Part shown: positions 1-64,000 of the stretch, in pieces
How positions within the stretch are numbered: the stretch's first letter is position 1
How the letters are laid out: each line of letters begins with the position of its first letter
NCBI GenBank assembly: GCA_041581135.1
Contig: JBFGCM010000001.1
Location: 32,389 to 96,388, forward strand
Source: Acidimicrobiia bacterium
GTDB lineage: Bacteria; Actinomycetota; Acidimicrobiia; Spongiisociales; UBA5794
Reading direction: 5' to 3'
Length of the DNA stretch: 64,000 nt
The notes under the pieces: model-generated
Told to the model about the DNA's origin: nothing
Databases searched by the model: none
What the model saw: only the letters and a program-made list of their open reading frames with translations
Program-made: the position numbers and the translations under genes

Positions 1-834
1 GGCGGCTTCCATCGCGGCGAGGGCGGCGTCGAACCCCTGCTGCACCGCCGCTTCGATGGGGTGGTCGACCCACGGGTGGGGAACGGCCACACGGATCGAC
101 TCGAGGCCGGCGCTCGACGGCGTGACGGGCCGGCGAGCCGACCACGGATCGGCCGGGTCGTGGCCCGCCAGCACCTCATAGACCAGTCTGGCGTCCTCCA
201 CCGTCGCCGTGAGCGGTCCCACGGTGTCGATCGATGCCACCAGCGGGAAGACCCCGGTGAGCGGTATCCGGCCGTGGGTGACCTTGAGACCCACCAAGCC
301 GCACAACGCGGCGGGAACGCGCACCGAACCCCCGGTGTCGGTTCCGATGCCGACGGCGGCGAGCCCGGCAGCGACGGCGGCCGCAGAACCGCCTGAGCTT
401 CCTCCGGGCGAGGTGGCGGGGTCCCACGGATTACGCACGGGCCCGAACCACGGATTCTCGCTGGAGAACCCGAAGGCGAACTCGTGGAGGCCGGTGCGGC
501 CGACGATGACGGCGCCGGCGTCCTCGAGCCGGGTCACCACCGAGGCTGAAGCCGAGGGAGTCTTTCGGTAGAACGAGGATCCGCACGTCGTGGTGCGCCC
601 GGCCTGGTCGATGAGATCCTTGAGCCCGACCGGGACGCCCGCCAGCGGCCCGAGGGTCGTCCCGCCATCGCGGGCAGAGTCGAGCTGCTCGGCTCGTGCC
701 AGGGCCGCTTCCGAGTCGACCGACGTGAACGCGTTGAGTTCGGAGGCGGCGATGCGCTCCAGGTGCTCGACGACCACGGCGCGCACCTGTCGTGTGCCCG
801 ACCGCACATCGGCCGCGATGGCGGCAGCGGTCAT
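1..834 (-). CDS. Amidase-signature family amidase (GatA-like); C-terminus lies beyond the window edge
   Basis: This reverse-strand frame is absent from the ORF track because it runs off the edge. The ATG is at 834-832 (MTAAAIAADVRSG...). The translation contains GGSSGGSAAAVAAGLAAVGIGTDTGGSVRVPAALCG, encoded around 300-400. The start overlaps the stop of the upstream gene (ATGA). Confidence 0.85.
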   Translation of the reverse strand, partial: MTAAAIAADVRSGTRQVRAVVVEHLERIAASELNAFTSVDSEAALARAEQLDSARDGGTTLGPLAGVPVGLKDLIDQAGRTTTCGSSFYRKTPSASASVVTRLEDAGAVIVGRTGLHEFAFGFSSENPWFGPVRNPWDPATSPGGSSGGSAAAVAAGLAAVGIGTDTGGSVRVPAALCGLVGLKVTHGRIPLTGVFPLVASIDTVGPLTATVEDARLVYEVLAGHDPADPWSARRPVTPSSAGLESIRVAVPHPWVDHPIEAAVQQGFDAALAAMEAA

Positions 835-1952
835 GGTTCGATGGTCAGGCTGCCGTCGTTGGGCAGCACCGATATCCAGATGCGGCCCCGGGGCAGGACG
901 AGTGGCTCTCCGTCATCGGTGAGCAGCTCAAAGGGAATGTTTGCCGAATCGCGTTGCCAGGTCCCGGTGATGACCCGACCGCCGTGCAAGACCAGGAGAC
1001 TCCCACTGCCCACTGTGTCTGTGGCCGGCACGGGCTGGCCATCCTCGGGAACCCGGGCCGGGCTCGCGGTGTAGCGCGGCGCCCGGATCACGACCATCGT
1101 GGGCAAGGAGATCTGTTCCTGCTCCGTCCGGTCGCGGTTGACGTCCAGGAACTCGCCGCCGCCGTGGAATCGGAGGTACGTGCCGGTGGTGGCGTCGTAC
1201 TCCCAGACGGCCGAGGTGCCGACGGTGGGCCACCGCATCACCAACCGGGACGCCGGCTCGGTGGGACCGTTGTCGGTGAGCTCGATGTCGTCGAAGAGGA
1301 ACATCGGGGCGGCGGGCGGATCGTCGGGAAAGCCTCTGGTGTCGGCGCGCGCTCTGATCACCTCGGTGTTGCCGTAGGTGCCATGGGGGCGGCGGCGTTC
1401 GGGGATCTTGAAGACCGACCCGATCGAGGCCGATTCCTCGGTGATGAGGTGCGTGCCCTGGCTGCGAGCACGCGCCGCGATCCACACCGAGCTGCCGGAC
1501 ACCGCCAGCGTGGCACCGAGGAAGTTGACCAGCTCCGGATCCGTGGGCCGCAGCGAACGAATCGGTCCCACGAAGTCGCTCGACGACTGGTGGAACAGGG
1601 CGATCCAACGGGTCTGCCCTTCGACGAGCAGCTCGTAGACGGCATCGGCGGCGTTGATGCCCGAGTGGGGACGGGCATTGGGGTGGTTGTCCACCTTGAT
1701 GGCGACGACACGGCGATCGAGCAACGCGTCGTCCTCGACGCGCAGGCCATTGATCGGCGACGGCGTGCCCGGTGGCAGCGTGGTGGTGGTGGTCGTGCTG
1801 GTGGTGGTCGACGCCCGAGTGGTGGTCGGTGCGGCGGTCGTCGTCGGCGTGGTGGTGGTGCTGGTGGTGGTCGTGGAGCCGGCGTCGTCGGAGCCCGAGC
1901 ACGCGACGGCGATCACGGCCAGGACAACGACGATGGCGAGGCGGTGCCGCAT
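831..1952 (-). CDS. DUF3048-family lipoprotein (YerB-like)
   Basis: The 395-aa ORF was trimmed to the internal Met at 1952 (MRHRLAIVVVLAVIAVAC|SG, a lipobox). A Thr-rich linker follows, then the DUF3048-type core VAIKVDNHPNARPHSGINAADAVYELLVEG. Confidence 0.75.
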   Translation of the reverse strand: MRHRLAIVVVLAVIAVACSGSDDAGSTTTTSTTTTPTTTAAPTTTRASTTTSTTTTTTLPPGTPSPINGLRVEDDALLDRRVVAIKVDNHPNARPHSGINAADAVYELLVEGQTRWIALFHQSSSDFVGPIRSLRPTDPELVNFLGATLAVSGSSVWIAARARSQGTHLITEESASIGSVFKIPERRRPHGTYGNTEVIRARADTRGFPDDPPAAPMFLFDDIELTDNGPTEPASRLVMRWPTVGTSAVWEYDATTGTYLRFHGGGEFLDVNRDRTEQEQISLPTMVVIRAPRYTASPARVPEDGQPVPATDTVGSGSLLVLHGGRVITGTWQRDSANIPFELLTDDGEPLVLPRGRIWISVLPNDGSLTIEP

Positions 1953-2153
1953 GTCAGCGAGGAGCCGGGCGGCCGGCCACGTCGGAGGTCGGTGCCGGGC
2001 TGGTCTGGCAAGTCTCACCGTCGCAGCACTCGGCTTGGTTCAGCCCGAACAGCGGGCACTGGTTGTCGATGCACGCACCGTGGCCGTGGATGTACACCAT
2101 CGGCCGCCGGCACCAGGAGCAGGTCATAGGTGGGTTCTAGTCGATGCCGTCGG

Positions 2154-4475
2154 CTACGCATCGGTTTTCGGCACGAGGTGCAGCACGTGCACGGTCGCCG
2201 CTTCCACCGCATCCGGTGACCAGTGGATGGGAACGCCGTCGCCGCGGCGCCACACGCCGGTCATGTCGCGGTAGTGCGGCGACATCGGATTCCCGGACTG
2301 ACCGGATGGCAGTGCCCAGCGGCAATGCTCCCACGCTCCGACGTCGATGCCGGCGCGCATCGAGGCGACGGCGAATGAAGGATCCGCGGTCGGTTCGAGG
2401 GGCGATACCGAGCATTGACCCACGGTGTTGGCGTCGCCGCCCCATGGAAACGGCCCGATGTCGAAGACCCGGTCGAGGGGGCGCCGTCTCCCCACCGGGT
2501 GCTTGAACGTGAGCGGCCGGACCTCGCCCCACGTCCACCGGGTGGGGTCATCTCCGTGGTCGCGCCGCAGCCGTGCCTCCACGGAGCGCAGCGCCGCGAC
2601 GATGACCTCGTCCCACGGTTGGGCGAACCACCCTTCCGGTCGCTGTTCCAACAACGCGGCGAGGTGGCCGGTTCGCCGCACGAAGAACGTGGAGTGGGGC
2701 ACCATGGGGCTGAACCCGAGCCCGAGCGCCCATGCCGCCGAGTTGGGCGCCTTGGCAGTGGCGACCCGGCCCGCCATGTCGGCGACGAACAGCTCGAAAA
2801 CGGTGGCTGCAGCCGAATCGGGTGCCACCTCGCCGTCCCAGGCCTCGAGCAGGTGATGGACCACCGCCATACCGGGCCGGGGGCCGATCAAGACGTGATC
2901 TCGCATCTCGCGCCACGGAAGCGACACCACATCGACCTGCACGCTCAGGCTCGACGCCACGTCCCAGTCGTCGCGTCCGGCCACGATCTCGGCGATTCGA
3001 GCCGCCCGGTACCCGTCGAGCCAATCGGCCCCGAGGTGCGGCCCGTCCGACTGTGCATGGGGGCGGTTGTTGGCGGTGACGACGAAGCCGCCGTCCGGGT
3101 TGAGCGCGAAGGGGAGTTGCGAAGTGGTGACTCGCTCCGCTTCCCAACCCGTGGTCGGCGCCCAGCCCGGCAACGGCAAGGTGCCCTTGCCCGATCTCCG
3201 GACCGGCAGCGTGCCGAAGAGCTGCCAGCCGATGTCGCCGGTGACGTCGGCGTAGGCGAGGTTCAAGCTGGGTCCTGCCCAGTGCTCGCCCGCCGCCTGG
3301 AACTCGCCGAAGGAGCGGATGCGATGCAAAGGCAGTACCAGGGTGGCGACCTGCGGGAACAGCCACGTGGCGCTCAGCGACAGGCTCTCCCGATGTCCCT
3401 CCAGCGGCGGGCCGATGATCGGGCCTCGGCTGGTGACCATCACCTCCTCGACGACCGGCTCCGCCCCGAGCACCTCGATGTGCTCCTCGTGCACCACGCC
3501 GTCCACCCACGCATTGCCCTCGCGGTAGGTGCGGCCATTCACGTCCTCGAGGAACAAATCGGTGTTGTCGGCGAGCCCGGCCGTGACGCCCCACGCCGCG
3601 AATCCGTTGTGTCCAGAGGCGAGCGTGGGAGTGCCCGTCAGGAACCCGCCGGCGAGACCCCATTCGGGGGTGGTCACGTGGCCCAGGTACCACTGGCTGG
3701 GGAGCGTCGGAGCCAAGTGCGGGTCGTTCATCAGGATCGGTCGCCCCGTGCGCGTCTTCGCCGCAGCGATCGCCCAGTTGTTGGAGCCGCCGCCGAGGCC
3801 GGCCACGCTCTGGAGCAGTTCGAGGTCGTGGGCCAGCGTCTCGATGGCCGGTCCCGCCGGCGTGGCGGGGGGCGTGGTCACCGGGTGCCACTCCGGATAC
3901 GTCGGGTCGAGGGCGGCCAGTGCCTCCTCGCCGTCATGGTCGAGGATGTGGAGCCTGGCGAGCTCGGCGTCCCAGTTGGCGGCGAGCGAGAAGGCCTGGA
4001 GACCCACGAGCCCGATCGTGTCATGCGCAGAGAACTCCCCAGGTCGGGTTCGGAGCAAGACGAACTCGTGAGCAGAACGGCCGCTGCGCCGACCGGCGTT
4101 GATCCCAGCGGCGAATGCGGTGAGCGTGCGCAGCTCCTCCGACGGAAGGATGCCGGCGATGTGTTGCGCATTCCGCGCGAAGCCGATACGGCGGGACAGG
4201 CGATCGACGGGAAGGGTCTCCGGTCCGAGGATGGCGCTGAGCGTGCCGGCAACCGCCCGGCTGAGCAGCTCCAGCTGGAAGGACCGATCCTGGCCTTGGC
4301 AGAACCCGAGGCCGTACCAGGCGTCCACATCGGTGTCTGCCTGGATGTGAGGGATGCCGAAGCGATCGCGCCGCACCACGATGCGCCGCTCCGGCCCTTC
4401 GACGCCCAGCACGCCGTCTGTCACGGGGAGGCGTCGCCCGAGAGTGACACCGAAAGCGGCGCGAAAGACGTTCAC
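2154..4475 (-). CDS. Penicillin acylase / Ntn-hydrolase S45 family protein (possibly an acyl-homoserine-lactone acylase type)
   Basis: Contains GGGSNNWAIAAAKTRTGRPILMNDPHL, the Ser nucleophile context of penicillin amidases. The 956-aa track ORF was trimmed to GTG at 4475 because its first ~183 codons overlap the convergently coded methyltransferase. No signal peptide is visible. Confidence 0.8.
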   Translation of the reverse strand: MNVFRAAFGVTLGRRLPVTDGVLGVEGPERRIVVRRDRFGIPHIQADTDVDAWYGLGFCQGQDRSFQLELLSRAVAGTLSAILGPETLPVDRLSRRIGFARNAQHIAGILPSEELRTLTAFAAGINAGRRSGRSAHEFVLLRTRPGEFSAHDTIGLVGLQAFSLAANWDAELARLHILDHDGEEALAALDPTYPEWHPVTTPPATPAGPAIETLAHDLELLQSVAGLGGGSNNWAIAAAKTRTGRPILMNDPHLAPTLPSQWYLGHVTTPEWGLAGGFLTGTPTLASGHNGFAAWGVTAGLADNTDLFLEDVNGRTYREGNAWVDGVVHEEHIEVLGAEPVVEEVMVTSRGPIIGPPLEGHRESLSLSATWLFPQVATLVLPLHRIRSFGEFQAAGEHWAGPSLNLAYADVTGDIGWQLFGTLPVRRSGKGTLPLPGWAPTTGWEAERVTTSQLPFALNPDGGFVVTANNRPHAQSDGPHLGADWLDGYRAARIAEIVAGRDDWDVASSLSVQVDVVSLPWREMRDHVLIGPRPGMAVVHHLLEAWDGEVAPDSAAATVFELFVADMAGRVATAKAPNSAAWALGLGFSPMVPHSTFFVRRTGHLAALLEQRPEGWFAQPWDEVIVAALRSVEARLRRDHGDDPTRWTWGEVRPLTFKHPVGRRRPLDRVFDIGPFPWGGDANTVGQCSVSPLEPTADPSFAVASMRAGIDVGAWEHCRWALPSGQSGNPMSPHYRDMTGVWRRGDGVPIHWSPDAVEAATVHVLHLVPKTDA

Positions 4476-4514
4476 GCGGGCGCAGATTACCGCGCAGCTC
4501 CTACCATCGACCGC

Positions 4515-5114
4515 ATGGAAAACGTGGGCGCCGCCTGGAACGAGCGCTTTGCGGGGAAAGCGTATCTGTTCGGCATCGAGCCGAACCGCTTCGTGGTGGA
4601 GTTGTGCAGCGAGTTCTCGCCGGGTCGGGCGCTCGATCTCGGCTGCGGCGAGGGCCGCAATGCCGTGTGGCTCGCCAACCGGGGACACGAGGTGGTTGCG
4701 GTGGACATCGCGCGCGCCGGACTGGTGAAGGCGGCGCGGCTCGGCGATGCCGCCGGCGTGGAGGTCGAGTGGATCGAGGCCGATCTGCGGGAATGGGTGC
4801 CGGAGCCTTCCACGTTCGATCTCGTCCTGCTGTGTTATCTCCAGCTGCCTGAGGAGAGCCGGGTGAGCGTGCATCGCAGTGCAGCCGCGTCGTTGGTCGA
4901 CGGTGGCCGGCTCGTGCTCATCGCGCACCACTTGGACAACCTGAGCAAGGGCATCGGCGGGCCGCCGACGCCCGATGTGCTGTTCACCGAAGAGGACCTC
5001 CGCCGCGACTTCAGCGATCTCCACGTGGAACGGTTGGAAACCGTCACCCGCCCGGTGGAATCCGAGGCGGGCGTTCGCAACGCCATCGACGTGATCTGCA
5101 TCGCCCGCAAATGA
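4515..5114 (+). CDS. Class I SAM-dependent methyltransferase
   Basis: This is the C-terminal 199 aa of the 899-aa shadow ORF. Motif I is ALDLGCGEGRNAVWLA. The ATG at 4515 was chosen as start. The stop overlaps the start of the next gene (ATGA at 5111-5114). Confidence 0.8.
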   Translation: MENVGAAWNERFAGKAYLFGIEPNRFVVELCSEFSPGRALDLGCGEGRNAVWLANRGHEVVAVDIARAGLVKAARLGDAAGVEVEWIEADLREWVPEPSTFDLVLLCYLQLPEESRVSVHRSAAASLVDGGRLVLIAHHLDNLSKGIGGPPTPDVLFTEEDLRRDFSDLHVERLETVTRPVESEAGVRNAIDVICIARK

Positions 5115-7984
5115 CCGTCCCCACCGACGCGATCATGCGGTTTCTGGCGGACCTCGCCCCGGAGAAGGGTCTGGACGCGACCGTCCATGTGGGGCGGGCC
5201 TCGGATTTCGCCGCGCTCGGGCAGTACCCGATGCCCATCTCGCTGGGATTCGATGGGCGCAGGATCTCGTCTCTGCCCGGCATCCGCACGTCGGACCGCC
5301 TGGAGCGCCTCATCGGCCTGGACGCGCTACGGCCGGCCGAGCGGTTCTTGCGAATCGGCTGGCTCTGGCTGTGTGGGACCGTCGACGAGGATGGACAGGA
5401 GCGGCCGTACTTCCTTCCCTTGCTGTCGGCGTCCGTGACCTTTCACAAACGCGTGTTGCACTACGTGCCACGTATCACAGATGAGCTCGAACTGGTCCAA
5501 GGTCTCGTGCACGATCAGCATGCAGTGGACGAGCTGACGGCCCGAGCGCTCTCGCTCGGCAACAAGATGCCTTCCACGTCTGCCGCGCTCAACGAGGGCA
5601 TGCTGGCGCGCCTCCCGACGCTGCAGCGGTGGGTACACGACATGCTGGACGCCGCCGGGCTGCCTCCGGCCACCCTCAAGGGTGCCGCCGTGCATCCGTG
5701 GTCGCTTCGATCTGGTCCCGGCCTCGCGGTGGCGGTGGGGGCGGCGGTGTACCCACGTCGCGACGCCGGCGCAGTGGGTCTGCGCGACACCCTCCAAGCC
5801 TGGTCGGGCGTTGACGTGTCGCAGACGGCGTTCGGCCACGTGTACGAAGGGGCGGGAACGGTCGCAGGGGCCGATGTGGAGTCGATCGAATCTCCGTTCC
5901 CGTTGAATCGGGCGCAGCGGGATGCCATCTCGCGTGCTCGAGAGCAGGCGGTGACCGTCGTGGCGGGACCGCCGGGCACCGGCAAGAGCCACCTTGCGGC
6001 GGCACTCGCCGTCGACGAGGTGGCACGCGGCAACAGTGTGCTCGTCGCCACCCAGAGCGAACACGCCGCCGATGTCATCGTCGACATGCTCGACCGCTAC
6101 CCGGGACCGCAACACGTTCGCTTCGGTGATCGCGCCCACCGCGAGCGCACGGCGCTCGCCTTGGCGGACGGGCTGGCCGCTCCACTCCATCACGCCGAGG
6201 TGGCGGAACTGCACGAGCGACTCGACACGGCTCGGATCCGGAGAAGCGGCGTGCTGGTTCGGATCCACGAAGAGCTGGCACGGGAGCTTGCCCTGGTGGA
6301 GGGGCTGCAAACCCGGACGAGGTTGGCCGCCCTGTCAGCGCTGGTGCCGAACGTCGACGACCCCGCCTTCGACGTCGGCGCAGTCGTGAAGGCAGAGTCG
6401 CGGTTGGATGCCACCGGCTTGTTCGGCGGGAGCCGCCGCCGGCGCGCGGAGCGGCGCCTCCGCAAGCTGTTGGGAGCGGCTCCGGTGGTCTCCATCGATG
6501 ACCTGCGGCGCGGTACCGAACTCGCACGTGCTGAAGGTGCGGTTCGCGCCGGCCTGGCCGGCGGCGGGGTGAGCCTCACGGGACTGTGGGACGCACTGGA
6601 CGCAGCCGAGATCGCTGTGCGTGAAGCCGCAGGAGCGGTGGTGGAGGCGAGGCGCCGACACCGCCACAACGATGCCGGGCTCTCCAGCCGGGCCGTGGCG
6701 GCGCTGGCCTCGGCGCTCCGCGCCGGAGCCGTGCGTCGTCGGACCATATTGGGCGAGATGCGCGCCCAGCACTTCCTCGACGTGCTTCCGTTGTGGGTGG
6801 GGACGCTGACGGAGATCGACCAGACGCTGCCGCTGGAACCTGGTGTCTTCGATGTCGTCATCTTCGACGAGGCGTCACAGATCGATCAGCTCCGCGCCGC
6901 GGCAGCACTGTCGCGTGCCAAGCGAGTCGTGGTCCTCGGCGATCCGCGACAGCTGCGCCACGTGTCGTTCGTATCGGACGAGAGGATGGACGGTGCCGCC
7001 GAAGCTCACGACATCCACGGCGCCCTGCGCGGGATGCTCGACGTGCGACGCAACAGTCTCTACGACGTCGCGGCAGGTCTGGGAGACGTGGTGCATCTCG
7101 ATGAGCACTTCCGCTCGATCCCGCACATCATCGGTTTCTCCGATCGGCAGTTCTACGACGGTCGGCTCCGCTTGATGACGCAGCACCCTGCCAACGAGGC
7201 AGCCGATGGCATCCACATACGGACGGTGGAGGGGCAACGCAACGACGACGGCGTCAATGCCGAGGAGGTGCGTGCCGCGGTCGAGGTGGTGCACGAAGCC
7301 ACCCGGCACGGCGAGACCAGCATCGGGGTGGTGACGCCGTTCCGTGCCCAGGCCGATGCACTGGCCGAGGCGCTGCTGGCCGAGTTCGGCCCCGAGGAAC
7401 TCGAGCGCTTCGGTATCAGAGCCGGCACCGTGCACCAGTTCCAGGGGGCGGAGCGTGACGTGATGATCGTGTCATTGGCCATCAGCCAGGCGGATCTGAG
7501 CTCCTCGCTCCGGTTCATCTCCGATCCGAACCTGTTCAACGTGATGATCACCCGGGCGAGGCGGCGCATGGTGGTGGTCACCTCGGTGGCCCCGATCGAC
7601 TACCCCACCGGGCTGGTCGAGGACTACCTGGAGTATGCCCACCATCCTCCCCAACCGTCGGCCCGTTCCGATGTTCCTCCCGGGTGGATCGGCGAGCTGA
7701 CCACGAGGCTCCGCGGCTACTCCGTGCTGGTGGTGCCGAACTACCCCGTAGCGGGGTGGACCATCGACATGGCCGTGGGTAGGGGAGAGGCCGCGTTCGG
7801 CGTGGAGTGCGAAGTGCATCCAGACGGTCTGGACGCCCACGTCGAGCGCCACTTGGCGCTACGTCGTGCCGGCTGGACGATGACTGACGCGTTCATGAGC
7901 CGCTGGCTCGCCCAGCAGGACGAGGCGGTCGACTCGCTGGTCGCCGCGGTCATGGCGCGCGATCCGGACTTCACAAAGGCTTGA
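5111..7984 (+). CDS. SF1 (Upf1/DNA2-like) helicase with C-terminal restriction-endonuclease-like (DUF559/Vsr-like) domain
   Basis: Walker A is VVAGPPGTGKSH and Walker B is VVIFDEASQ. Helicase motifs GDPRQL, TVHQFQGAERD and VMITRARRR are present. The C-terminal ~100 aa (GWTIDMAVG...GVECEVHPD...RRAGW) resemble the REase-like module common on these helicases. Confidence 0.8.
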   Translation: MTVPTDAIMRFLADLAPEKGLDATVHVGRASDFAALGQYPMPISLGFDGRRISSLPGIRTSDRLERLIGLDALRPAERFLRIGWLWLCGTVDEDGQERPYFLPLLSASVTFHKRVLHYVPRITDELELVQGLVHDQHAVDELTARALSLGNKMPSTSAALNEGMLARLPTLQRWVHDMLDAAGLPPATLKGAAVHPWSLRSGPGLAVAVGAAVYPRRDAGAVGLRDTLQAWSGVDVSQTAFGHVYEGAGTVAGADVESIESPFPLNRAQRDAISRAREQAVTVVAGPPGTGKSHLAAALAVDEVARGNSVLVATQSEHAADVIVDMLDRYPGPQHVRFGDRAHRERTALALADGLAAPLHHAEVAELHERLDTARIRRSGVLVRIHEELARELALVEGLQTRTRLAALSALVPNVDDPAFDVGAVVKAESRLDATGLFGGSRRRRAERRLRKLLGAAPVVSIDDLRRGTELARAEGAVRAGLAGGGVSLTGLWDALDAAEIAVREAAGAVVEARRRHRHNDAGLSSRAVAALASALRAGAVRRRTILGEMRAQHFLDVLPLWVGTLTEIDQTLPLEPGVFDVVIFDEASQIDQLRAAAALSRAKRVVVLGDPRQLRHVSFVSDERMDGAAEAHDIHGALRGMLDVRRNSLYDVAAGLGDVVHLDEHFRSIPHIIGFSDRQFYDGRLRLMTQHPANEAADGIHIRTVEGQRNDDGVNAEEVRAAVEVVHEATRHGETSIGVVTPFRAQADALAEALLAEFGPEELERFGIRAGTVHQFQGAERDVMIVSLAISQADLSSSLRFISDPNLFNVMITRARRRMVVVTSVAPIDYPTGLVEDYLEYAHHPPQPSARSDVPPGWIGELTTRLRGYSVLVVPNYPVAGWTIDMAVGRGEAAFGVECEVHPDGLDAHVERHLALRRAGWTMTDAFMSRWLAQQDEAVDSLVAAVMARDPDFTKA

Positions 7985-8056
7985 CACCGGCCTGAGATGC
8001 CGCTGAACCGGCGTCGTGCACGATGTCGCCACCCGCCACACAGGAGTGCACTCGAC

Positions 8057-8578
8057 ATGAAGCCTTCCCGTATCGCCGCCGCCATCAGCGCCGGCATCCT
8101 GGCCGTTCCGATCATCGCCATCGCTGCCATTGCGATGCTCGCCGAGCCGGAGGTCCCGGCAGAGCCGGCTGTGGCGACGGTCGCCTCGACGACCGACACC
8201 ACGTCGACCTCCACCACCGTCACCACATCGACCTCGACCACCCTGCCCTCCTCCCCGTCTACGTCGGATCCCGGTTCGCACGTGCTCGACGACGACGATC
8301 AAGGCCATCACCATGGGGGTGACGACCACGGCGAGCACCATGGGGGTGATGATGACGGCCGTCACCATGGGGGTGACGACCACGGCGAGCACCATGGGGG
8401 TGACGATGACGGCCGTCACCATGGGGGTGACGATCATGGGGAGCACCATGGTGACGATGACGACGACGAGGAGGATGACGAGGACGACGAGGATGACGAG
8501 GACGACGAGGATGACGAGGACGATGACGACGATGACGACGAGGACGATGACGACGATGACGATGAGGACGAGGACTGA
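8057..8578 (+). CDS. Membrane-anchored His-rich repeat / poly-acidic tail protein (hypothetical, putative metal binder)
   Basis: The ATG at 8057 is preceded by CAGGAG. The protein has an N-terminal TM/signal segment (AAAISAGILAVPIIAIAAIAML) and a Thr/Ser linker. It then has five HHGGDD(H/D)G(E/R) units and ends in a pure Asp/Glu tract. Confidence 0.6.
   Translation: MKPSRIAAAISAGILAVPIIAIAAIAMLAEPEVPAEPAVATVASTTDTTSTSTTVTTSTSTTLPSSPSTSDPGSHVLDDDDQGHHHGGDDHGEHHGGDDDGRHHGGDDHGEHHGGDDDGRHHGGDDHGEHHGDDDDDEEDDEDDEDDEDDEDDEDDDDDDDEDDDDDDDEDED
8309..8575 (+). repeat. In-frame coding tandem repeats: 27/54-nt HHGGDDxGx units followed by GAC/GAT/GAG (Asp/Glu) triplet tract
   Basis: Read directly: caccatgggggtgacgaccacggcgag alternates with caccatgggggtgatgatgacggccgt. 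This is followed by gacgaggatgacgaggac-type triplets up to the stop codon. Confidence 0.9.
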
Positions 8579-8682
8579 GGAGTCACCGACGGGTCGCCGT
8601 CAGTCCATCGCCGCACGGCCCGTGTGAGCAACTCGGGGGACCGTGAGCATCTCGGGGGACGCCGGGCGTCGACACGGCCCAC

Positions 8683-8719
8683 CCCCGCCGCAGTACCGGC
8701 AAGGCGTGCTGCCGTGGGG
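8683..8719. terminator. Possible bidirectional hairpin between convergent genes
   Basis: ccccgccgcag (8683-8693) pairs with ctgccgtgggg (8709-8719) at 10 of 11 positions around a 15-nt loop. There is no U-tract on either strand, so the call is weak. Confidence 0.25.
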
Positions 8720-8727
8720 CGGAGCGG

Positions 8728-9648
8728 CTATGTGCCCCGCAGCGCCTCGATGAGCTCCTTCTCCACCATGTCGGCGTCCTCGTGGTCCACCTGGCAGGTG
8801 CCGGCGTTCTCGTGGCCACCGCCCTCGTAGGACAGCATCAGGGCGCCGAGGTTCGCCTGGCAGGTGCGGTTGACGATCGACTTGCCGACGGCGAACACCG
8901 TGTTCTGCTTGCCCTTGCCCCAGATGGCGTGAATCGAGACATTGATGTCGGGGAACAGCGCATACACCATGAACCGGTTGCCGGCGTGGATGATCTCGTC
9001 GTGGCGCAGATCGACCACGGCCACATTTTCGGTGACCGTGGTGATGCGCTCCAGTTGTGCCTTGAACAGCGGCTCCTGCTCGAAGTAGAGGTCGACTCGG
9101 TCCCGCACGTCCGGAAGATCGAGGATCTCGTCGATGCTGTGGTCACCGCAGTAGTCGATGAGCTCCATCATCAGCTGGTAGTTCGAGATCCGGAACGTGC
9201 GGAACCTGCCGAGCCCCGTTCGGGGATCCATGAGGAAGTTCAGGAGTGTCCAGCCCTTGGGCTCGAGGATGTCCGACAGGTTGTACTGCGCCGAATCGGC
9301 CTGATCCACTGCAGCCATCATCTCCAATGAGATGTCGGGGAACCGCTCTGCTCCGCCGTAGTACTCGTACACGACTCGCGCCGCGGAGGGTGCGTTCGGG
9401 TCGATGATCTGGTTCTCGGCGATCTCGTTGCGGATGGTCTCCGAGTAGTGATGATCGAATGCCATGTACACGCCCGGGACGTACGGCAGGTTCGTGGTGA
9501 TGTCCCGGTCGGTGATCTCGACCTTGCCGTCCTGCATGTCCTTGGGATGGACGAACAAGATGTCGTTGATCATGTCGAGCTTCTTGAAGAGGACGGCACA
9601 CACGAGGCCGTCGAAGTCGCTCCGCGTGACGAGGCGATAGTGTGGCAT
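8728..9648 (-). CDS. DHH-family phosphoesterase (NrnA/exopolyphosphatase-like)
   Basis: Trimmed to MPHYRLVTRSDFDGLVCAVL. DHH-family motifs are DFDG, AFDHHYS and the C-terminal GGGHENAG (DHHA1-like). Confidence 0.7.
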   Translation of the reverse strand: MPHYRLVTRSDFDGLVCAVLFKKLDMINDILFVHPKDMQDGKVEITDRDITTNLPYVPGVYMAFDHHYSETIRNEIAENQIIDPNAPSAARVVYEYYGGAERFPDISLEMMAAVDQADSAQYNLSDILEPKGWTLLNFLMDPRTGLGRFRTFRISNYQLMMELIDYCGDHSIDEILDLPDVRDRVDLYFEQEPLFKAQLERITTVTENVAVVDLRHDEIIHAGNRFMVYALFPDINVSIHAIWGKGKQNTVFAVGKSIVNRTCQANLGALMLSYEGGGHENAGTCQVDHEDADMVEKELIEALRGT

Positions 9649-9708
9649 GCGGCTACTCCGTTCCGGTCTGAGAGTCCTTTCTTCGGCCGGAACCACCACG
9701 GGCTTGAA

Positions 9709-10191
9709 TCAGACGACGCGTCCCATGCGCAGTGGCGGCCAGTACCGGAAGGGGACCCGCCAGCGAACCCGCTCCGCGGACAGTGGGCCCAGCCGTCGGC
9801 TGTCATCGCTGGACAGCGGACGACGGTCACCCAGGACGAAGTACTCGTCGTCACCGAGGCGCCAAGCGCCGTCGGGATGGGTGGGGCCATCGGCCCACGG
9901 TTCGGGAAGGGCGCGCTCATCGACGTGCACTTGACCGCCCGTGATGACGAGGTGATCGCCCGGGAGCCCGACGACTCGTTTCACGAGCTCGAAGCCATCC
10001 CGGGTCGGGTGCGGGAAGATGACCACGTGACCGCGCCGAGGGCGGCGGGATCGCACTGCCAGCACGAAGTCGCCGGCGCGCAGGGTGGGCTCCATGGAGC
10101 CTTCTGCGATCGCATAGCGCCGCAGGGAACGGGTGAACGCAGCCCCGCCCACCAGTGCCGCTACACCCAGGAGTGTGGTGCCTCTCCGCAT
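9709..10191 (-). CDS. sodX: S26 signal-peptidase-like protease, NiSOD maturation peptidase
   Basis: Ser box is EGSMEPTL and Lys box is VKRVVGLPGD. The gene is divergently adjacent to sodN, which is the canonical sodX arrangement. Confidence 0.8.
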   Translation of the reverse strand: MRRGTTLLGVAALVGGAAFTRSLRRYAIAEGSMEPTLRAGDFVLAVRSRRPRRGHVVIFPHPTRDGFELVKRVVGLPGDHLVITGGQVHVDERALPEPWADGPTHPDGAWRLGDDEYFVLGDRRPLSSDDSRRLGPLSAERVRWRVPFRYWPPLRMGRVV

Positions 10192-10289
10192 TCGATGGAG
10201 TTCCCGTCGTCGACCGCGGCGAGTCTACGTTTGAGCGGACCCGCGCCGGGTAGTGTTTCCGGGTATCGACGACATCGGGAGGTATCCCC

Positions 10290-10718
10290 ATGCGGGTGCT
10301 CAGCGCCCTTCTCCGGCCGCGGCGGATCGCTCATGCCCATTGCGACCTGTTCTGTGGCGTCTATGACCCGGCCCAGGCGATGATCGAGGCCAAGTCCGTC
10401 CTCAACTGCTGCACCAAGTACGAGGCGTCCGACGACCCGGTGTTCCGGGATCGGTGCGTCGCCATCAAGGAAGAACGTGCCGAGCTCGTGAAGCATCACT
10501 TGTCCGTGTTGTGGACCGACTTCTTCAAGCCACACCACACCGAACCCTTCCCCAATCTGCACGACCTGTTCTGGCGTGCCATCAAGCAGGCCTCCGACGC
10601 CAAGAAGTCCATGGATCCTGCGGTGTCCCAGAAGCTCATCGACCTCGTCCAGGAGGTGTCGGATGTGTTCTGGCAGACCGACGAGTCCAAGAGCGCCGGC
10701 GTGTATCCGCCGGGCTGA
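10290..10718 (+). CDS. sodN: Nickel superoxide dismutase precursor
   Basis: The leader MRVLSALLRPRRIAHA is followed by the Ni-hook HCDLFCGVYDPAQA. ...RAELVKHHLSVLWTDFFKP matches the NiSOD four-helix core. GGGAGG precedes the ATG. Confidence 0.9.
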   Translation: MRVLSALLRPRRIAHAHCDLFCGVYDPAQAMIEAKSVLNCCTKYEASDDPVFRDRCVAIKEERAELVKHHLSVLWTDFFKPHHTEPFPNLHDLFWRAIKQASDAKKSMDPAVSQKLIDLVQEVSDVFWQTDESKSAGVYPPG

Positions 10719-10764
10719 CCGGCGGTCAGCGTTCGCGGAGGGGCCTGCGGGCCCCTCCGGAGCG

Positions 10765-12345
10765 TCAGGAGTCGTCCGCCGCCTGCGTGGAGGACGCGAC
10801 CCGGACGGTGAGGGAATGCAGGCCGGCACCGCCGGCGAAGACGACGACCCCGAACGCAGCGGTGCCGGCGACGATCGCAGCGACGCTGCCGACGAACGAG
10901 TCCGCCGCCACGACAGACCCCGTGATGCCGCCGGCCAGCCACGCCGCCACGCCGGCCACCGCCGCCAGGGGCAGGGCACGGGCCGTGGTGTTCACCACCG
11001 GCCACAGGAACTCCGTACCGGTCCGGCGGTACCAGATCACGGCAAGTGTTGCCGTGTAGGCGAGCAGGGCCAGCGTGCTGGCGAAGGCGACGCCCCGGAT
11101 GCCGAACCCCGCTTGGAGCGCCCAGTACAACGGAAAGGCCAGCACGGTGACCGCCGTTCCGGCTACCACCGGCACCCACATCTCGCGGCGGGCGTAGAAG
11201 CCCCTCGTGATGAGCTGGAGCGCCCCCCAGACGGGTACCGCCAGCGCGTAGAAGAAGAGGGCTGCCGCGGCGGCCTCTGAGTGCTCCGGCAGGAAGTTGC
11301 CGCGCTCGAACAAGGCCCGGATGGATGGCAGCGTGAGGGCGGCGAGGAGCGCTGAAGCGGCGATGCTCAGAGCGATCACGTAGCGGAGCGCCCGCGCCAC
11401 GGTGGCCGCCATCTCCCGGTGCTTGTCCTCGGCGAACAGCCTCGCCAGGAACGGGTAGGCGGCGACCCCGGCCGCCTGCGCGATGACGCCCACCGGAACG
11501 AGCATGGTGCGCCGCGCAACCTGGAGCTGGACGACGGCGCCATCGGACACCAGGTTGCCGAAGGACTTCATGAACTGCTCGTCGAGCACCACGATCGACT
11601 GGCCCACCATCAGTGGTATCGCCAGCAACAGGTACTCGGAGATCACCGGGTGAGCCCAGGGCAACGACCACCGCACTCGCAGGCCGACGCGATGCGCCCC
11701 CCACACCTGGACCAGGAAGTTGCCGACGACGGCGCCACCCAGAACACCCCAGGCGAACCCCTCCGGTGTCGGCGCCTCTCTTCCCAGGTTGAACGCGATG
11801 CCGCCGGCGATGATGCCGACGTTGTAGATGATCGGCGCCAGCGTCGGCACCACGAACTGGCCCTTGGCGTACTGGACGGCCATGAGCAGCGAGCCGAGGA
11901 TGAAGAAGAACTGGGCCGGCAGCACGATCCTGGTCAGTCGCGCTGCCTCGGCGAGCTGATCACCTTCGAAGCGTGGGTACACCAGGTCGAGCACCGGCTC
12001 TGCCACCGCCATGGCGAGCGCAACGAGGACCACCATGGCGAGCCCGACGGGACGGGCGATGGCGGTGAATGCGTCCCATCCGCCTTCCTCGTCGTCTGCG
12101 GCCAGGTAGCGGCTGAGGATGGGGATGAAGGTGATGGCCATGAACCCGCCGGCGAGGAGGTAGTTGATCCAGTCGGCGATGGTGAACGCCGCCTGGTACA
12201 CGTCGCCGGTGGCGGTACCACCGAGGATGGCGGCAGCCACCTGTTCGCGGATGAGACCGATGATCCGTGACAGCAGGACGCCGCCGGCCACGACGGCGGC
12301 GGCCGTTCCCATGCGGCGGCGGTGGAGTCCGGGGGCGGCGGTCAC
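10765..12345 (-). CDS. murJ: Lipid II flippase MurJ (MviN family)
   Basis: Polytopic membrane protein with the MurJ N-terminal pattern LLSRIIGLIREQVAAAILG...DVYQAAFTI. The true start may be the Met at 12312. Confidence 0.85.
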   Translation of the reverse strand: MTAAPGLHRRRMGTAAAVVAGGVLLSRIIGLIREQVAAAILGGTATGDVYQAAFTIADWINYLLAGGFMAITFIPILSRYLAADDEEGGWDAFTAIARPVGLAMVVLVALAMAVAEPVLDLVYPRFEGDQLAEAARLTRIVLPAQFFFILGSLLMAVQYAKGQFVVPTLAPIIYNVGIIAGGIAFNLGREAPTPEGFAWGVLGGAVVGNFLVQVWGAHRVGLRVRWSLPWAHPVISEYLLLAIPLMVGQSIVVLDEQFMKSFGNLVSDGAVVQLQVARRTMLVPVGVIAQAAGVAAYPFLARLFAEDKHREMAATVARALRYVIALSIAASALLAALTLPSIRALFERGNFLPEHSEAAAAALFFYALAVPVWGALQLITRGFYARREMWVPVVAGTAVTVLAFPLYWALQAGFGIRGVAFASTLALLAYTATLAVIWYRRTGTEFLWPVVNTTARALPLAAVAGVAAWLAGGITGSVVAADSFVGSVAAIVAGTAAFGVVVFAGGAGLHSLTVRVASSTQAADDS

Positions 12346-12395
12346 CGAGGCAACTTACCGCTGGTGCGGCTCAGCCCTTGGCCAATGCAGGCGGC

Positions 12396-13142
12396 TCATG
12401 TGATGTCGCGATACCGCAGGAGGGCGGTCGTCACGCCCAAGCTCAGCAGCGCCAGGATCCCCATCTTGGCGACCGCGCCTCCCACCCCGGGCGCCATGTC
12501 CCCGATCAGCGTGACGACCTCGCCGACGTCGACCGGCGCCATGTCGAAGAACGCGGTGAGCGTGATCTTCCAGATCGAAGAAGGGGCCAGCCCGGTGAGA
12601 CCCGAAGTGATCGACAACTCCCAGAGGAACACGTAGATCAACCCGATGAGAGTCGCGCGTTTCGCCACGAACCCGAACGGCACGAAGATCGCGACGTACC
12701 CCAGGGCACCGATGGCAGACGCCACCAGCAACGGAATGATCAGGCCCCACTCGTTGGCGACGAGGCCGGTGGCGACCCCCATCAGCAGTGCCCCGAAACC
12801 GAGCAGCTCGAACACCACGAACCATGCGGCCACGAGCTTGGCGCCGGCGATGGCGACGCGCTGGATCGGCCGCACAGCCAGGAAGGACAGCGTGTCCTGG
12901 TCCTTCTCGTCTCCCAGCGCCGATGTGGAGAGGATCAGGGCGATCACCGGCATCGAGATGCCGAGCAACAACGTGGTGGCGAGATTCGCTGCCTGCTCGG
13001 CGGCACGGGCATCGGTCTGGGAGCCCGTGGCCAAAAAGAGGATGAGCGCCGGCACGATGGCGACGAGGCCCAGACCGATGATGCGCCGGCCGGGGAGCAG
13101 GCCCCGGACCGTTACTCGGCCGATCGCCAGCACCGCGGTCAT
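12396..13142 (-). CDS. ABC-2 type transporter permease
   Basis: This is the C-terminal 248 aa of the 542-aa track ORF (MTAVLAIGRVTVRG...). It is multi-TM. Its ATG overlaps the stop of the upstream ATPase (ATGA at 13139-13142). Confidence 0.75.
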   Translation of the reverse strand: MTAVLAIGRVTVRGLLPGRRIIGLGLVAIVPALILFLATGSQTDARAAEQAANLATTLLLGISMPVIALILSTSALGDEKDQDTLSFLAVRPIQRVAIAGAKLVAAWFVVFELLGFGALLMGVATGLVANEWGLIIPLLVASAIGALGYVAIFVPFGFVAKRATLIGLIYVFLWELSITSGLTGLAPSSIWKITLTAFFDMAPVDVGEVVTLIGDMAPGVGGAVAKMGILALLSLGVTTALLRYRDIT

Positions 13143-14080
13143 CGCCGGTGCACCAGGTAGCGGAAGACACTCTCGAGCGATTCGTCTTCGGGCTCGAAGC
13201 CGATGAACCCGACGTCGATGCCCTTGGCGACGCGGGGCAACGCATGACCCAACGTGGAGAGATCTCGAGTCTCCACGTGGAGCACGGTGTCGTTCTCCAC
13301 GCTGACGCTGTGCACGGCCGCCTCGTTGAGCAACGCGCCGCCCAGGCGGCGGGCGTTGTCGGCCCGCACCTTCACGCGAAACGGGATGTCGGACATGGCG
13401 TTGCGGATGGCGCCGATGTCGCCGGCGGCGGCCAGCTTGCCGTCGACCACGGCGATCACCCGGTCGGCCACCCGTTCCACTTCCGCCAGCACGTGGGATG
13501 AGATCACGATGGTGCGGCCCGCCGCACCGTAGGAGCGGAAGAGCTCGATGAGGTGGGCGCGCTGCACCGGGTCGGTGCCGTTGAGCGGCTCGTCCAAGAT
13601 GAGGATCTCGGGATCGCCGACGAGCGCTGCCGCCACCTTGGCCCGTTGCCGCATGCCCTTGGAGTATCCCGCGATGGGGCGGTGGGCCGACTCGACGAGG
13701 TTGACGGCTTCCATCGCCCGTGCTGCGGCCCGCTTGGGCCGGGCGACACCCGCAAGCTGCGCCGAATACGCGGCCAGCTGGGCACCGGTGAGGAACGGGT
13801 ACACGGCGTCCTCCTCGGGGACCAGAGCGACGCGCCGGTACACCGACGGCGACCGGCGCGGATCCACCCCGAACAGCGTGATCGCCCCTTCCGAAGGGCG
13901 GAGCAGCCCGGTGAGCACCCGGAGCAACGTCGTCTTTCCGGCCCCGTTGGGACCGAGTAACCCGGTCACACCCGGTCCAAACGAGCAGGAGATGTCTGAC
14001 ACCGCCACCTTCTGGCCGAACCACTTGCTCAGCGACGTCACCTCGATCGTGGCGTCTGCGGCGAACTCAGGTGTGGTCAC
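13139..14080 (-). CDS. ABC transporter ATP-binding protein
   Basis: Walker A is GPNGAGKTT, the signature is YSKGMRQR and Walker B is ILILDEP. Confidence 0.9.
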   Translation of the reverse strand: MTTPEFAADATIEVTSLSKWFGQKVAVSDISCSFGPGVTGLLGPNGAGKTTLLRVLTGLLRPSEGAITLFGVDPRRSPSVYRRVALVPEEDAVYPFLTGAQLAAYSAQLAGVARPKRAAARAMEAVNLVESAHRPIAGYSKGMRQRAKVAAALVGDPEILILDEPLNGTDPVQRAHLIELFRSYGAAGRTIVISSHVLAEVERVADRVIAVVDGKLAAAGDIGAIRNAMSDIPFRVKVRADNARRLGGALLNEAAVHSVSVENDTVLHVETRDLSTLGHALPRVAKGIDVGFIGFEPEDESLESVFRYLVHRR

Positions 14081-14967
14081 ACCAGCCTCCGGTATCGGCG
14101 GTACACGACGAACGCCCCGACGACGACGAGCACGATGATGGCGAGCAACGACGCCACCTGGGGAAGGTCGGCCTCGCTGAGAGGGTTCTCGGTGAAGGTG
14201 TCGAACACCCAGTCCCTGATCACGCCGGGATGGTTGGCGATCGCCAGCAGGGCGGACCAGCGGGATCCGGCGAATGCGGCGGTCTCCACCAAGATAAGGG
14301 CCATGATGTTGGAGCCGATCATGACCCCGATGAAGATCGCAGCCGCAGCGGACACGCGGTTGGCGAATGCGGCCACCACGAACGCGACTGTCGCGTAGGT
14401 GGCGAGGAAGGCCAGCGCGGTCACGAGCACCTTGCCCAGCACATCGACGTCGGCGCCGAGGGCGGGGAAGAACCCGTCGCTCGACACGGCCGCCTTGCCG
14501 ACGTACAGCAACACCTGAGGCAGCAGCATGAAGCCGAGCACGACGATCGAGAGGGCACCGGCGCGGGCGAGGAGGTAGTCCCGCGTGGTCAGCGGCCGGG
14601 AGGCATACATGGCCAGCACGCCTTGGGTTCGGTCCGGCACCAACAGCTCCGGCGCAGCCAACGCGGTGAACAACAGGGCAATGGTGCTGGTGGTGTCGAA
14701 GTACCCGGCGTGATCCAGCGCCTCAGGGGTGTCAACCGCGAAGCCCTCGAGGAAGATCGCGAGGCCTACTGCCACGATGGCCGGGATGATGGCGATGGCC
14801 ACGAGGACCCACGGGATGACCTTCTTGCGGGCCTTGCGGCGGATGCCCAACACACGCCGGACGCCGTCCTTGACCACCGCGGCGATGGCTCCCCGCTGGC
14901 CGAGCCGCTCTCCCTCGTGGGGCTTGTACCCGAGATCGAAGACGACGCCCCGGCCCACATCGCTCAC
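14077..14967 (-). CDS. ABC-2 type transporter permease
   Basis: Multi-TM protein that overlaps both flanking ATPase genes by 4 nt. Confidence 0.75.
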   Translation of the reverse strand: MSDVGRGVVFDLGYKPHEGERLGQRGAIAAVVKDGVRRVLGIRRKARKKVIPWVLVAIAIIPAIVAVGLAIFLEGFAVDTPEALDHAGYFDTTSTIALLFTALAAPELLVPDRTQGVLAMYASRPLTTRDYLLARAGALSIVVLGFMLLPQVLLYVGKAAVSSDGFFPALGADVDVLGKVLVTALAFLATYATVAFVVAAFANRVSAAAAIFIGVMIGSNIMALILVETAAFAGSRWSALLAIANHPGVIRDWVFDTFTENPLSEADLPQVASLLAIIVLVVVGAFVVYRRYRRLV

Positions 14968-16007
14968 GAGTCACCAGCCTTGCGGCGCTTGCGGTTCGGA
15001 GCACGCTCCAGCGGTGCAAGCCCGGGTCCTGGGGGCAGCTCGGGCGCGTCCGATGCGGTCTGCACCTCGGCGGGGGCATCGCGGTCGGGGCGCGGCTCGT
15101 TGCCCAGGAAGATGTCCTCGAGCGTGGTCGATCGATGCTGCATGCGCCGTACCCCCGCTCCCGCCTCAACCAGGGCGTCGCGGACGAGGGTGGCGGCGCC
15201 GTCGTGCTCGATGAACAGCGTGTCGTCATTCAGCTCCACGTGGGCGCCTGCGGCCTGCAGCATGGTGGCGACGGGTTCGGGGTCGCCCATCACCTGGAGC
15301 TCGATGACGCCGGTCTCCACCAACCCACTGAGCGGGCCCGTCCGGAGCACTTTCCCGCCGTCGAGCATCACCACCCAGTCGCAAGTTCGCTCGATGTCGG
15401 TGAGCACATGCGACGACACGATGATGTCGATGCCGAACTCGCGGAGACGACCGATGAGGTCCAACATCTCGGCGCGTCCATCGGGGTCGAGTCCGGCGGT
15501 GGGCTCGTCGAGCAATACCAGGTCGGGGTCGTGCACGATTGCCTGGGCGAGATTGGCCCGCTGCTTCATGCCGGTGGAGAAGTCACCCAGGAAACGAAAC
15601 CGCTCCTCGTGCAGGCCGACCAGGGTCAAGACGTCGCTGGCTCGTTGCCGGGCCGCCTTCGCCGGGATCCCCGCCAGCTCGGCCGCATAGGCGACGAAGT
15701 CTGCGGCGGATTGCTCCAGTGGCAGGCAGCTTCCCTCCGGCATGTATCCCACTCGAGACCGCACCTCCAGCGGGTCGGTGGCGACGTCGGCGTCCATGAC
15801 ACGGACGGAACCCCTGCTGGGGGAGAGGATGCCCAGCAGGATCTTCAGCAGCGTGGTCTTGCCGGCGCCGTTCGCACCGACGAGACCCACGCGGCCGGAA
15901 GGGACCTCGAGGTCGACGCCGCTGAGAGCCACGATGTCGCCGTACGCATGACCCAGGCCCTTGGTTTCCACCACCGGCGCGCCTCGAGGGTCGTGAGCTG
16001 CGGACAT
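14964..16007 (-). CDS. ABC transporter ATP-binding protein with Pro/Arg-rich C-terminal tail
   Basis: Walker A is GANGAGKTT, the signature is FSTGMKQR and Walker B is LVLLDEP. Confidence 0.9.
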   Translation of the reverse strand: MSAAHDPRGAPVVETKGLGHAYGDIVALSGVDLEVPSGRVGLVGANGAGKTTLLKILLGILSPSRGSVRVMDADVATDPLEVRSRVGYMPEGSCLPLEQSAADFVAYAAELAGIPAKAARQRASDVLTLVGLHEERFRFLGDFSTGMKQRANLAQAIVHDPDLVLLDEPTAGLDPDGRAEMLDLIGRLREFGIDIIVSSHVLTDIERTCDWVVMLDGGKVLRTGPLSGLVETGVIELQVMGDPEPVATMLQAAGAHVELNDDTLFIEHDGAATLVRDALVEAGAGVRRMQHRSTTLEDIFLGNEPRPDRDAPAEVQTASDAPELPPGPGLAPLERAPNRKRRKAGDS

Positions 16008-16034
16008 GGCCGGAAACCTAGTGAGGTTTTCCGG

Positions 16035-16277
16035 CTAGGACTGCGAGGCCTCCTCGACCTCGGCGCCGTGGCGCTGGGAGCCGCGAGTGAAGGCGCGCCT
16101 GGCGGCGGCCCGGATGCGACGCAGCCGCCGCTCCGCCCAGGCGAACTCGGTGGCGAGCACGGCGAGCCCGGCGAGGATGACGGCGATCCCTGGTCCCGGC
16201 AAGAAGAGCAGGACGATGCCGACGACGAGAAGGCTCCCGCCGACGAGAGTGACTGCGATCTTTCGAAATGCACGCAT
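16035..16277 (-). CDS. PGPGW-motif small membrane protein
   Basis: This is the C-terminal 80 aa of the 358-aa track ORF: MRAFRKIAVTLVGGSLLVVGIVLLFLPGPGIAVILAGLAVLATEFAWA. The upstream part of the track ORF is Arg/Gly-rich shadow sequence. Confidence 0.65.
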   Translation of the reverse strand: MRAFRKIAVTLVGGSLLVVGIVLLFLPGPGIAVILAGLAVLATEFAWAERRLRRIRAAARRAFTRGSQRHGAEVEEASQS

Positions 16278-16370
16278 GCCGGTGTCCACCGATCCTACGT
16301 GACGCGGGCGGCTATGAATACGGGGGAGTTCGGACTGGTCGTCGGCGCGGTCGGCTTCTAGCTTGCGCCG

Positions 16371-17084
16371 GTGGATGTCGTCATCGCCATCGCCGCTGCG
16401 TCGGTTGCGTCGGCCTTCGCCGTCCAGCTCCTCTGGGACCTGAAGAGCCGGCCCCGCCCTCACGTCGCGGTGTGGGTCGCCGCCGTGTCGGCGTTCGCGG
16501 TAGCCACGTGGGCCCTCGTGATCGGGCTGGCGTCCGGGTGGACGGAGTTCGGCTTCCGGGTGTTCTACTGGTTGGGTGCCATCGTCAACATCCCGTTGTT
16601 CGCAGCTGGTGCCGCCTTCCTCGTGTTGGGCCCGCGGTGGGGGAGACGCGTCACCGTGGGGGTGGTCATCTACGCCGTCGTCGCCGCGATTCCCGCCTTC
16701 TTCGCCCCTGCCGCCGACGTGGCGGGCGTGGGGATTCCGGAGGGCAGCGAGGTCTTCGATTTCACCTGGGAGGTCGACGCGCTGACCATCGCCGGGCCCC
16801 GGGTACTCGCCGCCGTCGCCGGCGCAGTCGGTACGCTCGTCCTCGTCGGTCTGGCGGCGTACAGTGCCATCGTGCTGCGCCGCACTGCTTCCCGCCGCGC
16901 ATGGGCCAACCTGCTGATCATCCTGGGCGTGCTGGCCCCCGCCTTTGGAGGGTCGTTGACCGCCCTCGGCGAGAGCGCCGGCTTCTCGCTCAGTCTGCTG
17001 GTGGGGGTGGGGCTGCTGTGGGCCGGTTACCGCCTCGCTTCCGGCAGCGGAGTTCAAGGTTTCGCCCGCGATGTGCCGACATAG
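16371..17084 (+). CDS. Polytopic membrane protein, unknown function
   Basis: 237 aa with about six hydrophobic segments. Its reading frame conflicts with the N-terminal extension of the 1042-aa ORF and is the more protein-like of the two. Confidence 0.6.
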   Translation: MDVVIAIAAASVASAFAVQLLWDLKSRPRPHVAVWVAAVSAFAVATWALVIGLASGWTEFGFRVFYWLGAIVNIPLFAAGAAFLVLGPRWGRRVTVGVVIYAVVAAIPAFFAPAADVAGVGIPEGSEVFDFTWEVDALTIAGPRVLAAVAGAVGTLVLVGLAAYSAIVLRRTASRRAWANLLIILGVLAPAFGGSLTALGESAGFSLSLLVGVGLLWAGYRLASGSGVQGFARDVPT

Positions 17085-17089
17085 ATCCC

Positions 17090-19396
17090 GTGCGGAAGAT
17101 CCTGCTCTCATTGCTCCTGATGGTCACCTCTTTGATCGTCGTTGCCGCGCCGGCGGCGGCGGCTCCCGCCGACATCATGGTCGGCGGCTTCTCGTCGACC
17201 GACAGCCACAAGTTCGCGGCCGGTAACCCACCCCAGTCGTGGGCTCCGGGCATCGACGTCGCCGGTCGGGAGACCGTGATCTATGACCAGCTCGTGGTGG
17301 CCGGGTACGACGTCTCGTGGATCTCCGACGCCGACATCACCAACCTGGGCACGTTGCGCACGCTCGATGCCGTGGTGCTGCCCTACACCATCGCCATGAG
17401 CGAAGCCGGGGGCCTGACCCTGTTGGAGTGGATTCGCGAGGGTGGCGCCCTGATTTCGTTGTTCGCTTCGCCCCGTGCGTTCCTCGACGAGGGTGAGTGG
17501 CAGCTGTGGATCATCGAGACCCAGGCACGGGCCTGGGAGTACGGCCCTCTCAACGAGGCGTACCAGACCGTCTTCACCAATGATCCCCAGATCAGCGACT
17601 ACAGCGTCGTGGAGGACGCCTCGACGCATCCCATCCTCGAGGCGGTGCGTTCCAACCTCGGCATCACCTCGATCCGGCTGGATCGTCCTCTGGGAAGCGG
17701 GGCCGAGTTCACAACGCCGATCAACACCAATGCCCAATCGATTCTCGAGTTCGAGATCAACGACCCGTCATGGCCCGAGTTCGACGGATTCACCGCCGCC
17801 CAGGCCACGACGTACGGCTACGGGCGCGTCGTGTACTTCGACTTCCCGATCGTCGACTATCTGCCGACCTACAACTTCACGCTGTCCAGCCAGACCCACG
17901 ACGGCGCCACCCAAGGGGACATCTTCAAGCACCTGTTGAACGAGTCGATCAACTGGGCGGTCGAGCCGGGTCTCGACTACGCCCCGGTGGTGAGCCGAGC
18001 AACGGCGTGGGCCGAGATCGACATCTACTCGAACTCCGTCTTCATGCGGCCCTACGTGGCGTTCTTTGGGGACCAGGCCTCCCGCGGCGATCTGACCCTC
18101 CGCATCTTCGACCCTGCAGGCGACCTGATGTGGTCGCATTTCCACCCGACCGTGGGCGCAGAACCGGGCATCGTCTTGGGGCCGGAGAAGTTCGGCACAC
18201 CACGGTGGGAGCCCGGCGTGACGCTCGACGACGGCGAGTACACCATCGAGGTCGAGTTCCGCTACGGCTACCCGGAGTACGACCGGTTGCACGTCCAGCA
18301 AGCACACCTCGTCCGCAAGCAGGGCACCAACTTGCTCACCCAGCCGCTGGCGGATCCCGTGGACGAGACCTTCGTCGGCGACTTCGACGGTGACGGCAAA
18401 GATGACGTCGCCACATTCCACACCGCCACCGGCAACTGGTTCGTGCAGCGGTCCGACGGTGCGTCGTTTGCCCCCGAGCACTGGGCCCACTTCTCCACGA
18501 CCACCGGCTGGGATCCGTTCCTGGTAGGCGATTTCACCGGTGACGGCAAGGACGACATCGCCGCCTATCACCCCGGCAGCGGCCGCTGGTGGATCATGCG
18601 ATCGAGCGGCCTCGAGTTCGGGCTCGAGCTGTGGGCCACGTTCAGCACGAAGACCGGCTGGGATCCGTTCCTGGTCGGCGATTTCACCGGTGACGGCAAG
18701 GACGACGTCGCCGCCTACTACGAGCCGCTGGGACGTTGGTGGGTGAACGCCTCCACCGGGTCGGGGTTCAACCCGGCACTGTGGTCGACGTTCGCCACGA
18801 CGTCGGGCTGGGACCCGATCCGGGTCGGCGACTTCGACGGTGACGGCAAGGACGACATCGTCGCCTACTACGAGGCGTTGGGACGTTGGTGGGTGAACCG
18901 CTCCAACGGCAGCAGCTTCGATCTGAGCCACTGGACGACATTCGGTACCAAGTCCGGGTGGGACCCGGTGCTGGTCGGCGATTTCACTGGTGACGGCAAG
19001 GACGACACGGCGTCGTACTACGAACCCCTGGGACGCTGGTGGATCAACGCGTCGACGGGCTCGGACTTCGTCCAGGCGCACTGGTCCACATACGCCACGA
19101 CGTCGGGTTGGACTCCGGTGACGGTGGGGGACTTCAACGCCGATGGCAAGGACGACATCGCCTCCTACTACGAGCCGCTGGGCCGCTGGTGGGTGAACAT
19201 CTCCGAGGGTGCTGGATTCGATCTCACCATGTGGGCCCAGTTCGGTACCGCGTCCGGCTGGAATCCACAGCTGGTCGGGGACTTCTCCGGAGACGGCCGG
19301 GACGACGTCGTGAGCTACTACCCGGCCACCAAGGACTGGTGGGTGTCCACCTCTGACGGCTCGGCATTCACGACGACTCGGTGGCTCGACGAGTAG
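17090..19396 (+). CDS. Secreted protein: N-terminal GATase1/ThuA-like domain plus seven FG-GAP/VCBS-type repeats (beta-propeller)
   Basis: GTG at 17090 gives the signal peptide VRKILLSLLLMVTSLIVVAAPAAAAPA. The C-terminal half carries seven GDF(D/T/N/S)GDG(K/R)DD units of about 48 aa each. Confidence 0.8.
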   Translation: MRKILLSLLLMVTSLIVVAAPAAAAPADIMVGGFSSTDSHKFAAGNPPQSWAPGIDVAGRETVIYDQLVVAGYDVSWISDADITNLGTLRTLDAVVLPYTIAMSEAGGLTLLEWIREGGALISLFASPRAFLDEGEWQLWIIETQARAWEYGPLNEAYQTVFTNDPQISDYSVVEDASTHPILEAVRSNLGITSIRLDRPLGSGAEFTTPINTNAQSILEFEINDPSWPEFDGFTAAQATTYGYGRVVYFDFPIVDYLPTYNFTLSSQTHDGATQGDIFKHLLNESINWAVEPGLDYAPVVSRATAWAEIDIYSNSVFMRPYVAFFGDQASRGDLTLRIFDPAGDLMWSHFHPTVGAEPGIVLGPEKFGTPRWEPGVTLDDGEYTIEVEFRYGYPEYDRLHVQQAHLVRKQGTNLLTQPLADPVDETFVGDFDGDGKDDVATFHTATGNWFVQRSDGASFAPEHWAHFSTTTGWDPFLVGDFTGDGKDDIAAYHPGSGRWWIMRSSGLEFGLELWATFSTKTGWDPFLVGDFTGDGKDDVAAYYEPLGRWWVNASTGSGFNPALWSTFATTSGWDPIRVGDFDGDGKDDIVAYYEALGRWWVNRSNGSSFDLSHWTTFGTKSGWDPVLVGDFTGDGKDDTASYYEPLGRWWINASTGSDFVQAHWSTYATTSGWTPVTVGDFNADGKDDIASYYEPLGRWWVNISEGAGFDLTMWAQFGTASGWNPQLVGDFSGDGRDDVVSYYPATKDWWVSTSDGSAFTTTRWLDE
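18361..19393 (+). repeat. Seven tandem ~145-nt coding repeats (FG-GAP-like blades)
   Basis: Repeats 2 and 3 are nearly identical at DNA level (ggctgggatccgttcctgg.(t/a).ggcgatttcaccggtgacggcaaggacgac). Confidence 0.85.
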
Positions 19397-19412
19397 CGGT
19401 AGATTCCCGCGG

Positions 19413-20423
19413 GTGCAGACATCCGCAGAACCGGTCCGGGTCGCAGTGGTCGGCCTGGGACGAATGGGCCGCTATCACCTCGATGTGCTCGCCGGCGTCG
19501 GAGAGCTCGATGTCGTTGCCGTCGCCGACGCCAGCAGGGACGCACTCGATGCCGTGGCTCCGCTGCTGCCGGCCGGAGCCACCGCCTACGGGGATGCCAC
19601 ATCGGCGTTCCGGCATCCGGGCGTCGAGGCGTGCCTGATCGCCACTTCGACCCCCACTCATCCCGAGCTGACCGCGGCCGCACTCGGGGGCGGGCTGCAC
19701 GTGCTGTGCGAGAAGCCCCTCACACTCCAGCCCGGTGCCGTGGATCTCGGTGGCATGGCTGCCGCACATGATCTCCTGCTGCAGATCGGGTTCTGGCGGC
19801 GCTTCTCCCCACCCTGGCTGCATGCCAAGCGCCTCATCGCCGAAGGGGCCATCGGGCAACCCCTCATGGTGCGGCTGGCCCAATGGGACGCCCATCCTCC
19901 ACCTCCCGAGTTCTGTGACCCGGCGGTGAGCGGGGGCTTGGCCATCGACTGTGGAGTCCACGAATTCGACCTGGCGGAGTGGCTCACGGGCCGCCACGTC
20001 ACTCAGGTGTGGAGTCGCGCACTTCCCGTGGTCGACGAGCGTCTGGCCGAGTGCGGTGATGTCGACAACCTGTTGGCGGTTCTGGACCTCGACGGCGGCG
20101 GCGTGGCGACGGTCGACCTCAGCCGCAACGCCCGCTACGGCGACGACGTGCGCACGGAGGTGCTGGGTTCCGAGGGGGCGCTCTTCATCGAGCTGCTGCC
20201 CACCGGTCGGGTCCGGTTGGCGAGTGGCGCCGGAGTGGAGCTGATCGAAGAGACTCCCGACGCCATGAGAGACGGCGTGGCACACCAGGCACGGGCTTTC
20301 GCCGCCGTGGTCCGCGGCCAGAAGCACGACCTCCCGGGGGCCGAGGCGAGCGATCGGGCGGTCCGCATCGGTCTCGCCGTGCAGCGGTCGGCGACCACCG
20401 GCTCAGCGCAAGTCGTTGCGTGA
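19413..20423 (+). CDS. Gfo/Idh/MocA family NAD(P)-dependent oxidoreductase
   Basis: Rossmann N-terminus is VRVAVVGLGRMGRYH and the EKP motif is VLCEKPL. Confidence 0.85.
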   Translation: MQTSAEPVRVAVVGLGRMGRYHLDVLAGVGELDVVAVADASRDALDAVAPLLPAGATAYGDATSAFRHPGVEACLIATSTPTHPELTAAALGGGLHVLCEKPLTLQPGAVDLGGMAAAHDLLLQIGFWRRFSPPWLHAKRLIAEGAIGQPLMVRLAQWDAHPPPPEFCDPAVSGGLAIDCGVHEFDLAEWLTGRHVTQVWSRALPVVDERLAECGDVDNLLAVLDLDGGGVATVDLSRNARYGDDVRTEVLGSEGALFIELLPTGRVRLASGAGVELIEETPDAMRDGVAHQARAFAAVVRGQKHDLPGAEASDRAVRIGLAVQRSATTGSAQVVA

Positions 20424-20426
20424 GCG

Positions 20427-21257
20427 TCACCGATCGCGTCTGAATCCGATCAACTCGATGGGTTGATCGCGGATCCACGCCACGAAGTCCGGGTCCATGA
20501 ACAGGTCGTACTCGGCGATGCGCCAGTCGGCGTCATTGGGGTGGACGGCTGAGATGTCGCCCGGGGCCGCGCAGTGCAACGAGAGGAACGTGGTGCCGTC
20601 TTCGGCTTCCGAGATGAGCCGCTCGAAGCTGGATCGAACCGGCGAGCCTTGGTGGCTGAGCCCCATCTCGAAGCGGTCGCCCACCGCCAGATCGGCTGCG
20701 GCAAGCCGCCGCCGCGCCTCCAGCACCCGCTCGATGTCGACGTCCTCCAGGTCGACGTCGTCGCAGTATCGCTCCATCGCAACCGGGAACAGCATGGGGA
20801 GGCCGTGGGCGATGGCCAGGTCCACCGTGTCGGCGACGAACTCGGGTGCCAGTGCGGCGCCCATGTGGTGGTCGAGATGCGTGACCTCGATCCCTGCGTC
20901 CACCGCCCTCGCAACTTGGGCGCGCAGCTCGGTGGCGACGGCCTCGGGATGGGCGTGGCGGCGCAGCTCGGTGGTGGTGCTCCACAGGTAGCCGTCGGTG
21001 TCGAAGAGTCCGGAGGCGACGGACGTGGTCGACAGCGGACGCCACCGGAAGGCCACTGACTCACTTGTCAACGCAAGGTGCACTCCGAGATCCAGGTCGG
21101 GGCGCCGGCGCGCCATGGCAGCCGCCTCCGGGAACCACGGGCTGGGAACGATCACCGAGCCCGAGACCTCGACGACGACGGCGGCCAGTTGCTCAATGGC
21201 GACGTTGGCGCCGTGGGCAGATGCCACGTCATCGACGTGGACGATCAGCTCTCGCAC
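20427..21257 (-). CDS. ChbG/YdjC-family carbohydrate deacetylase-like protein
   Basis: Contains LIVHVDDVASAHG and a HLDHHMG motif, typical of the YdjC fold. Confidence 0.65.
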   Translation of the reverse strand: MRELIVHVDDVASAHGANVAIEQLAAVVVEVSGSVIVPSPWFPEAAAMARRRPDLDLGVHLALTSESVAFRWRPLSTTSVASGLFDTDGYLWSTTTELRRHAHPEAVATELRAQVARAVDAGIEVTHLDHHMGAALAPEFVADTVDLAIAHGLPMLFPVAMERYCDDVDLEDVDIERVLEARRRLAAADLAVGDRFEMGLSHQGSPVRSSFERLISEAEDGTTFLSLHCAAPGDISAVHPNDADWRIAEYDLFMDPDFVAWIRDQPIELIGFRRDR

Positions 21258-21293
21258 GCGGCCGCGTCGTCTGTGTCGGCGAGCGACGGGCGC

Positions 21294-21539
21294 TCAGCCG
21301 GGAACGAGGAAGTCGTGGATCTTCTCGTTGGCGGCTTCCATCACTTGGAGGGCAAGGTCACCGAGTGCCCTGGCGATGGCCACTTCTTCTCCGATGACCG
21401 GCACGGGCCGATCGCTCGGGTTGCGTCGGGCCTTGCCCGTCGATTCGAAGTGATCGCCGCGTAGGAACAGCTCGGCACGAACCACCGTGTCGGTGTCGTC
21501 CTCCCAGATGTGGATCTCTACGTTGACGTCCGTCTCCAT
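21294..21539 (-). CDS. DUF1876 domain protein
   Basis: Trimmed to METDVNVEIHIWEDD, which is preceded by AAGGAGG. Contains GKARRNPSDRPVPVIGEEVAIARALGDLA, typical of DUF1876. Confidence 0.7.
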   Translation of the reverse strand: METDVNVEIHIWEDDTDTVVRAELFLRGDHFESTGKARRNPSDRPVPVIGEEVAIARALGDLALQVMEAANEKIHDFLVPG

Positions 21540-21633
21540 CTCGCCTCCTTGCCGGTCGCGCAAACGGGGCGTCTGCCCTCATGTTTCCCGGCTCCGACTG
21601 GCCATGCAAGGGGCATTTCGGCCCCATGGGGCC

Positions 21634-22365
21634 TCAGCGGCGGATCCGCAGCCGGCGCCGGAGTCGCTGCCACCGGGCCCGTCGCCCCGAGGGGAGGCCG
21701 GTCGAGCCCGGTGGTGGCGGTTGTGGCAGGACCCCGGGCGATGCTCCGATGTCGGCGGCCGGTAGGGCCTCATCTCGGGTATCTCCGGCGTCTTCGTCGG
21801 ACGTGGGGATGTCGGCGGAGGGCGCGTCAGGCGCCGATGGTGGGGTGGAAACGACCTCGGGCGTGATAGGCCGGCGAAGGGTGCTGAGCTGCTCGCGGAG
21901 GAACTGCACCTCCGTCTCCGCCTTGGCTGCTCGCTCCCGAGCCTCGGCGAGCTGTTGCCCTGCCTCGTGCAGGTTCCCAAGCTGGGTGAGCATGCGCTCC
22001 CACGCGTCGAGGGGGACGATCATCGTGCCTGGTGGGGGAGTGCCGGCCACGTCGTCGACGGGAGCGGTTGGGATTCGGCCCAGGCGCTCACCTCGGCTGC
22101 GGACCTCTGCCAGGGACACCATCCAGCGCCCGTCGATCACCTGGCCCGGGATCTTGCCCTTGCGAGCCCACGTGCGCACCGTGGACATCGGGATGCCGGT
22201 GGCCTCGTGGGCCTGTCGAATCGTCACCCACGTCGCCGGCGATGGGCTTCGGGTCGGTCCTTCGGTGGCACGCGCCGGAGGAGGCGGCGGCGGTACTGCC
22301 CGGCGGTGGCGCGCCAGCGTTTCGGCCTCCCAAACCAGTCCCGGGTCCCTCTCCACGTTCGGCAT
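21634..22365 (-). CDS. Helix-turn-helix (MerR/excisionase-type) DNA-binding protein with coiled-coil and Pro-rich tail
   Basis: The HTH is WVTIRQAHEATGIPMSTVRTWARKGKIPG. The gene is divergent from the BMC operon with a ~49-nt gap. Confidence 0.6.
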   Translation of the reverse strand: MPNVERDPGLVWEAETLARHRRAVPPPPPPARATEGPTRSPSPATWVTIRQAHEATGIPMSTVRTWARKGKIPGQVIDGRWMVSLAEVRSRGERLGRIPTAPVDDVAGTPPPGTMIVPLDAWERMLTQLGNLHEAGQQLAEARERAAKAETEVQFLREQLSTLRRPITPEVVSTPPSAPDAPSADIPTSDEDAGDTRDEALPAADIGASPGVLPQPPPPGSTGLPSGRRARWQRLRRRLRIRR

Positions 22366-22414
22366 GCTACGAGAGTGGCCGGCCCCTCGCTCTCTCTAGG
22401 ATGCGGCCGAGGAG

Positions 22415-23041
22415 TTGTGTGCACCAGTGACGCCTGAGCCAGTCGACATACCCCCGCCTGAGCCGTCGGAGGTGCGCGACCTGGTGCGGCGCATCGTCGA
22501 CGGGCTCTTGCAGGACGAGGCCGCTGCCGTGACGTCACCGCCGGCGCCGGAGGCTGAGCATGTGTCATCTTCGGTCCCGGGTCGGCTGCGGGTGGCGATC
22601 GGAGCCGACCACGGTGGGTACGCGATGAAGGAGCACCTGGCGTTCCGGCTCAGGGAGCGGGGCCACGATGTCTCGGACTGCGGCACGCACTCGACCGACG
22701 CCGTCGACTATCCGGACGTTGCGCTCGCCGTCGCCGAGTTGGTGGTGAGCGGAACATGCGACGTCGGCATCGTCGTCGACGGTGCCGGGATCGGGTCGGC
22801 GATGGCAGCCAACAAGGTCCCGGGAGTCCGGGCCGCACTGTGTTACGACCTGTCGACGGCCCGCAACAGCCGCGAACACAACCACGCTAACGTCCTCACC
22901 CTGGGCGCCGGCCTCATCGGCAATGGGCTGGCATGGCAGATCGTCGACGAGTGGCTGTCGGTGCCGTGGGGGGAAGGGCGGCATGCCAGGCGAGTGGCGA
23001 AGATCAGCGACATCGAGCGACGGTATGGCGGCAATGGATAG
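22415..23041 (+). CDS. RpiB/LacAB-family sugar-phosphate isomerase with ~55-aa N-terminal extension (BMC cargo candidate)
   Basis: The core is [11 protein letters not shown]...[17 protein letters not shown]...REHNHANVL. The extension contains [18 protein letters not shown]. The start is uncertain (TTG at 22415 or GTG at 22427). Confidence 0.85.
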
Positions 23042-23888
23042 GGAACAGCTCATCGAGGCCGTCACGCGAGAGGTGCTGTCCGTGCTCGCCGGCGGGACCG
23101 ACCCCTGTGCCCACTGCGAGGGCAGTTGTGCCGCCCACAGCTCGGACCGGGTGCGCACGGTGGTTGCCAACGGCGCCGACCGGGTCTCGTTCAACGGCAA
23201 CGCCGCCGACGTTCCGCTCGACCTGGCCAGGTACATCGACCACACGTTGCTCAAGCCCGACGCCACCGCCTCTCAGATCGACAAGCTGTGCGCCGAAGCA
23301 GTCGAATACGGGTTCGCCTCGGTGTGCGTCAACCCCACCTGGATCCGCCGGGCCGCCTCCAAGGTGCGCGGCAGCGACGTGAAGGTGTGCTCGGTGATCG
23401 GGTTCCCGTTGGGGGCCACCACGCCGGAGATCAAGGCCATGGAGACCCGCAAGGCGCTCCGTGACGGGGCGCGGGAGATCGACATGGTCATCAACATCGG
23501 CGCCCTCAAGTCCGGCGACGCCGACCTCGTACGTGCGGACATCGCCAAGGTCGCCGAGGCGTCTCATGAGGTGGGTGCCATCACCAAGGTCATCATCGAG
23601 GCGGGTCTGCTCACCGACTACGAGAAGGTGCTGGCCTGCGCCCTCGCCAAGCAGGGCAAGGCCGACTACGTGAAGACCTCGACCGGCTTCGGGGCGGGTG
23701 GTGCCACCGTCTACGACGTGGCTTTGATGCGGGAAACCGTCGGACCCGAGATGGGCGTGAAGGCGTCAGGTGGCGTCCGCACCACCGAGGAGGCAGAGGA
23801 GATGATCGCCGCGGGAGCAACCCGCATCGGCGCTTCCGCGGGAATCAGCATCGTGAGCGGAGAAGGAGCCGGTGATGAGCGACATTGA
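23025..23888 (+). CDS. deoC: Deoxyribose-phosphate aldolase with N-terminal extension (BMC cargo candidate)
   Basis: The DeoC core is [19 protein letters not shown] and the Schiff-base Lys context YVKTSTGFG. The N-terminus is M(AAM)[20 protein letters not shown] followed by CAHCEGSC. An alternative ATG is at 23034. The gene overlaps the rpiB-like stop. Confidence 0.9.
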
Positions 23889-24504
23889 TCTCAGGAGCTA
23901 CGCGTTCCTGGACAGCCTGCAGCCCCAGTACGCGGCATTCCTCGGCACTGTCGCCCAGGGATTCCTCCCACTGGCCGGGGACGCCTCGTTGTACGTCGAG
24001 GTGGCGCCGGGCATCGAGATCAACCGGCTCACCGATGTCGCGCTGAAGTCCACCAAGGTCAAGCCCGGGATGCAGATCGTCGAGCGCTACTACGGCATGC
24101 TGGAGATCCACTCACCTGACCAGCACGAGACCCGCGCCGCCGGTGAAGCGATCCTCGAGGCCATCGGGAAGACCGAGCCCGACCGGCTCAAGCCGCGGAT
24201 CCTCTCCAGCCAGGTGATACGGCGGGTCGATGACCACCAGACGCAGCTCATCAACCGGGTCCGCCACGGCAACATGCTCATACCGGGACAGACCTTCTAC
24301 GTCTTGGAGTGCGAGCCGGCGGCGTACGCCCCCCTCGCCGCCAACGAGGCAGAGAAGGCGGCCGACATCAACGTGCTCGAGGTGCGCGCCTTCGGCTCGA
24401 TGGGGCGGGTCTACCTCGGCGGCGAGGAACGCGACATCGATGTGGGATGGCGTGCCGCCGTCGCCGCGCTGGAAGGGCTCGAAGGCCGCGAAGCCAGCAA
24501 GTGA
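23875..24504 (+). CDS. BMC-T shell protein, tandem permuted BMC domains (CcmP/CsoS1D-like, double-stacking type)
   Basis: [53 protein letters not shown]...[24 protein letters not shown]...AANEAEKAA closely parallels CcmP as I remember it. Confidence 0.85.
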
Positions 24505-24547
24505 ACGACGAGAATCCACCAGAACGAGAGACAAAGGAGAAGCGTCA

Positions 24548-24850
24548 ATGGCAGAAGCCCTTGGGATGATCGAGACCCGCGGCTTCGCTGCGATGGTCGA
24601 GGCGTCCGATGCCATGGTCAAGGCAGCGAAGGTGGAGCTGGTCTCCTACGAGAAGACCGGCGGTGGGTATGTCACCTCGGTCGTCCGTGGCGATGTGGCA
24701 GCCGTCAAGGCGGCGGTCGACGCCGGCATTCGCAGCGCAGAGAAGGTGGGCGAGGTCATCTCCAGCCACGTCATCGCTCGGCCGCATCTCAACATCGACC
24801 TGGTGCTGCCACTGGGGCGGGCCGACGAGGCCCAAGCCGAGCTCGGCTAG
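24548..24850 (+). CDS. BMC-H hexameric shell protein (PduA/CcmK type)
   Basis: [57 protein letters not shown] is a canonical BMC domain. AAGGAG precedes the ATG. Confidence 0.95.
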
Positions 24851-24864
24851 ACGGACACCACGCC

Positions 24865-25152
24865 GTGCATCTGGGACGTGTCGCCGGCACGCTGGTTGCG
24901 AGCCGCAAAGACCCTCACATGGAGGGGATGACCTTTCTCGTCCTTCGCCAGTTGGACGTGGCCGCCGAGGAGACCGGCGGCTACGTGGTCGCGGTCGATG
25001 CCGTGGGAGCCGGTGTCGGAGAGGTGGTGATGTACGCCTCCGGTAGCTCGGCGCGCCAGACGGTGCTCACCAAGGACCGCCCGTGCGACGCGGTGATCAT
25101 GGCCATCGTGGACACGTGGGAGGTCGACGGGGACGAGGTCTACCGCAAGTGA
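24865..25152 (+). CDS. BMC-P pentameric vertex protein (EutN/CcmL family), copy 1
   Basis: (M)[30 protein letters not shown]...[14 protein letters not shown]...AIVD. The start is GTG. Confidence 0.9.
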
Positions 25153-26609
25153 AGATCGACGACCAGGAGATCCAAGCGATCATCGAGCGGGTCCGCAGCC
25201 GGCTCGGTGATGCCGAGGGGTCCTTGCGGCCCGCAGCCACCATGCGCGCCCAGTCACAGGTGGCGGCGTCGGCGGTGGAGTACGGCGACGGCATCCATCG
25301 GACGGTGGATGCTGCGGTGGCCGCCGCCGCCAGGGCGTTCGTCCACTACCGCGAAATGGGGTTGGAGAAGCGGCGCGAGATCATCGAATCCATCCGGCGC
25401 TCCATGTCCGACCACGGGGAGCAGCTGGCCTACATGGCTCACGCCGAGACCGGTCTGGGACGGCCGGAGGACAAGGCCGTGAAGAACCGGTTGGTGACCA
25501 CCAAGACCCCCGGACCCGAGGACCTGGAGCCTCAGGCCGTGACTGGAGATTCCGGGATGATGGTCACCGAGTTCGCCCCCTATGGCGTGATCGCGGCCAT
25601 CACGCCCACCACGAACCCCACGTCGACGATCATCAACAACACCATCGCCATCCTCTCGGCCGGCAACGCAGTCGTCTTCAACGTGCACCCCAATGCCAAG
25701 AGCGTGTCCGCCGAGAACGTGCGCCTGCTGAACCGAGCGATCGTCGCCGCCGGCGGGCCTGAGGATCTCGTAACGGCGATTCCCGACCCCACCATCGACA
25801 GCGCCAAGGCGGTGATGCACCATCCCGATGTGCGCCTGTTGCTCGTGACGGGTGGCCCCGGGGTGGTTCGCGAGGCGCTGAACACCGACAAGAAGGTGAT
25901 CGCCGCCGGGCCGGGCAATCCGCCGGCCGTGGTGGACCAGACCGCCGATGTGGAGCAAGCGGGTCGCGACATCGTGCGGGGCGCCTCGTTCGACAACAAC
26001 GTCATCTGCACCGACGAGAAGACCACGATCGCCGTCGATACGGTTGCCGACCGTCTCGTCCAGTCGATGGCGGCCAACGGCGGGTACCGCTTGAAGGAAC
26101 ACGAGATCAAGAAGCTGGAGCGCGTCATCTTCCGTGAGCTGGGCCCACCCAACAAGCCGGGGATGATCAACCCGGCCTGGATCGGCAAGAACGCCGGGGC
26201 GATCCTCGCCGAGATCGGCATCCAGGTGGACCGCGACGTGCGCCTCCTCATCGCCGAGGTGCCGGTGGAGCACAACCTGGTGTGGACCGAACAGATGATG
26301 CCGGTGATGCCGGTGGCCCGAGTCCAGAACGTGGACGACGCCATCTCGCTGGCGGTCCGCTCCGAACACGGATTCCGTCACACGGCCTCCATCCACTCGA
26401 CGAACGTCGACACCATCACCCGCATGGCGCGAGCCATGAACTGCTCGATCTTCGTGGCCAATGCTCCCAACTACGCCGGGCTCGGCGAGGGTGGTGAGGG
26501 CTTCACGTCGTTCTCCATCGCCAGCCCGACCGGTGAGGGACTCACCCGCCCGCGCTCGTTCTCCCGAGTGCGGCGCGTCTCGGTGGTTGGCGCCCTCCGG
26601 ATCGTGTAG
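25149..26609 (+). CDS. CoA-acylating aldehyde dehydrogenase (PduP/EutE-like) with N-terminal encapsulation-peptide-like helix
   Basis: GTG at 25149 overlaps the upstream stop (GTGA). The N-terminus is [20 protein letters not shown]. The core has [15 protein letters not shown], the catalytic Cys context [11 protein letters not shown], and [11 protein letters not shown]. Confidence 0.9.
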
Positions 26610-27205
26610 TGCCGCACCCGGCCGTCGCCCTGCTCGAGTTCTCGTCCGTAGCCCACGGCATCGCGGCGGGGGACGCCATGGTGAAGGCGGCCCCGGTCGG
26701 TGCGATCCACGCCGGGTCCGTCCAACCCGGGAAGTACCTCGTGCTGGTGGCCGGAGACACCGCCAGCGTGGCGACCGCCGTCGAGGCCGGGCAGGCGACG
26801 TCGGCGAGTGCCCACCTGGCGACGGTCTTCCTCCCGGACATTCACCCCGATGTCTCTGCTGCCATCAGGGGGAGCAGGGCCGACCCTGACGGAGAAGCAC
26901 TCGGCATCGTGGAGACGACCACCGTGAGCGACGCCATCGCCGCCGCCGACGCAGGGGTGAAGGGCGCTGCGGTCGTGCTTCACGCCATTCGCATGGCGGA
27001 CGGTCTCGGCGGCAAGGGGTATGCGTTGTTCGCCGGGCCGGTCGCCGAGGTGGAAGCCGCCATCGAGATCGGATCGGCCCGAGTGGCGCCCGATGTGCTC
27101 ATCGGCGCGGTGGTCGTGCCGCAGCTCCATGCCGAGATGGCCGCCAACGTGTGGACTGAGCCCCGCTTTCGCCGAGTCGTGGCGAGCCCGGACGAAGTCT
27201 CCTGA
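26609..27205 (+). CDS. BMC-T shell protein, tandem canonical BMC domains (PduT-like), no cysteines
   Basis: Two BMC domains are present: VALLEFSSVAHGIAAGDAMVKAAPV... and ALGIVETTTVSDAIAAADAGVKGAAV.... The start overlaps the AldDH stop by 1 nt. Confidence 0.85.
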   Translation: MPHPAVALLEFSSVAHGIAAGDAMVKAAPVGAIHAGSVQPGKYLVLVAGDTASVATAVEAGQATSASAHLATVFLPDIHPDVSAAIRGSRADPDGEALGIVETTTVSDAIAAADAGVKGAAVVLHAIRMADGLGGKGYALFAGPVAEVEAAIEIGSARVAPDVLIGAVVVPQLHAEMAANVWTEPRFRRVVASPDEVS

Positions 27206-27495
27206 TGCAGCTGGGACGCGTCACCGGGACGGTGGTGGCCACCGTGAAGACCCCCGGACTCGAAGGAGTCCGCTTCCTGGTGGTGCAACCCCTGGACCGC
27301 CGACGTCAGCCCTCCGGGGAAGCGGTGGTGGCGGCCGACGCGGTGCACATGGCCGGCCGAGGTGAGCTCGTGTACTTCGTGTCCTCCCGCGAGGCGGCCC
27401 AGGCGATGCCCGACACCTTCGTCCCGGTGGATCATGCCATCGTCGGCATCGTCGACGCCATCGAGTCCTCCGGTCACGGAGCAGAGCCGCTGTGA
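27205..27495 (+). CDS. BMC-P pentameric vertex protein (EutN/CcmL family), copy 2
   Basis: MQLGRVTGTVVATVKTPGLEGVRFLVVQPLD...AADAV...AIVGIVD. The ATG overlaps the upstream TGA. Confidence 0.9.
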   Translation: MQLGRVTGTVVATVKTPGLEGVRFLVVQPLDRRRQPSGEAVVAADAVHMAGRGELVYFVSSREAAQAMPDTFVPVDHAIVGIVDAIESSGHGAEPL

Positions 27496-27520
27496 GCCCG
27501 GTGCTATGGGGTGGCGGCCG

Positions 27521-27790
27521 ATGAAGGTGGCCCGGGTCGCCGGCACCGTGGTCTCCACCATCAAGGCGCCCGTGTTCGAAGCGCGCACACTCTTGTTGTG
27601 CGACCTGCTCGATGCTGACGGGGTTGCCGCCGGGTACGTCATCGCCCTCGACCTGGTGGGCGCCGGAGCGGGCGAGACCGTGCTCGTGCTGGACGAGGGC
27701 AGCTCGGCCCGCCAGCTGCTCGGCATGGAGGTGGCGCCCGTGCGCGCCGTCATCGTGGCCATTGTCGATCACGTCGAAGGCATGGGGTGA
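27521..27790 (+). CDS. BMC-P pentameric vertex protein (EutN/CcmL family), copy 3
   Basis: MKVARVAGTVVSTIKAPVFEARTLLLCDLLD...ALDLVGAGAGETVLV...AIVD. An alternative ATG is at 27506. Confidence 0.85.
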   Translation: MKVARVAGTVVSTIKAPVFEARTLLLCDLLDADGVAAGYVIALDLVGAGAGETVLVLDEGSSARQLLGMEVAPVRAVIVAIVDHVEGMG

Positions 27791-28191
27791 GCGGGCGGTC
27801 TCTACTCGCCGGGCTGCTCTTGGTGCTGGCGGCGTGTGACGGCGAGTCGATCGATGCTGCCAAGGTGGACACCTGTGACGATCTGCCTGCGGTGGGCATC
27901 GAGCTCGTGGAGCGCTACCTCGAAGCGCTCGAGGGCCAGCCCATCACGGTGCTCACCGGTCGGGAGCCTGCGCCTCCAGAGATCGAGGAGTTGGACGCGG
28001 CCGGCGCCACGCTGGACGCCCGGGCCGCCGCCCTGGGCTGTGACCCGGTGGCATTGAACGCTGCGGTGGTCGTCGGGATCTCGGATCTGGATACGGAAGA
28101 TCCGGCGGGTCGGCTGCTGCTCGAGCAAGTACGAGCCGGCGTCGATGCGCCGCTGCCGCCAACGCCCACGGAGCCGCCCGGCGACGGATGA
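27787..28191 (+). CDS. Small lipoprotein, unknown function
   Basis: GTG at 27787 overlaps the stop of the last BMC-P (GTGA). The lipobox is LLLVLAAC|DG. Confidence 0.55.
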   Translation: MSGRSLLAGLLLVLAACDGESIDAAKVDTCDDLPAVGIELVERYLEALEGQPITVLTGREPAPPEIEELDAAGATLDARAAALGCDPVALNAAVVVGISDLDTEDPAGRLLLEQVRAGVDAPLPPTPTEPPGDG

Positions 28192-28197
28192 CGCCCG

Positions 28198-28911
28198 TCA
28201 GCGCGGGGTGTTGGTGAGACGTGACGCCGCAGGCTCGTCCAGGAACCAGTGAGCGCGCGCCGCGCCGTCGATCACGCGCCCTGCCGGGAGATCCGCTTCC
28301 TGATCGAGGATGCGGTGTACCGCGTCTGCTTTCGCTTCACCTGAGACGATGAAGACGAGGTCTCGGGCGGCCCACAGCATCGGCAGCGTTGCCGTGAGCC
28401 GCCAGGCCATCTTGGACTCCACCCATGTCGCCACGTACGAGCGCTCCATCTCGGCCAACGCGTCCGTGCCCGGGAACAGCGAAGCCGTGTGGCCATCGTC
28501 GCCGAGTCCGAGGATGACGACGTCCGCCTGGGGTCGACCGTCCACCATCGGCATGAACGTCTCCAACCGCAGCTCGTAGGCGGCCGCAGCGTCGTGGGGA
28601 TCTCCCACGTGCCAGTCGGGTGCGTGGAGTCGCGACGGGATGTGGTCGACGAGCTCGCTCCTCGCCATGCCTGCGTTGGAGTCTTCGTGATGGCTCGGCA
28701 CCCATCGTTCGTCGCCGAGCCAGATGTCCACCTGGTCCCACGGCGCGTGTTCGCCACGTAGGGCGCGGTACGTGGCCCGCGGCGTCGCTCCTCCTGCCAG
28801 GCCCAGCGAGGCGGGGCGATTCAGATCGCGCAGCGTCCGCGACACGAACCCGGCCGCCTCGGTCGCCAGGAGCTGCGCAGTCGGGTAGATGGTGACGTCG
28901 ATGATCGGCAC
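28198..28911 (-). CDS. pgl: 6-phosphogluconolactonase
   Basis: Contains LGLAGGATP, WLGDERWVP and LGLGDDGHTASLFP, the motifs of the Pgl/NagB family. Confidence 0.85.
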   Translation of the reverse strand: MPIIDVTIYPTAQLLATEAAGFVSRTLRDLNRPASLGLAGGATPRATYRALRGEHAPWDQVDIWLGDERWVPSHHEDSNAGMARSELVDHIPSRLHAPDWHVGDPHDAAAAYELRLETFMPMVDGRPQADVVILGLGDDGHTASLFPGTDALAEMERSYVATWVESKMAWRLTATLPMLWAARDLVFIVSGEAKADAVHRILDQEADLPAGRVIDGAARAHWFLDEPAASRLTNTPR

Positions 28912-29101
28912 AGGCTATCGGCTTGCGTCACGCTCCACCGTATCGGGCCCCTGGGTCCTTCTCGATGACCACCAGGAGTGTCGCTGAATGTCTAGTCAGC
29001 TGCACAGAGTGGTTACTTGTGATACCGTTGGCGCGTCGCCTGTGGGGGCGATCGCGTCGGTGGCGACCGGCGGTAGACGAATCGATACAGGGGATGTGGC
29101 G

Positions 29102-29809
29102 ATGCAGCAGCTCACGCGCCGAGAGGCGCTCAAGCGCGGTGCGGTGGTCGCAGGCGGAGTCGCTTGGATGACCCCCGTGGTGCAGGCGGTAGGGATGACC
29201 TCGGCATTCGCTCAGGCCGTCTCTCCAGGATGCATTCAGTACGTGATCAACTTCCAGGTCGACGCCAACGCGATATCACTGCCGGCAGGCACCATCGTCG
29301 ACGAGCAGTGGGCGGCGTTCGGCATTCACTTCGAGTCGGGTTCGGCAACGCACCCGCTGATGATCTTCGACTCGTCGCTTCCGACCGGTGGCGATGTCGA
29401 CCTCGGCACGCCCCATGAGGACTTCGGTGGCCCGGGAGTCGGGGCTGGTGGAGCCTCCGGGCAGCCCGGCGAGAACTCGGTGGGGCTGGGCAACGTGTTG
29501 ATCATCTCCGAGGATGGCGACACCCTCGACCCTGATGACAATGCCGGCGGCGGTTCGATCATCGTGACGTTCGATGCCCCCACAGATGTCGAGTCCGTGC
29601 AGCTCCTGGACATCGATGGCGACGAAGTAGCCGGCACCATCACCACGTACGACGACAGCAACAGCGTGATCGATGCCATGGCAATTGCTGCGCTCGGGGA
29701 CAACAGCGTGCAGACGATCGACGTGGGTTCCACCGGCGTGAGCACACTCGAGATATTCCTCATCTCGAGTGGCGCAGTGCCTGCCATCACGGTCTGCCTC
29801 CCGCAGTAG
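29102..29809 (+). CDS. Tat-exported hypothetical protein
   Basis: MQQLTRREALKRGAVVAGGVAWMTPVVQAVGMTSAFAQA is a twin-arginine-type signal. The mature part is Gly/Asp-rich and has no recognisable domain. Confidence 0.6.
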   Translation: MQQLTRREALKRGAVVAGGVAWMTPVVQAVGMTSAFAQAVSPGCIQYVINFQVDANAISLPAGTIVDEQWAAFGIHFESGSATHPLMIFDSSLPTGGDVDLGTPHEDFGGPGVGAGGASGQPGENSVGLGNVLIISEDGDTLDPDDNAGGGSIIVTFDAPTDVESVQLLDIDGDEVAGTITTYDDSNSVIDAMAIAALGDNSVQTIDVGSTGVSTLEIFLISSGAVPAITVCLPQ

Positions 29810-29830
29810 TTGCAGCGCTAGCGTGCGCCC

Positions 29831-30520
29831 ATGGCGCGCGCCGTGGTCATTCCATGGTCCTCCGGACGGGCTGGCGGAACCGTTGCCGGGACTCTGGCCC
29901 GGCCGCGGGGGCAGGGGTCGGGCTTCGGTGTGCTGCTCGCCCACGGAGCCGGCGCCGGGCAGGATCACCCGTTCATGTCGCGGTTCCGGGACGGGCTGGC
30001 GGCTTCCGGTCATCTGGCGATGACCTTCGACTACGCCTACATCGCCGAGGGTCGCAAGGCCCCGGATCGGCCTCCCAAGCTGCTGGCCGTGCATCAGGCG
30101 GCGACCACCAAGTTGGCGGGCTATGCGGACCGTATCGTGCTCGCCGGCAAGTCCATGGGTGGCCGCATGGCGTCGCATCTGGCGGCAGGGGTGGCCCCGG
30201 ATGGCACCGAATTCGACGCCGCGCCCTGCGCCGGCCTCGTGTACCTCGGGTATCCGTTGATCCCCGTGGGCAAGACCGAACCCCGGGACGTCTCCCATCT
30301 GGCGAAGGTGGGCGCTCCGATGCTGTTCGTCGCCGGGACGCGGGATCGACTGGCTCCACTGGAGAGCGTCCAGCGCGTTGTCACCTCGTTGCCCGACGCC
30401 GATCTGCAGGTGGTCGAAGGGGGTGATCACTCGTTCCGGGTGCCGAAAGGGCGAGACGATGCGGAGGTCCTCGGAGAAGTGATCCAAGCGGTGGCCGGGT
30501 GGATCGGCACCCTCAGGTGA
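29831..30520 (+). CDS. Alpha/beta hydrolase (dienelactone-hydrolase/KANL3-like)
   Basis: The nucleophile elbow is GKSMGG. Also has LFVAGTRD and a C-terminal GGDHSF. Confidence 0.75.
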   Translation: MARAVVIPWSSGRAGGTVAGTLARPRGQGSGFGVLLAHGAGAGQDHPFMSRFRDGLAASGHLAMTFDYAYIAEGRKAPDRPPKLLAVHQAATTKLAGYADRIVLAGKSMGGRMASHLAAGVAPDGTEFDAAPCAGLVYLGYPLIPVGKTEPRDVSHLAKVGAPMLFVAGTRDRLAPLESVQRVVTSLPDADLQVVEGGDHSFRVPKGRDDAEVLGEVIQAVAGWIGTLR

Positions 30521-31003
30521 TCAGCCGCTCCAGTCCGCCGCCGTCTTCGGATCGCTGCCGGAAGACGTGAGATTGGCCGCACCCCCGGCGACGCTGTCTC
30601 CCTCCTGCCAGACGCCCGCCGCCACGGCGGTCGCCGTGCGTCCATGCGGGTCGCCGCCCCACTGCACGTAGCGCAGCATGGCATCGGGATCGTCGAAGCT
30701 GCGGCTGGTGTACAGGGCCATCTCACCGTCGCCGGCGTCCACGGAGAAGGCAACGTCGACGCTGGCGCCGGGTGCCACTTCTCCGGCAGGCACCTCGATG
30801 TACGTGGGGCGGTTGCAGAGGAAGTGGCCGGTGAGGTCGTAGGGAGTGGCTCCGTCGTTGCGCAACGTCACGGTTCCGCTCGCGAAGTCGATGGCGGCGA
30901 TGACCATGTCGCTGCCTTCACCGGCGTCTTGGCCCGGGGAGTCGTCGCCTCCACACGCGGCCGCCGCCAGCGCAACGATCAGGATGAGCAGACGTAGCCG
31001 CAT
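30521..31003 (-). CDS. Lipoprotein, unknown function
   Basis: Trimmed to MRLRLLILIVALAAAAC|GG, which is preceded by AGGAGG. Confidence 0.65.
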   Translation of the reverse strand: MRLRLLILIVALAAAACGGDDSPGQDAGEGSDMVIAAIDFASGTVTLRNDGATPYDLTGHFLCNRPTYIEVPAGEVAPGASVDVAFSVDAGDGEMALYTSRSFDDPDAMLRYVQWGGDPHGRTATAVAAGVWQEGDSVAGGAANLTSSGSDPKTAADWSG

Positions 31004-31066
31004 GGATGGACCTCCTGGGTTCGGGCGGTTGTGGAACTGTACGCAGCGTCTTGGCCGCCGGTTCAC

Positions 31067-31939
31067 TCAACCCTCGTGCCAGTACCTACCGGCTCGCACC
31101 TTGCCCTTGACGGTCTCGAGCACCCATGCCGAGCCCTTCTCCCACACCAGCCCGCCGTTCAGCGGGATGCCGGCATCGCCGAACTGTGCCAGGAGCTCGG
31201 CGATGAGTTGGCGGTGCGTGCACATCACGACGGTTCTGGCGCGGCTCTGCTTGATCAGCTTGAGTGCGTCGGCCGGCGTGGCATCCTCGGCCAGGGCCGC
31301 TTCCTGATCGATCTCGAGATGGAGCGCGGCGGCGATGGGATGGACGGTCTGGAGGCATCGAATGTAGGGACTCGAAGCGACCCGGGTGATGGGCACCGTG
31401 GACAGCAACTTGCGCACTCGTTTGGCCTGGATCTTGCCCTTCTTGCTGAGCGGGCGCTGGTGATCGTCTCCCTTCCAGTCGCGGCGGGTGCCGGCGTGTG
31501 CGTGACGTACCAGGTACACCCGGCCGCTGTCGGGATTGGCGAGTTGGTTGGCGGCTCGTCCCAGCACGGCGCGATCCAGTGGATGGGTGAGCAGGGTGGC
31601 GGCATCGAACGCAGGGAGCCATCGGACCTCGTCGACCTCGCTGTTGGGGGTGAACGTGCCGTCCTTCGGTTCCATGAGCCAGTACCGCACGACCTTGCGG
31701 TTGTCCGCCGGGGTCACATAGGACACGGTGCCGAGCTTCGTCCCGACATCACACTTGAAGCCGGTCTCTTCGAGCACCTCGCGTTTGGCCGCCTGTTTGA
31801 ACGTCTCCCCGGCGTCGAGCTTGCCCTTGGGGAGCGACCAGTCGTCGTAGCGGGGGCGATGCACCAGCAAGAATTCCTGCTTGCCGTCGGATCGGACGCG
31901 ATGGACCACGCCGCCGGCGGCGACAACGGTTGACTCCAC
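31067..31939 (-). CDS. mutT1: NUDIX hydrolase fused to histidine-phosphatase (SixA-like) domain, MutT1-type
   Basis: The Nudix box is GKLDAGETFKQAAKREVLEETG. The C-terminal half has LVRHAHAG, an RHG-type histidine phosphatase motif. The gene sits directly downstream of ppk1, as in mycobacteria. Confidence 0.8.
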   Translation of the reverse strand: MESTVVAAGGVVHRVRSDGKQEFLLVHRPRYDDWSLPKGKLDAGETFKQAAKREVLEETGFKCDVGTKLGTVSYVTPADNRKVVRYWLMEPKDGTFTPNSEVDEVRWLPAFDAATLLTHPLDRAVLGRAANQLANPDSGRVYLVRHAHAGTRRDWKGDDHQRPLSKKGKIQAKRVRKLLSTVPITRVASSPYIRCLQTVHPIAAALHLEIDQEAALAEDATPADALKLIKQSRARTVVMCTHRQLIAELLAQFGDAGIPLNGGLVWEKGSAWVLETVKGKVRAGRYWHEG

Positions 31940-34075
31940 TCATTCCCTCCCGACGCGGTCGAGTGCCATGGCCTGGAGCGTGTCGTGCGCGTTGATGTTG
32001 CGGAGGTTCTCGGCGCGGGTCCAATCGCCGTCGGTGCCGAGCTCCCACGCCAGGACGTCGTCTTCCAGGCAGACGTGGAGGATCTCCTCCAGCCGCTGCT
32101 GCAGTCGGGGATCCACCACCGGTACGAGCGCCTCGACCCGGCCGTCGAGATTGCGCGGCATCATGTCTGCCGAGCCGATGTAGTACACGGCCTGCCCGAC
32201 CTTCCCGAAGCGGTACACGCGGCTGTGTTCGAGGAAGCGCCCGACGATGGAGCGCACCTGGATGTCCCCCGTGCCGGGCAATGCCCCGGGGCGGAGGCAG
32301 CAGATGCCACGGATGATCAGGTCCACCCTGCAGCCGGCTTGAGCGGCGGCGTAGAGCTCGTCGATGATGTCCGAATCGACCAGATGGTTGGCCTTCATGA
32401 CGATGTGACCGTCGCTGCCCTTGGCTGCCTCGTCCCGGATGCGCTCGGTGATCCGGGTGCGCAATGAGGCCGGCGCCACCAGCAGCCGGTTGTAGTTCGC
32501 TCCCTGGCTGAAGCCGGTCAATTCGTTGAACAACAGCGAGAGATCGGCGCCGATGAGTGGGTCGGCGGTGTACAAGCCGAGGTCTTCGTAGATGCGTGCG
32601 GTATTCGGGTTGTAGTTGCCGGTCCCGATGTGGGCATAGCGACGGATCCCGTCGCTCTCCCGGCGCACCACGAGCAGGATCTTCGAGTGGGTCTTGAGTC
32701 CGGTGACGCCGTACACCACGTGGACCCCGGCGGCCTCCAGCATTCGCGCCCACTGGATGTTGGCCTCCTCGTCGAACCGGGCTTTCAGCTCGACGAGTAC
32801 CACCACTTGCTTGCCGGCCTGAGATGCCTCGATGAGCGACCGGACGATGGCCTCTTCACCACCCAGTGCCGGGTCGGCGGGGATCGAGGTGCGATACAGC
32901 GTCTGTTTGATCGCGAGCACGTCTGGATCGGTTGCTGCTTGGGCCAGGAACGCCCCGGTCGAGGTGGCGAACGACTCATAGGGATGGTGCACGAACACGT
33001 CACCGTTGCGAATGACCTCGAACATGTCGACATCGCCGGTGCCACCGCCGAGCCGTTGCGGCGTCACCGGTGTCCAGACCGGAGCCTTGAGCTCTGGCCG
33101 ATCGAGGGCGTGGAGACCCCAGAGGGCGTCCAGTCCGAGCAAGGACTCGGAGCGGTAGACGTCCCTCGGTTCGAGCTGGAGCTGGCTGGTGAGCAGGTTG
33201 GAGACGTGATCGGTCATGTCCGGGCCTACCTCGAGCCGGACCGCCGCCGCGAACCGCTGTCGGAACAACAGCACCGATTCCATGGCCTCGAGCAGGTCGC
33301 CGGCTTCTTCTTCCTCCACCGCCAGGTCGGCGTTGCGGGTGACGCGGAAGATGTAGTGCGCCACGATCTGGCGGCCGGGGAACAGGCGGTCGACATGGGC
33401 GGCGATCACCTGTTCCAAGGGCACGAAGGTGTGCCCGTCACCCACTTGCACGAAGCGATCGAGGATCTGGGGCACCTTCACCCTGGCGAAGCGGGTGGAG
33501 GACCGATCACTGTCGTGCACCACGACGGCCAGGTTCATGGACAGGTTGGAGATGTAGGGGAATGGGTGGGAGGGATCGACCGCCAGGGGCGTGAGCACAG
33601 GGAAGATGTCTCGGTCGAACACCTCGCCGAGGTGGGCCTTGTCCGTCTCGTTCAGCTCAACCCAATCGGCCACCACGATGCCTTCAGCGGCGAGTCCCGG
33701 GCGAACCTCCTTGGCCCACACGTTGTCCATGCGTTGGGTGATGGCGTCGCACTGGTCACGGATGATGTCGATGAGCTCCCGCGGATGGATGCCGTCCGGT
33801 CCGGCAGTGCCGACGCCGGACTTCAACTGCTCCTTGAGGCCGGCGACCCGCACCTGGAAGAACTCGTCGATGTTCTGGCTGACGATGGCGAGGAACTTGG
33901 AGCGCTCGAGCAGCGGCAACCGGTCGCTCTCGGCGAGCGCCAGCACCCGCTCTTGGAAATCGAGCAACGACAACTCACGATTGGTGTACGCGGCGGTCAC
34001 GAGTACCGGACATGGTACCGGTAACGAGTCGAGCGTGGTCAGGTTGCGGCGCGCGCCGGCATACGCTGGGGGCAT
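31940..34075 (-). CDS. ppk: Polyphosphate kinase 1
   Basis: Contains NRELSLLDFQERVLALA, KFLAIVSQNIDEFFQVRV and two PLD-like C-terminal domains. The ATG at 34075 abuts the divergent DUF427 start, so GTG at 34000 is an alternative start. Confidence 0.9.
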   Translation of the reverse strand: MPPAYAGARRNLTTLDSLPVPCPVLVTAAYTNRELSLLDFQERVLALAESDRLPLLERSKFLAIVSQNIDEFFQVRVAGLKEQLKSGVGTAGPDGIHPRELIDIIRDQCDAITQRMDNVWAKEVRPGLAAEGIVVADWVELNETDKAHLGEVFDRDIFPVLTPLAVDPSHPFPYISNLSMNLAVVVHDSDRSSTRFARVKVPQILDRFVQVGDGHTFVPLEQVIAAHVDRLFPGRQIVAHYIFRVTRNADLAVEEEEAGDLLEAMESVLLFRQRFAAAVRLEVGPDMTDHVSNLLTSQLQLEPRDVYRSESLLGLDALWGLHALDRPELKAPVWTPVTPQRLGGGTGDVDMFEVIRNGDVFVHHPYESFATSTGAFLAQAATDPDVLAIKQTLYRTSIPADPALGGEEAIVRSLIEASQAGKQVVVLVELKARFDEEANIQWARMLEAAGVHVVYGVTGLKTHSKILLVVRRESDGIRRYAHIGTGNYNPNTARIYEDLGLYTADPLIGADLSLLFNELTGFSQGANYNRLLVAPASLRTRITERIRDEAAKGSDGHIVMKANHLVDSDIIDELYAAAQAGCRVDLIIRGICCLRPGALPGTGDIQVRSIVGRFLEHSRVYRFGKVGQAVYYIGSADMMPRNLDGRVEALVPVVDPRLQQRLEEILHVCLEDDVLAWELGTDGDWTRAENLRNINAHDTLQAMALDRVGRE

Positions 34076-34523
34076 GGAGAGCGTGTGGGACTACCCCCGG
34101 CCCCCCGCAGTGGAACCGGTAGATCGCCGAATCCGGGTCCGGCTCGACGGGCGCGACATCGTCGATACCACCGACGTGGTGAGGGTCCTCGAGACCAGTC
34201 ATCCGCCGGTCTACTACGTGCCGCGGGCCGCGGTGGGCCCCGGGATGCTCATCCCGTCGGACCGCCGCAGTTTCTGCGAGTTCAAGGGAGTCGCCCACTA
34301 CCTCAGCACAGCTTCGGTGGCCGACGTCGCCTGGTACTACCCGGAGCCGGCCGCAGGCTACGAGTCGCTGACCGACCGCATCGCCTTCTACGCGAGTCGG
34401 GTCGAGGCCTGCTACGTGGACGACGAGCGGGTCGATCCGCAGGCCGGCGACTTCTATGGGGGCTGGATCACCAAGGACATCACCGGACCGTTCAAAGGAG
34501 CGCCGGGCACCGGCGGGTGGTGA
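34074..34523 (+). CDS. DUF427 domain protein
   Basis: MESVWDYPRPPAVEPVDRRIRV...YYVP...CEFKGVAHY...FYGGWIT is the typical DUF427 pattern. Confidence 0.75.
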   Translation: MESVWDYPRPPAVEPVDRRIRVRLDGRDIVDTTDVVRVLETSHPPVYYVPRAAVGPGMLIPSDRRSFCEFKGVAHYLSTASVADVAWYYPEPAAGYESLTDRIAFYASRVEACYVDDERVDPQAGDFYGGWITKDITGPFKGAPGTGGW

Positions 34524-34527
34524 CCGA

Positions 34528-35400
34528 CTAAGCGGGATCCACGCTCGGTGGAGGTTCCTCCGACGTGGGCGCGGCAATGGGTCCAGGCGGAGTCGGTTCC
34601 GTCGGCGGTACCGGTTCCCCCGGAAGCGCCGGTTCCCCCGAGAGTGTGGGTTCCCCCGGGAAGGTCGGTGGTGCCGACGTCTGTCGTTTGGGGCGTCGCA
34701 GGACGAGGAACACGACGGCTGCCGCAAGGACGACGGCACCGGCGCCTGCCGCCAACGCCCCGATGGGCGGGCCACCGCCGATGGTGCTCGTGGCCATCAG
34801 CGTGCGGGACGGTGCCGTGACATCGATGTCCCAGATCAGCACTCCGTCCTCGACGCGGTCGGCGTTGTGTTCCTGCACGTCGCCCGGCAGTTGCATCCTG
34901 ACTTCGGTCTCGACGAACTCGCTCAACAGCTGCGCCACCTGTTCGGCGTCGAAGAAGCTGTTGTCTGTGGCCTCTTCGAGAGCCGCGGGGTCGCCGAGCG
35001 TCGCCTCGAAGAAGAAGTCGTCCCCGTCCTGGGTCAGCGACACCCGTTCGACCGGAATCGTCTGGTCGGGCTCTCCGAGGACCACTGCGACATCGTCCAG
35101 GCCGGCGAACGGGCGGGTGAGCTCGATGCCGGTCAGATCGTCCTCTGCCCAGTCCTGTACGTCCCAGCCCTCGGTCTGCGCTCCCAGATCGAAGATGTCG
35201 GTCTCGTCCGCCCCGAGGGACTCGACCGCCTCGCGAGCCTCGTCGTCGAGTGCCAGGATGGCGCGCAGCAAGCCGGAGCCGTCCTCGTTGACGATGGTCT
35301 CCTGCACGATGTGGATACGGCATCCGGCCAGCACCAGGGCCATCGCCAGCAGCCACGTCAGACGGGTGGCCATGCCGGCGGCGCTGAGAGTACGAGTCAC
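34528..35400 (-). CDS. Lipoprotein with C-terminal TM anchor and Pro-rich tail (LppM/DUF3153-like architecture)
   Basis: The lipobox is LVLAGC. A C-terminal TM segment (GALAAGAGAVVLAAAVVFLVL) is followed by PGEP repeats. The family assignment is tentative. Confidence 0.55.
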   Translation of the reverse strand: MTRTLSAAGMATRLTWLLAMALVLAGCRIHIVQETIVNEDGSGLLRAILALDDEAREAVESLGADETDIFDLGAQTEGWDVQDWAEDDLTGIELTRPFAGLDDVAVVLGEPDQTIPVERVSLTQDGDDFFFEATLGDPAALEEATDNSFFDAEQVAQLLSEFVETEVRMQLPGDVQEHNADRVEDGVLIWDIDVTAPSRTLMATSTIGGGPPIGALAAGAGAVVLAAAVVFLVLRRPKRQTSAPPTFPGEPTLSGEPALPGEPVPPTEPTPPGPIAAPTSEEPPPSVDPA

Positions 35401-35416
35401 GGTCGTCGGCCTCCGA

Positions 35417-35866
35417 TCACATTCTGTTCTGCTCGAGATCCAGCACCTTGTCCAAGCGCCGCTGATGACGCTCCTCGCCGGTGAAGGACGCCTTCACGAA
35501 CGAGGACACGATCTCGCGAGCCAGCTCCGAGCCGATCACCCGGCTGCCCACGGCGATCACATTGGCGTCGTCGTGTTCCACGGCCTGGTGTGCGGTGTAG
35601 GTGTCGTGGGCGACGGCGGCGCGGATGCCGGTGAGCTTGTTGGCCGCGATGGAGGCGCCGGCTCCCGAACCACACACGACGATGCCACGATCGGCACGTC
35701 CGGACACCACGGCCCTGCCGACTGCGGCGGCGTAGTCGGGGTAGTCGACGGGGTCTGTCGATGTGGTGCCCAGGTCGATCACGGCGACACCCTCCGCCGC
35801 GAGATGCTCCTTCAGATCCTCTTTCAGCTCGAAGCCGGCGTGATCCGCTCCGATGGCAACTCGCAC
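35417..35866 (-). CDS. rpiB: Ribose-5-phosphate isomerase B (housekeeping copy)
   Basis: GTG at 35866 is preceded by GGGAGGA. Contains [12 protein letters not shown] and GIVVCGSGAGASIAANK, which retains the catalytic Cys. There is no N-terminal extension. Confidence 0.9.
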   Translation of the reverse strand: MRVAIGADHAGFELKEDLKEHLAAEGVAVIDLGTTSTDPVDYPDYAAAVGRAVVSGRADRGIVVCGSGAGASIAANKLTGIRAAVAHDTYTAHQAVEHDDANVIAVGSRVIGSELAREIVSSFVKASFTGEERHQRRLDKVLDLEQNRM

Positions 35867-35966
35867 TGATCCTCCCGTCGAGGGATTGGCCGCGTTCGAT
35901 GGCCAGGGTAACCGCATGCGGGGCGTCGCCAGCGCTTCGCAGCAGCGGCCCGTGGCTAGCCTCCAC

Positions 35967-36473
35967 ATGGTGCGTCGCTTCCTCGTCCTGCTGCTGGGTT
36001 TCGCCGTTGCATGCAGCTCCGGCGTCACCGCGCCTCCCGTCGGAGAGCTGGCCACGGTGTGCGCCGATCAGTTCTGCGTGTCCTATCCCGACGACTGGGA
36101 CGCGGAACCCGGCGAGACGTTCGTGACCTTCTCCCATCCGTCGGATCCCGTGACGGTGGTGGCCTCGGCCAGCGGCGTCGACATGGCCGGTGTCATGCGG
36201 GCCGGCGGAGAGCCGTGGCCGGCGCCACCCGACAGAGTGGTGCGCACGTTCTGGCGCCTCTTGGACGAGGGAGGCTCGGCCGGACTTGGCGACATCGAGA
36301 CCCGTGACGATGGGTCCGTGGCATCGGAGGGAAGCTTCGATTCCGGGCGCCTGTGGACCCGCATGATCCCGGTGGAGGGTCCCGATGCCGTCGGCATCGA
36401 GGTGCGGGCACCGAATGGCTCATGGGCAGACCACGCCGCCGCGTTCCTCGACGGCTTCACCATCCTCCCATGA
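35967..36473 (+). CDS. Lipoprotein, unknown function
   Basis: Trimmed to MVRRFLVLLLGFAVAC|SSG. Confidence 0.6.
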   Translation: MVRRFLVLLLGFAVACSSGVTAPPVGELATVCADQFCVSYPDDWDAEPGETFVTFSHPSDPVTVVASASGVDMAGVMRAGGEPWPAPPDRVVRTFWRLLDEGGSAGLGDIETRDDGSVASEGSFDSGRLWTRMIPVEGPDAVGIEVRAPNGSWADHAAAFLDGFTILP

Positions 36474-36554
36474 CGGCCTTCCCGACTCTCAGGGCGACTG
36501 GGGTGACTCGGGGTGACTGGGTGGTTCGCAGAGGGCCGCGTACACTCCCGAAGC

Positions 36555-37808
36555 ATGAGTGAGATCCGCGTCATCGGTGGTGCGCGCCTCGAAGGCTCCG
36601 TCGGGGTGCTGGGTGCCAAGAACGCCGCGCTCAAGCTGATGGTCGCCACGCTGCTGGCCCCTGGCAGCCATCGGTTGGAGAACGTGCCGGGGATCATGGA
36701 TGTCTCCATCATGGGCCAGGTATTGGATCACATCGGGGCCGAGTGCGCTCTCGACGGCTCGGTGTTGACCATCGAGGTGCCGGAGGACCCCGTGCCTGAA
36801 GCGCCCCTGGAGCTGGTGCGCAAGATGCGGGCTTCCATCCTCGTACTGGGTGCCTTGCTGGCGCGAAACGGCGAGGCGAGGGTTGCGCTGCCCGGTGGGG
36901 ACGACTTCGGTTCACGACCCATCGACATGCATCTCGACGGCCTCCGCCAAATGGGTGCTCATTTCGAGCTGGTGCACGGAGTCCTCGAGGCGAGCGCACC
37001 CCACGGACTCAGAGGGGCCGACATCTACCTCGAGTTCCCCAGCGTCGGCGCCACCGAGAACCTGCTGCTCGCCGGCTCGCTTGCCCACGGCACCACGGTG
37101 ATCGGCAACGCCGCCCGTGAGCCCGAGCTCAGCGACGTGGCGGAGTTCCTGAACAAGATGGGCGCCAAGATCGAAGGCGCCGGCACCTCCACCGTCACCA
37201 TTCGCGGAGTGCCCGGCTTGTCTCCGGCGGTACACCGAGTGGTGCCGGACCGGCTCGAGGCCGGGACGTATGCCGTTGCGGCCGCCGTCACGGGCGGCTC
37301 CATCCGGGTGGAGCGTTGTGTGCCCGAGCATCTGCGCATGGAGCTGCGCAAGCTGACCGATGCGGGCTGCACCATCGAGGCCGGTCTCGACTGGTTGCAG
37401 ATCCAAGGACCGGCGCGCCCCACCGAGGTCGACTTCGCCACCCTGCCCTACCCGGGCTTCCACACCGACATGCACCCACAGATGGTGGCGTTGCTCTCGG
37501 TCGCCTCCGGAGTCTCGCTCATCACCGAGAACATCTACGCGGCGCGCTTTCGATACATCGGTGAGCTCAACCGGATGGGGGCCGACATCACCACGGACGG
37601 CCAGCACGTGGTGGTACGCGGCGTCGAGCGGCTGTCCGGCTGCGAAGTGGACGGCACCGACATTCGAGCCGGTGCGGCGATGGTCCTCGCCGGTCTCCGC
37701 GCCGAAGGCGAGACCGTCGTCACCGAAGCGCATCACATCGACCGGGGTTACTGCGACTTCGTCCCCAAGCTGGCGGCCCTCGGCGCCGACATCTCCCGGC
37801 GCGACTGA
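36555..37808 (+). CDS. murA: UDP-N-acetylglucosamine 1-carboxyvinyltransferase
   Basis: MSEIRVIGGARLEGSVGVLGAKNAALK.... The active-site loop is LPGGDDFGSRPIDMHL, with Asp where E. coli has Cys115. Confidence 0.92.
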   Translation: MSEIRVIGGARLEGSVGVLGAKNAALKLMVATLLAPGSHRLENVPGIMDVSIMGQVLDHIGAECALDGSVLTIEVPEDPVPEAPLELVRKMRASILVLGALLARNGEARVALPGGDDFGSRPIDMHLDGLRQMGAHFELVHGVLEASAPHGLRGADIYLEFPSVGATENLLLAGSLAHGTTVIGNAAREPELSDVAEFLNKMGAKIEGAGTSTVTIRGVPGLSPAVHRVVPDRLEAGTYAVAAAVTGGSIRVERCVPEHLRMELRKLTDAGCTIEAGLDWLQIQGPARPTEVDFATLPYPGFHTDMHPQMVALLSVASGVSLITENIYAARFRYIGELNRMGADITTDGQHVVVRGVERLSGCEVDGTDIRAGAAMVLAGLRAEGETVVTEAHHIDRGYCDFVPKLAALGADISRRD

Positions 37809-37834
37809 ATCCCCGGCTCCGGTATAAAGGCCAT

Positions 37835-39178
37835 ATGCGCACTCTCATCAGCGGCTGTGTCGCGATCCTGATGACGCTGGCGCTGGCACCGATCGGGCCC
37901 GACGCCGCGGCGCAGGTGCCACCCTCCGACACGGTGACCCTGGTTCCCCTGGAGGGCACCACGTTCGGGTTCGGACGCTTCCGGTACGGCGGTGACGTGG
38001 AGATCCGCAACCGCTTCGATGGCCTGGTCCTGGTGGAACACGTGGAGCTGGACGAGTACCTCGCCGGGATTCGTGAGGTGCCGTTCTCCTGGCCGGAAGA
38101 AGCCTTGGCGGCGCAGGTGGTGGCGGCGCGGACGTACCTGGCGTGGACCCTCGACCGCGGACGGGCTGGTGCCGGTGCCACCTACGAGTTCGACATCTGC
38201 GCCACGACGGCGTGCCAGGTGTATTCGGGAACCAGCCAGGTCGCCGACGGCGATCGCTGGCAGAGCGCGATCGCGACGACATCGAATCAGCTGCTCATCT
38301 ACGAAGGCAAGCCGGCCCAGACCCTCTATTCGTCGTCGTCGGGTCCGCGGACCAGAACGTCCTCGGACGTCTTCAACGGGTCTTCCAAGCCCTACCTGCA
38401 GGCGGTCGACTCCGACGAAGAGGGAGTGACGCCCTACTGGGAGTGGCAGGTGGATCTGCCCGTGGAGGCGCTGGTACGGATCTTGGAGGCGGCGGGTTTC
38501 GCCGTCGGAGCGGACGTCCGCAGTGTGTCGGTGCAAACGGCCGATGACGGTGGTGGGCACTGGGTGCTGGAGGTCAGCTCGGCGGACGGGCTGACGCGCA
38601 TCCCCAACGCCGACCTGCGCTGGATCATGAATCGATACGGTCCCCAGCTGTATCCGGGTCTGCTGCCGGCCCGACGCGACGACGGGAGACGCTGGCCTCA
38701 GGCGATCCTGTCGTACACCTTCACGGCCGACTACACCGTTCCTGAGCAGGCCCCATTCTCTCCCCGGGTGGCGAGGTGGCTCCCGGCGTCAGATCAGCCG
38801 GAGGCCGGGTCCGTGTCCTTCATCGGGACAGGGTGGGGCCATGGCGTGGGGATGAGCCAGTGGGGGGCCAACGCCATGGCGTCCGATGGCGCCACGCACG
38901 TAGAGATCCTGTCCCACTACTACGGGGGCTTGGAACCCATCGACGGGTCCGATCGCCTGCCGGACACGGTGGCGGTGGGACTCGCCTGGGGACGTGGCGA
39001 GTTCGAGCTCGACATCTCCGGCTCGTTCGAGCTGCGAGTGAACGGGGTTCCGGCTGCGCAGCTCCCCGGCGGCGAGTGGCTCTTCCGAGCCGGGGTCGAT
39101 GGGGTGCGAGTCATTCCGCCGGCCGGCTACGCGGGGCGGGCAGTCGACGAGGTGCTCGGCAGGCCGTGGCCGCGCTGA
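37835..39178 (+). CDS. SpoIID/LytB domain-containing secreted protein
   Basis: Has a signal peptide. Contains LDEYLAGIREVPFSWPEEALAAQVVAARTY and GHGVGMSQWGA. Confidence 0.8.
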   Translation: MRTLISGCVAILMTLALAPIGPDAAAQVPPSDTVTLVPLEGTTFGFGRFRYGGDVEIRNRFDGLVLVEHVELDEYLAGIREVPFSWPEEALAAQVVAARTYLAWTLDRGRAGAGATYEFDICATTACQVYSGTSQVADGDRWQSAIATTSNQLLIYEGKPAQTLYSSSSGPRTRTSSDVFNGSSKPYLQAVDSDEEGVTPYWEWQVDLPVEALVRILEAAGFAVGADVRSVSVQTADDGGGHWVLEVSSADGLTRIPNADLRWIMNRYGPQLYPGLLPARRDDGRRWPQAILSYTFTADYTVPEQAPFSPRVARWLPASDQPEAGSVSFIGTGWGHGVGMSQWGANAMASDGATHVEILSHYYGGLEPIDGSDRLPDTVAVGLAWGRGEFELDISGSFELRVNGVPAAQLPGGEWLFRAGVDGVRVIPPAGYAGRAVDEVLGRPWPR

Positions 39179-39624
39179 GCGCTGCGCACGTGGAAGCCCT
39201 GAGGCAGCTGGCCCGGCAGCTGGGCGATCTGCCATGGGCGCTCGGTGGCAGCGCCATGCTCGCGGTGTGCGGCATCGACGTCGCGGTCAACGACCTCGAC
39301 GTGATGGCGGATGCCGGCTCGGCGTCGGACGTGCATGCGGCGTTCCCCGACTTCGCCCGTATCGGGCGCGGCCCGGGTCCCGCTCACAGCGCCTGGCTGC
39401 TCTCAGGACGCCTCGGGGACGTCGACGTCGACGTCATCGGTGACATGGCGGTGCGCGGAGCCGACGGGATCGAGGTGTTCGGCCTTCGTGTCGCCCGTAC
39501 GGTGGTCGTCGATGGGGTGGAGATCCCCCTCGCCCCGCTGGAGCAGTGGCAGCGGATCTACTTGGTGTTGGAACCGGTCAAAGCACAGCTCATCGCCGCC
39601 CATCTCGAGCGCGAGCAGCGTTGA
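39166..39624 (+). CDS. Hypothetical protein, possible nucleotidyltransferase fold
   Basis: This is the C-terminal part of the 282-aa track ORF. GTG at 39166 was chosen as start. WALGGSAML...NDLDVMAD resembles a GS...DxD NTase motif. The call is weak. Confidence 0.4.
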   Translation: MAALSAAHVEALRQLARQLGDLPWALGGSAMLAVCGIDVAVNDLDVMADAGSASDVHAAFPDFARIGRGPGPAHSAWLLSGRLGDVDVDVIGDMAVRGADGIEVFGLRVARTVVVDGVEIPLAPLEQWQRIYLVLEPVKAQLIAAHLEREQR

Positions 39625-39709
39625 CCGGGCACCTGGATCGGCTCGACTCCGAGCCGCCCTACACTCTTCAGGGAATACCCCGGCGCCGCCTGGGTTGAAA
39701 CGCGACGAC

Positions 39710-40048
39710 ATGGACGCCATGAGCCTCACCGACCCGACAACAGCGACTGCCGAGGAGCCGGCCGCCGACGAAGAGACCGGCATCGACGCCGGCGACGTCG
39801 CCGCGTCTGAATCCGACGTCGAGCCCATCGATCTCGACCTCTTGAACGCCACCATCGACTACATCCGGCCCGCGCTGCAGTCCGACGGCGGCGACATGAT
39901 CTTGCTGGGTACCCAAGACGGCAAGGTGACCATCCAGCTGGTCGGCGCATGTGGCGGGTGCCCGATGTCCACCATGACCCTCACCGCGGGCATCGAGCGC
40001 ATCCTCCGCGACCGCGTACCCGGCGTGCGTGAGGTCATCGCCGTCTGA
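39710..40048 (+). CDS. NifU-like (Nfu C-terminal domain) Fe-S cluster protein
   Basis: IDYIRPALQSDGGDMILLG...LVGACGGCPMSTMTL carries the CxxC motif of the NifU C-terminal domain. Confidence 0.8.
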   Translation: MDAMSLTDPTTATAEEPAADEETGIDAGDVAASESDVEPIDLDLLNATIDYIRPALQSDGGDMILLGTQDGKVTIQLVGACGGCPMSTMTLTAGIERILRDRVPGVREVIAV

Positions 40049-40097
40049 GGGCACTGGTCGTCCGCCACCACCTGCCCCCTCTCTAAGCTCCACCGGC

Positions 40098-41021
40098 GTG
40101 GACGAGCTCGTGCATGCCGCCATCGCCGGCGATCGCCGATCACTGGCGCGCCTCATCTCTCGCGTGGAGGAGGGCTCGCCCACCGGCACGTCCGCCTTGC
40201 GCGCTCTGTTCCCCCGTACGGGGCATGCCCACGTCACGGGTGTCACCGGTGCTCCGGGTGCGGGCAAGTCGACGCTCACCGACCGCCTGATCGCCGAAGT
40301 ACGGGCCGCAGGCGACGAGATCGCCGTGGTGGCGGTCGACCCGTCGAGCCCATTCACCGGTGGAGCGATCCTGGGCGATCGGGTGCGCATGCAAGGCCAC
40401 ATCGACGATCCCGGTGTCTACATCCGCTCGCTGGGCAGTCGCGGGGCGCTGGGCGGGATCTCGGCGGCAACGCCGCGAGTGGTGGCGGTGCTCGACGGGG
40501 TTGGATTCCCCCACGTGGTCGTCGAGACGGTGGGGGTCGGACAGGCTGAGGTCGAGATCGCGTCGAACACCGACACCACCATCGTCGTGGTGAACCCGGG
40601 CTGGGGCGACAGCGTGCAGGCCGCCAAGGCCGGGCTGCTGGAGATCGGTGAGGTCTTCGTCATCAACAAGATGGACCGTCAAGGAGCAGACGAGACCGAA
40701 CGAGATCTTCAACAGATGCTCATGCTCGGGGAGCAAGGCGGTTGGCTGCCCCCGATCGTTCGCACCAACGCCCTGACCGGGGAGGGCGTGTCAGACGTCT
40801 GGAAGGCGGTCCTGGGCCATCGGGAGTGGCTGGAGGACACCGGTGAGCTCGCGTCCGGTCGCGCCGCTCGGCTCGAAGCAGAGCTGCGGCACGAGATGCG
40901 GGTGCTGGTCGAGCGGCGGGTCCACGCCTCGGCGGGGGGCGCCGACTACGCCACACTGGTGGCCGAGGTGACGGCGCGTCGCATCGATCCTTGGTCGGCG
41001 GCAGCGAGCCTCGTCGGCTGA
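40098..41021 (+). CDS. meaB: Methylmalonyl-CoA mutase-associated GTPase MeaB/ArgK
   Basis: The P-loop is GAPGAGKST. Also has ILGDRVRM, ETVGVGQ and NKMD. Confidence 0.85.
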   Translation: MDELVHAAIAGDRRSLARLISRVEEGSPTGTSALRALFPRTGHAHVTGVTGAPGAGKSTLTDRLIAEVRAAGDEIAVVAVDPSSPFTGGAILGDRVRMQGHIDDPGVYIRSLGSRGALGGISAATPRVVAVLDGVGFPHVVVETVGVGQAEVEIASNTDTTIVVVNPGWGDSVQAAKAGLLEIGEVFVINKMDRQGADETERDLQQMLMLGEQGGWLPPIVRTNALTGEGVSDVWKAVLGHREWLEDTGELASGRAARLEAELRHEMRVLVERRVHASAGGADYATLVAEVTARRIDPWSAAASLVG

Positions 41022-41064
41022 CCGGGTACCCTCCCGGGGCCGATGCACAGAAAGGGATGGACTC

Positions 41065-41832
41065 GTGAGCCTCGTTGACTACTCCGTTGAAGGCTCAGTC
41101 GCCGTCATCACGATGCGACGGGAGCCGGTGAACGCCCTCAACCGGGAGCTGATCGGAGAGATCGACGATGCCGTCGCCCGGGCCAAAGATGCCGCGATCC
41201 GGGCGGTCGTCATCTCCGGCGACCCGCATTTCGCCGCAGGCGCCGACATCTCGGAGTTCAAGGACGCCTATGACCGAGGCTGGGAGGACACCCTGGCTGC
41301 AGAGCTGGGCGGGTTCGTACGGCGCTTCGAACGTCTCGACAAGCCGACGATCGCCGCGGTTCGTGGCTTCGCCCTCGGAGGGGGTCTGGAGCTGGCCATG
41401 GGAGCCGACTTCAGATACCTCGCCGACACGGCCAAGGTCGGACAGCCCGAGATCCTGCTCGGCATCATCCCCGGGGCAGGCGGCACCCAGCGGTTGCCCC
41501 GGCTCGTCGGCTTCCAGCGAGCGCGGGAGATGAACTTCTCCGGCCGGCAGGTGGGCGCCGAGGAAGCGTTGGCAGTGGGTCTGGCCGATCGAGTGGTTCC
41601 CGAACCCGAGCTGATGGAGGTGGCGCTCGCCGAGGCCGCTCGCTACGCCGAGGGTCCCACGCTGGCATATGCGGCCGTCAAGCGTGCCATGATCGACGGT
41701 GCCGGCCGCGCCATCGACACCGGCCTGGAGATCGAAGCGACCGCCTTCCGCGAGGCGTTCGCCACCCACGACGCCCAAGAGGGGGTTGCCGCGTTCATCG
41801 AGAAACGCACCCCCCGTTTCAGAGGCCAGTGA
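41065..41832 (+). CDS. Enoyl-CoA hydratase/isomerase (crotonase family)
   Basis: Contains FAAGADISEF and AAVRGFALGGGLELAMGADFR. Confidence 0.88.
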   Translation: MSLVDYSVEGSVAVITMRREPVNALNRELIGEIDDAVARAKDAAIRAVVISGDPHFAAGADISEFKDAYDRGWEDTLAAELGGFVRRFERLDKPTIAAVRGFALGGGLELAMGADFRYLADTAKVGQPEILLGIIPGAGGTQRLPRLVGFQRAREMNFSGRQVGAEEALAVGLADRVVPEPELMEVALAEAARYAEGPTLAYAAVKRAMIDGAGRAIDTGLEIEATAFREAFATHDAQEGVAAFIEKRTPRFRGQ

Positions 41833-42267
41833 TCAGTCGAACCGGCGGGCAAGCCGCGTCAGGTTGTATTCCCAGATCTTGGTGAGCACGGGTGTGGCGG
41901 CGATCGCGGCCGCCGTGCCACCCAAGTACCACGGGAACGTCAGCCGCTCCTCCCAGACGAAGAGGGTGGTGGCGGCGTCGATCTCCTCCAGTCGGAACTC
42001 GCCCTCACCGCTGACCAGACCGTCGTGGCGAATGCCCATCCGGCGCGGGGGGTCCCACGTGACGAACTCCATGACATCAGAGGTGCGCAGCGGTCCGACC
42101 CGGGTGTCGACCCTCATCCGTGTCCCGGCACCCGACCTGCCTTCGCTCAAGAACTCGATCTCGGCTGCGTCTGCCATCCACTCGGTGTGGGTCTCCAGCC
42201 GGGCGATGTCGTCCCACACCTCCTGGCGCGGAGCGTTGATGATTCGGGAAACCACGATCGGTCGCAT
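41833..42267 (-). CDS. SRPBCC (START/polyketide-cyclase-like) family protein
   Basis: The N-terminus SRIINAPRQEVWDDIARLETHTEWM is typical of the family. 144 aa. Confidence 0.7.
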   Translation of the reverse strand: MRPIVVSRIINAPRQEVWDDIARLETHTEWMADAAEIEFLSEGRSGAGTRMRVDTRVGPLRTSDVMEFVTWDPPRRMGIRHDGLVSGEGEFRLEEIDAATTLFVWEERLTFPWYLGGTAAAIAATPVLTKIWEYNLTRLARRFD

Positions 42268-42291
42268 GGCACGAGGCTAGGGCTCTGCCCC

Positions 42292-42320
42292 TTGACACTA
42301 CGAACGTGCAACGTATATGT
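42292..42320 (+). promoter_or_regulatory. Candidate sigma-70-like promoter for the AHSA1-arsR operon
   Basis: TTGACA at 42292-42297 is followed, after a 16-17 nt spacer, by TATATG/ATATGT at 42314-42320. This is about 50 nt upstream of the ATG at 42370. Confidence 0.45.
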
Positions 42321-42349
42321 TGCACATTGAATGCAACACAGACGTTGCG
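42307..42349 (+). promoter_or_regulatory. Two operator-like inverted repeats (TGCAAC-N6-GTTGCA)
   Basis: TGCAACgtatatGTTGCA (42307-42324) is a perfect repeat. TGCAACacagacGTTGCg (42332-42349) matches 5 of 6. Their centres are 25 bp apart, and the first overlaps the -10 region. Confidence 0.6.
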
Positions 42350-42369
42350 CGATCTTGAGGAGGGAGACG

Positions 42370-42813
42370 ATGCCGAAGACGGATGCGATCGAGCGGCAGA
42401 TCAGTGTCACCAGTCCCATCGAGCGGGTCTGGGAGGCCCTGACCGTGGCCGAGCACCTGGCCGAGTGGTTCGGCGATTCGGCCGAAGTCGATCTGCGGCC
42501 GGGCGGAACCATGCGCGTCGGATGGTCGGAGTACGACGCGACTGCAGAGTGCGTGGTCGAGACCGTCGAGCCCCCGACCCGGTTTGCATATCGCTGGGAT
42601 GTCGGGGAGAGCGACGACGGCACGGTGTGGTCCACCACGGTGACGTTCACCCTGCATGAAGAAGATGGCACGACGACGGTGAAAGTCGTGGAGTCCGGCC
42701 TCTCCCGACTGCCCGACGACCTGCATCAGAAGACCATCGAGGAGAACGCGTCCGGCTGGGAAGGCGAGCTGGAAGACCTCAGGGTGCTGCTGGAGGGGGC
42801 GCGAACGTCGTGA
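42370..42813 (+). CDS. SRPBCC / AHSA1 (Aha1-like) domain protein
   Basis: The ATG is preceded by GAGGAGGGA. Contains IERQISVTSPIERVWEALTVAEHLAEWF. These genes are commonly paired with arsR. Confidence 0.75.
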   Translation: MPKTDAIERQISVTSPIERVWEALTVAEHLAEWFGDSAEVDLRPGGTMRVGWSEYDATAECVVETVEPPTRFAYRWDVGESDDGTVWSTTVTFTLHEEDGTTTVKVVESGLSRLPDDLHQKTIEENASGWEGELEDLRVLLEGARTS

Positions 42814-43133
42814 GGCGGGACGCGTCGCTCGCGACGTTCTGGGCACTGTGCGACCCGGTGCGGGTCGAGATACTCGATCGGGTCGCCGCCGGGTCGGAAG
42901 TCACCGTCAGCCAGCTCGGTGCGGTCCTCCCCATCACCCGCCAGGCCGTCACCAGGCACGTCAAGACGCTGGAGGCCGCCGGACTGATCTGCGGCGACCG
43001 GCAGGGGCGCGAGCATCGCTACCGAGTGGCCGTGACGCCTCTGGAAGAAGCGCGGCGCTGGCTGGGTCACCGCGCCGCGATTTGGGATGCTGCGCTCCAC
43101 CGACTCGCCGACTACCTCGAGGAGCAGACGTAG
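42810..43133 (+). CDS. ArsR/SmtB family transcriptional regulator
   Basis: The winged HTH is FWALCDPVRVEILDRVAAGSEVTVSQLGAVLPITRQAVTRHVKTLEAAGL. The GTG overlaps the upstream stop. Confidence 0.85.
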   Translation: MRRDASLATFWALCDPVRVEILDRVAAGSEVTVSQLGAVLPITRQAVTRHVKTLEAAGLICGDRQGREHRYRVAVTPLEEARRWLGHRAAIWDAALHRLADYLEEQT

Positions 43134-43231
43134 GCGAGGTGCGCAGCGACCCGGCGGAGAGCCACCGGGCGTGAGGTCGGAGATGTCGGAGGAGCGCCAC
43201 ACCGACCGGCGGCGGCTATAAAGAGGCGCCT

Positions 43232-44383
43232 ATGGATCCGGCCCGGCTTCGCAAATGGTTGAGCATCGGCGCTTGGGCGGTGATCGGACTCATCGTCGTC
43301 GTGGTGGCCGCAGCGACATGGCTCTACACCAACGATCTGCGTCGCACGTTCTTGAGCCCGACCGGAGAGCCGCCGGAGCGCACGCTCGAGGTGTTGGGCG
43401 TCGGCAGCGGTCGCGTGGTGCTGTCGTATTCGGAGCTGGCGGCGCTGGACGGCGTATGGGGGCTGCGGGGGGAAGGCGAGGACTACGGCCAGGTCTCCTC
43501 TGTGCTCGACGTCGGTGAGACCCAGGTGGAGCGCAGCTTTCTCGAGTTGGTCGGGGAGTTCTTCCCGGGTGAGGCCGTGGCCCTGGACCAGTATGCGTTC
43601 GCCGGCGATCCGGAGGAAGCGCACGGCATCCCCTTCGAAGAGGTGCAGGTGGCCGGGGACCTCGGGTTCTACCCGGCCTGGTTCATCGATGGCGACAAGG
43701 ACACCTGGGTCGTCTTCATCCACGGCATGGGAGCCGATGAGCGCCGCCAGTCGCTCCGCGTCCTGCCGAGCATCGTCGACGAGGACTTTCCGGTGCTGGT
43801 GATGACCTACCGAAACGACGACGGCGCCCCCGAGACGGACGACGGTCTGTACACGTGGGGTCGAAGCGAATGGCGCGACGTCGAGGCCGCAATCGAGTTC
43901 GGGACGTCGCGGGGCGCAGAGGAGTTCGTCCTGATCGGCTACTCGATGGGCGGCACCATCGCATCGATGTTCCTCCACGAATCCGACCTGGTGGGAGACG
44001 TGCGCGGCGTGGTCCTGGATTCACCGGTCCTGTCATTGGAGGAGGTCATCGATCGGCACGCCGAAGCCAGTAGGCTCCCCGGCGTCCTGAAGGCGATCGG
44101 CAAGGCCGTTGCCCGGGTGCGTTTCGGGTTGGAATGGTCGGAGCTCGATCAGGTGGAACGTTCGAGCCAGTTCGACGTGCCGATCTTGCTCATGCACGGC
44201 GGTAGCGACACGATGGCGCCGATCGAGGTCTCCGAGCTGTTCGCCACCGCCCGCTCGGACCTCGTGAGCTTCGAGCGATTCGACGCCGCCGACCACTTGT
44301 TCCTCTGGAACACGGATCCAACCCGGTACGAGGAAGCCGTGCTGCGGTTCCTCGGCGAGGTCACCCAGATCGATCAGTCCTGA
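43232..44383 (+). CDS. Membrane-anchored alpha/beta hydrolase
   Basis: Has an N-terminal TM segment. The nucleophile elbow is GYSMGG. Also has LLMHGGSD. Confidence 0.75.
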   Translation: MDPARLRKWLSIGAWAVIGLIVVVVAAATWLYTNDLRRTFLSPTGEPPERTLEVLGVGSGRVVLSYSELAALDGVWGLRGEGEDYGQVSSVLDVGETQVERSFLELVGEFFPGEAVALDQYAFAGDPEEAHGIPFEEVQVAGDLGFYPAWFIDGDKDTWVVFIHGMGADERRQSLRVLPSIVDEDFPVLVMTYRNDDGAPETDDGLYTWGRSEWRDVEAAIEFGTSRGAEEFVLIGYSMGGTIASMFLHESDLVGDVRGVVLDSPVLSLEEVIDRHAEASRLPGVLKAIGKAVARVRFGLEWSELDQVERSSQFDVPILLMHGGSDTMAPIEVSELFATARSDLVSFERFDAADHLFLWNTDPTRYEEAVLRFLGEVTQIDQS

Positions 44384-44473
44384 GCCGAAGACGGTCATTG
44401 GCGGTCGGCTCCGCTGCCGACGTCACCGCTTGGTTCCTGCCTTCCCGCCGGTCTGCGAGAATGCCGGCTACCC

Positions 44474-45610
44474 ATGTTGTATCTCGACCATGCCGCCACG
44501 ACGACGGTGCGGCCCGAGGTTCGGGAAGCCATGGCTCCGTTCTTCGACGAGACCTTCGGCAACCCGTCGGGCCTGCACCAGGTGTCCCAGCGCGCCAAGA
44601 ACGCGATGGAGGAGGCGCGAGAGCGCGCCGCCGAGTTGCTCGGGGCGGCTCGACCCCTCGAGATCGTCTTCACCGCCGGCGGCACGGAGGCCGACAACTT
44701 GGCGCTGGTCGGTGTCGCCCTCGCCGGGGGCGCACGACGCGGCGTGGTGACGAGTGCCATCGAACACGAGGCCGTGCTTGACACGGCACACTTCCTGGAA
44801 CGGCTCGGCTGTCCGCTCGAGGTCGTCGGTGTGGACGGAGAGGGGCTGGTCGACCCTGCCGAGGTGGCGAATCGGGTGACCGCTGTCACCGGCGTGGTTT
44901 CGGTGATGGCGGCCAACAACGAGACCGGCACGGTACAGCCGTTGCGCAAGATCGCCGAGGCGGTGGCGGCCCGGGAAGGCGCTGCGGTCCTCCACACCGA
45001 CGCGGTGCAGGCCTTCATCAGCGAGGAGATCACCGTGGCGTCGACCGGTGCCGACCTCATCTCGCTGGCGTCCCACAAGTTGGGAGGGCCCAAGGGTGTT
45101 GGTCTGCTCTATGTGCGTGACGGGATCGAGTTGGAGCCGGTCTTGCATGGCGGCGGCCAGGAGCTGGGCCGCCGCTCGGGGACGCACAATGTGGCCGGCA
45201 TCGTCGGAATGGTGGCGGCGATGGACGCCGCCGTGGCCGACCGCCACGCCTTTCGGAACCGGGTCGGCGAGGCTCGGGATCGGTTCGAGGCGGCGCTCCG
45301 CAGGGCCATCCCCGACCTGGTCGTCAACGCTCCGGTGGATGCCCGCCTCGTCCAGCATTCCCACATCCGCCTCCCCGGCGTCAGCAGCGAGACCCTGCTC
45401 ATTCGGCTGGATCAGGCCGGGATCTGCGCCGCGGCCGGCTCTGCCTGTCAGAGCGGTGCGGTGGAGATCTCCCACGTGCTGGCGGCCATGGGCATGACGG
45501 AGACTGCAGCCGGCGAGTGCGTTCGCTTCACCTTCGGATGGGTGAACGCTGCCCAGGACGGCGACGAGGCGGCGCAGCGCGTGCTCGAGGTCGTGGCAGG
45601 GATGCGATGA
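44474..45610 (+). CDS. iscS: Cysteine desulfurase (NifS/IscS family)
   Basis: Contains LYLDHAATT, the PLP-Lys context SHKLGGPKGVG and the catalytic Cys context GSACQSG. Confidence 0.9.
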   Translation: MLYLDHAATTTVRPEVREAMAPFFDETFGNPSGLHQVSQRAKNAMEEARERAAELLGAARPLEIVFTAGGTEADNLALVGVALAGGARRGVVTSAIEHEAVLDTAHFLERLGCPLEVVGVDGEGLVDPAEVANRVTAVTGVVSVMAANNETGTVQPLRKIAEAVAAREGAAVLHTDAVQAFISEEITVASTGADLISLASHKLGGPKGVGLLYVRDGIELEPVLHGGGQELGRRSGTHNVAGIVGMVAAMDAAVADRHAFRNRVGEARDRFEAALRRAIPDLVVNAPVDARLVQHSHIRLPGVSSETLLIRLDQAGICAAAGSACQSGAVEISHVLAAMGMTETAAGECVRFTFGWVNAAQDGDEAAQRVLEVVAGMR

Positions 45611-46668
45611 AGGCGCTCGTTGCCATGTCGGGAGGGGTCGACTCTTCGGTCGCTGCGGCGCTGATGGTCGAGGCCGGCCATGAGGTCATCGGGGTGACCT
45701 TGAAGCAGTGGGAAGGACCGGGCGGGGAGCAGCCCACAGCCGGCTGCTGCACCGTCGGCGATGCCGAGGACGCCCGGCGCGCCGCCGCCCAGCTCGGGAT
45801 TTCCTATTACGTGCTCGACTACGTCGACGAGTTCCGCCGTGCCGTTGTGGATCGTTTCGGTGAGGCGTACATGTCCGGGCTGACGCCGAACCCGTGTGTG
45901 GAGTGCAACCGCACGGTGCGGTTCCACGCCCTGCTGGAGCGCACCGCCGAGCTCGGCTGCGACGTGTTGGTCACGGGCCACCACGCCCGGATTCGTCGTG
46001 ATGGCGCCGGGTACCACCTGCTCGTGGCCGCCGATGGGAGCAAGGACCAGTCCTACGTGCTGCACATGCTGGGCCAGCACGAGCTGGAGCACGTGCGGCT
46101 GCCGGTGGGCGAGATGACCAAGGCCGAGGTGCGTGCCCACGCCGCCCGGCTCGGACTCCGCACGGCCGCCAAACCCGACAGCCAGGATCTGTGCTTCGTG
46201 GGCGCGGGCGACTACCGAGACTTCCTCCGTAAGCACTTCCCCGAGGCCGCCCGGCCCGGGAGCATCGTCGATGAGAGCGGCGAAGAGCTGGGTCGGCACG
46301 AGGGCACGGTCGACTTCACCGTCGGTCAGCGCCGAGGACTCGGGGTCGCAGTGGGCGAGCCCCGGTACGTCGTGGACATCCAGCCGGCAGTCGCCACCGT
46401 CGTGGTGGGACGCCGGGACGCCCTGCTGTCCGATGGCTGCGAGCTGGGGGACGTGCGGTTCGTCGCCGGCCGACCCCCGGTGGACCATGCAGTAGAGGTC
46501 AAGGTGCGGTATCGCTCCCAACCGGCTCCGGCACGCCTCGAGCCGAATGGTGATACCTGGCTGGTTCGGTTCGAAGAGGCCCAGCCGGCGGTGGCGCCCG
46601 GCCAGGCCGGCGTGCTGTACCGCGGCGACGAGGTGCTGGGCGGCGGCACCATTCTCGCCCGCCTCTGA
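45607..46668 (+). CDS. mnmA: tRNA 2-thiouridine(34) synthase
   Basis: The ATG overlaps the iscS stop. The PP-loop is VAMSGGVDSS. Also has NPCVECN. Confidence 0.92.
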   Translation: MKALVAMSGGVDSSVAAALMVEAGHEVIGVTLKQWEGPGGEQPTAGCCTVGDAEDARRAAAQLGISYYVLDYVDEFRRAVVDRFGEAYMSGLTPNPCVECNRTVRFHALLERTAELGCDVLVTGHHARIRRDGAGYHLLVAADGSKDQSYVLHMLGQHELEHVRLPVGEMTKAEVRAHAARLGLRTAAKPDSQDLCFVGAGDYRDFLRKHFPEAARPGSIVDESGEELGRHEGTVDFTVGQRRGLGVAVGEPRYVVDIQPAVATVVVGRRDALLSDGCELGDVRFVAGRPPVDHAVEVKVRYRSQPAPARLEPNGDTWLVRFEEAQPAVAPGQAGVLYRGDEVLGGGTILARL

Positions 46669-48735
<2,067 letters not shown>

Positions 48736-49143
48736 CTAGCCCGCTTCGAAGCTCCAGCGATACTCGCCCTCCCCGCTCGCTCCCTTCCACCGCACGGCGA
48801 CCGTGTGGATGCCGGCATTCCATGCACTGCGGCGCCGGTCCGCGGCGGGTGCCCACTCGTAGCCGTCCGGACCGACCGCGATCTCTGCGTCCGGTACCTG
48901 CAATTGGTCGACGAACAGCTCGATGGTGTACCCGGGGTCGATTGCGACGACGACGGGGCTGGTGTCGCCCACCGGCACCGTGCCCAGTGGAGCGACGCGA
49001 TCGATGAAGTCGGGCAGCGGCGCTTCCCGCGACGGCGGCAGGAACACCACGAAGCCGACGATGATCGCAGCGAAGAGCACCCCGGCGATGGCGAGGGCGA
49101 TGCGGAACCGGCTCTGTTGCCTGGGCGTCAGCGGGATCGACAC
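48736..49143 (-). CDS. Membrane-anchored hypothetical protein
   Basis: Has one TM segment (FRIALAIAGVLFAAIIVGFVVFL) followed by a ~90-aa soluble domain. Its stop abuts the ligA stop. Confidence 0.5.
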   Translation of the reverse strand: MSIPLTPRQQSRFRIALAIAGVLFAAIIVGFVVFLPPSREAPLPDFIDRVAPLGTVPVGDTSPVVVAIDPGYTIELFVDQLQVPDAEIAVGPDGYEWAPAADRRRSAWNAGIHTVAVRWKGASGEGEYRWSFEAG

Positions 49144-49207
49144 GAAGAGAGATGCTACGGCGGTGAGGCGGCGTCATGGTTCCGGAGAAACCAGTTACCG
49201 TTGCGGT

Positions 49208-50350
49208 ATGCGCTTGAACCCGATCTTCGCCGAGCTCGGAACGTACCCCATCCAGGAGATCAAGGACCGCGCCTTGGCGATCCTGGCTCGTGGGGAGCGG
49301 CTCATCGACTTCTCCATCGGTGATCCGACCGAGCCGACCCCGGCGTTCATCGCTAAGGCGCTCAGAGATGCGGTGCCCGCCGTCTCGCAGTATCCGAGTG
49401 CGTCAGGCACGCCCGAGCAGCGGCAGGCCATCGCCGACTACGTGGCCAGACGCTTCGGCGTCACGGTGGATCCCGACGTGCACATCGTGCCGACCTCCGG
49501 CTCCAAGGAGGCGATCTTCTCCACCCCGCTCGCCTTTGTCGATCGAGATGCCGGCGACATCGTCGCCTACGGGACCCCGGGGTATCCGGTGTACGAGCGA
49601 GGCGCCTTGTTCGCCGGAGCCCGAATTCACCCGATCGTGCTCGAAGGCGATTTCGTGCTTCGCGCCGGCGACGTTCCGGACGACGTCTGGGCGCAGGCCG
49701 CGATGCTGTGGCTGTGCACGCCCCACAACCCTGCCGGAGCCGTGACCTCGGCGGCCGAACTGTCCGACCTGCTCGAGGCGGCGCGTGCCTCGGACACGCT
49801 GCTGCTCTCCGACGAGTGCTACACCGACGTGTACGAGGGGGCGCCTCCGGCCTCGGCGCTCCAAGTGGCCGGGGAGGGGGCGAGGGGCGTGCTCGTCTAT
49901 CTCAGCTGTTCCAAGCGATCCGGGATGACCGGCTACCGCTCGGGAGCGATCATCGGCGATGCCGAGGCCATCGACGCCCTCAAGCGGTTGCGCACCACGA
50001 CCGGCACGGCACCCACTGTGTTCGTGTCGGCGGCAGCCGCCACGGCATGGAGCGACGACGATCACGCCGCCGAGCGCCGTGAGATCTTCGCCAGGAAACG
50101 AGCGATTCTCCGCAAAGCGTTCGACGAGGTCGGCTACGAGACCGTTGCCTCCCAGGCCGGCCTCTACCTGTGGCTCCGGGTGGGTGATGACGTGGCGGTC
50201 GCCTCGAGGCTGCTCGACGGCGGTGTCGTGGTCTCGCCGGGCCGGGCGTTCGGCCCAGGTGGTGAGGGGTACATCCGGTTGGCGCTCGTGCCGACCGTCG
50301 AGGAGTGTGAGGCGGCGGTGGAGGTCGTGCAGCAGTGCCTGTCGAACTGA
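49208..50350 (+). CDS. dapC: Class I/II aminotransferase, succinyldiaminopimelate transaminase-like
   Basis: Trimmed to MRLNPIFAELGTYPIQEI. The PLP Lys context is SCSKRSGMTGYRSG. The gene lies directly upstream of dapD and dapE. Confidence 0.75.
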   Translation: MRLNPIFAELGTYPIQEIKDRALAILARGERLIDFSIGDPTEPTPAFIAKALRDAVPAVSQYPSASGTPEQRQAIADYVARRFGVTVDPDVHIVPTSGSKEAIFSTPLAFVDRDAGDIVAYGTPGYPVYERGALFAGARIHPIVLEGDFVLRAGDVPDDVWAQAAMLWLCTPHNPAGAVTSAAELSDLLEAARASDTLLLSDECYTDVYEGAPPASALQVAGEGARGVLVYLSCSKRSGMTGYRSGAIIGDAEAIDALKRLRTTTGTAPTVFVSAAAATAWSDDDHAAERREIFARKRAILRKAFDEVGYETVASQAGLYLWLRVGDDVAVASRLLDGGVVVSPGRAFGPGGEGYIRLALVPTVEECEAAVEVVQQCLSN

Positions 50351-51153
50351 CGGACCAAGCGTTGATAGAGGCGGCGTACGTCGATCTGGAGCGACTCGGT
50401 GATGCCGCAGAAGCCGTCCATCGCACGATCGCTGCGCTCGACGCCGGCGAGGTTCGCGTAGCGGAGAAGTCCGGCGGCGAATGGCATGTCAACGAGTGGG
50501 TCAAGGAGGCGATCCTGCTCTACTTCCGGCTTGCCGAGCTGGGGGTCAGCGAGGCCGGACCGTTCGAGTACCACGACAAGATCCCCACCAAGCGCGGGCT
50601 CGCCGACGCCGGCATCCGGGTGGTTCCCCCGGGAACGGTCCGGTACGGCGCCTACTGCGAACCAGGCGTGGTGGTGATGCCCGGCTACGTGAACATCGGG
50701 GCGTACGTGGGCAGCGGCACGATGGTGGACACGTGGGCCACGGTCGGCTCCTGTGCCCAGATCGGCCGTGACGTGCACCTCTCCGGCGGCGTGGGTATCG
50801 GTGGTGTGCTGGAGCCGCCATCGGCCCGGCCGGTGATCATCGAAGACGGCGCCTTCATCGGCAGTCGTTCCATCATCGTCGAGGGGGCGCTGATCGAGTC
50901 CGGCGCCGTGATCGGGGCCAACACCAGCATCACGTCGTCGACGCCCATCATCGACGTCACCGGTGAGGAACCCGTCGAGACGAGGGGTCGGGTACCGGCC
51001 AACTCGGTGGTCGTGCCCGGCACGCGTCCCAAGGACTTCGCGGCCGGTAGCTACCACCTGCAGTGTGCGCTCATCATCGGCAAGCGCAAGGAATCGACGG
51101 ACCGCAAGACCTCCCTCAACGACGCGTTGCGCGTGTTCGAGGTGCAGGTGTGA
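50335..51153 (+). CDS. dapD: 2,3,4,5-tetrahydropyridine-2,6-dicarboxylate N-succinyltransferase
   Basis: EWHVNEWVKEAILLYFR is followed by hexapeptide repeats. The gene overlaps dapC by 16 nt. Confidence 0.88.
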   Translation: MPVELTDQALIEAAYVDLERLGDAAEAVHRTIAALDAGEVRVAEKSGGEWHVNEWVKEAILLYFRLAELGVSEAGPFEYHDKIPTKRGLADAGIRVVPPGTVRYGAYCEPGVVVMPGYVNIGAYVGSGTMVDTWATVGSCAQIGRDVHLSGGVGIGGVLEPPSARPVIIEDGAFIGSRSIIVEGALIESGAVIGANTSITSSTPIIDVTGEEPVETRGRVPANSVVVPGTRPKDFAAGSYHLQCALIIGKRKESTDRKTSLNDALRVFEVQV

Positions 51154-52202
51154 CGCTGGAGGAGACGCTCGTCTCATTGGTCGACATCCCTTCCGTCACG
51201 GGCGCAGAGGGCAGACTGTGCACGGCCTTGGCGCAGAGGTTGCTGCCGGTCTACGACATGGATGGGGTCTCCCGGATCGGCAACAGCCTCGTCGTCGGCC
51301 GCCGCACCGGACGGCCGATCCTCGCTCTGGTGGGCCACATCGACACGGTCCCCGAGCAGGGCAATGGCACCGCCAGGATCGCCGACGGCATGGTCTACGG
51401 CCTCGGCACCTCCGACATGAAAGGCGGCGTCGCCGTCATGGTCCACCTGCTCGAAGACGAGCTGGTCCGTGCGAGCGACTTCGACGTCGTGGGGGTCTTC
51501 TACGACAAGGAGGAGGGCTCGATGGCCGACAACGGGCTCGAGCCGGTGCTCGACGCCGTGCCCTGGCTGGAGGAAGCCGAGTTCGCCGTGGTGTTGGAGC
51601 CGACCGACTTGGAGCTCCAGTTGGGCTGCAACGGCAGCTTGAACGCACGGATCACCTTCATGGGCTCGTCTGCGCACAGCGCTCGGCCCTGGCTGGGGAG
51701 TAACGCGATCACCCGAGCCGGGGCCTGGCTCGATGAGATGCACCGGCGTGAGCCGCAACCGGTCACGGTGGCCGGCCTGGAGTTCCTCGAAGTGTTCTCG
51801 GTGACCAAGGCCGGCGGGGGCATCGCCCACAACGTCATCCCGCCACGATTCGATCTCAACCTGAACTACCGGTTCCCTCCGATCTACTCGATGGAGGACG
51901 CGGCCCGTCGCGTCGCCGAGGTGGCCGCTGCCGCCGACGAGGTGGAGGTCATCGACGCCGCTCCCTCCGGCGAGATCGCCGAAGACAACCCACACCTGCA
52001 GCGGCTGGCCACCGTCAGCGGGGCAGAACGCACCGCCAAACAGGCGTGGACCGACGTTGCTCGCCTCACCAGCCGGGGCATCGCCGCCGTCAACTACGGA
52101 CCGGGTCTCGTCACACAGGCGCACCAGGTGGGCGAGCACGTGCCCATCGCCAACCTCGAAGCGTGCTACACCACACTCCGTCGGTTCCTCACCGAACCCT
52201 GA
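51150..52202 (+). CDS. dapE: Succinyl-diaminopimelate desuccinylase (M20 peptidase)
   Basis: GTG at 51150 overlaps the dapD stop. Contains LVGHIDTVP and GTSDMKGG. Confidence 0.85.
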   Translation: MTLEETLVSLVDIPSVTGAEGRLCTALAQRLLPVYDMDGVSRIGNSLVVGRRTGRPILALVGHIDTVPEQGNGTARIADGMVYGLGTSDMKGGVAVMVHLLEDELVRASDFDVVGVFYDKEEGSMADNGLEPVLDAVPWLEEAEFAVVLEPTDLELQLGCNGSLNARITFMGSSAHSARPWLGSNAITRAGAWLDEMHRREPQPVTVAGLEFLEVFSVTKAGGGIAHNVIPPRFDLNLNYRFPPIYSMEDAARRVAEVAAAADEVEVIDAAPSGEIAEDNPHLQRLATVSGAERTAKQAWTDVARLTSRGIAAVNYGPGLVTQAHQVGEHVPIANLEACYTTLRRFLTEP

Positions 52203-52262
52203 CCCGCGCGGCAGCTCGGTAATGTCAATGCGAGATCACCGTCGACCACTTGGAGGGACACG

Positions 52263-52727
52263 ATGGCGGCGCCGAGGCTCCGGATGCGGCACGCCGGCCA
52301 GGAAGCAATCGTGACCGGGGACGACGTCGCCGTCATCGGCTCAGGTGACGGCGCCACCCTTACGGTCCGCCGACCCGGTATCTCGCGCCGTCACGCCGAG
52401 GTCCGGTACACCGATACCCATTGGGTGGTGCGAGACACCGAGAGCCTCAACGGCACCTTTACCGATGGGCGGCGGGTCGACGTCATGCAGATCGACAAGG
52501 CCGTGACGCTCCGGCTCGGTCATCCCGACGAGGGCGAGGTGGTGGAGCTCGAGCCCCTCGGGGACGGCGCCCCTCCCGAGGCCACGCAACTGATCGACAC
52601 GCCGGGCGCGGCTCCCTCCGCACCCGGTCGTGACACCATGGAACGCGTCATCTTGGCGTTGTGGGCGATCGCCGGCGCCATCGTGTTCCTCGGCGCCGCC
52701 ATCATCATCGCCGCCGTCATCTCCTGA
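52263..52727 (+). CDS. FHA domain protein with C-terminal TM anchor
   Basis: The FHA core is ISRRHAEVRYTDTHWVVRDTESLNGTFTDGRRV. The C-terminal TM segment is VILALWAIAGAIVFLGAAIIIAAVI. Confidence 0.8.
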   Translation: MAAPRLRMRHAGQEAIVTGDDVAVIGSGDGATLTVRRPGISRRHAEVRYTDTHWVVRDTESLNGTFTDGRRVDVMQIDKAVTLRLGHPDEGEVVELEPLGDGAPPEATQLIDTPGAAPSAPGRDTMERVILALWAIAGAIVFLGAAIIIAAVIS

Positions 52728-52825
52728 GCGACGGTGACCCGGCAGGGCATGGGTGACGTGCCTCGCGACGACATGCCATCGGCCCGATGTGAGTAGGTTT
52801 GTCGGGCGACGGTTGGAGGGTGTCC

Positions 52826-53767
52826 ATGGTGCAGGAACTGGTGCTGGAATGTTCCGGGCTGTCAAAGTCGTACGGGTCCCGCCTGGCCGTCGACGACGTC
52901 GGGTTCTCGATCGCATCCGGTGAGACGTATGGACTGCTCGGACCCAACGGAGCGGGCAAGACCACCAGCATCTCCATGATCGCCGGCTTGCTGGAACGCG
53001 ACGCCGGCACCGTCGTCGTGGCCGGACAGACGCTGGACACCTCGTCCACGGACGCGAAGAAGGCCATCGGCCTCGTACCCCAGGACATCGCCCTGTATCC
53101 GGATCTGACCGCTCGGGAGAATCTGGTCTTCTTCGCCAAGCTCTACGGCCTCGAAGGCAATCTGAAACAACGCGTCGACGAGGTGCTCGCGATCGTGGAG
53201 CTTGCCGAGCGCGCCGGCGACCGGGTCGACGAGTTCTCCGGGGGCATGAAGCGACGCCTCAACATCGGTATCGGATTGCTCCACCATCCCCGGCTCCTCA
53301 TCCTCGACGAGCCGACCGTCGGCGTCGATCCGCAGAGCCGCAACGCCATCCTCGGCAGCGTCGAACAGCTGGGGGAGGAAGGGATGGCAGTGCTGTACAC
53401 GACGCACTACATGGAAGAGGCCGAACGGTTGTGCGACCGGGTGGGGATCATCGACGAGGGCAGGATCATCGCCGAGGGCACCCGCCGCGAGCTGGTGGCG
53501 ATCGTCGGCCAGCGAGATCGGATCCACTTGACCGCAACCGGCGATCTGGAGGCTGTGGCGGCCGCGTTGCGGGGCCATGATGCGGTCGATGATGCGTCCG
53601 GCGCCGATGGCGCCCTGGAGTTGGTGGTGCGCGAAGCATCTGCGGTGCTCCCTGGCCTACTGGCTGCAGCGACCACCGCCGGTGCCACCATCACCGGCGT
53701 GGAGGTGGTCGAGCCCGACCTGGAGGCGGTGTTCCTGCACCTCACCGGCAAGGCACTGCGGGAGTAG
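52826..53767 (+). CDS. ABC transporter ATP-binding protein
   Basis: The ATG is preceded by GGAGGG. Walker A is GPNGAGKTT, the signature is FSGGMKRR and Walker B is LLILDEP. Confidence 0.9.
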   Translation: MVQELVLECSGLSKSYGSRLAVDDVGFSIASGETYGLLGPNGAGKTTSISMIAGLLERDAGTVVVAGQTLDTSSTDAKKAIGLVPQDIALYPDLTARENLVFFAKLYGLEGNLKQRVDEVLAIVELAERAGDRVDEFSGGMKRRLNIGIGLLHHPRLLILDEPTVGVDPQSRNAILGSVEQLGEEGMAVLYTTHYMEEAERLCDRVGIIDEGRIIAEGTRRELVAIVGQRDRIHLTATGDLEAVAAALRGHDAVDDASGADGALELVVREASAVLPGLLAAATTAGATITGVEVVEPDLEAVFLHLTGKALRE

Positions 53768-53769
53768 CC

Positions 53770-54945
53770 GTGCTGCGACCGGCGATGCTCATCGCGGCGA
53801 AAGACCTCAAGCAACGCCTGCGCGACCGCTCCGCGATCGTCTTGGCCGTCGTGGTGCCGTTGGGACTGGCATTCATCCTCAGTGCCACCATCGGTGGTGC
53901 CGGAGAGGGTGACTTCACGATCCCGGTCGCCATCGCCGATCTCGATGGGGGTGACGTCGCCCTCGGTTTCCGTGGGTTGCTGGACGACCTCGAAGCCCAA
54001 GGATTGCTCGAGGTGCAGGAGGCCCCCGACGCCGCCGCCGTGGCGGCGCTCGCCGAGGACGGTGAGGTCTCTGCCGGGTACGTGCTCCCGGCGGGATTCT
54101 CGGTGGCGGCGACCGGATCGGAGCCGACTGCCATCGAGATCAGCGTCAACCCGGAGAGCGACATCGGCGCCGACGTGGCGACGGCGATCGCCCAGGGATT
54201 CGCCAGCGAGGTCACTGCCGTGCAGGTGACGATCTCGGCGGCCCTCGCATCGGGCGCCTCGGGCGACATCGGCGCCCTGATCGACTCCGCCGTGGCGCAG
54301 GGCAGTCCGATCCAGCTCCAAGCCACGGAGCTCGAGGGGGAGGGGGGCTTCGATTTCGCCACCTTCTATGCCATCGGCATCGCCGTATTCTTCGTGTACT
54401 TCACCGTGCAGTTCGGTGTGCTGGGCCTCATCGAGGAGCGGGAGAAGGGCACCATGACCCGACTCATCGCCGCCCCCATCCCGCCGACGATGATCCTGCT
54501 CGGGAAGCTCCTCAGCTCATTCGCCGTCGGTGTCGGGTCGATGATCGTGCTGTGGCTGGCCACCGGGTTCGCCATGGGAGCAGAGTGGGGTGATCCGCTG
54601 GGCGTGGTGGTGATGATCGTCGCTGCGGTGCTCTCGGCGATGGGCATCACCGCGCTGGTGGCCACCTTCGCCCACACCGCAGAGCAAGCCGGCGGCTGGA
54701 GCTCGATCGTTGTCGTGGTCTTGGGTCTCATGGGCGGCACCTTCTTCCCGATCTCCCAGGCGTCGAGTGTCTTGGCGAACATCAGCTTTCTCACGCCGCA
54801 CCGGTGGCTCATGGAGGGGTTCTTGGACCTCTCCGCAGGCGACGGGCTCGTCGATGTCCTGCCGTCAGTCGGCTTCGTAGTGGCCTTCGGCGTGGTCACC
54901 GGCCTCATCGGCCTGCTCCGTGCGCGGCACTTGGTGACGGCGTGA
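53770..54945 (+). CDS. ABC-2 type transporter permease
   Basis: Has an N-terminal TM segment, a large extracytoplasmic loop and a C-terminal multi-TM bundle. Confidence 0.8.
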   Translation: MLRPAMLIAAKDLKQRLRDRSAIVLAVVVPLGLAFILSATIGGAGEGDFTIPVAIADLDGGDVALGFRGLLDDLEAQGLLEVQEAPDAAAVAALAEDGEVSAGYVLPAGFSVAATGSEPTAIEISVNPESDIGADVATAIAQGFASEVTAVQVTISAALASGASGDIGALIDSAVAQGSPIQLQATELEGEGGFDFATFYAIGIAVFFVYFTVQFGVLGLIEEREKGTMTRLIAAPIPPTMILLGKLLSSFAVGVGSMIVLWLATGFAMGAEWGDPLGVVVMIVAAVLSAMGITALVATFAHTAEQAGGWSSIVVVVLGLMGGTFFPISQASSVLANISFLTPHRWLMEGFLDLSAGDGLVDVLPSVGFVVAFGVVTGLIGLLRARHLVTA

Positions 54946-56090
54946 AGAAGGTTCTGGCGATCGCCGGCACGAGTGTGCGCCGCTTGTTCCGCGATCGGCT
55001 GAACATCTTCTTCGTGCTCATCCTGCCGATCCTCCTCATCACTGTCATCGGCATCGTGTTCGGTGGGGGATTCACCCCCCGCATCGGTGTGATCTCGACC
55101 GACACCGGCGATCTCGGTGCGGAGCTGGTCGGCCGCCTCGAGGCGCTCGACTCGATCGCCCTTCTGCCATTCGACGACGTGGAGCAGATGCACAAGGAGA
55201 TCGACCGCGCCAACCTGGAGGCGGGACTCGTCATCCCCGCCGGCTACGACGAGACGCTGCGGTCCGGAGGTACCGTGACCCTGGACTACGCGGCGTTGCC
55301 CCGAGGCGGTGGCTTCGAGGTGCAGAGCCTCGTCTCCGCCGAGATCTCACAGCAAGCCGCCTCCGTGCGCGCTGCACAGTTCGTGTCCGGCGTCACAGAG
55401 GTCGGGTTCGACGACGCACTGGATGTGGCCGAGAACGTCGAGGTCGGCGGCGTCACCGTCACCATCACGGGCGATCAGCGGCCGTCAACCGTCGGCCAGT
55501 TCGACCTTGGGGCGGCCCAGAACCTGGTGCTCTTCATGTTCGTGACGTCGCTTGCCGCATCCGCGGCTTTGATCCAGTCGCGTCGATTCGGGGTGTCCAC
55601 GAGGATGCTGTCCACCCCCACGCCTGCTCGAGTGATCATCGCCGGGGAAACCATGGGCCGGTTCTCGGTGGCACTGGTCCAGGGCCTGTTCATCGCCGTG
55701 GTCGCATCCATCGCCTTCGGCGTCAACTGGGGGTCGTTGGCCGGCGCCGCCGCCGTCGTCGTGGCGTTCGCCCTGGTCGGGACCGGTGCCGCCATGCTCA
55801 TGGGGTCGCTCTTCAGCAATGATCAGCAGGCCGGGGGTTTGGGCGTGTTCATCGGGCTCGGCTTCGGCGCGCTCGGTGGCTGCATGGTGCCGCTGGAGGT
55901 GTTTTCACCCACGATGCGCAACGTGGCACACGTGACGCCACACGCCTGGGCGCTCGACGGCTTCAGCGAACTGATTCGGCGGGATGGCGGGCTCACCGAC
56001 ATCTGGGTGGAGGTGGCGGTGCTCCTGGCTTTCGCCGCGGTGCTGATGGCGCTCGCAACCTGGTCGTTCCGGCGTGCCATCACCGCCTGA
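54942..56090 (+). CDS. ABC-2 type transporter permease (second paralog)
   Basis: GTG at 54942 overlaps the upstream stop. The architecture matches the preceding permease. Confidence 0.8.
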   Translation: MKKVLAIAGTSVRRLFRDRLNIFFVLILPILLITVIGIVFGGGFTPRIGVISTDTGDLGAELVGRLEALDSIALLPFDDVEQMHKEIDRANLEAGLVIPAGYDETLRSGGTVTLDYAALPRGGGFEVQSLVSAEISQQAASVRAAQFVSGVTEVGFDDALDVAENVEVGGVTVTITGDQRPSTVGQFDLGAAQNLVLFMFVTSLAASAALIQSRRFGVSTRMLSTPTPARVIIAGETMGRFSVALVQGLFIAVVASIAFGVNWGSLAGAAAVVVAFALVGTGAAMLMGSLFSNDQQAGGLGVFIGLGFGALGGCMVPLEVFSPTMRNVAHVTPHAWALDGFSELIRRDGGLTDIWVEVAVLLAFAAVLMALATWSFRRAITA

Positions 56091-56096
56091 GGTCCC

Positions 56097-56615
56097 TCAC
56101 ATCACGATGAGCAGGCTGACGATCACGGCGAGCGCGACGACGAAGGCTCCGGCGATCAGGGATGCCACCACTGCAGCGAGATAGACCGGGCTCACCAGCC
56201 GTCCGAGGTCGAACACCCCGAGATCCTGTACTCGCCCGGCCACTCGTCGTACGTCGAGGAGGCCGGTGAGCACGGACCGCAACCGTGACCAGAAGCTGCC
56301 GCGGGTGACGCCCCTCATCGATGACGCTGCCTCGATGGCCTGCCCGACCGCCTCAGTCGAGCCGGCCGCGGCCCGTCGCGGGAGGGTCACCACATCGGAA
56401 AGCAGCCGGGAGAAGTCCCACAGCACCAGGCCGGGCAGTGCCAATACCAGGGCCACGATCAGCCCGATGATCACACGTCCCGCCGTGGGCCGGATGAGAG
56501 TGGCACCGATGAACAGACCGGCCGCCAGCACCACGATGCCGGCGGTACGGAGTGTCGAGGCGACCGACTGCATCGCCGGTGCCAACGACCCGACGAGGCC
56601 GCGGATCCGATCCAC
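56097..56615 (-). CDS. Membrane protein, unknown function
   Basis: 172 aa with three or four hydrophobic segments. Confidence 0.5.
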   Translation of the reverse strand: MDRIRGLVGSLAPAMQSVASTLRTAGIVVLAAGLFIGATLIRPTAGRVIIGLIVALVLALPGLVLWDFSRLLSDVVTLPRRAAAGSTEAVGQAIEAASSMRGVTRGSFWSRLRSVLTGLLDVRRVAGRVQDLGVFDLGRLVSPVYLAAVVASLIAGAFVVALAVIVSLLIVM

Positions 56616-56651
56616 GTCAGGGCGGGCCTGTCGCCTCGTGTCCCCGGTGCC

Positions 56652-57293
56652 TCACGCTTTGAGGGCTCCGACGTAGCGGTCCATCTGGGCGACGTACCGG
56701 TCGGCGTCTTCCTTGGCCTGCGGGTGACGGTTGCCGAGCGCAACCGCGGCGAAGCGGGCGCCGCGGTAGTAGGGCACCAACGCCTCGCGCGGCATCGCCT
56801 TCGGTCCGGGTTCCGCGGGGCCGGTGACGGGTGGCTCTTGTGACGTGGGCGGGAGGTCCATGGCCTGGAGCGCCTCCACCAGCTCTTCTTCAGGGAGCCG
56901 GTCGGCGAAGTCTCGCGATTCCATGCGGAACAGCTCGGAGCCATCGGTGCCGACCACGACCACCGTGGGCTTGGCGATGTTCCGCTGGTCCTTCGGATCG
57001 GCGGCACCGTATGGCTCGATGGCGGCGCTTCGGTCGGGATCGCTCAAGATGGGAAACGGCAGCTCGAGCTTGTCGATCATGGCCGCGTTCTGCTCGGGCG
57101 AGTCGATGACCACGCCGAACACTCGGGCTCCGGCGGCAAGGATGGCGTCGTGGTGGCGGGCCAAGCTGACCAGCTGGCCGTTGCAATAGGCTCACCAGTC
57201 GCCACGGAGGAACACCAAGACCGCCGGCGCATCCAAGTGGTCCGACAGGGTCCAATCCTCGGCGTTCTGATCGGTGATCGTGAAGTCGTGCAT
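56652..57293 (-). CDS. PRX_like2 / AhpC-TSA family peroxiredoxin-like protein with in-frame TGA at the catalytic Cys position (candidate selenoprotein, U-x-x-C)
   Basis: Track ORFs 57192..57488 (last 33 aa, MHDFTITDQNAEDWTLSDHLDAPAVLVFLRGDW) and 56652..57164 are in the same frame. They are separated only by TGA at 57194-57192. Read-through gives FLRGDW-U-AYCNGQL, which matches the family motif F-x-RG-x-W-C-P-x-C-x-x-Q-L. GAGGAG precedes the ATG at 57293. Confidence 0.7.
57159..57179 (-). promoter_or_regulatory. Candidate bacterial SECIS hairpin
   Basis: The mRNA reads UGA-GCCUAUUGCAAC-GGCCAGCU[GGUC]AGCUUGGCC. This forms a 5+3 bp stem with a bulged U and a GGUC tetraloop. The hairpin starts 12 nt after the UGA. 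Confidence 0.55.
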
Positions 57294-57310
57294 GGCTCTC
57301 CTCGTGACTG

Positions 57311-58885
57311 TCAGCCGGCGATCATCTCGGCGGCCTTCTCGGCGATCATGATCGTGGGTGCATTCGTGTTGCCGCGCACCACCGTAGGCATGACGGAGGC
57401 GTCGGCCACGCGCAACCGTTCCACCCCGTGGACTCGCAGCTCGGGACTCACCACAGAATCCGACGGGGACCCCATCCGCGCCGTGCACGAGGGGTGGTAG
57501 AGGAGCTCGGTGGCGGCCCGGATCCAGCCTTCGAGGTCCTCACGGGTCGACACGTCCGGCCCGGGGTGGAGCTCCTCGAGCGCAACCTCGGCGAGGGGGC
57601 GGCTGCGGGCGATCTCCCGTGCCATGTCGATACCCGCCACCATTGCGTCGACGTCGGCACGAGCCGCCATGAACTGACCGAGGATCTGCGGCTTGACCGC
57701 CGGATCCGCAGACCGGAGGCGCAGCGTGCCGCGGTTCACAGGCGCCACGAGCGTCGGGGCGATGGTGAACCCGCGACCGTCGTACGTGGTGAAGCCGTGG
57801 TTCTGGAAGTAGCCGGGAGCGAAATGGAACTGCATGTCGGGTGCATCCAGGCCCGTACTGGTGCGCACGAAGCCGCCGCCCTCCGCCACGTTCGAGGTCA
57901 GCAACCCGCGGCGTGAGGTGAGCCACCGGAGGAGCTCCTTCGTCGTCTCGGCGTCGTCGAGGGTCTGCCGTGCCGAGGTCTTCCACGTCAGCACCGTCAC
58001 CGGATGGTCCATCAGGTGGGACCCCACGTTCGGATTGTCGACGATGGGCTCGATGTCGAAGCCGCGGAGGTGGTCGGCGGGGCCGACGCCCGACAGCATC
58101 AGCAGCTGCGGCGTGTTGATGGCGCCGGCAGCGACGATCACCTCGCCCTCGGCCTGCACCCGGTGCCGTCGGCCGCGGTGGGTGTACTCGACCCCGGTGG
58201 CCCGGCCTCTTGCGATGGTCACGTGCGTCACGTGGGCGCCGCTTCGCACTGTGAGGTTGCGGCGGCGCCGCGCCGGGTCGAGGAAGGCGTTGGCCACCGA
58301 CCAGCGCCGGCCGCGCTGCTGGGTCAGCTGATAGAGACCGACCCCGTCCTGTGTGGCGGCGTTGAAGTCCGGGTTGTAGGGCAGGCCGGCCTCCTTGCCC
58401 GCCTCGACCCATCGTTCCGTCAAGGGATTGAGGCTGCGAGCGTCCGAGACGCGGAGTGGTCCGCCGGTGCCGTGATAGGTGTCGGCGCCCCGCTCGTTGT
58501 CCTCGGACCGCTTGAAGTACGGCAACACGTCGTCTGCCGACCACCCGGCGGCGCCGTGGGACGCCCAGCCGTCGTAGTCGTGCCGGTGGCCCCGGATGTA
58601 GATCATGGCGTTCATCGCCGAGGAGCCGCCGAGCATCTTGCCGCGGGGGATGTACAGCGACCGTCCGTCGAGATGAGGCTCTGCGTCGGTGGTGTACTCC
58701 CAGTCTCGGCTCGTGCGGAACAGCTTGTAGAACGCGGCCGGAATCCGCACGTTGAGATGTTGCGAAGATCCGCCTGCCTCCAGCAGCAGAACTCGTCGAT
58801 CGGGGTCGGCGCTGAGGCGGTTGGCCAGGACACATCCGGCGGATCCGCCGCCGACGATGACGTAGTCGTGAGCCTCGTCCGCCAC
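57311..58885 (-). CDS. GMC family oxidoreductase (choline dehydrogenase-like flavoprotein)
   Basis: GTG at 58885 gives VADEAHDYVIVGGGSAGCVLANRLS. Contains GGSSAMNAMIY and the C-terminal HPSCTARMG...VADASVMP. The upstream ~257 codons of the track ORF overlap the LLM gene and were rejected. Confidence 0.88.
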   Translation of the reverse strand: MADEAHDYVIVGGGSAGCVLANRLSADPDRRVLLLEAGGSSQHLNVRIPAAFYKLFRTSRDWEYTTDAEPHLDGRSLYIPRGKMLGGSSAMNAMIYIRGHRHDYDGWASHGAAGWSADDVLPYFKRSEDNERGADTYHGTGGPLRVSDARSLNPLTERWVEAGKEAGLPYNPDFNAATQDGVGLYQLTQQRGRRWSVANAFLDPARRRRNLTVRSGAHVTHVTIARGRATGVEYTHRGRRHRVQAEGEVIVAAGAINTPQLLMLSGVGPADHLRGFDIEPIVDNPNVGSHLMDHPVTVLTWKTSARQTLDDAETTKELLRWLTSRRGLLTSNVAEGGGFVRTSTGLDAPDMQFHFAPGYFQNHGFTTYDGRGFTIAPTLVAPVNRGTLRLRSADPAVKPQILGQFMAARADVDAMVAGIDMAREIARSRPLAEVALEELHPGPDVSTREDLEGWIRAATELLYHPSCTARMGSPSDSVVSPELRVHGVERLRVADASVMPTVVRGNTNAPTIMIAEKAAEMIAG

Positions 58886-58890
58886 GATGC

Positions 58891-59751
58891 TCAGCCTGCG
58901 TCGAGGGCGGTCACCAGGGGCGCCCACTCGTCCAGGAGGGCGAGCACCGACTCGGGGGCCTCGGAGGGGGCGGCGAGCAGCACGCGAGCGACGCCGGCGG
59001 CGGCGTACGCCTCCAGTTTGGCGGCATCCGGTGGCGCGCCGTAGATGCCGACTTCGATGGTGTCGGGGTCGCGACCCGCCGCCTCGGCTGCGGCGCGCAG
59101 CTGGCCCAGCTTCTCGGTGATCGCCGAACGTCCCAGGATCGGCATCCAGCCGTCGCAAAACTCGGCGATGGCAGCGAACGTCTTGGGGCCGGCCGAGCCG
59201 CCCATGATGATCGGAGGGTGCGGCTTCTGGAGCGGTTTGGGCCAGGCCCAGCTCGGCTCGAGGGACACGTGGGACCCCTGGAAGGACGCCTCCTCTTGGG
59301 TCCACAACGCCTTCATCATGAGGACCTTCTCCCGGAGGATCGCCCGCCGCTTCGTGTACGCGACGCCGTGGTGGGCCATCTCCTCCTTGTTCCACCCGTA
59401 ACCGACCCCGAACATCGCCCGCCCTCCGGACATGACGTCGAGCGAGGCGATCTGCTTGGCCAACCACAGCGGGTCGTGTTGGGCGACCAGGCTGATGGCG
59501 GTGCCCAGCTTGATCCGCTCGGTGACTGCGGCGGCAGCGGTCAGCGCCACGATCTGGTCGTGCGTTCGCCAGTAGTGCTCCGGCAGGGGTGGGGCATCCT
59601 CGCGGCCACCCCATGGCGTGGCGCGGCTGACCGGGATGTGGCTGTGCTCGGGGAACCACAGCGACTCGAAGCCGCGTTCTTCGACGGCACGAGCGAGCGC
59701 CATCGGCTGGATGGTCGTGTCGGTCGGGAAGATGACGACGCCGATGTGCAT
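58891..59751 (-). CDS. LLM-class (luciferase-like) F420-dependent oxidoreductase
   Basis: MHIGVVIFPTD...GFESLWFPEHSHIP...GVGYGWNKEE is the typical LLM F420 subgroup pattern. Confidence 0.8.
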   Translation of the reverse strand: MHIGVVIFPTDTTIQPMALARAVEERGFESLWFPEHSHIPVSRATPWGGREDAPPLPEHYWRTHDQIVALTAAAAVTERIKLGTAISLVAQHDPLWLAKQIASLDVMSGGRAMFGVGYGWNKEEMAHHGVAYTKRRAILREKVLMMKALWTQEEASFQGSHVSLEPSWAWPKPLQKPHPPIIMGGSAGPKTFAAIAEFCDGWMPILGRSAITEKLGQLRAAAEAAGRDPDTIEVGIYGAPPDAAKLEAYAAAGVARVLLAAPSEAPESVLALLDEWAPLVTALDAG

Positions 59752-59776
59752 CGGGCGAGGCTACCCCGTCGGCTCC

Positions 59777-60565
59777 TCAGACACAGATGCCGCCGTCGGT
59801 CACCCCCCGGGCGCACAGCAACGTCTGTTCCACGGTCTTGAGGACGAAGCCCTCGCCGCTCTCGGATGGGGTGCCGAAGACGTGCAGCCGGATCCCCATG
59901 ACGGAGTCGTCACCCAGCCCGACCACGTCGTATGTGACCTCCCCGAGGTCGCCGACGGTCGGCGCCACCGACAGCCGAATCCGGGACGGCGGATCCGTGG
60001 ACGCCAGGGTCTCGGCGATGAGCAGTCCCAGCTCGGTCATGGTCTCGGTCTCGGGGGTCTCACCGAGGATGTCGATGAGCTGGCTCGTGGTGTCGTCGGT
60101 GCCGCCCAGGTAGGCGAGAAAGGCGGCGCTCGCCCAACCGGTGACGCCCTGCCACGTCAGCTCGTACCAGATCGACTGCGGAAGCTGACGGGCGTTGCCG
60201 GTGGCGACGAGATCATCGGTGAGTGGAGGCAGTGTCCCCAGTATCTCCTGGTCGGTTCCCGGCGCGGCACGGAAGTTGAGCACATCGTCATGTGCCACGG
60301 CGACGACGCCCAACACGTCGCCCGCCGCGGGGCCGAAGTCGATTGGCTCGCCGGGAAGGTCGGGCGGTGTCGAGGTGGTCGTCACCGGAGCCGTCGTTGG
60401 CGGCACCGTGGTCGGCGCCACCGTGGTGGGAGTCGGCGGCTCAGTGGTCGGCGCCACGGTGGTGGTCGGAGTGCCCGTGCCGTCGGCACCGCATGCGGCG
60501 ACGATCAGTGCCAGCGCCGTCAAGAGCAGCAGTACCCGTCGCCGACTGCGTATCGGCTCCCTCAT
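59777..60565 (-). CDS. Lipoprotein with Thr/Pro linker and SH3b-like segment
   Basis: The lipobox is LALIVAAC|GA. A PTTT-rich linker follows. The LNFRAAPGTDQEILGTL segment resembles bacterial SH3. Confidence 0.55.
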   Translation of the reverse strand: MREPIRSRRRVLLLLTALALIVAACGADGTGTPTTTVAPTTEPPTPTTVAPTTVPPTTAPVTTTSTPPDLPGEPIDFGPAAGDVLGVVAVAHDDVLNFRAAPGTDQEILGTLPPLTDDLVATGNARQLPQSIWYELTWQGVTGWASAAFLAYLGGTDDTTSQLIDILGETPETETMTELGLLIAETLASTDPPSRIRLSVAPTVGDLGEVTYDVVGLGDDSVMGIRLHVFGTPSESGEGFVLKTVEQTLLCARGVTDGGICV

Positions 60566-60676
60566 CGAAACCCCTCCTGGACGTGGCTCCGTTGGGCCAA
60601 AGGCCGATGCTCTGCACGCGCCCTCGCGGCCTACGCCGAAGGCTACCGCCCGATCCGAACAACGCGAGGTGTTTGC

Positions 60677-62182
60677 TCAGAAGGGTCGCTGGTCGACCCG
60701 GCGGTGGCGCCGGCGCTCGCCGCGCCGGCCTCGGCGCCGTCCGCTGGTGGCGAACACGATGGGTCCCGGGTAGGCATCGACCCGCGCCACGAGCGTGGAG
60801 CGTTCGTCGTCGGTGAGCCGGGTCGTCGGGCGGGTCCCCAACAGGGCATCGGCCTCTTCGAGCAGGATCACCGTCCCTGCCCGGTCGGCGAGGTCGAGCA
60901 ACTCGGCCAGGTTCTTCTCCGTCTCTCCGATGTACTTGCTGGTGATGGCCGTCAGATTGATCCGGTGGACGGTCGCTCCGGTGGCGAGTGCCAGCTCTTC
61001 GGCCTTGGCCGCCGCCAGCTCGGCGGGCAGCGTGAGCCGTTGCTTGTGGAACACCACCGGTGGCTTCGGCTCGCTGACGCCCGCAGCCCGAATCACGCGC
61101 AGCACCACGAACTCCGCCGGCTTCAATGGAGCGAAGCCGACGATGATGACCATACGTCCGGCGTCGATGTCGGCCGGCGTCGTTGTCGACTGGTCACAGC
61201 GAACGAAGAACGCCTCCTTGGGCGTGGTGCCGACGAATGCGCCGCGGTGCCAATGGTCCATGAGGAACGCTTCCACGGCCACACGAACTCGGCTCCACAG
61301 CTCTTCGTCGTTGGCCTCGAACGCCGCCCATTGGGTACCCGATTCGACGCTCCGCTCGAGGTACATGGCGGTCCGGCGCACCGAGACATACTGCACGGCC
61401 GGCTCCGTGGACGACGGTGATGCCAGCGTACGGGCCCCCCAGGCCACGTGGCCGAGGTGGTCGAAGTGCCGGAGTCCGTTGATGCCCTCGATGGTGAGCG
61501 CGCTGTTCTCGTCGTCTGTGAGGCGGTGATCGAGGCCGACCACCCCACGGAGCACGGCATCGACGCCGGCCGGCGCCTTCCACACTCCGGTGTCGGCGTC
61601 GACGCGGGCGTACACACCCGCCATGGTGCCGCTTGCCGCCCGCGTGGTGGACGTATCGCCGCCGAGCTCGTCCGGGATGATCGGGCGGGGCACATACAGC
61701 GCGGCGTGCTCGCTACGCAGTGCGCCGTGGGCAGACAGCCACGCATCGATTGCCTGCACCGTGTCTCGGGTTGCATCCACTTGGGGTGGGTCCACGATGA
61801 GGAACGCGCGGTTGGAGGCGCAGAGGGCCTGCGCCGCCATGATCACGCCGGCGGCGGGGGCGTCGTGCAACGCCGCGGTGTCGGGGACACACAAGATTCC
61901 GAAGTCGTGACCGCCCAGGGCGTCGAGAGCGGCAACCAGGTCGAGTCCGCCGTCGGCGTCGGCCCGCACGATCATCGCGATGGCCCCGCCGTTGGTGAAG
62001 AACTGGCGAACCGCGTACGCCAGCTCGTGGTCGGCGGCCGGCCCGAACGCCGCCTCGAACTCGGTGAACGAGGTGACGCGCGTGGGCACGCCGATCGGAC
62101 CCGTTTCGGCCCAGCCGACGAAGGCGGCGATCGCGCTGTCAGTGGCGGTGATCGCTGGAGGCGGTGACGCGATGTCGGGCAT
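60677..62182 (-). CDS. Contractile-tail sheath protein fused to a degenerate, P-loop-less AAA+ fragment (possible relic of a contractile injection system)
   Basis: Trimmed to MPDIASPPP (ATGA overlap with the upstream gene). Sheath motifs are AAFVGWAETGP, TGVWKAPAG, WGARTL, YVSVRRT and PLKPAEFVV. The last ~115 aa are HRINLTAITSKYIGETEKNLAELLDLADRAGTVILLEEADALLG, the AAA region after Walker A as in eCIS ATPases. The ORF then ends in an Arg-rich tail. Confidence 0.7.
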   Translation of the reverse strand: MPDIASPPPAITATDSAIAAFVGWAETGPIGVPTRVTSFTEFEAAFGPAADHELAYAVRQFFTNGGAIAMIVRADADGGLDLVAALDALGGHDFGILCVPDTAALHDAPAAGVIMAAQALCASNRAFLIVDPPQVDATRDTVQAIDAWLSAHGALRSEHAALYVPRPIIPDELGGDTSTTRAASGTMAGVYARVDADTGVWKAPAGVDAVLRGVVGLDHRLTDDENSALTIEGINGLRHFDHLGHVAWGARTLASPSSTEPAVQYVSVRRTAMYLERSVESGTQWAAFEANDEELWSRVRVAVEAFLMDHWHRGAFVGTTPKEAFFVRCDQSTTTPADIDAGRMVIIVGFAPLKPAEFVVLRVIRAAGVSEPKPPVVFHKQRLTLPAELAAAKAEELALATGATVHRINLTAITSKYIGETEKNLAELLDLADRAGTVILLEEADALLGTRPTTRLTDDERSTLVARVDAYPGPIVFATSGRRRGRRGERRRHRRVDQRPF

Positions 62183-62484
62183 CAGTCGAAGACGGCCACC
62201 ACGTCGAGATTCTCGTATTTGGGCTCGCCGTCGATGAGTGCCATCAGCTTCTGCGCCCATTCTTGGGTCTGGGGTCGATCGTTGTTCTTCTGAGCGTCCT
62301 CCCACGTCGTGAAGTCGGCCTGGACCACATACCTGCCGGGCTTGTCACGGAATGCCAGGACGCGGCCCCCCTGATAGCCGGGAGCGTCGGAGGCGTCATT
62401 GCGGGTCCAGTCTCGGAGCAGCTCGACGAGTGCTTCCGGGTCGCTGCAGTTGACGATGACGTGCTGGGTGAACATCGTTCCCAT
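62182..62484 (-). CDS. Small alpha+beta (ABM/Dabb-like) protein, unknown function
   Basis: 100 aa (MFTQHVIVNCSDPEALVELLRDW...). Its stop overlaps the sheath-fusion start. The family call is tentative. Confidence 0.45.
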   Translation of the reverse strand: MGTMFTQHVIVNCSDPEALVELLRDWTRNDASDAPGYQGGRVLAFRDKPGRYVVQADFTTWEDAQKNNDRPQTQEWAQKLMALIDGEPKYENLDVVAVFD

Positions 62485-62591
62485 GGGATGTGCCCTTTCG
62501 CGAGCTTCCTGGTTGAACGCTACGCGATGACCACACTTGGCGGCAGGGGTTGTCTAGGGTCTGTCTGGCAAACCACGGTGAAAGAGGGCCC

Positions 62592-63530
62592 GTGACCGAC
62601 CTCGCAGCTGATGTCACGCCAACCCGCACGGCACCACCGCTGAAGCCAAAACGGACATGGCGGGGGTCGGGCAAGGCGTACCTGTACCTGCTGCCCACGT
62701 TCTTGGTGCTGTTCGTGTTCGTGTACTTCCCGATCTACGACTCGGCCCGCCTCAGCCTCAATCGGGTCGCTCCGTTCGGTGGTGTCGAGCGTTTCGTCGG
62801 ATTCGAGAACTACACCACCTTGCTCGGCAGCGCTGAGTTCTGGAACACCGTCCGGGTGTCGCTGTTCTTCATGATCGGCACCGTGCCCGTCGGCATCGGA
62901 CTGGCCGTGGCCGTTGCCCTGCTGCTGGCGTATCCGCTGCAGCGAATGAACTGGCTCTATCGCATGCTCATCTTCGTGCCGGTCGTCATCTCGGGCGCTG
63001 TGGCGGGGACGATCTTCCGGCTGCTGTACAACCCCGTCGTCGGCTTCTTCAACCACTGGCTGGGTTTGATAGGAGTCGATGGACCCAACTGGCTCACGAG
63101 TCGCACCTGGGCGCTGTTTGCCGTGACCGTGACGGTGATGTGGCGACAGCTCGGCTTCAACGTGATCATCGCCCTGGCTGGGCTGCAGAACATCGACGAG
63201 CAGTACTACGAGGCGGCCAAGGTCGACGGTGCCGGGCCCTTCCGGCGCATCCGCCACATCACGCTTCCTCTGCTGTCCCCCACGTTGTTCTTCCTCGTCA
63301 TCGTCAATGTGATCATCAGCTTGCAGGCCTTCGCCGAGATCAACATCCTCACCGATGGAGGTCCCGGCCAAGCCACCACCAACCTCGTCTACTCGGTGTT
63401 CGTAGACGCCTTCGTCGGCACGTCCATGCGAGGGTTCGCCTCGGCTCAGGCGTTCATGCTGGCGATCATGATCATCGCCGTCTCGTTCATTCAGTTCCGG
63501 GGTCTCGGCAAGAAGGTGCACTACCAGTGA
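62592..63530 (+). CDS. Carbohydrate ABC transporter permease (MalF/UgpA-like)
   Basis: GTG at 62592 is preceded by AAGAGGG. The EAA loop is YYEAAKVDGAGPFRRIRHITLPLL. Confidence 0.85.
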   Translation: MTDLAADVTPTRTAPPLKPKRTWRGSGKAYLYLLPTFLVLFVFVYFPIYDSARLSLNRVAPFGGVERFVGFENYTTLLGSAEFWNTVRVSLFFMIGTVPVGIGLAVAVALLLAYPLQRMNWLYRMLIFVPVVISGAVAGTIFRLLYNPVVGFFNHWLGLIGVDGPNWLTSRTWALFAVTVTVMWRQLGFNVIIALAGLQNIDEQYYEAAKVDGAGPFRRIRHITLPLLSPTLFFLVIVNVIISLQAFAEINILTDGGPGQATTNLVYSVFVDAFVGTSMRGFASAQAFMLAIMIIAVSFIQFRGLGKKVHYQ

Positions 63531-64000
63531 CCACCGTCGACACCGCCGCCGAAGTCGCCACGACCCGCGTCGAGCCGCAGACCGAGCGGGAGCGTTTCAA
63601 GTGGGGCAACGCCCCCATCCACGTGGCGTTGATGGTGATCGGGATCATCGTCGCCATGCCCATCATCATCGCCTTCTTCATGAGCTTCACTCCGCTCAGC
63701 GAGATCGTGGGCCGCGCCGATCCGCGCATCATTCCGGCGAGCTGGACGCTCGAGAACTACGGAACGGCGTGGACCGCCACTCCATTCGGGCGCTTCATGA
63801 TCAACAGCTTCGTCCAGACCGGTGTCATCACGATTGGCCAGGTGGTGTTCAGCATCCTCGCCGGTTACGCGTTCGCGATGTTCGAGTTCAAAGGGAAGAA
63901 CGCCCTCTTCGCCCTCGTGATCGGCAGCCTGATCGTCCCGTTCGAGCTGACGTTCATCCCCAACTTCCTGCTGATCTCCGATCTGGGTTGGGCCAACACG
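63527..64000 (+). CDS. Carbohydrate ABC transporter permease (MalG/UgpE-like), 3' end beyond window
   Basis: The GTG overlaps the upstream stop (GTGA). The frame is open to the window end. N-terminal TM is IHVALMVIGIIVAMPIIIAFF, followed by a second hydrophobic segment. Confidence 0.8.
   Translation, partial: MTTVDTAAEVATTRVEPQTERERFKWGNAPIHVALMVIGIIVAMPIIIAFFMSFTPLSEIVGRADPRIIPASWTLENYGTAWTATPFGRFMINSFVQTGVITIGQVVFSILAGYAFAMFEFKGKNALFALVIGSLIVPFELTFIPNFLLISDLGWANT

Follow-up and report, generated by a model that had tools for sequence, protein, structure and literature searches.

A nine-gene SPU3-type microcompartment operon that probably processes deoxyribose-5-phosphate in an Acidimicrobiia-like actinobacterium

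The nine-gene operon at 22415-27790 of the window, as we call the whole 64-kb stretch of DNA that was analysed, probably (at a rough probability of 0.78) encodes a catabolic bacterial microcompartment (BMC, metabolosome) of the SPU3 subtype in an Acidimicrobiia-like actinobacterium. Its substrate would be 2-deoxyribose-5-phosphate (dR5P), most likely derived from DNA. The type has been catalogued before and in part characterised, so the operon is an additional member of it and not a new kind. An earlier note on this DNA had proposed an SPU-type metabolosome, and this class is supported, in agreement with Sutter et al. 2021 and Dwyer, Sutter and Kerfeld 2024 (PMC11585597). The nine same-strand genes that it listed are also present in a public annotation made independently for the same contig, and its description of the junctions as mostly overlapping was correct: of the eight, five are overlaps (17, 14, 4, 1 and 1 nt) and three are short gaps (43, 14 and 25 nt). 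The genes and their immediate neighbours are as follows.

21634..22365, minus strand: candidate regulator, 243 aa, divergent; HTH_17/MerR-like HTH at aa 46-89, then a predicted coiled coil
22415 (or GTG 22427)-23041, plus strand: RpiB-like protein, 208 aa (204 aa from 22427); PF02502, E=2.8e-52
23025-23888, plus strand: DERA/DeoC, 287 aa; TIGR00126 deoC, 282 bits (cutoff 117)
23875-24504, plus strand: BMC-Tdp, CcmP-like, 209 aa; NCBIfam CcmP, 333.6 bits (cutoff 340)
24548-24850, plus strand: BMC-H, 100 aa; PF00936, E=2.8e-30
24865-25152, plus strand: BMC-P P1, 95 aa; PF03319, E=1.2e-27
25149-26609, plus strand: AldDH, CoA-acylating, EutE/PduP type, 486 aa; NF011927, 623 bits
26609-27205, plus strand: BMC-Ts, PduT-like fold, 198 aa; two PF00936 domains, E=4e-28
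27205-27495, plus strand: BMC-P P2, 96 aa; PF03319, E=1.8e-26
27521 (or ATG 27506)-27790, plus strand: BMC-P P3, 89 aa (94 aa from 27506; 89 aa in the public gene call); PF03319, E=2.8e-21
27787..28191, plus strand: lipoprotein-like ORF, 134 aa; signal peptide and LAAC lipobox

As predicted from these genes, the shell set is complete, with one BMC-H, one CcmP-like BMC-Tdp, one Cys-free BMC-Ts and three BMC-P paralogues, and the claim of six shell genes is thus borne out. When the Pfam BMC and EutN HMMs were applied, as had been suggested, five of the shell ORFs were positive and the CcmP-like BMC-T was not (PF00936, 19.8 bits; gathering cutoff 24.5). Despite this sub-cutoff score, the identity of the BMC-Tdp is settled by its match to PF27545 (CsoS1D_N), its NCBIfam CcmP score and its match to the solved CcmP 4HT5 (E=4.9e-84, 63.5% identity over 203 residues). 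It also matches 5LSR and the Haliangium ochraceum (HO) BMC-T2/T3 structures 5V76/5V74, and is of the double-stacking tandem-domain trimer type with Glu70-Arg71 where CcmP has its gating pair. Length and the pore Glu-Arg pair are likewise shared with CcmP of the beta-carboxysome; the context differs, however, because the present Tdp lies in a catabolic aldehyde-processing locus, and its score is just under the NCBIfam equivalog cutoff. The other BMC-T had been called PduT-like, which holds for the fold but not for the Fe-S ligand: this single-layer tandem-domain trimer has no Cys at all, Gln39 is at the position of PduT Cys38 in the alignment to 3N79, and TIGR02526 gives 98.8 bits, far under its cutoff of 250. 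BMC-H carries the interface motifs KAAK (aa 25-28) and ARPH (aa 77-80) and the pore loop K-T-G-G-G-Y (aa 36-41). P2, which is adjoined by P3, is a distinct paralogue because its identity is only 46% with P1 and 38% with P3.

The closest solved relatives of the shell parts are components of the HO model shell, plus CcmP. The nearest structures to BMC-H and P1 are HO BMC-H 5DJB (E=1.3e-41) and the HO BMC-P in 5V74 (E=3.3e-31), and HO proteins are among the top matches of the Tdp and among the matches of the Ts. The HO shell has the same inventory of H, Ts, Tdp and three P (PDB 5V74, 5DJB, 5V76, 5DIH), and HO and SPU are noted as related in the BMC catalogue (Sutter 2021). It differs in having two Tdp paralogues and a main locus without DERA and RPI.

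The predicted DERA is the signature enzyme, and its catalytic residues are intact: it aligns with the solved DERA 8QPS (E=2.3e-84), and the motifs eiD153mvin, yvK217tstg and gvK246asgg are invariant in alignment A1. Its N-terminal extension of ~64 aa consists of a helix (aa 6-21, nt 23040-23087; also helical in the AF2 model), a Cys-rich segment and a conserved 12-residue segment. The Cys-rich segment, C28-x2-C31-x3-C35-x2-H38 (CxxCxxxCxxH, nt 23106-23138), is not in the SPU3 descriptions compared (Sutter 2021; Dwyer 2024 main text), and the motif has no mention in the main text of the latter (PMC11585597); AF2 pLDDT is <50 at residues 27-37. The catalytic residues of the predicted acylating AldDH are intact as well, with the nucleophile Cys287 aligned with the active-site Cys of R. 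palustris PduP 5JFL (E=2.4e-130). This protein carries an N-terminal EP-like helix (aa ~5-19, nt 25161-25205) and a linker, the helix being kept across sister loci, and has no C-terminal extension, ending at the family-typical ...GALRIV. The RpiB-like protein also carries an N-terminal EP-like amphipathic helix (aa ~16-33, nt 22460-22513), followed by a Pro/Ala-rich linker, and one of its segments, of 14 residues, has the hydrophobic-moment maximum of the entire protein. Each of the three predicted cargo proteins therefore has an N-terminal amphipathic helix and linker of the encapsulation-peptide (EP) type; in sister loci the EP-like helices are retained, with variable linkers after them.

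The route proposed earlier, from dR5P through glyceraldehyde-3-phosphate and acetaldehyde to acetyl-CoA, is supported and coincides with the published SPU model (Sutter 2021; Dwyer 2024). Cytosolic deoxynucleosides would be converted to dR5P, which would enter the shell via the pore of BMC-H or Tdp and be split by DERA; the glyceraldehyde-3-phosphate would be exported to glycolysis, and the acetaldehyde would be captured by AldDH, with NAD+ and CoA, to give acetyl-CoA. PTAC, alcohol dehydrogenase and PduS were not found in the 64-kb window, so that acetyl-CoA/CoA and NADH/NAD+ would have to pass between shell and cytosol, for which the gated Tdp pore of ~14 Å is the most plausible route. Two points count against this reading: without a cofactor-recycling enzyme the classic metabolosome core is incomplete, and no genes for dR5P supply (deoA/B/D/K, nucleoside transporter) were found among the scanned ORFs of the window. 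EUT/PDU metabolosomes likewise trap an aldehyde by means of an acylating AldDH that bears an N-terminal EP, but their signature enzyme is a B12-dependent lyase or dehydratase, whereas that of the present locus is an aldolase; the locus differs from them also in the three missing proteins, in the presence of a Tdp and in a PduT-like trimer without Fe-S Cys.

The reactions of DERA and acylating AldDH are reversible, which, together with the lack of catabolic deo genes in the window, would suit an acetaldehyde sink or a synthetic direction (DERA forming dR5P from acetaldehyde and glyceraldehyde-3-phosphate, or AldDH acting reductively) instead of DNA-sugar catabolism. We give this only the slightest chance, as the metabolosome paradigm and the EutE/PduP AldDH family are catabolic, an acetaldehyde-producing enzyme is absent from the locus, and sister loci have nucleoside-catabolic neighbours and a DeoR-type regulator. 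Among those with the same gene order, a SorC-family regulator (B. subtilis DeoR belongs to this family) is found in L010, L012 and L049, L011 has an NCS1 nucleobase permease immediately 3′ of P3, and near L009 there is a pyrimidine nucleoside phosphorylase. The presence of these genes beside the loci indicates deoxynucleoside catabolism.

The RpiB-like protein had been taken for an RpiB-family isomerase; the family assignment stands (PF02502), but the isomerase does not, because Asp122 and Ala124 replace the catalytic Cys and Thr. This Asp122-Gly-Ala124 site was found by alignment to C. thermocellum RpiB 3HE8. D122 and A124 are present in 59/59 BMC-linked RpiB homologues, in agreement with Dwyer 2024 (PMC11585597), and the catalytic Cys is retained in the housekeeping RpiB 7.5 kb off, as in the housekeeping paralogues. 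In the 59 BMC-linked copies, which are otherwise 36-75% identical, D65, H66, H155, N156, R189, H190 and R193 and the D-G-A-G-I-G-S loop are at least 95% conserved. Judged from these residues, the protein keeps a sugar-phosphate pocket in which Asp/Ala have replaced the catalytic Cys/Thr, and it is probably not a ribose-5-phosphate isomerase; most likely it would be a packaging partner that binds DERA.

In SPU6, purified DERA is active on dR5P, RPI has negligible ribose-5-phosphate isomerase activity, and the two form a stable 1:1 complex that does not improve DERA kinetics (PMC11585597). RPI-DERA fusions are also known (PMC11585597). Conservation of the pocket against such low overall identity argues for a selected pocket and is hard to reconcile with a protein that serves as a scaffold alone, which counts against the packaging reading and favours the same organelle with a different or broader substrate. 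In that case the RpiB-like protein, its chemistry altered and Asp serving as base, would catalyse a reaction or bind a ligand as a subunit. It could open or anomerise the dR5P furanose to feed DERA, or act on triose phosphates or a rare sugar phosphate. The fusions and the stable complex point the same way, and other sugar phosphates are left possible by Dwyer 2024 (PMC11585597). Nevertheless, we consider this unlikely, given the negligible activity and the lack of a kinetic gain in SPU6, the entire absence of RPI from SPU5 loci (Sutter 2021), and the missing C2 hydroxyl of dR5P, which makes its aldose-ketose isomerisation impossible.

The statement in the earlier note that no SPU member has been characterised is outdated, as enzymes were studied by Dwyer 2024 (PMC11585597) and an SPU-type shell from Asgard archaea was reconstituted in a 2025 preprint (PMC12747264). 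Three points from the SPU literature compared nevertheless count against the dR5P reading: the compartment is nowhere observed in its natural hosts, growth on deoxyribose or DNA is linked to no phenotype, and the enzyme biochemistry comes solely from a different subtype, SPU6 (Chloroflexi bacterium GWB2_54_36). The SPU6 BMC shares with the present locus a DERA N-terminal extension (~65-70 aa) with conserved catalytic Asp/Lys/Lys, an RPI with N-terminal EP, Cys-to-Asp and retained His, the BMC-P triplet, a Tdp, and the lack of PTAC and PduS (PMC11585597). It differs in a C-terminal EP on an AldDH of the other major branch (~30-35% identical to the present AldDH), a 'blue-clade' Tdp (~50% identity), the lack of BMC-Ts, a GntR regulator and the gene order, RpiB-DERA-P-AldDH-H-Tdp-P-P.

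Comparison with the published BMC catalogue, as the earlier note had recommended, was made with the verbal description of the 31 SPU3 loci (Sutter et al. 2021, Nat Commun, Supplementary Data 2); by description, all points match in gene content, gene order, EP positions and shell set, and no defining feature differs. Shared are the enzymes AldDH, pf02502 and pf01791, with pf02502 upstream of pf01791, the N-terminal EP on AldDH and also on DERA, one BMC-H, three BMC-P of which two are adjacent, a CcmP-like BMC-Tdp, and a BMC-Ts without a PduS partner or pore Cys. RPI and DERA are fused in 12-20 SPU3 loci, whereas the present locus encodes them separately. The listed host phyla include Actinobacteria, Chloroflexi and Acidobacteria, and the catalogued SPU3 proteins include a 210-aa CcmP-like Tdp from Actinobacteria bacterium RBG_16_68_12 (Sutter 2021). 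SPU ranks among the commonest BMC types in the catalogue, its >280 loci coming from 26 phyla.

Among 80 related loci, 16 complete and 9 contig-truncated ones have the same nine-gene order and come from Acidimicrobiia, Chloroflexia and Thermoanaerobaculia. One gene order in three phyla implies horizontal transfer, so that a cryptic or decaying acquired locus, which this organism would not express or whose shells would house no functional pathway, has to be weighed; the lack of dR5P-supply and cofactor-recycling genes nearby would fit, as would the lack of a detected sigma-70-like promoter, with a scanner ill-suited to actinobacterial promoters. This is highly unlikely, because all nine ORFs are intact with conserved catalytic and interface motifs, the GC content of the operon is that of its flanks, and third-position GC is host-like. 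In addition, Tdp homologues of 84-89% identity form >100 clusters, mainly from Acidimicrobiia, and the flanks are syntenic with those of L004; both observations indicate long vertical maintenance. Close Tdp homologues number thousands in public metagenomes.

No terminator-like sites were found on the plus strand within the cluster, in a scan that was overall at chance level. The lipoprotein-like ORF, which overlaps the P3 stop codon by 4 nt and has no Pfam or NCBIfam match, is probably co-transcribed with the operon. It does not count as BMC cargo, and whether it belongs to the BMC system is doubtful; it is missing from most sister loci, and L004 has a weak homologue in the same position (26% identity, pairwise E=1e-10). 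On the other side, the candidate regulator matches Pfam HTH_17 just under the cutoff (E=6.5e-06). Its homologues (41-48% identity) occupy the same divergent position in the Acidimicrobiia loci L001, L004, L005 and L007, and we infer that this HTH protein regulates the operon.

The earlier note had proposed nine co-directional genes at 22415-27790, and this was borne out, on the forward strand, by the ORF coordinates and HMM scans.

Genes of the nine-gene bacterial microcompartment (BMC) operon and their family matches
22415 (or 22427)-23041, +, RpiB-like protein; PF02502, E=2.8e-52
23025-23888, +, deoxyribose-phosphate aldolase (DERA, DeoC); TIGR00126, 282 bits against a cutoff of 117; PF01791, E=6.1e-15
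23875-24504, +, tandem-domain double-stacking trimer (BMC-Tdp); NCBIfam beta-carboxysome CcmP model, 333.6 bits against a cutoff of 340
24548-24850, +, hexamer (BMC-H); PF00936, E=2.8e-30
24865-25152, +, pentamer (BMC-P, P1); PF03319
25149-26609, +, EutE/PduP-type CoA-acylating aldehyde dehydrogenase (AldDH); NF011927, 623 bits
26609-27205, +, second tandem BMC protein, single-layer trimer (BMC-Ts); two PF00936 domains
27205-27495, +, pentamer (BMC-P, P2); PF03319
27521-27790, +, pentamer (BMC-P, P3), adjoining P2; PF03319

Adjacent genes overlap at five of the eight junctions (by 17, 14, 4, 1 and 1 nt), and three are gaps of 43, 14 and 25 nt. An identical contig with public gene calls (NCBI GCA_041611855.1, JBFIMF010000003.1) shows the same gene set. 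No sigma-70-like promoter was found in 21200-29200 with a scanner ill suited to actinobacterial promoters, and terminator-like sites occurred at chance level in the same scan.

A pfam01791 DeoC/DERA, the signature enzyme of sugar-phosphate-utilising (SPU) loci, is encoded among the shell genes, between those for the RpiB-like protein and the Tdp, and the general SPU features are all present (pfam01791 DERA with an extension, pfam00171 AldDH, pfam02502 protein with a Cys-to-Asp change, and a BMC-P triplet). Seven SPU subtypes are described in the BMC locus catalogue, and for SPU3 the description lists an N-terminal encapsulation peptide (EP) on the AldDH, pfam02502 followed by pfam01791, a CcmP-like BMC-Tdp, and a BMC-Ts that has neither a pore cysteine nor a PduS homologue alongside it, with hosts including Actinobacteria, Chloroflexi and Acidobacteria (Sutter 2021). 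The Tdp tree of the catalogue also holds a 210-aa SPU3 "ccmPlike" Tdp from Actinobacteria bacterium RBG_16_68_12 (Sutter 2021). All SPU3 features listed in the catalogue text were found in the operon. The metabolosome class given in the earlier note, SPU, was thus upheld, and the match to the written subtype description, together with the SPU3 Actinobacteria entry in the Tdp tree, argues for assignment of the operon to SPU3.

Membership of SPU6 was ruled out. SPU6 loci have a C-terminal EP, an AldDH on the EUT2/3-GRM1/2 branch and no BMC-Ts, and are found only in Chloroflexi, whereas here the EP is N-terminal, a BMC-Ts is present and the host is actinobacterial; identity between the AldDH of the operon and those of SPU6-order loci is only 30-35%. 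SPU2 was ruled out as well. Loci of that subtype carry a fourth BMC-P in addition to the triplet, their Ts usually has a pore Cys, and they belong to Bacteroidetes, Spirochaetes or candidate phyla, whereas the operon has three BMC-P only and a Ts without Cys. The AldDH of the operon can be aligned over its full length to R. palustris PduP (5JFL, E=2.4e-130), with the nucleophile Cys287 in place. A conserved 16-residue helix and a variable linker stand ahead of its core, and its C-terminus is family-normal (...GALRIV) without an extension, so that the predicted EP is N-terminal and not C-terminal.

When the six shell ORFs were compared with the BMC and EutN HMMs, which the earlier note expected all of them to match, five passed, whereas the CcmP-like Tdp reached only 19.8 bits, below the PF00936 gathering threshold of 24.5. 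This low Pfam score was not taken to speak against a shell function, since three other lines lead to a CcmP-like protein. From its 63.5% identity to the solved CcmP structure (E=4.9e-84) and the presence of the PF27545 CsoS1D_N family, we judge the Tdp to be a shell protein despite the sub-threshold PF00936 score, with an identity that is beyond doubt. [quoted passage not shown] Glu70-Arg71 of the Tdp lie at the position of what we take to be the gating pair of CcmP and CsoS1D. A carboxysome reading, prompted by the CcmP-like protein, was rejected because the locus has no RuBisCO, carbonic anhydrase or CcmM/N/CsoS2. Most close Tdp homologues in public databases are annotated as "hypothetical protein" and score too low for the gathering threshold of the Pfam BMC model, indicating that automated annotation under-reports this shell component.

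The BMC-H is the one single-domain PF00936 protein of the locus, with KAAK at 25-28 and ARPH at 77-80; compared with the catalogue standard KAAK/PRPH, the first Pro is replaced by Ala. Its nearest solved structure is the H. ochraceum BMC-H 5DJB (E=1.3e-41), and that of P1 is the HO BMC-P in the 5V74 shell. The three PF03319 BMC-P paralogues are 38-48% identical to one another, and P2 and P3 adjoin. The BMC-Ts had been called PduT-like, a description that held for the fold, since its structure matches are PduT variants with HO T1 (5DIH) further down the list, and failed for the Fe-S pore cysteine. In PduT, an Fe-S BMC-T, Cys38 ligates a 4Fe-4S cluster, whereas the BMC-Ts contains zero Cys and has Gln39 at that position; its score against TIGR02526 (98.8 bits) is far under the cutoff of 250. 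The shell inventory of H, Ts, Tdp and three P parallels that of the HO model shell. The HO shell is a closed icosahedral particle of about 40 nm.

The first gene of the operon had been described as an RpiB-family isomerase. The family (PF02502) was confirmed, and TIGR01120 rpiB was matched at 147.0 bits, above its cutoff of 138.65, so that the HMM alone would call the protein RpiB, but the isomerase label probably does not hold. In the alignment to C. thermocellum RpiB 3HE8 (54% identity), the catalytic Cys is replaced by Asp122 and the Thr by Ala124, while His155 is kept; the base of a functional E. coli-type RpiB, the Cys66/Thr68 pair, is missing in this alignment, and Ser128 of the GIGS loop stands where, presumably, the M. 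tuberculosis-type Glu75 would fall. The same D and A were found in 59/59 DERA-adjacent homologues of related loci (L001-L080, fetched from species-representative genomes with the DERA of the operon as query), and Cys is kept in three non-BMC RpiB paralogues. One of these three is at 35417-36055 (-), 7.5 kb from the operon, with the catalytic Cys in the motif GIVVCGSGAG, and showed no convincing encapsulation helix; it is apparently the housekeeping copy and allows the Asp122/Ala124 variant to be compared with a control from the same genome.

In the BMC-linked copies, the pocket residues D65, H66, H155, N156, R189, H190 and R193 and the DGAGIGS loop are at least 95% conserved, a degree of conservation that would not be expected of a pure scaffold. 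The N-terminus of the RpiB-like protein contains the most amphipathic 14-residue window of the entire sequence, and a Pro/Ala-rich linker that varies in length comes after it, the classic layout of an encapsulation peptide. According to Dwyer 2024, the Cys-to-Asp change occurs in all SPU RPIs, and R5P isomerase activity is negligible in the SPU6 RPI, which joins DERA in an approximately 1:1 complex (PMC11585597). Our survey of 59 loci bears out and extends the observation of the Cys-to-Asp change, pointing to a protein that has lost the catalytic base and kept the binding pocket.

The DERA core is 60-70% identical to solved short DERAs (8QPS, 5DBU), and its catalytic Asp/Lys/Lys motifs D153, K217 and K246 are invariant in a 60-sequence alignment. 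Ahead of the DeoC core is an N-terminal extension of about 64 residues, which is absent from the housekeeping DeoC of L061-L080. It consists of an amphipathic helix (aa 6-21 in the AF2 model), a Cys-rich segment and a conserved 12-residue segment. From the catalytic residues and the EP-like helices, activity of DERA on 2-deoxyribose-5-phosphate (dR5P) and encapsulation of the cargo are predicted. The Cys-rich segment, C28-A-H-C31-E-G-S-C35-A-A-H38 (23106-23138), lies between the EP-like helix and the DERA core and is a possible small metal site. Of the 120 closest protein clusters, 77 retain its pattern, C-x2-C-x3-C-x2-H, and 43 have it deleted or cut down to one or two Cys. In the extension, the pattern reads CxxCxxxCxxxC in Chloroflexia loci that share the gene order and Cx3Cx4Cx3C in SPU6-order loci, so four-Cys versions occur in Chloroflexi of both gene orders. 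In the AF2 model of the full-length DERA, pLDDT is below 50 over the Cys-rich segment, and the model therefore gives no metal-site geometry. The main text of Dwyer 2024 ties cysteine only to the RPI and makes no mention of a Cys motif in the DERA extension (PMC11585597).

The conserved pocket of the RpiB-like protein and the Cys/His segment of DERA raise the question of whether these two cargo features are functional or vestigial. We consider it unlikely, at roughly one chance in seven, that both are functional. On that reading, the RpiB-like protein could be an active partner of DERA, for example in dR5P ring-opening as an anomerase or in triose-phosphate handling, instead of a dead scaffold, and the Cys/His segment could bind a metal or Fe-S centre that aids assembly or redox/cofactor balance. 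If true, such a centre would matter since the compartment has no PduS, Fe-S BMC-T, PTAC or alcohol dehydrogenase.

For the pathway as a whole, the earlier note had proposed cleavage of dR5P followed by conversion of acetaldehyde to acetyl-CoA, which agrees with the published SPU scheme. By analogy with that scheme, dR5P would enter the shell, DERA would split it into G3P and acetaldehyde, and AldDH would convert the acetaldehyde to acetyl-CoA. The mechanism proposed for the operon is thus the one already published for SPU loci and is not new. The canonical metabolosome core recycles CoA and NAD+ by PTAC and alcohol dehydrogenase, whereas neither PTAC (pfam06130/pfam01515) nor an alcohol dehydrogenase was found in the locus or the scanned window ORFs, and PduS-type families and deo genes were likewise not found among these ORFs (about 55, from a heuristic, non-exhaustive list, with the rest of the genome outside the search). 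With no PTAC, alcohol dehydrogenase or PduS found in the window, CoA and NAD+ would have to exchange with the cytosol. The lack of PTAC and alcohol dehydrogenase is typical of SPU3 in the subtype text (Sutter 2021), and Dwyer 2024 states that a Tdp is typical of SPU loci without PTAC and that acetyl-CoA could cross its large gated pore (PMC11585597).

Genes near the related loci gave indirect support for the published scheme. SorC-family (PF04198) sugar-binding regulators are found immediately upstream of three loci of the same nine-gene order (L010, 8315-9376; L012, 8381-9379; L049, 8333-9331); L013 has a TetR regulator instead. B. subtilis DeoR, which responds to dR5P as its effector, belongs to the SorC family. 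An NCS1 cytosine/purine/uracil permease directly follows P3 in L011 (14821-16281), and a pyrimidine nucleoside phosphorylase is located about 1.6 kb downstream in L009 (16553-17884). The neighbours in the window (a GFO/IDH/MocA oxidoreductase, YdjC, an Rv2632c-like protein, a 6-phosphogluconolactonase-family protein, an alpha/beta-hydrolase, a NUDIX-phosphatase and polyphosphate kinase) are all unrelated to nucleoside catabolism.

A likely local regulator is the divergent 243-aa protein at 21634-22365 (-), which has an HTH_17/MerR-like domain and a coiled coil and is kept upstream in four Acidimicrobiia loci (L001, L004, L005 and L007). The public 184-aa call truncates the HTH, and the longer start is therefore more likely correct. 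Only about 50-60 bp separate it from the RpiB-like start, and an inverted-repeat search of the 61-bp divergent intergenic region gave short GC palindromes only and no convincing operator. At the other end, a 134-aa lipoprotein-like ORF (27787-28191, +) overlaps the P3 stop by 4 nt. It has a signal peptide and a LAAC lipobox without a family match, and a weak homologue occupies the same position in one other Acidimicrobiia locus, L004 (14813-15199; 26% identity, pairwise E=1e-10). The protein encoded by the ORF at 27787-28191 is probably exported, which would exclude it from the cargo. Its identification with the "EutQ-like ~130-aa protein" of SPU6 was rejected, considering the signal peptide, the lipobox and the absence of similarity to ORFs of SPU6-order loci.

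The DERA scan of species-representative genomes gave 80 loci; Acidimicrobiia MAGs are nearest (69-77% identity), and Chloroflexia and Thermoanaerobaculia come next. The complete order RpiB-DERA-Tdp-H-P-AldDH-Ts-P-P was observed in 16 of the 80, with the same order cut by a contig end in 9 more; about 20, from Anaerolineae, have the SPU6 order RpiB-DERA-P-AldDH-H-Tdp-P-P, and in 20 a housekeeping DeoC stands alone and lacks the N-terminal extension. With the Tdp as query, at least 7,956 proteins were retrieved at E<=1e-40. Tdp clusters with 84-89% identity to that of the operon number more than 100, and the named ones are largely Acidimicrobiia, indicating that the system is common in this class.

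The alpha/beta-hydrolase, NUDIX-phosphatase and polyphosphate kinase genes of the flanks are shared with L004, which points to vertical maintenance, and the same gene order across phyla points to older horizontal transfer. In the window, the NUDIX hydrolase-histidine-phosphatase fusion (31067-31939, -) adjoins polyphosphate kinase 1 (31940-34075, -); this pair follows the BMC locus in L004 too, indicating conserved flanking synteny within Acidimicrobiia. A nickel superoxide dismutase (10290-10718, +) and a MurJ flippase (10765-12345, -) lie elsewhere in the window and directly downstream of the BMC operon in L002; relatives thus differ by rearrangement of this neighbourhood.

Few bacterial organelles are as widespread as SPU compartments, enzyme data exist for SPU6 only, and we know of no SPU compartment studied in its native host. 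The class was defined in 2014 from eight loci and had grown by 2021 to more than 280 loci in 26 phyla (Sutter 2021); the curated list of Dwyer 2024 holds 206 (PMC11585597). The statement in the earlier note that no SPU member had been characterised is outdated, as the first biochemistry appeared in 2024 (Dwyer 2024, PMC11585597) and a 2025 preprint describes self-assembling SPU-type shells from Hodarchaeales, where DERA is often fused to a flavoprotein domain (PMC12747264). The gains of the present analysis are modest: correction of this novelty claim, a subtype assignment, extension of the RpiB observation over 59 loci, the DERA Cys/His motif, and a demonstration that public annotation is poor. 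The operon represents SPU3 in compact and complete form in Acidimicrobiia, a class of environmental actinobacteria that is abundant and seldom cultured; its nine genes could be used as a minimal template for heterologous reconstitution, and it illustrates how environmental actinobacteria may recycle DNA-derived deoxyribose.

Two further ORFs of the window combine several domains. The one at 60677-62305 (-), near the end of the window, contains the phage tail-sheath domains PF04984 and PF17482 with a C-terminal AAA ATPase match, and may be part of a prophage or contractile injection system; the apparent fusion may represent two adjacent genes merged by the heuristic ORF call. The other (5111-7984, +) encodes a 957-aa superfamily-1 helicase (AAA_11/AAA_12) with a C-terminal REase_MTES_1575-like nuclease, an architecture often found in defence or repair proteins.

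Follow-up and report, generated by a model that had tools for sequence, protein, structure and literature searches.

Conserved amphipathic N-terminal helices on the three enzymes of a predicted SPU3-type BMC operon

Organization of the operon

The window, a 64,000-nucleotide stretch of DNA, contains a nine-gene operon on the forward strand (positions 22427–27790; Table 1), and Pfam and PDB matches together cover all nine genes. On sequence grounds, the operon is assigned as a complete, textbook SPU3 sugar-phosphate-utilising bacterial microcompartment (BMC), and its host is an Acidimicrobiia-like actinobacterium. Few BMC types are as widespread as the SPU compartments, whose proposed role is the salvage of deoxyribose-5-phosphate from DNA breakdown.

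The only enzymes of the operon are an AldDH, a pfam01791 protein (DERA) and an RpiB-type pfam02502 protein (RPI), with pfam02502 upstream of pfam01791; no gene for PduS, PTAC or alcohol dehydrogenase was found within ±10 kb. The shell set is that of SPU3, comprising one BMC-H, three BMC-P, a BMC-Tdp that is CcmP-like and, unaccompanied by PduS, a BMC-Ts that lacks the pore Cys. The BMC-Ts reads SVQPGKY, with Gln at the pore-Cys position, where PduT has the cluster-ligand Cys. Gene set and order are kept in 65–80 of 80 related loci, in which conservation is restricted to the nine operon genes. The divergent putative HTH regulator has a homologue in 31 of the 80.

Table 1 Features of the operon, its flank and the housekeeping control (positions in the window)
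Feature	Position	Strand	Basis
Divergent HTH (HTH_17/MerR-like), putative regulator	21634..22188	-	Weak Pfam HTH_17 and MerR matches
RpiB-like protein (SPU 'RPI'), 204 aa from GTG 22427	22427..23041	+	PF02502, E 3e-52
Predicted N-terminal encapsulation-peptide helix of RPI, 20 aa	22463..22522	+	AF2, motif conservation, muH
Pro/Ala/Ser-rich disordered linker of RPI	22523..22588	+	pLDDT < 50
Deoxyribose-5-phosphate aldolase (DERA/DeoC), 284 aa from ATG 23034	23034..23888	+	PF01791
N-terminal helix of DERA, 16 aa	23040..23087	+	AF2, motif conservation, muH
Cys-rich motif C-x2-C-x3-C-x2-H, 11 aa, inside DERA extension	23106..23138	+	
Conserved second block of DERA extension, 18 aa	23145..23198	+	Column conservation
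BMC-T(dp), CcmP-like double-stacking trimer	23875..24504	+	PDB 4ht5/5lsr CcmP, E 5e-84; Pfam CsoS1D_N
BMC-H hexamer protein, 100 aa	24548..24850	+	PF00936, E 3e-30
BMC-P pentamer protein 1	24865..25152	+	PF03319, E 1e-27
CoA-acylating aldehyde dehydrogenase (AldDH, PduP/EutE-like), 486 aa from GTG 25149	25149..26609	+	PF00171
Predicted N-terminal encapsulation-peptide helix of AldDH, 16 aa	25158..25205	+	Motif conservation, muH
Linker of AldDH, 25 aa	25209..25283	+	Comparison across loci
BMC-T(s), PduT-like, without pore cysteine	26609..27205	+	PDB 3n79 PduT, E 7e-31
BMC-P pentamer protein 2	27205..27495	+	PF03319, E 2e-26
BMC-P pentamer protein 3, 89 aa	27521..27790	+	PF03319, E 3e-21
Housekeeping rpiB, no extension	35417..35866	-	50% identity to BMC RPI core

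N-terminal extensions of the enzymes

An encapsulation peptide (EP) is defined as a terminal extension that a BMC enzyme has and its non-BMC homologues lack, that is joined to the catalytic domain through a poorly conserved flexible linker, and that targets the enzyme to the shell (Kinney 2012; Aussignargues 2015, PMC4594438). In RPI, the LacAB_rpiB domain begins at residue 60 of the 208-residue open reading frame, preceded by an extension for which a preliminary description of this DNA gave approximately 55 residues with a Pro/Ala/Ser linker. Residues 13–32 are modelled by AF2 as a helix (pLDDT 74–85), and 75/75 untruncated syntenic RPI genes carry the helix motif, P-S-E-x-E-V-R-x-L-V-x-R-[IV]-V. 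The linker that follows is unalignable, ranging from 13 to 48 residues across loci, and is composed of 21% Ala, 18% Pro, 11% Gly and 11% Ser. Among the matches listed, 120/120 RPI homologues cover the extension. In the RPI core, Asp stands at the position of the catalytic Cys (VVDGAGIGS, codon 22778–22780); it does not vary among 28 homologues, and neither does the REHNHANV motif, in which the conserved His is retained. With its modelled helix and poorly conserved linker, the RPI extension is assigned as a canonical EP.

The AldDH extension precedes an Aldedh domain that begins at about residues 48–50. Its helix motif, L-[STD]-[ED]-x-E-I-Q-x-I-I-E-R-V-[RK]-x-R-[VL], is present in 74/74 syntenic loci. 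Its linker, put at about 25 residues in the preliminary description, is 20–28 residues long across loci, Ala-rich (30%) and semi-conserved. The alignment to the best PDB match (5jfl, E 2e-130), a solved BMC AldDH, begins at residue 29 and already takes in residues 29–48. The protein ends in ...VGALRIV, with no peptide at the C-terminus. This extension, too, has the predicted architecture of a canonical EP, a helix with a linker, here a semi-conserved one.

The DERA extension is longer and more elaborate. The DeoC domain begins at about residues 62–67, and solved DERAs (220–230 residues) align to query residues 62–279 only; the extension is covered by all 120 DERA homologues among the matches listed. 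AF2 models a helix at residues 6–21 of the 287-residue form, at a pLDDT of only about 55. The helix motif is present in 80/81 syntenic loci, homologues open with M-[DN]-R-x-x-L-I-E, and T, E, V and L of the helix are invariant in 28 homologues. The Cys-rich motif has its full form in 42/80 loci, and many Chloroflexota extensions have a fourth Cys in it; 32/80 loci have 0–1 Cys because of a deletion of approximately nine residues. There is no mention of the motif in Sutter 2021 (PMC8217296) or in the main text of Dwyer 2024 (PMC11585597). The second block, modelled by AF2 as a helix at low confidence, shows column conservation of 60–90%, equal to that of the helix, with V43, R44, G50, A51 and R53 invariant; a 14-residue distal stretch of the extension is conserved likewise. 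From these alignments, the DERA extension is described as a module of approximately 60 residues, comprising a helix, a short variable hinge, an optional CxxCxxxCxxH motif and a conserved 14-residue block.

Conservation and amphipathicity of the helices

The survey of the helices took in 74–80 syntenic loci outside this genome, drawn from Acidimicrobiia, Chloroflexota and further phyla; truncated RPI genes were left out. Nucleotide diversity in all three helices is of the coding type, highest at codon position 3, then 1, then 2, and the GC3 of the three extensions is 0.80–0.90. Profile HMMs of the helices, trained without the window sequence, each match their own site only in a six-frame translation of the whole window (E = 7e-9, 1e-9 and 6e-13), with no cross-detection of one another. 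The claim that all three enzymes carry EP-like amphipathic N-terminal helices is borne out by this conservation and substitution pattern, and the translations agree with the positions assigned to the peptides (22466–22519, 18 residues; 23034–23096, 21 residues; 25149–25208, 20 residues). The AldDH string quoted in the preliminary description was one codon off, a trivial slip.

Hydrophobic moments (muH, Fauchere–Pliska scale) of 14-residue cores, which were picked post hoc after sequence inspection, are 0.64 for RPI, 0.52 for DERA and 0.54 for AldDH, corresponding to the 99.9th, 98.8th and 99.3rd percentiles of background 14-mers. These values are comparable to those of the PduP, PduD and EutC peptides. 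The PduP sequence fits the residue numbering in PMC12339742. Amphipathicity, as expected from the preliminary description, is seen for all three cores by this measure, but with 18-mer Eisenberg moments for RPI only: the DERA and AldDH helices lie at the 68th and 83rd percentiles, and shuffles often reach their values (p = 0.42 and 0.32). The validated PduP peptide also fails the 18-mer test, and the hydrophobic moment by itself is a weak discriminator of these helices.

The RPI and AldDH helices have a common register, E-Φ-x-x-Φ-Φ-x-R-Φ (profile–profile p < 0.0005), whereas the DERA helix profile resembles the other two weakly (p = 0.02 and 0.07). The hydrophobic pattern previously ascribed to all three enzymes is thus statistically supported for two of them and weak for DERA. 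The unexceptional 18-mer moments of DERA and AldDH are what would be expected if the amphipathic pattern had arisen by chance in Ala/Leu/Val/Arg-rich proteins of a 68% GC genome. However, position-specific conservation over the 74–80 loci far exceeds compositional expectation, the flanking linkers of the same genomes are unconserved, and the helices are consistently N-terminal and occur on BMC-encoded enzymes only. Chance is an extremely improbable explanation, refuted by the conservation data.

Translation starts and the internal control

In all three genes, the helix lies downstream of every plausible start codon. For RPI, both the start chosen by the gene caller (GTG 22427) and the alternative TTG 22415 are upstream of the helix; the DERA start (ATG 23034; ATG 23025 in the gene caller) overlaps the RPI stop, and the AldDH start and the BMC-P stop overlap in GTGA. 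Were the helices annotation artefacts, with the real starts further downstream, the mature enzymes would lack the peptides. RPI has an in-frame candidate for such a start, GTG 22562, with GGAGG 8 nt upstream, and its assigned start is non-ATG with a long spacing (12 nt) from AGGAG to GTG 22427; but an internal Shine-Dalgarno sequence plus start occurs within the RPI linker in just 4/74 loci, and in most homologues an ATG is found a few codons ahead of the helix. Both the DERA and the AldDH start show translational coupling to the stop before them, the extensions have the GC3 given above, and the helix motifs are kept across phyla while their variation is biased towards synonymous changes. Downstream starts are very unlikely, and the comparative data effectively refute them.

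The housekeeping rpiB of the window keeps the catalytic Cys (VVCGSGAG), and its start, GTG 35866, is preceded at 5 nt by a Shine-Dalgarno sequence, GGGAGG. Its mechanical open reading frame has 63 further upstream codons, with a GC2 of 0.76 compared with 0.46 in the gene body; because this stretch has a non-coding GC pattern, the gene serves as the internal control that it was taken to be. The statement that ordinary homologues lack the extensions is upheld for DERA by the solved structures and for RPI by the housekeeping rpiB. For AldDH this control is weaker, because the comparators are only truncated or BMC-type structures.

The extensions are translated, conserved and predicted to be helical and amphipathic, they are lacking in non-BMC homologues, and they belong to a complete BMC operon; they therefore fit the accepted EP definition. 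Overall, we put the probability at roughly 85% that this is a complete SPU3-type operon in which RPI, DERA and AldDH each carry a conserved amphipathic N-terminal helix that would serve in cargo packaging.

Nature of the DERA extension

For DERA the fit is partial, because the distal block is as conserved as the helix: in place of a poorly conserved linker, a conserved block with invariant residues follows the helix. Reading the extensions as targeting peptides, as originally proposed, accordingly suits the helix-plus-linker arrangements of RPI and AldDH, whereas in DERA the peptide of about 20 residues with a linker gives way to the larger module.

This architecture, together with the Cys/His motif, would also suit a small folded module (possibly acting with a metal or in redox through CxxCxxxCxx(H/C)) that serves enzyme-enzyme assembly, regulation or stability, with DERA piggy-backing on RPI and its canonical EP. 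Such a role would agree with the weak match of the DERA helix to the other two profiles and with the finding of the module, in a set of 1.84 billion representative proteins, at the N-terminus of DERA only. It would likewise agree with the remark that certain DERA extensions of SPU1 'do not resemble EPs' (Sutter 2021, PMC8217296), and with the finding of a stable complex between RPI and ΔN-DERA and of insoluble full-length DERA (Dwyer 2024, PMC11585597). On the other side, amphipathicity and strong conservation are seen in the helix itself, the loci with 0–1 Cys indicate that the extension can do without the Cys motif, and aggregation of the full-length enzyme is typical EP behaviour. In SPU5 loci, moreover, RPI is missing but DERA retains its extension (PMC11585597). 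We consider a module that is not primarily for targeting unlikely. Likewise unlikely is a combined proposal, in which the DERA module of this clade does more than target the enzyme: its Cys motif may bind a metal or form a redox-sensitive site, and so tune condensation or encapsulation, RPI and AldDH may use one docking code, and the disabled RPI may act mainly as an EP-bearing adaptor for DERA.

Comparison with known systems

N-terminal EPs on the DERA, RPI and AldDH of SPU compartments have already been published. They were described on SPU3 AldDH and DERA (pfam01791) by Sutter et al. 2021, Nat Commun (PMC8217296, Supplementary Data 2), where SPU3 is present in Actinobacteria and Chloroflexi, and on SPU RPI, DERA and AldDH by Dwyer, Sutter & Kerfeld 2024, Commun Biol (PMC11585597). 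The published SPU3 has the same three enzymes in the same order, the same shell set, and EPs on AldDH and the pfam01791 protein, with no substantive difference from the operon. The 2021 text lists no EP on the pfam02502 protein, whereas one is predicted here and in 75/75 related loci, and some SPU3 loci encode an RPI–DERA fusion where the present operon has two separate genes.

According to Dwyer 2024 (PMC11585597), the AldDH N-terminal EP occurs in every SPU type but SPU6, all SPU RPIs have Asp at the position of the catalytic Cys (Cys66 of E. coli RpiB), RPI is inactive, and annotated starts often miss the extensions; here the gene callers included all three. The SPU6 pair of Chloroflexi bacterium GWB2_54_36 studied there resembles the present pair, with a DERA extension made of a helix and a further structured element, and an RPI with an N-terminal helix, a disordered linker and the Cys-to-Asp replacement. 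The RPI linker is approximately 27 residues here (13–48 in the clade) compared with approximately 75 reported, and the second DERA element, a low-confidence AF2 helix here, was modelled there as two β-strands.

The peptides also resemble those of PduP, PduD and EutC of the Salmonella PDU and EUT systems (PMC4594438, PMC12339742), albeit without detectable sequence homology, in having an N-terminal amphipathic helix of approximately 18 residues and a linker. In line with the likeness noted in the preliminary description, the hydrophobic positions of the AldDH helix (3, 6, 7, 10 and 14) share the register of PduP and EutC. A 2025 study of EP-driven condensation identified key Glu, Ile and Arg residues (E7, I10 and R11 in PduP; PMC12339742), and conserved acidic and Arg residues similarly flank the apolar face here; counted from the Φ-Φ pair, the conserved Arg stands one residue further along here than in PduP, PduD and EutC.

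Proposed function and implications

By analogy with PDU and EUT, the apolar faces of the helices would allow the cargo proteins to associate with one another in a condensed core, and may also dock, on the luminal side of the shell, in hydrophobic grooves where tiles meet. Packaging would keep the steps from DERA to acetaldehyde, and through AldDH to acetyl-CoA, enclosed. The RPI-like protein, with Asp for the catalytic Cys, probably enters as a partner of DERA, as reported for the SPU6 pair, and not as a ribose-5-phosphate isomerase.

Since SPU EPs are already in the literature, the locus is one more ordinary case and adds no new principle; it mainly confirms that EPs can be recognized from sequence alone. 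Cargo-loading peptides are useful for the engineering of minimal shells, for which the nine-gene operon is compact. The helix consensus from approximately 75 loci, the register common to RPI and AldDH, and the optional Cys motif of DERA are small increments that may guide targeting experiments.

A sugar-phosphate-utilizing microcompartment operon

The operon comprises nine tightly packed genes, which encode an RpiB-like protein (RPI), deoxyribose-5-phosphate aldolase (DERA; DeoC, pfam01791), a CoA-acylating aldehyde dehydrogenase (AldDH) and shell proteins of a bacterial microcompartment (BMC). It agrees point by point with SPU3, a published type of sugar-phosphate-utilizing (SPU) locus (Sutter et al. 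2021, Supplementary Data 2, PMC8217296), and its host fits the published range of that type, which includes Actinobacteria and Chloroflexi. The locus is one more member of SPU3.

Features of the operon and its surroundings (window positions)
Feature	Position (strand)	Remarks
HTH_17/MerR-like gene	21634-22188 (-)	divergently transcribed, directly upstream of operon
Operon	22427-27790 (+)	nine genes
RPI	operon gene (+)	PF02502 (Pfam)
RPI helix peptide	22466-22519 (+)	
RPI Asp118 codon	22778-22780 (+)	
DERA	operon gene (+)	
DERA helix peptide	23034-23096 (+)	
DERA Cys motif	23106-23138 (+)	residues 25-35
Tandem BMC protein, 210 aa	operon gene (+)	CcmP-like; PDB 4ht5, E 5e-84
BMC-H	operon gene (+)	one copy
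BMC-P	operon genes (+)	three in total: one before AldDH, two at operon end
AldDH	operon gene (+)	PF00171 (Pfam)
AldDH helix peptide	25149-25208 (+)	
Tandem BMC protein, 198 aa	26609-27205 (+)	PduT-like
Housekeeping rpiB	35417-35866 (-)	

No PduS, PTAC or alcohol dehydrogenase is encoded within ±10 kb of the operon (~13000-33000) or in the conserved synteny of related loci, which is consistent with the SPU3 description. In the PduT-like BMC-T, a Gln (SVQPGKY) stands at the position of the PduT pore or Fe-S ligand cysteine, which fits both the lack of PduS and a role confined to structure or to the pore. Because PduS, PTAC and alcohol dehydrogenase are missing and conservation among related loci is limited to the nine genes of the operon, the recycling of NAD+ and CoA for an enclosed AldDH has no encoded solution. 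It has been suggested that acetyl-CoA and cofactors cross the shell via the gated CcmP-like BMC-T.

The product of the HTH_17/MerR-like gene, which has a homologue in 31 of 80 related loci, is a candidate regulator, distinct from the GntR/UTRA regulator known from the model locus of another SPU type, SPU6.

Translation starts and domain limits

The preliminary description placed amphipathic helices resembling encapsulation peptides (EPs) at the N termini of RPI, DERA and AldDH, and translation of the window returns the three peptides at the positions tabulated. All candidate start codons lie upstream of the helices. RPI may start at TTG 22415 or at GTG 22427, which AGGAG precedes by 12 nt; the DERA start ATG 23034 and the RPI stop overlap (ATGGATAG), whereas automatic gene calling placed this start at ATG 23025; and the AldDH start GTG 25149 forms a GTGA overlap with the stop of the preceding BMC-P. 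The catalytic domains begin ~55-62 residues downstream in RPI and DERA and ~48 residues downstream in AldDH. The same DNA is present in NCBI assembly GCA_041611855.1, where the called products of 204, 287 and 486 aa (RPI, DERA and AldDH, respectively) show that the annotation already includes the extensions.

Inside the RPI linker, a perfect GGAGG precedes an in-frame GTG (22562) by 8 nt (22549-22564). An EP-less RPI isoform initiated at this codon was considered and rejected: such a Shine-Dalgarno-plus-start pair occurs in the linker in just 4 of 74 related loci and is therefore probably coincidental.

Ordinary homologues lack the extensions, as had been proposed. Solved DERA structures (220-230 aa) align to query residues 62-279 only, and the housekeeping rpiB, whose product retains the catalytic Cys and shares 50% identity with the core of the BMC-encoded RPI, has none. 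The mechanical open reading frame of this gene continues 63 codons further upstream (35867-36055, minus strand). This stretch, whose GC2 is 0.76 (0.46 for the gene itself), has no coding-like composition, and GTG 35866 follows 5 nt after a strong Shine-Dalgarno sequence (GGGAGG). The longer frame is therefore an artefact of high GC, and the gene holds as an internal control.

Conservation of the N-terminal helices

The comparison set comprised 80 syntenic loci from other genomes, drawn largely from Acidimicrobiia and Chloroflexota and to a lesser extent from Gaiellales, Thermoleophilia and others; tblastn placed the enzyme cores, and each frame was followed in the 5' direction as far as the next stop codon. 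The helix motif occurs in 75 of 75 RPI genes that no contig end truncates (consensus P-S-E-x-E-V-R-x-L-V-x-R-[VI]-V-[DA]-G-[VL]), in 74 of 74 for AldDH (L-[STD]-[ED]-x-E-I-Q-x-I-I-E-R-V-[RK]-x-R-[VL]) and in 80 of 81 for DERA (R-[ED]-x-L-[IV]-E-A-[VI]-T-R-E-V-L-A-A-L), with an ATG a few codons 5' of the helix in most homologues. Nucleotide diversity at codon positions 1, 2 and 3 is 0.35, 0.27 and 0.60 for the RPI helix, 0.29, 0.24 and 0.47 for AldDH, and 0.27, 0.10 and 0.49 for DERA; this peak at position 3 and minimum at position 2 is the signature of purifying selection on the peptide.

Helix HMMs trained without the window sequence recovered their own sites in a six-frame translation of the whole window (E = 7e-9, 1e-9 and 6e-13) and detected no further EP-bearing protein in the 64 kb. 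None matched another helix at E < 1; the RPI, AldDH and DERA helices form three separate conserved families. The extension is covered by all 120 of the best listed database homologues of DERA, and likewise by 120 of 120 for RPI; when the extensions were run against Pfam on their own at E <= 10, the output was sub-threshold noise only (DUF5351, DUF7576 and TraC). Together, the motif conservation, codon-position pattern, held-out HMMs and homologue coverage exclude mis-called starts and chance. Each of the three cargo enzymes in this complete BMC operon carries an N-terminal amphipathic helix that is conserved and translated.

Helicity and amphipathicity

AF2 models of RPI and DERA were computed with a 28-sequence alignment. 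In RPI, a helix spans residues 13-32 (pLDDT 74-85) and is followed by a linker (pLDDT < 50) and then the domain; in DERA, the helix at residues 6-21 reaches a pLDDT of only about 55, and the remainder of the extension is of low confidence. On the Fauchere-Pliska scale, 14-residue cores have hydrophobic moments of 0.64 (RPI), 0.52 (DERA) and 0.54 (AldDH). Ranked against 3408 background 14-mers taken from the window's proteins, none of the three falls below the 98.8th percentile, although these percentiles are optimistic because the cores were picked after the sequences had been seen. The moments fall in the same range as those of the PduP, PduD and EutC peptides. As 18-mers on the Eisenberg scale, the RPI helix alone is exceptional, whereas DERA and AldDH are not. 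The experimentally validated PduP peptide scores average by this measure (56th percentile), so the classical 18-residue moment is a weak discriminator of EPs and was set aside. It is the conservation data, rather than the hydrophobic moments, that carry the argument for the helices.

Anatomy of the extensions and cargo loading

EPs are amphipathic helices of 15-20 aa with a poorly conserved linker that direct cargo into shells (PMC4594438). They self-associate, held by a Glu-Arg salt bridge and by contacts of the apolar face, and thereby drive the condensation of cargo (PMC12339742); they appear to bind a hydrophobic groove between tessellating shell tiles. The RPI extension has the textbook arrangement, a conserved helix followed by a linker of 13-48 aa, unalignable across loci; this linker, first described as Pro/Ala/Ser, is Pro/Ala/Gly/Ser. 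The ~25-aa linker reported for AldDH is 20-28 aa across loci, Ala-rich and semi-conserved, and part of it is already alignable to a solved BMC AldDH. In a profile-profile comparison, the RPI and AldDH helix families share the register E-Φ-x-x-Φ-Φ-x-R-Φ (score 17.6; null 1.7 ± 3.9; reached in 0 of 2000 column permutations). The DERA helix matches the two profiles weakly (p = 0.02 and 0.07), so that a pattern common to all three enzymes is solid for RPI and AldDH but loose for DERA.

The DERA extension also differs in its layout: behind the helix lie, in order, a hinge that is short and variable, a C-x2-C-x3-C-x2-H motif and a distal block as conserved as the helix. The motif, which may be a metal or redox site, is complete in 42 of 80 loci and is reduced to 0-1 Cys by a ~9-aa deletion in 32; Chloroflexota versions frequently add a fourth Cys. 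A phmmer search of 1.84 billion representative proteins with the 62-aa extension gave 41 matches, essentially all N termini of DERA fragments, and none on other enzyme families. In the main rival explanation, the DERA module is structural, regulatory or metal-binding, and RPI brings DERA into the compartment. The conserved second block and the loose register speak for it, as does the complex that the SPU6 RPI forms with DERA (PMC11585597). With the helix itself conserved in 80 of 81 DERA genes, we consider this explanation unlikely.

The most likely reading (roughly 85%) is that RPI, DERA and AldDH would all be lumen cargo, loaded through their N-terminal helices. By analogy with established BMC work, self-association through the apolar faces would lead to cargo condensation, and helices seated in the groove between shell tiles would direct the cargo into the shell. 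[quoted passage not shown] The SPU6 RPI is inactive on ribose-5-phosphate (PMC11585597). In the BMC-encoded RPI here, Asp118, invariant in 28 homologues, replaces the catalytic Cys, in agreement with the reported inactivity of SPU RPIs; this protein may serve DERA as a partner or an adaptor.

Relation to published SPU loci

N-terminal EPs have been given for SPU3 AldDH and pfam01791 (PMC8217296, Supplementary Data 2). Dwyer, Sutter and Kerfeld (2024; PMC11585597) described an N-terminal helix-plus-strands extension on all SPU DERAs, a typical N-terminal EP and linker on SPU RPIs, and an N-terminal EP on SPU AldDHs, SPU6 excepted, and noted that these extensions are frequently cut off in automated annotation. 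In a 2025 preprint, SPU-like compartments and their EPs are extended to Asgard archaea. The EPs at this locus are therefore a correct rediscovery of a known feature: the initial observation is confirmed, and its interpretation is supported, with a caveat for DERA. The optional Cys motif is not mentioned in Sutter et al. 2021 or the main text of Dwyer et al. 2024, and no mention of the shared RPI/AldDH register was found in these two SPU accounts. The Cys motif of DERA and the register common to RPI and AldDH are additions, both minor, to what has been published on SPU compartments.

Follow-up and report, generated by a model that had tools for sequence, protein, structure and literature searches.

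The minus strand of the 64,000-nucleotide stretch of DNA analysed here (the window) carries a peroxiredoxin-like (Prx-like) gene with a TGA in its reading frame, and this codon is very probably a genuine selenocysteine (Sec) UGA in a Prx-like thiol oxidoreductase of the UxxC type. Sec at this position had been proposed in an earlier note on the same DNA, and the proposal is now supported by a TGA in 48 of 48 close orthologues, by Cys-containing homologues and by a hairpin of the consensus type that lies under synonymous constraint.

The frame opens with the ATG at 57293 and closes with the stop at 56652, the TGA at 57194-57192 being its sole interruption. Its translation reads MHDFTITDQNAEDWTLSDHLDAPAVLVFLRGDW, then the TGA, then AYCNGQLVSLARHHD and onwards to the terminal TGA at 56654-56652. 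Re-reading the window, we found all that the earlier note had said about the sequence at this site (the frame, the ATG, the GAGGAG in front of it and the TGA) to be correct. The truncated ORF that it had reported from a TTG is likewise present in the mechanical ORF list. The features of the frame are the following:

56652..57293, minus strand: predicted complete selenoprotein CDS of 213 codons including Sec34, with its terminal TGA at 56654-56652 and full-length orthologues in 48 MAG loci
57293-57291, minus strand: start codon ATG
57303-57298, minus strand: Shine-Dalgarno-like GAGGAG, 4 nt 5' of the ATG
57313-57311, minus strand: stop of the upstream gene
57192..57194, minus strand: in-frame UGA, the proposed Sec34 that opens W-U-A-Y-C; the codon is TGA at 48 orthologous loci and a Cys codon at those of 28 homologues
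57183..57185, minus strand: Cys37 (TGC), proposed resolving partner in the UxxC motif, invariant in the family alignment
56652..57164, minus strand: truncated ORF with a TTG start, 170 aa, from the mechanical ORF list

A six-frame scan of the 64-kb window returned one other TGA that is flanked on either side by in-frame sequence of coding-type composition (31942-31940, minus strand). We rejected it as a second recoded stop, since it separates two abutting genes and a GTG follows the stop immediately. The best candidate for a second selenoprotein gene, in locus L009, proved to be a normal stop with non-coding sequence behind it, and neither the window nor the flanks of the orthologues yielded such a gene. 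Around the Prx-like gene, the window shows a GMC oxidoreductase upstream and, downstream, a small membrane protein and then an ABC-2 transporter. This neighbourhood is not conserved, neither the GMC oxidoreductase nor the downstream genes being syntenic in other genomes, and the context is therefore silent on the substrate.

The earlier note had suggested aligning orthologues to see whether this codon is TGC or TGA. Using the DNA of relatives from species-representative genomes (80 loci), we found TGA at the homologous codon in all 48 close orthologous loci, which come from different MAG assemblies and show 35-71% protein identity, and TGC or TGT in 28 more distant homologues (Rubrobacteraceae, Chloroflexota and others). 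The TGA-bearing sequences fall into two clades. Clade A (n=41) consists mostly of Acidimicrobiia MAGs, together with Euzebyaceae, Egibacteraceae and one MAG labelled Acidobacteria, while clade B (n=7) is made up of MAGs labelled Chloroflexi, Dormibacterota, Actinomycetes or just 'bacterium'. The TGA is also present in locus L291. Among the large contigs with the TGA form are CBDCGU010000003.1 (4.16 Mb), CAWGLY010000005.1 (2.37 Mb), CAVVWO010000002.1, CAWBVW010000004.1 and CAWBYA010000008.1. In nearly all orthologues a start codon lies 32-38 codons 5' of the TGA, usually just past an in-frame stop. Besides, the full-length database homologues P0023, P0045, P0047 and P0118 carry a Cys at the TGA position.

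For profile searches of the protein we substituted a Cys at the TGA. The Pfam AhpC-TSA model matched residues 2-118 with 84.2 bits (cutoff 26), and Redoxin was matched as well; together with the W-U-A-Y-C motif, the AhpC-TSA match supports what the earlier note had claimed, a Prx-like thiol oxidoreductase with a U-x-x-C motif. The protein has two parts:

56889..57293, minus strand: peroxiredoxin/thioredoxin-fold domain, about residues 1-135, from the AhpC-TSA match and the AlphaFold2 model of P0023
56655..56846, minus strand: family-specific C-terminal extension, a linker and a two-helix hairpin

The extension has its own invariant residues (Y175, R177, G178, F181, A182, A185 and R189). It matches no Pfam or NCBIfam family, and its helical hairpin has no counterpart in the neighbouring solved structures.

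We modelled the fold with AlphaFold2 on the Cys homologue P0023 (mean pLDDT 97). In this model the first Cys of the motif stands right before helix 38-49 and the second lies in the first turn of that helix, a geometry that, as modelled, is the classic thioredoxin arrangement, with its first residue exposed as the nucleophile. The closest solved structures are AhpE, Bcp4 and BcpB, with ResA close behind. When the protein is aligned to the PrxQ/BCP protein 2cx3, Sec34 falls opposite the Ser of FSPVC, that is, the T/S of PxxxT/SxxC, and the retained Cys37 falls opposite the peroxidatic Cys. Judging from the sequence, then, the redox centre is a thioredoxin-like W-U-x-x-C, not a TxxU. The earlier note had placed the TGA exactly at the catalytic Cys of a peroxiredoxin-like gene, and this has to be amended: the position is indeed that of the redox Cys in the homologues, but it aligns with the Ser of 2cx3, and the peroxidatic position is that of Cys37.

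Directly 3' of the UGA, within the coding sequence, we identified a candidate bacterial SECIS element:

57159..57179, minus strand: predicted bacterial SECIS hairpin, with its apical loop GGUC at 57171-57168

Counting the U of the UGA as nt 1, the hairpin is formed by the pairs G17-C35, C18-G34, C19-G33, A20-U32, G21-C30, C22-G29 and U23-A28, a stem of 7 bp with a 1-nt bulge at nt 31, to which the window sequence adds the pair G16-C36. The apical loop, G24-G25-U26-C27 (GGUC), lies 20 nt past the UGA. The published consensus for bacterial SECIS elements has a loop of 3-9 nt, a G in the first two loop positions, a spacing of 16-37 nt and a minimum free energy of -7.5 kcal/mol or lower (PMC13188914), and our hairpin agrees with this consensus on every point. 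In 41 of 42 distinct clade-A Sec-type sequences its energy ranges from -8.7 to -10.6 kcal/mol.

The same 42 sequences reveal a marked constraint at synonymous sites. Codons +5 to +9 past the TGA read GGC CAG CTG GTC AGC in this set, with one synonymous change in all (AGC to AGT, in one sequence). Elsewhere in these genes all four synonyms are used for Gly, and third-position entropy outside codons +5 to +9 averages 1.25-1.47 bits. Cys-type homologues with the same peptide (CxYCNGQL) vary at the frozen sites, with GGG, GGC or GGA and CTG, CTC, CTT or TTG, and the GGUC hairpin is absent from them. Within the hairpin, the predicted bulge alone varies freely (U, C or G). The stem shows two substitutions in total, both from G-C to G-U, and all 294 of 294 pair cells hold standard pairs; no compensatory double substitutions were found in the hairpin, and no covariation is possible because the stem is invariant apart from those two changes. 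In a thermodynamic test the hairpin did not exceed the stability of dinucleotide-shuffled versions of this GC-rich sequence (z about 0). The case for a SECIS element thus rests on a synonymous constraint limited to TGA-bearing genes, on the exact agreement in position between the constrained block and the stem-loop, and on the match to the motif. The five codons of the active-site helix would be a case of dual coding, their synonymous sites being frozen by the second role of these codons as the SECIS. Clade B carries a different hairpin, with the loop AGUUG, about 4 nt nearer to the UGA. Rfam holds no usable bacterial SECIS model, and tRNA and Rfam scans of the window gave no matches. SelD was considered as the source of a reference SECIS for this lineage and discarded, as SelD in the Acidimicrobiia loci is of the Cys form.

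The closest likeness is to the SECIS of Escherichia coli fdhF. Both elements lie within the coding sequence directly 3' of the UGA and share the apical arrangement GC-N-[GGUC]-N'-GC, the apex being GCU[GGUC]AGC here and GCA[GGUC]UGC in fdhF (NC_000913); the sequences compared are GCAGGUCUGC for fdhF and GCUGGUCAGC for our gene. They differ in the start of the loop (nt 24 here against nt 22 in fdhF, counted from the U of the UGA) and in the closing pair, which is A-U in fdhF and U-A here. The bulges differ too: the fdhF SECIS has U17 bulged on the 5' side, whereas the single bulge here is on the 3' side (nt 31).

We infer the following mechanism. UGA codon 34 would be read as Sec. The in-CDS hairpin, which spans nt +17 to +35 (the U of the UGA being nt 1), would serve as a bacterial SECIS and bring SelB-GTP-Sec-tRNA(Sec) to the ribosome, presumably by binding SelB. 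The outcome would be a 213-residue protein rather than a 33-residue fragment. In this protein Sec34, the N-cap residue of the active-site helix, would probably act as the attacking nucleophile, and Cys37, in the first helical turn, would resolve the oxidised selenium to give an intramolecular selenenylsulfide. A thioredoxin-type reductant would then re-reduce the selenenylsulfide. The substrate may be a peroxide or a disulfide/sulfenate.

One could object that a conserved UGA may be recoded with no Sec involved, either through hairpin-promoted read-through that inserts Trp, Cys or Arg, or through termination and re-initiation that yield two polypeptides. What speaks for this is the search for Sec machinery. 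A tblastn search with the E. coli proteins (NC_000913) covered the window, the loci of the orthologues and 1.03 Mb of flanking sequence and revealed no selA, selB or selD; Aragorn found no tRNA-Sec in the same sequences. A lone weak match of aminotransferase type was all that tblastn with SelA, SelB and SelD returned.

We then have two broader searches for SelA to consider. The first used a high-GC DNA pattern for GDKLLGGPQ[AG]G and gave at least 120 loci, three of them from Acidimicrobiia; the second used a SelA alignment built from these three loci and gave at least 80 selA loci in Acidimicrobiales/Acidimicrobiia MAGs, with selB next to selA in 74 of them, selD in the vicinity in 11 and tRNA-Sec in 2. 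In the selA loci listed, the Prx-like gene does not lie close to selA. The roughly 200 SelA-positive assemblies listed include none of the 41 clade-A assemblies with the TGA form, which would again fit recoding with no Sec, but this non-overlap comes from the matches listed (top 80 and top 120), ranked by similarity to unrelated seeds, and is not evidence of absence. According to a 2026 preprint, selABCD is present in all genomes of Actinomarina, an order of Acidimicrobiia. With selA in at least 80 Acidimicrobiales/Acidimicrobiia MAGs and selABCD in Actinomarina, we can conclude that the class Acidimicrobiia uses Sec.

Against recoding with no Sec, the recoded position is exactly that of the redox Cys in the homologues, and the hairpin fits both the SelB-type consensus and the fdhF apex. 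Re-initiation is further opposed by the lack of a conserved start past the TGA, codon +10 being TTG, CTG or GTG, and by the scattered start sites chosen by the public callers. Besides, a thioredoxin fold split at its active site into two polypeptides would be non-functional. On balance, we regard recoding with no Sec as improbable. We hold it somewhat less probable still that the TGA-form lineages have no canonical selA, selB, selC and selD and rely on another hairpin-dependent recoding (to Cys or Trp) or on a non-canonical Sec pathway.

Standard annotation splits or truncates the gene, as might be expected of a nonsense mutation in a decaying Prx-like gene, but we give a pseudogene next to no weight. 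Orthologues in different species-level genomes, 48 in all, share the same TGA, they are free of frameshifts and additional stops, and both halves of the gene are under strong purifying selection. The 13 codons that precede the TGA have entropies of 0.62/0.30/1.25 at the three codon positions, as in coding sequence, and the nucleotides right after the TGA are more conserved than the remainder of the gene. The earlier note had named further disabling mutations in close relatives as the mark of decay; we saw no relatives with scattered, different lesions. An error of sequencing or assembly over a true TGC, which the same note had considered, is excluded by locus L290 (GCA_041611855.1), an independent MAG assembly that is 99.5% identical to window positions 48732-59552 (10.8 kb) and has the same TGA, as have the other 48 assemblies. 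The conserved TGA, the independent assembly and the coding-type evolution upstream thus exclude both decay and assembly error. An alternative code with UGA as a sense codon might be read from the homologue P0003, in which the JGI caller translated the homologous TGA as Trp, but this 'W' is an annotation artefact over a TGA, and TGA terminates 23 of the 27 confident long ORFs of the window, including the Prx-like gene itself and its upstream neighbour. TGA is therefore an ordinary stop in the window and the one at 57194-57192 a site-specific exception, with no reassigned code; error and alternative code together deserve as negligible a weight as the pseudogene.

To place the proposed selenoprotein among known families, we compared it with those of related fold. 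UxxC-containing Prx-like proteins form an established selenoprotein family, known from selenoproteome studies of prokaryotes, of the Sargasso Sea and of GOS (PMC1088965, PMC2398784). PMC2398784 lists the family as 'Prx-like 1, pfam00578, UxxC', and both PMC13188914 and PMC5029168 name it 'Prx-like thiol:disulfide oxidoreductase'. Our protein resembles Prx-like 1 in its PF00578 domain, in a thioredoxin-like UxxC rather than a TxxU, in its abundant Cys homologues and in a predicted intragenic bacterial SECIS with a G opening a small apical loop, a likeness judged by domain, motif and published description. It differs in some 80 additional C-terminal residues, the linker and two-helix hairpin with invariant residues of their own, and in its host range of high-GC Acidimicrobiia and Nitriliruptoria-type MAGs.

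Regarding PrxU (TxxU; NF040737), the AhpC/TSA fold and a Sec in the active-site loop/helix are shared. In PrxU the Sec replaces the peroxidatic Cys, whereas here Cys37 is kept and the Sec sits at the Thr/Ser three residues upstream. We rejected membership in PrxU, given a score of 22.5 bits against a cutoff of 270 and a Sec outside the peroxidatic position. Among NCBIfam models the best match (E 5e-12) is the SelL-related redox protein (NF040769), whose Prx-like fold holds a centre of the CxxC/UxxC type; it was rejected as well, with 45.8 bits against a curated cutoff of 120 over residues 3-89 only. With its top NCBIfam match below cutoff, the subfamily has no curated model.

Structural comparison of the N-terminal domain of the P0023 model gave TM-scores, normalised to the target, of 0.85-0.89 for AhpE/Bcp4 and about 0.84 for ResA. 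Identity to the 1-Cys/atypical peroxiredoxins AhpE and BCP/PrxQ and to ResA, a CxxC thiol-disulfide oxidoreductase, is only 20-26%, and these proteins have no Sec and lack the helical hairpin at the C-terminus. Arg30 here takes the place of the Pro of PxxxTxxC. The subfamily is arguably distinct through its C-terminal hairpin.

Finally, the finding bears on public annotation. Among the best 120 database homologues, 115 are N-terminally truncated at the TGA codon, and one, P0003, has the TGA mistranslated as Trp. The 115 truncated entries are 144-183 aa long and cover the C-terminal 64-81% of the query, which means that they begin past the TGA. In the annotation of GCA_041611855.1 the gene appears as a 33-aa ORF and a 156-aa ORF. 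The mis-annotation of the Acidimicrobiia subfamily across public databases is systematic.

A selenoprotein of the Prx-like UxxC kind is already known, and this gene leaves the knowledge of the Sec insertion mechanism and of Prx-like UxxC function unchanged. An earlier report of selenium use for the class Acidimicrobiia was found only in the 2026 Actinomarina preprint. What would change is the product itself, a 213-residue selenoprotein in place of a 33-aa ORF and a 150-180-aa 'hypothetical' or 'redoxin' fragment. As they stand, public protein sets hold a subfamily from sediment and soil Acidimicrobiia and related Actinomycetota with no active site, and the same is true of the second clade, from Chloroflexi/Dormibacterota MAGs. 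The TGA form also flags the high-GC lineages that carry it as probable selenium users.

The DNA beneath the selenoprotein gene's relatives shows how standard annotation deals with the in-frame TGA. An independent MAG carries a sibling contig in which the gene is annotated as two ORFs, one of 33 aa (2263-2364) and one of 156 aa (2434-2904).

L290 (GCA_041611855.1, JBFIMF010000122.1): counterpart of window 48732-59552, 99.5% identity
Window 57311-59659, minus strand: mechanical 782-aa ORF upstream of the selenoprotein gene

The 782-aa ORF is too long, being over-extended; the called gene in L290 is a 524-aa GMC oxidoreductase (PF00732/PF05199), with 17 nt between its end and the selenoprotein start. 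This pairing is not kept in other genomes.

One database homologue, P0003, has Trp at the Sec position (RGDWWPYC).

L291:582-1259 (JGI 3300078750, Ga0633713_0320760): P0003 gene, TGA at 684-686

Since the L291 DNA beneath this Trp is TGA, followed by the same downstream SECIS as in the window gene, the ‘W’ is a gene-caller artefact: the contig is short, and its TGA was translated as if it were sense.

Two further TGA codons were considered for recoding. The sole other same-frame TGA in the window flanked on both sides by coding composition lies at 31940-31942 (minus strand). As a GTG follows it immediately (TGAGTG), the site looks like two adjacent genes sharing one frame rather than a case of recoding. 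The second candidate comes from a relative.

L009, minus strand, plus-strand coordinates 10554-11933: gene for a small DUF498/Mth938-like protein

Here the C-terminus ...HSTC is followed by TGA, with a strong hairpin 11 nt downstream. We judged this TGA to be an ordinary stop, because the frame beyond it appears non-coding.

Near-identical TGA-form copies were also seen on two contigs of a single MAG (L024 and L082, both DATEDN01, SMAG_U8708). They have tRNA-Asp/tRNA-Phe neighbours in common; the probable explanation is either heterogeneity among strains or a bin fragment present in duplicate.

Regarding the Sec machinery, we compared SelD in L238, L245, L270, L279-L281 and L284 with that in L229, L243 and L260, from MAGs labelled Acidimicrobiales, Acidimicrobiaceae or Actinomycetes. 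Two active-site flavours occur beside selA, CGGCAAKWG and GGGCSCK, both of them Cys forms. Sec-type SelD (G*AAKWG) was found only in Coriobacteriia loci (L091, L136).

Finally, a second clade of TGA-form genes has TGA at the same codon as the window gene.

L055, L057, L064, L066-L069: clade B loci, ~40% identity

Their MAGs are labelled Chloroflexi, Dormibacterota, Actinomycetes or unclassified bacterium, and their closest Cys-type relatives are Rubrobacteraceae. The clade B hairpin differs, with a CGGGC/GCCUCG stem and an AGUUG loop, and lies about 4 nt nearer the UGA. This pattern suggests either that Cys and Sec were switched independently or that the SECIS has turned over.

Follow-up and report, generated by a model that had tools for sequence, protein, structure and literature searches.

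A conserved hairpin behind an in-frame UGA in a peroxiredoxin-fold gene of Acidimicrobiia is very probably a bacterial SECIS element

The experimentally validated SECIS element of E. coli fdhF, UGACACGGCCCAUCGGUUGCAGGUCUGCACC..., carries GGUC in its loop (nt 22-25) and, on the 5' arm, a bulged U18 (PMC4489274); its sequence is identical across 5413 E. coli records. The typical SECIS has been described as a stem of 6-8 bp whose loop carries a conserved G some 20 nt past the UGA (PMC4605307). The consensus bSECISearch model is framed by the bSECIS criteria, namely a loop of 3-9 nt, a stem of 4-16 bp, a G in the first two loop positions, a spacing of 16-37 nt from UGA to loop and an MFE of at most −7.5 kcal/mol (PMC13188914). 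On the protein side, PF00578 proteins with a UxxC or UxxU motif are a recognised family of Prx-like thiol:disulfide oxidoreductase selenoproteins (PMC13188914), with reference members from Geobacter, Syntrophus, Desulfotalea and others. For the class Acidimicrobiia, the use of Sec has hardly been reported. A full set of Sec machinery genes (selA, selB, selC, selD) was described in Actinomarinales, an order of this class other than the one studied here (preprint 10.64898/2026.04.03.716425).

The window analysed here is a stretch of 64 kb (64,000 nucleotides) from an Acidimicrobiia bacterium. Its minus strand holds an AhpC/TSA-family gene of 213 codons plus a stop codon, whose open reading frame is interrupted only once, by a TGA at codon 34 (Table 1). 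This UGA occupies position 1 of a UxxC redox motif in the context FLRGDW-U-AYC-NGQLVSLA. When Cys was put in place of the stop, the translation matched Pfam AhpC-TSA and also Redoxin. The purine-rich stretch GAGGAGAG upstream of the ATG is likely the ribosome-binding site. Of the 62 called genes in the window, 48 end with TGA as their ordinary stop; the code is therefore standard, with no genome-wide reassignment of TGA. A check of the whole window for further in-frame TGAs with a coding signal on both sides left the site at codon 34 as the only credible one; the other candidates were rejected since they lay antisense to called genes or belonged to adjacent genes in the same frame.

Table 1. 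Location of the gene, the in-frame UGA and the parts of the hairpin, in positions of the window.
Feature	Position	Strand	Basis
Candidate ribosome-binding site GAGGAGAG, purine-rich	57296..57303	minus	directly 5' of the ATG; sequence inspection
Putative selenoprotein gene	56652..57293	minus	translation; Pfam AhpC-TSA (E 9e-24); one frame before and after the TGA
Start codon ATG	57291..57293	minus	
In-frame UGA, codon 34, putative Sec	57192..57194	minus	TGA in 96/96 relatives; TGC in distant homologues
12-nt spacer GCCUAUUGCAAC (GCC UAU UGC AAC, A-Y-C-N)	57180..57191	minus	length invariant
Cys37 codon within the spacer	57183..57185	minus	
Hairpin, very probably a SECIS	57159..57179	minus	folds; RNAalifold; pair counts and covariation; frozen synonymous sites
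Conserved hairpin core, 7 bp	57160..57178	minus	
5' arm GGCCAGCU	57172..57179	minus	
Apical tetraloop GGUC, presumed SelB contact (G25, U26; U of UGA = 1)	57168..57171	minus	invariant, 78/78
3' arm	57159..57167	minus	
3' arm, upper part AGC	57165..57167	minus	
Bulged U	57164	minus	
3' arm, lower part UGGCC	57159..57163	minus	
Stop codon TGA	56652..56654	minus	

Like the SECIS of E. coli and Salmonella fdhF, the hairpin lies inside the open reading frame directly after the UGA and combines an identical GGUC tetraloop with a short upper stem and one 1-nt bulge. An earlier note on this DNA had given the sequence of the hairpin and its spacing from the UGA, and both match the minus-strand mRNA exactly. 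Folded alone, the 21-mer GGCCAGCU[GGUC]AGC-U-UGGCC adopted the structure ((((((((....))).))))) at −10.6 kcal/mol. The hairpin was also present in the MFE structures of the 96-nt and 42-nt contexts; in the 46-nt context a competing fold won, and the centroid still held 7 of the 8 hairpin pairs. The features of fdhF that the same note had named, a GGUC loop and one bulged U on the 5' arm, agree with the published sequence (PMC4489274).

There were also differences from fdhF. The base of the stem lies 11 nt past the UGA in fdhF and 12-13 nt past it here, and the loop follows after 18 nt in fdhF and after 20 nt here, where it occupies nt 24-27, so that the loop G-U falls on nt 25-26 instead of nt 23-24. 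The bulge of fdhF, U18 on the 5' arm, was reported to be functionally important, whereas the bulge here is on the 3' arm and may be any base. The fdhF element forms a structure of about 40 nt with a lower helix towards the UGA, whereas RNAalifold found nothing conserved beyond the 7-bp hairpin here. The host proteins are unrelated and the stem sequences differ. By analogy, the hairpin would work like the fdhF SECIS but differs from the fdhF type in detail. The difference in the arm of the bulge had been seen as a reason for lower confidence. This concern was correct but harmless. The bulged base varied freely in the 78 segments aligned below (C in 33, U in 30, G in 11 and A in 4) and is therefore no counterpart of U18; what does not vary is the GGUC loop with the upper stem.

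With a stem of 7-8 bp and loop Gs 21 and 22 nt past the UGA, the hairpin fits the general description of a SECIS (PMC4605307). It also lies within the bSECIS range on every count (GGUC loop, 7-8 bp, 20 nt of spacing, −10.6 kcal/mol), and the bSECISearch consensus (PMC13188914) is thus satisfied in the window, while certain orthologue cores fold more weakly (−4.6 to −5.2 kcal/mol) than its cut-off of −7.5 kcal/mol allows; the minimal element of fdhF itself gives −4.2 kcal/mol. Rfam returned no match to a SECIS family, neither for the whole window at the gathering score nor for positions 57080-57300 at E <= 10.

Such agreement says little in DNA of this composition. In the window, with its GC content of 68%, 260 of 400 random TGA trinucleotides (65%) preceded a hairpin that passed the bSECIS criteria, and 48.5% of the 400 preceded one of equal or greater stability than −10.6 kcal/mol; the criteria alone therefore do not discriminate here. 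The earlier note had proposed to compare the folding energy with that of shuffled sequences. In this test the hairpin did no better than the shuffles, with non-significant z-scores throughout (−0.62 for 96 nt, 0.01 for 46 nt, 0.03 for 42 nt and −1.92 for 21 nt). However, the fdhF SECIS behaved alike, at z −0.91 when 42 nt were folded and z −0.67 for its minimal element of 17 nt. Since a validated element fails it too, the test is powerless as a criterion and does not refute the assignment. A GGUC tetraloop closed by at least 7 bp at 16-37 nt past a TGA was rare, with 2 cases among 1467 TGAs. Judged from this one sequence, the hairpin does not rise above chance, and its significance rests on conservation.

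The share of 65% and the shuffle z-scores would speak for a reading in which the TGA is a true stop, belonging to a pseudogene or separating two small ORFs, and the stem-loop a chance by-product of GC-rich coding DNA. Gene callers indeed split the locus into an ORF of 33-36 aa and one of 150-183 aa. The relatives speak against it. A protein search returned mostly N-terminally shortened products that covered 64-81% of the query, a pattern typical of gene callers that halt at a conserved TGA. Six loci from Acidimicrobiia MAGs, whose search peptides had nothing to do with the hairpin, all had TGA at the same codon, as did nine loci found via C-terminal protein fragments (L090, L092, L093, L094, L097, L100, L103, L106 and L107). 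A metagenome scan gave 392 relatives, with TGA in all of the best 80 of them. In total, TGA was kept at this one codon in 96 of the 96 related sequences inspected, at 48-99% protein identity. One of them, L093, belongs to another, independent MAG of this species with 99.5% identity across 10.8 kb, and its TGA rules out an assembly error.

The conservation in orthologues, which the earlier note had named as a check, extends to the RNA: 95 of the 96 sequences have this hairpin and one has a different hairpin in its place. In the 95 main-type sequences the length of the spacer was invariant; the partner Cys was TGC in all 78 distinct segments and AAC followed in 89%. The divergence at codon positions 1, 2 and 3 was 0.25, 0.17 and 0.51 over the 20 codons upstream of the UGA and 0.32, 0.25 and 0.56 downstream. 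The periodicity of coding sequence thus runs in one and the same frame before and after the UGA and shows that a single reading frame crosses it. The residues R, G and D directly 5' of the UGA were invariant and were written with 6, 4 and 2 different codons, respectively.

More distant homologues (43-52% identity) had TGC at codon 34 (L087, L088, L089 and L091; P0023, P0047 and P0118), with CAYC or CSYC as motif, so that a Cys is aligned at the position of the UGA. The hairpin was strictly tied to the TGA forms. The Cys forms spell GQLVALA or GQLATMA with CTC, GTG and GCC codons, and a comparable hairpin is missing from them. According to the structural alignment and model, the Prx fold takes its initial strands, and the redox motif one of its halves, from the first 33 residues, which is at odds with a separate small ORF. 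Frozen synonymous sites and compensatory changes, described below, are likewise unexpected for a structure that arose by chance. Taken together, we consider a chance hairpin behind a true stop extremely improbable, and with high confidence we assign the hairpin as a bacterial SECIS within the coding region of a selenoprotein gene with a Prx fold and a UxxC motif.

The comparative evidence for the hairpin is decisive. In an alignment of 78 distinct main-type segments of 96 nt, RNAalifold predicted one structure only, the 7-bp hairpin GCCAGCU[GGUC]AGC-N-UGGC, in which four stem pairs as well as the GGUC loop never varied. The eight pairs (five plus three) that had been described before all form in the fold of the window, but the bottom G-C pair 46:66 was unpaired in 56 of the 78 relatives, which leaves a conserved stem of 7 bp. 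An extension of the stem by 46:66 or 45:67 was rejected, since these pairs are not conserved.

Pair 48:64 was the variable one, with CG in 66 segments, GU in 4, UG in 3, AU in 2, UA in 2 and another combination in 1. Column 48 falls on the silent third base of the Gly codon, and column 64, 16 nt away, is the first position of an Ala, Thr or Ser codon. In column 48, a pairing change accompanied each of the 8 changes at column 64, from Ala to Thr or Ser (Fisher p = 2e-8, uncorrected for phylogeny, in at least two clades). The covariation of the stem that had been suggested as a test was thus found as compensatory change at this pair. The single exception, L067, could form a register-shifted stem, judging from its sequence. 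Wobble pairs, G-U or U-G, occurred at 48:64 and at 51:60; on the other strand they would be A-C mismatches, which points to selection on the mRNA strand. The synonymous sites gave the same picture, with a divergence at third codon positions of 0.013 in the hairpin core versus 0.51-0.56 in the flanks. These features show that the hairpin is under RNA-level selection on the mRNA strand.

A different view would attribute the nucleotide conservation to selection on the peptide GQLVSLA combined with codon bias and would leave the RNA without function. GQLV is indeed conserved in the Cys homologues too, and each of the codons GGC, CAG, CTG, GTC and AGC ends in G or C, as is favoured at 68% GC. In addition, the peptide pattern that retrieved the majority of the loci (L007-L086) contained GQLVS; their amino-acid conservation is partly an effect of this retrieval, while their synonymous-site conservation is unaffected provided that the back-translation was fully degenerate. 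However, the 16 loci that were obtained without the hairpin peptide showed the same nucleotide pattern. Codon bias does not account for the contrast within the gene either: the codon entropy was 0-0.1 bit for Gln+6, Leu+7, Val+8 and Ser+9, whereas equally conserved Leu, Arg, Ser, Gly, Ala and Pro at other sites are spelled with 4-6 codons (1.4-2.2 bits). The Cys homologues write the same residues with other codons and have no such hairpin, and the silent Gly position covaries with a non-synonymous change 16 nt off. A constraint from the peptide alone is therefore, in our opinion, highly improbable, and selection on a functional RNA hairpin is preferred.

A further alternative concerns the DNA. 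The sequence CCAGCTGG is self-complementary and could serve for protein binding, restriction or methylation; a different fold of 4 bp, GGCC[AGCU]GGUC, is possible as well. Against this, the wobbles at 48:64 and 51:60 keep the pairing on the mRNA strand only, the covarying column 64 lies outside the palindrome and the element was found only downstream of TGA forms. A divergent orthologue argues in the same direction. L100, with 53% identity, reads RGDF-UGA-TYCHGQLAVLA and has a different hairpin, ACGGCC[AGUU]GGCCGU, in place of the palindrome. This hairpin folded with −10.0 kcal/mol (z −3.9), its loop starts 16 nt past the UGA, and AGUU retains a G-U at loop positions 2-3. The probability that the element acts at the DNA level is, in our judgement, practically negligible.

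We return to the hairpin as a SECIS, which very probably makes the ribosome read the in-frame UGA as Sec. By analogy with SelB of E. coli and Aquifex, the base of the stem, 12-13 nt downstream, would stand at the mRNA entrance when the ribosome nears UGA-34. The C-terminal winged-helix domains of SelB (WHD3/4), together with GTP and Sec-tRNA(Sec), would bind the GGUC loop together with the upper stem. In this way, the ternary complex would be kept at the A site and outcompete release factor 2, and Sec would be inserted as the first residue of UxxC, after which the ribosome would melt the hairpin and translate it as G-Q-L-V-S-L-A. SelB binding to the hairpin and Sec as the residue inserted at UGA-34 would both follow from this analogy, and selA, selB, selC and selD would be expected in this genome. 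ARAGORN detected no tRNA-Sec in the window and 35 loci, and Pfam detected no SelA, SelB or SelD among 31 window proteins; none was found in the fetched flanks.

This lack of Sec machinery in the window and the flanks would also suit a recoding or regulatory element that does not involve Sec, such as near-cognate read-through of the UGA with Trp or Cys, a translational pause or attenuation. However, at the aligned residue the homologues carry the redox Cys of a CxxC, which makes a classic Sec/Cys pair. Moreover, the loop G-U is found at the SelB contact of published SECIS models and at the canonical distance, and neither this nor the strict co-occurrence of the element with TGA, and its absence from the TGC forms, is in line with a function outside Sec insertion. 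An element of this type is thus very unlikely, and insertion of Sec is retained as the explanation.

The protein itself begins with a Prx/AhpC-TSA fold; its C-terminal extension, about 65-90 residues long, is predicted to be helical. In the AlphaFold (AF2) model of a full-length orthologue, P0003 (pLDDT 96), residues 1-147 form the Prx fold and resemble Bcp4, AhpE and BcpB (target-normalised TM about 0.85). The two long C-terminal helices of this model were covered by no PDB match, and the extension had no Pfam match. BCP/PrxQ and AhpE proteins (PDB 3hjp, 2cx3, 1xxu, 5epf) share the fold over about 147 residues, whereas the C-terminal helical extension is additional in the protein studied here. 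In the alignment to solved BCP/PrxQ structures, Cys37 is opposite the peroxidatic Cys and the UGA is opposite the Thr or Ser of the Prx TxxC motif, where the putative Sec34 would give UxxC. This placement points to a thioredoxin-like UxxC centre.

By the description of the family, the protein would fit the Prx-like thiol:disulfide oxidoreductase type: it shares PF00578, the UxxC with the putative Sec as first residue and the existence of Cys homologues. It differs in its origin, Acidimicrobiia (Actinomycetota), and in the two-helix extension. The best NCBIfam match was the SelL-related model NF040769 (Prx-like2, cd02970), with 45.8 bits versus a cut-off of 120 and over residues 3-89 only. SelL-related/Prx-like2 proteins likewise place this thioredoxin-like redox motif on the Prx fold. 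Membership of the NCBIfam SelL-related and PrxU families was rejected, as both scores were under the cut-offs. The gene neighbourhood was not conserved among the loci compared, with exception of the same-species MAG L093, and therefore gave no operon or context clue to function.

The element is of a known kind, the gene is very probably a further case of a bacterial SECIS in a UxxC selenoprotein gene that is split in public annotation, and the known picture of bacterial Sec insertion is unchanged by it. The SECIS would mark these Acidimicrobiia, members of a class that has received little study, as selenium users. We would tentatively go one step further, although we do not put this quite at even chances, and propose an uncatalogued clade of selenoproteins, widespread in Acidimicrobiia of soil, sediment and sea, that is characterised by a Prx fold, UxxC, an unmatched C-terminal extension and a frozen GGUC SECIS. 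If this were true, the branch with the AGUU loop would point to an N-G-U-N rule of SelB recognition common to Pseudomonadota and Actinomycetota, and the use of Sec in Acidimicrobiia would be far commoner than present annotation suggests.

The alignment also reads as a clean experiment of nature on the requirements of a SECIS: the loop is frozen together with the upper stem, any base may stand in the bulge, one pair lower down covaries, and L100 offers another hairpin for the same place. Work on SelB-SECIS specificity beyond Proteobacteria could build on this. For annotation, a full-length UxxC redox enzyme is regained once the SECIS is recognised. Nearly all public gene calls seen for the family start past the UGA, and the half of the protein that holds the active site is therefore missing from databases. 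At the loci examined, an orphan ORF of 33-36 aa was often called upstream as well, and one record reads the UGA as Trp.

The SECIS element of the selenoprotein was not uniform among its orthologues. P0086, a divergent orthologue (53% identity) encoded at locus L100, carries the motif F-U-T-Y-C-H, and its hairpin, ACGGCC[AGUU]GGCCGU, differs from the main type, with 16 nt from the UGA to the start of the loop. Of its loop features, only G-U at loop positions 2-3 recurs in both the main type and fdhF. In the spacer between the UGA and the main-type stem, Cys37, the partner of the UxxC motif, was encoded by TGC in all 78 aligned sequences and the adjacent Asn38 by AAC in 89%, whereas nearby two-fold codons (Tyr, Asp) were split about 60/40. 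The spacer that precedes the stem may thus be under silent-site constraint as well.

At only one other site in the window does a TGA precede a GGUC tetraloop with a closing stem of at least 7 bp. The hairpin there has an 8 bp stem, and its loop lies 28 nt past the TGA. This TGA does not share the reading frame of the overlapping plus-strand ORF and is antisense to a penicillin-amidase gene. This combination probably arose by chance.

Public gene calls present the selenoprotein gene as two ORFs, the first of 33-36 aa stopping at the TGA and the second of 150-183 aa beginning at a GTG, TTG or ATG further downstream; the loci concerned are listed in the table. One JGI product, P0003, has Trp where the DNA reads TGA, and this codon was therefore translated with the wrong code.

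Coordinates of the features discussed (window positions unless a locus is named)
Feature	Position	Strand	Remark
Cys37 codon	57183-57185	-	
Asn38 codon	57180-57182	-	
Variant SECIS hairpin region	L100 380-425		orthologue P0086
Second TGA with GGUC hairpin	4864	+	
Gene-call issue	L093 2263-2904		
Gene-call issue	L097 257-943		
Gene-call issue	L100 278-952		
Gene-call issue	L107 266-946		
Gene-call issue	L090 582-1259		P0003
Conserved C-terminal extension	56655-56920	-	residues about 125-213
172-aa ORF	56097-56615	-	directly downstream of selenoprotein gene
SH3_3-domain gene	59777-60523		
501-aa ORF	60677-62182	-	
957-aa helicase gene	5111-7981	+	

The C-terminal extension of the selenoprotein showed the conserved pattern PPTSQ..GPAEPGPKAMP..PYYRGARFAA..RH..D..Y..MDRY and had no Pfam match. 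For one orthologue, the AF2 model predicts that this extension folds into two long helices, and no PDB match covered them.

The 172-aa ORF likewise had no Pfam match; by eye, its hydrophobic stretches look membrane-spanning. It was conserved only in the independent same-species MAG L093 and was not found beside the selenoprotein gene in other lineages. On a 3.69-Mb Acidimicrobiia contig (L092 6692-8420), genes for cytochrome oxidase, SCO1/SenC, another AhpC-TSA/SCO1-like protein and an LpqE-like protein all lie within a few kb of the orthologue. LpqE-like proteins are copper chaperones. The window showed no such neighbourhood of redox and copper-handling genes.

Elsewhere in the window, a called 501-aa ORF, adjoined by an SH3_3-domain gene, matched phage tail-sheath domains (Phage_sheath_1, Phage_sheath_1C) towards the N-terminus, while the C-terminal end matched an AAA ATPase. 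It could belong to a prophage remnant or to a contractile injection system, or could represent two genes fused by a crude gene call. Another gene encodes a 957-aa superfamily-1 helicase (AAA_11/AAA_12) whose C-terminus carries a REase_MTES_1575 nuclease-like domain; it may act in defence or repair.
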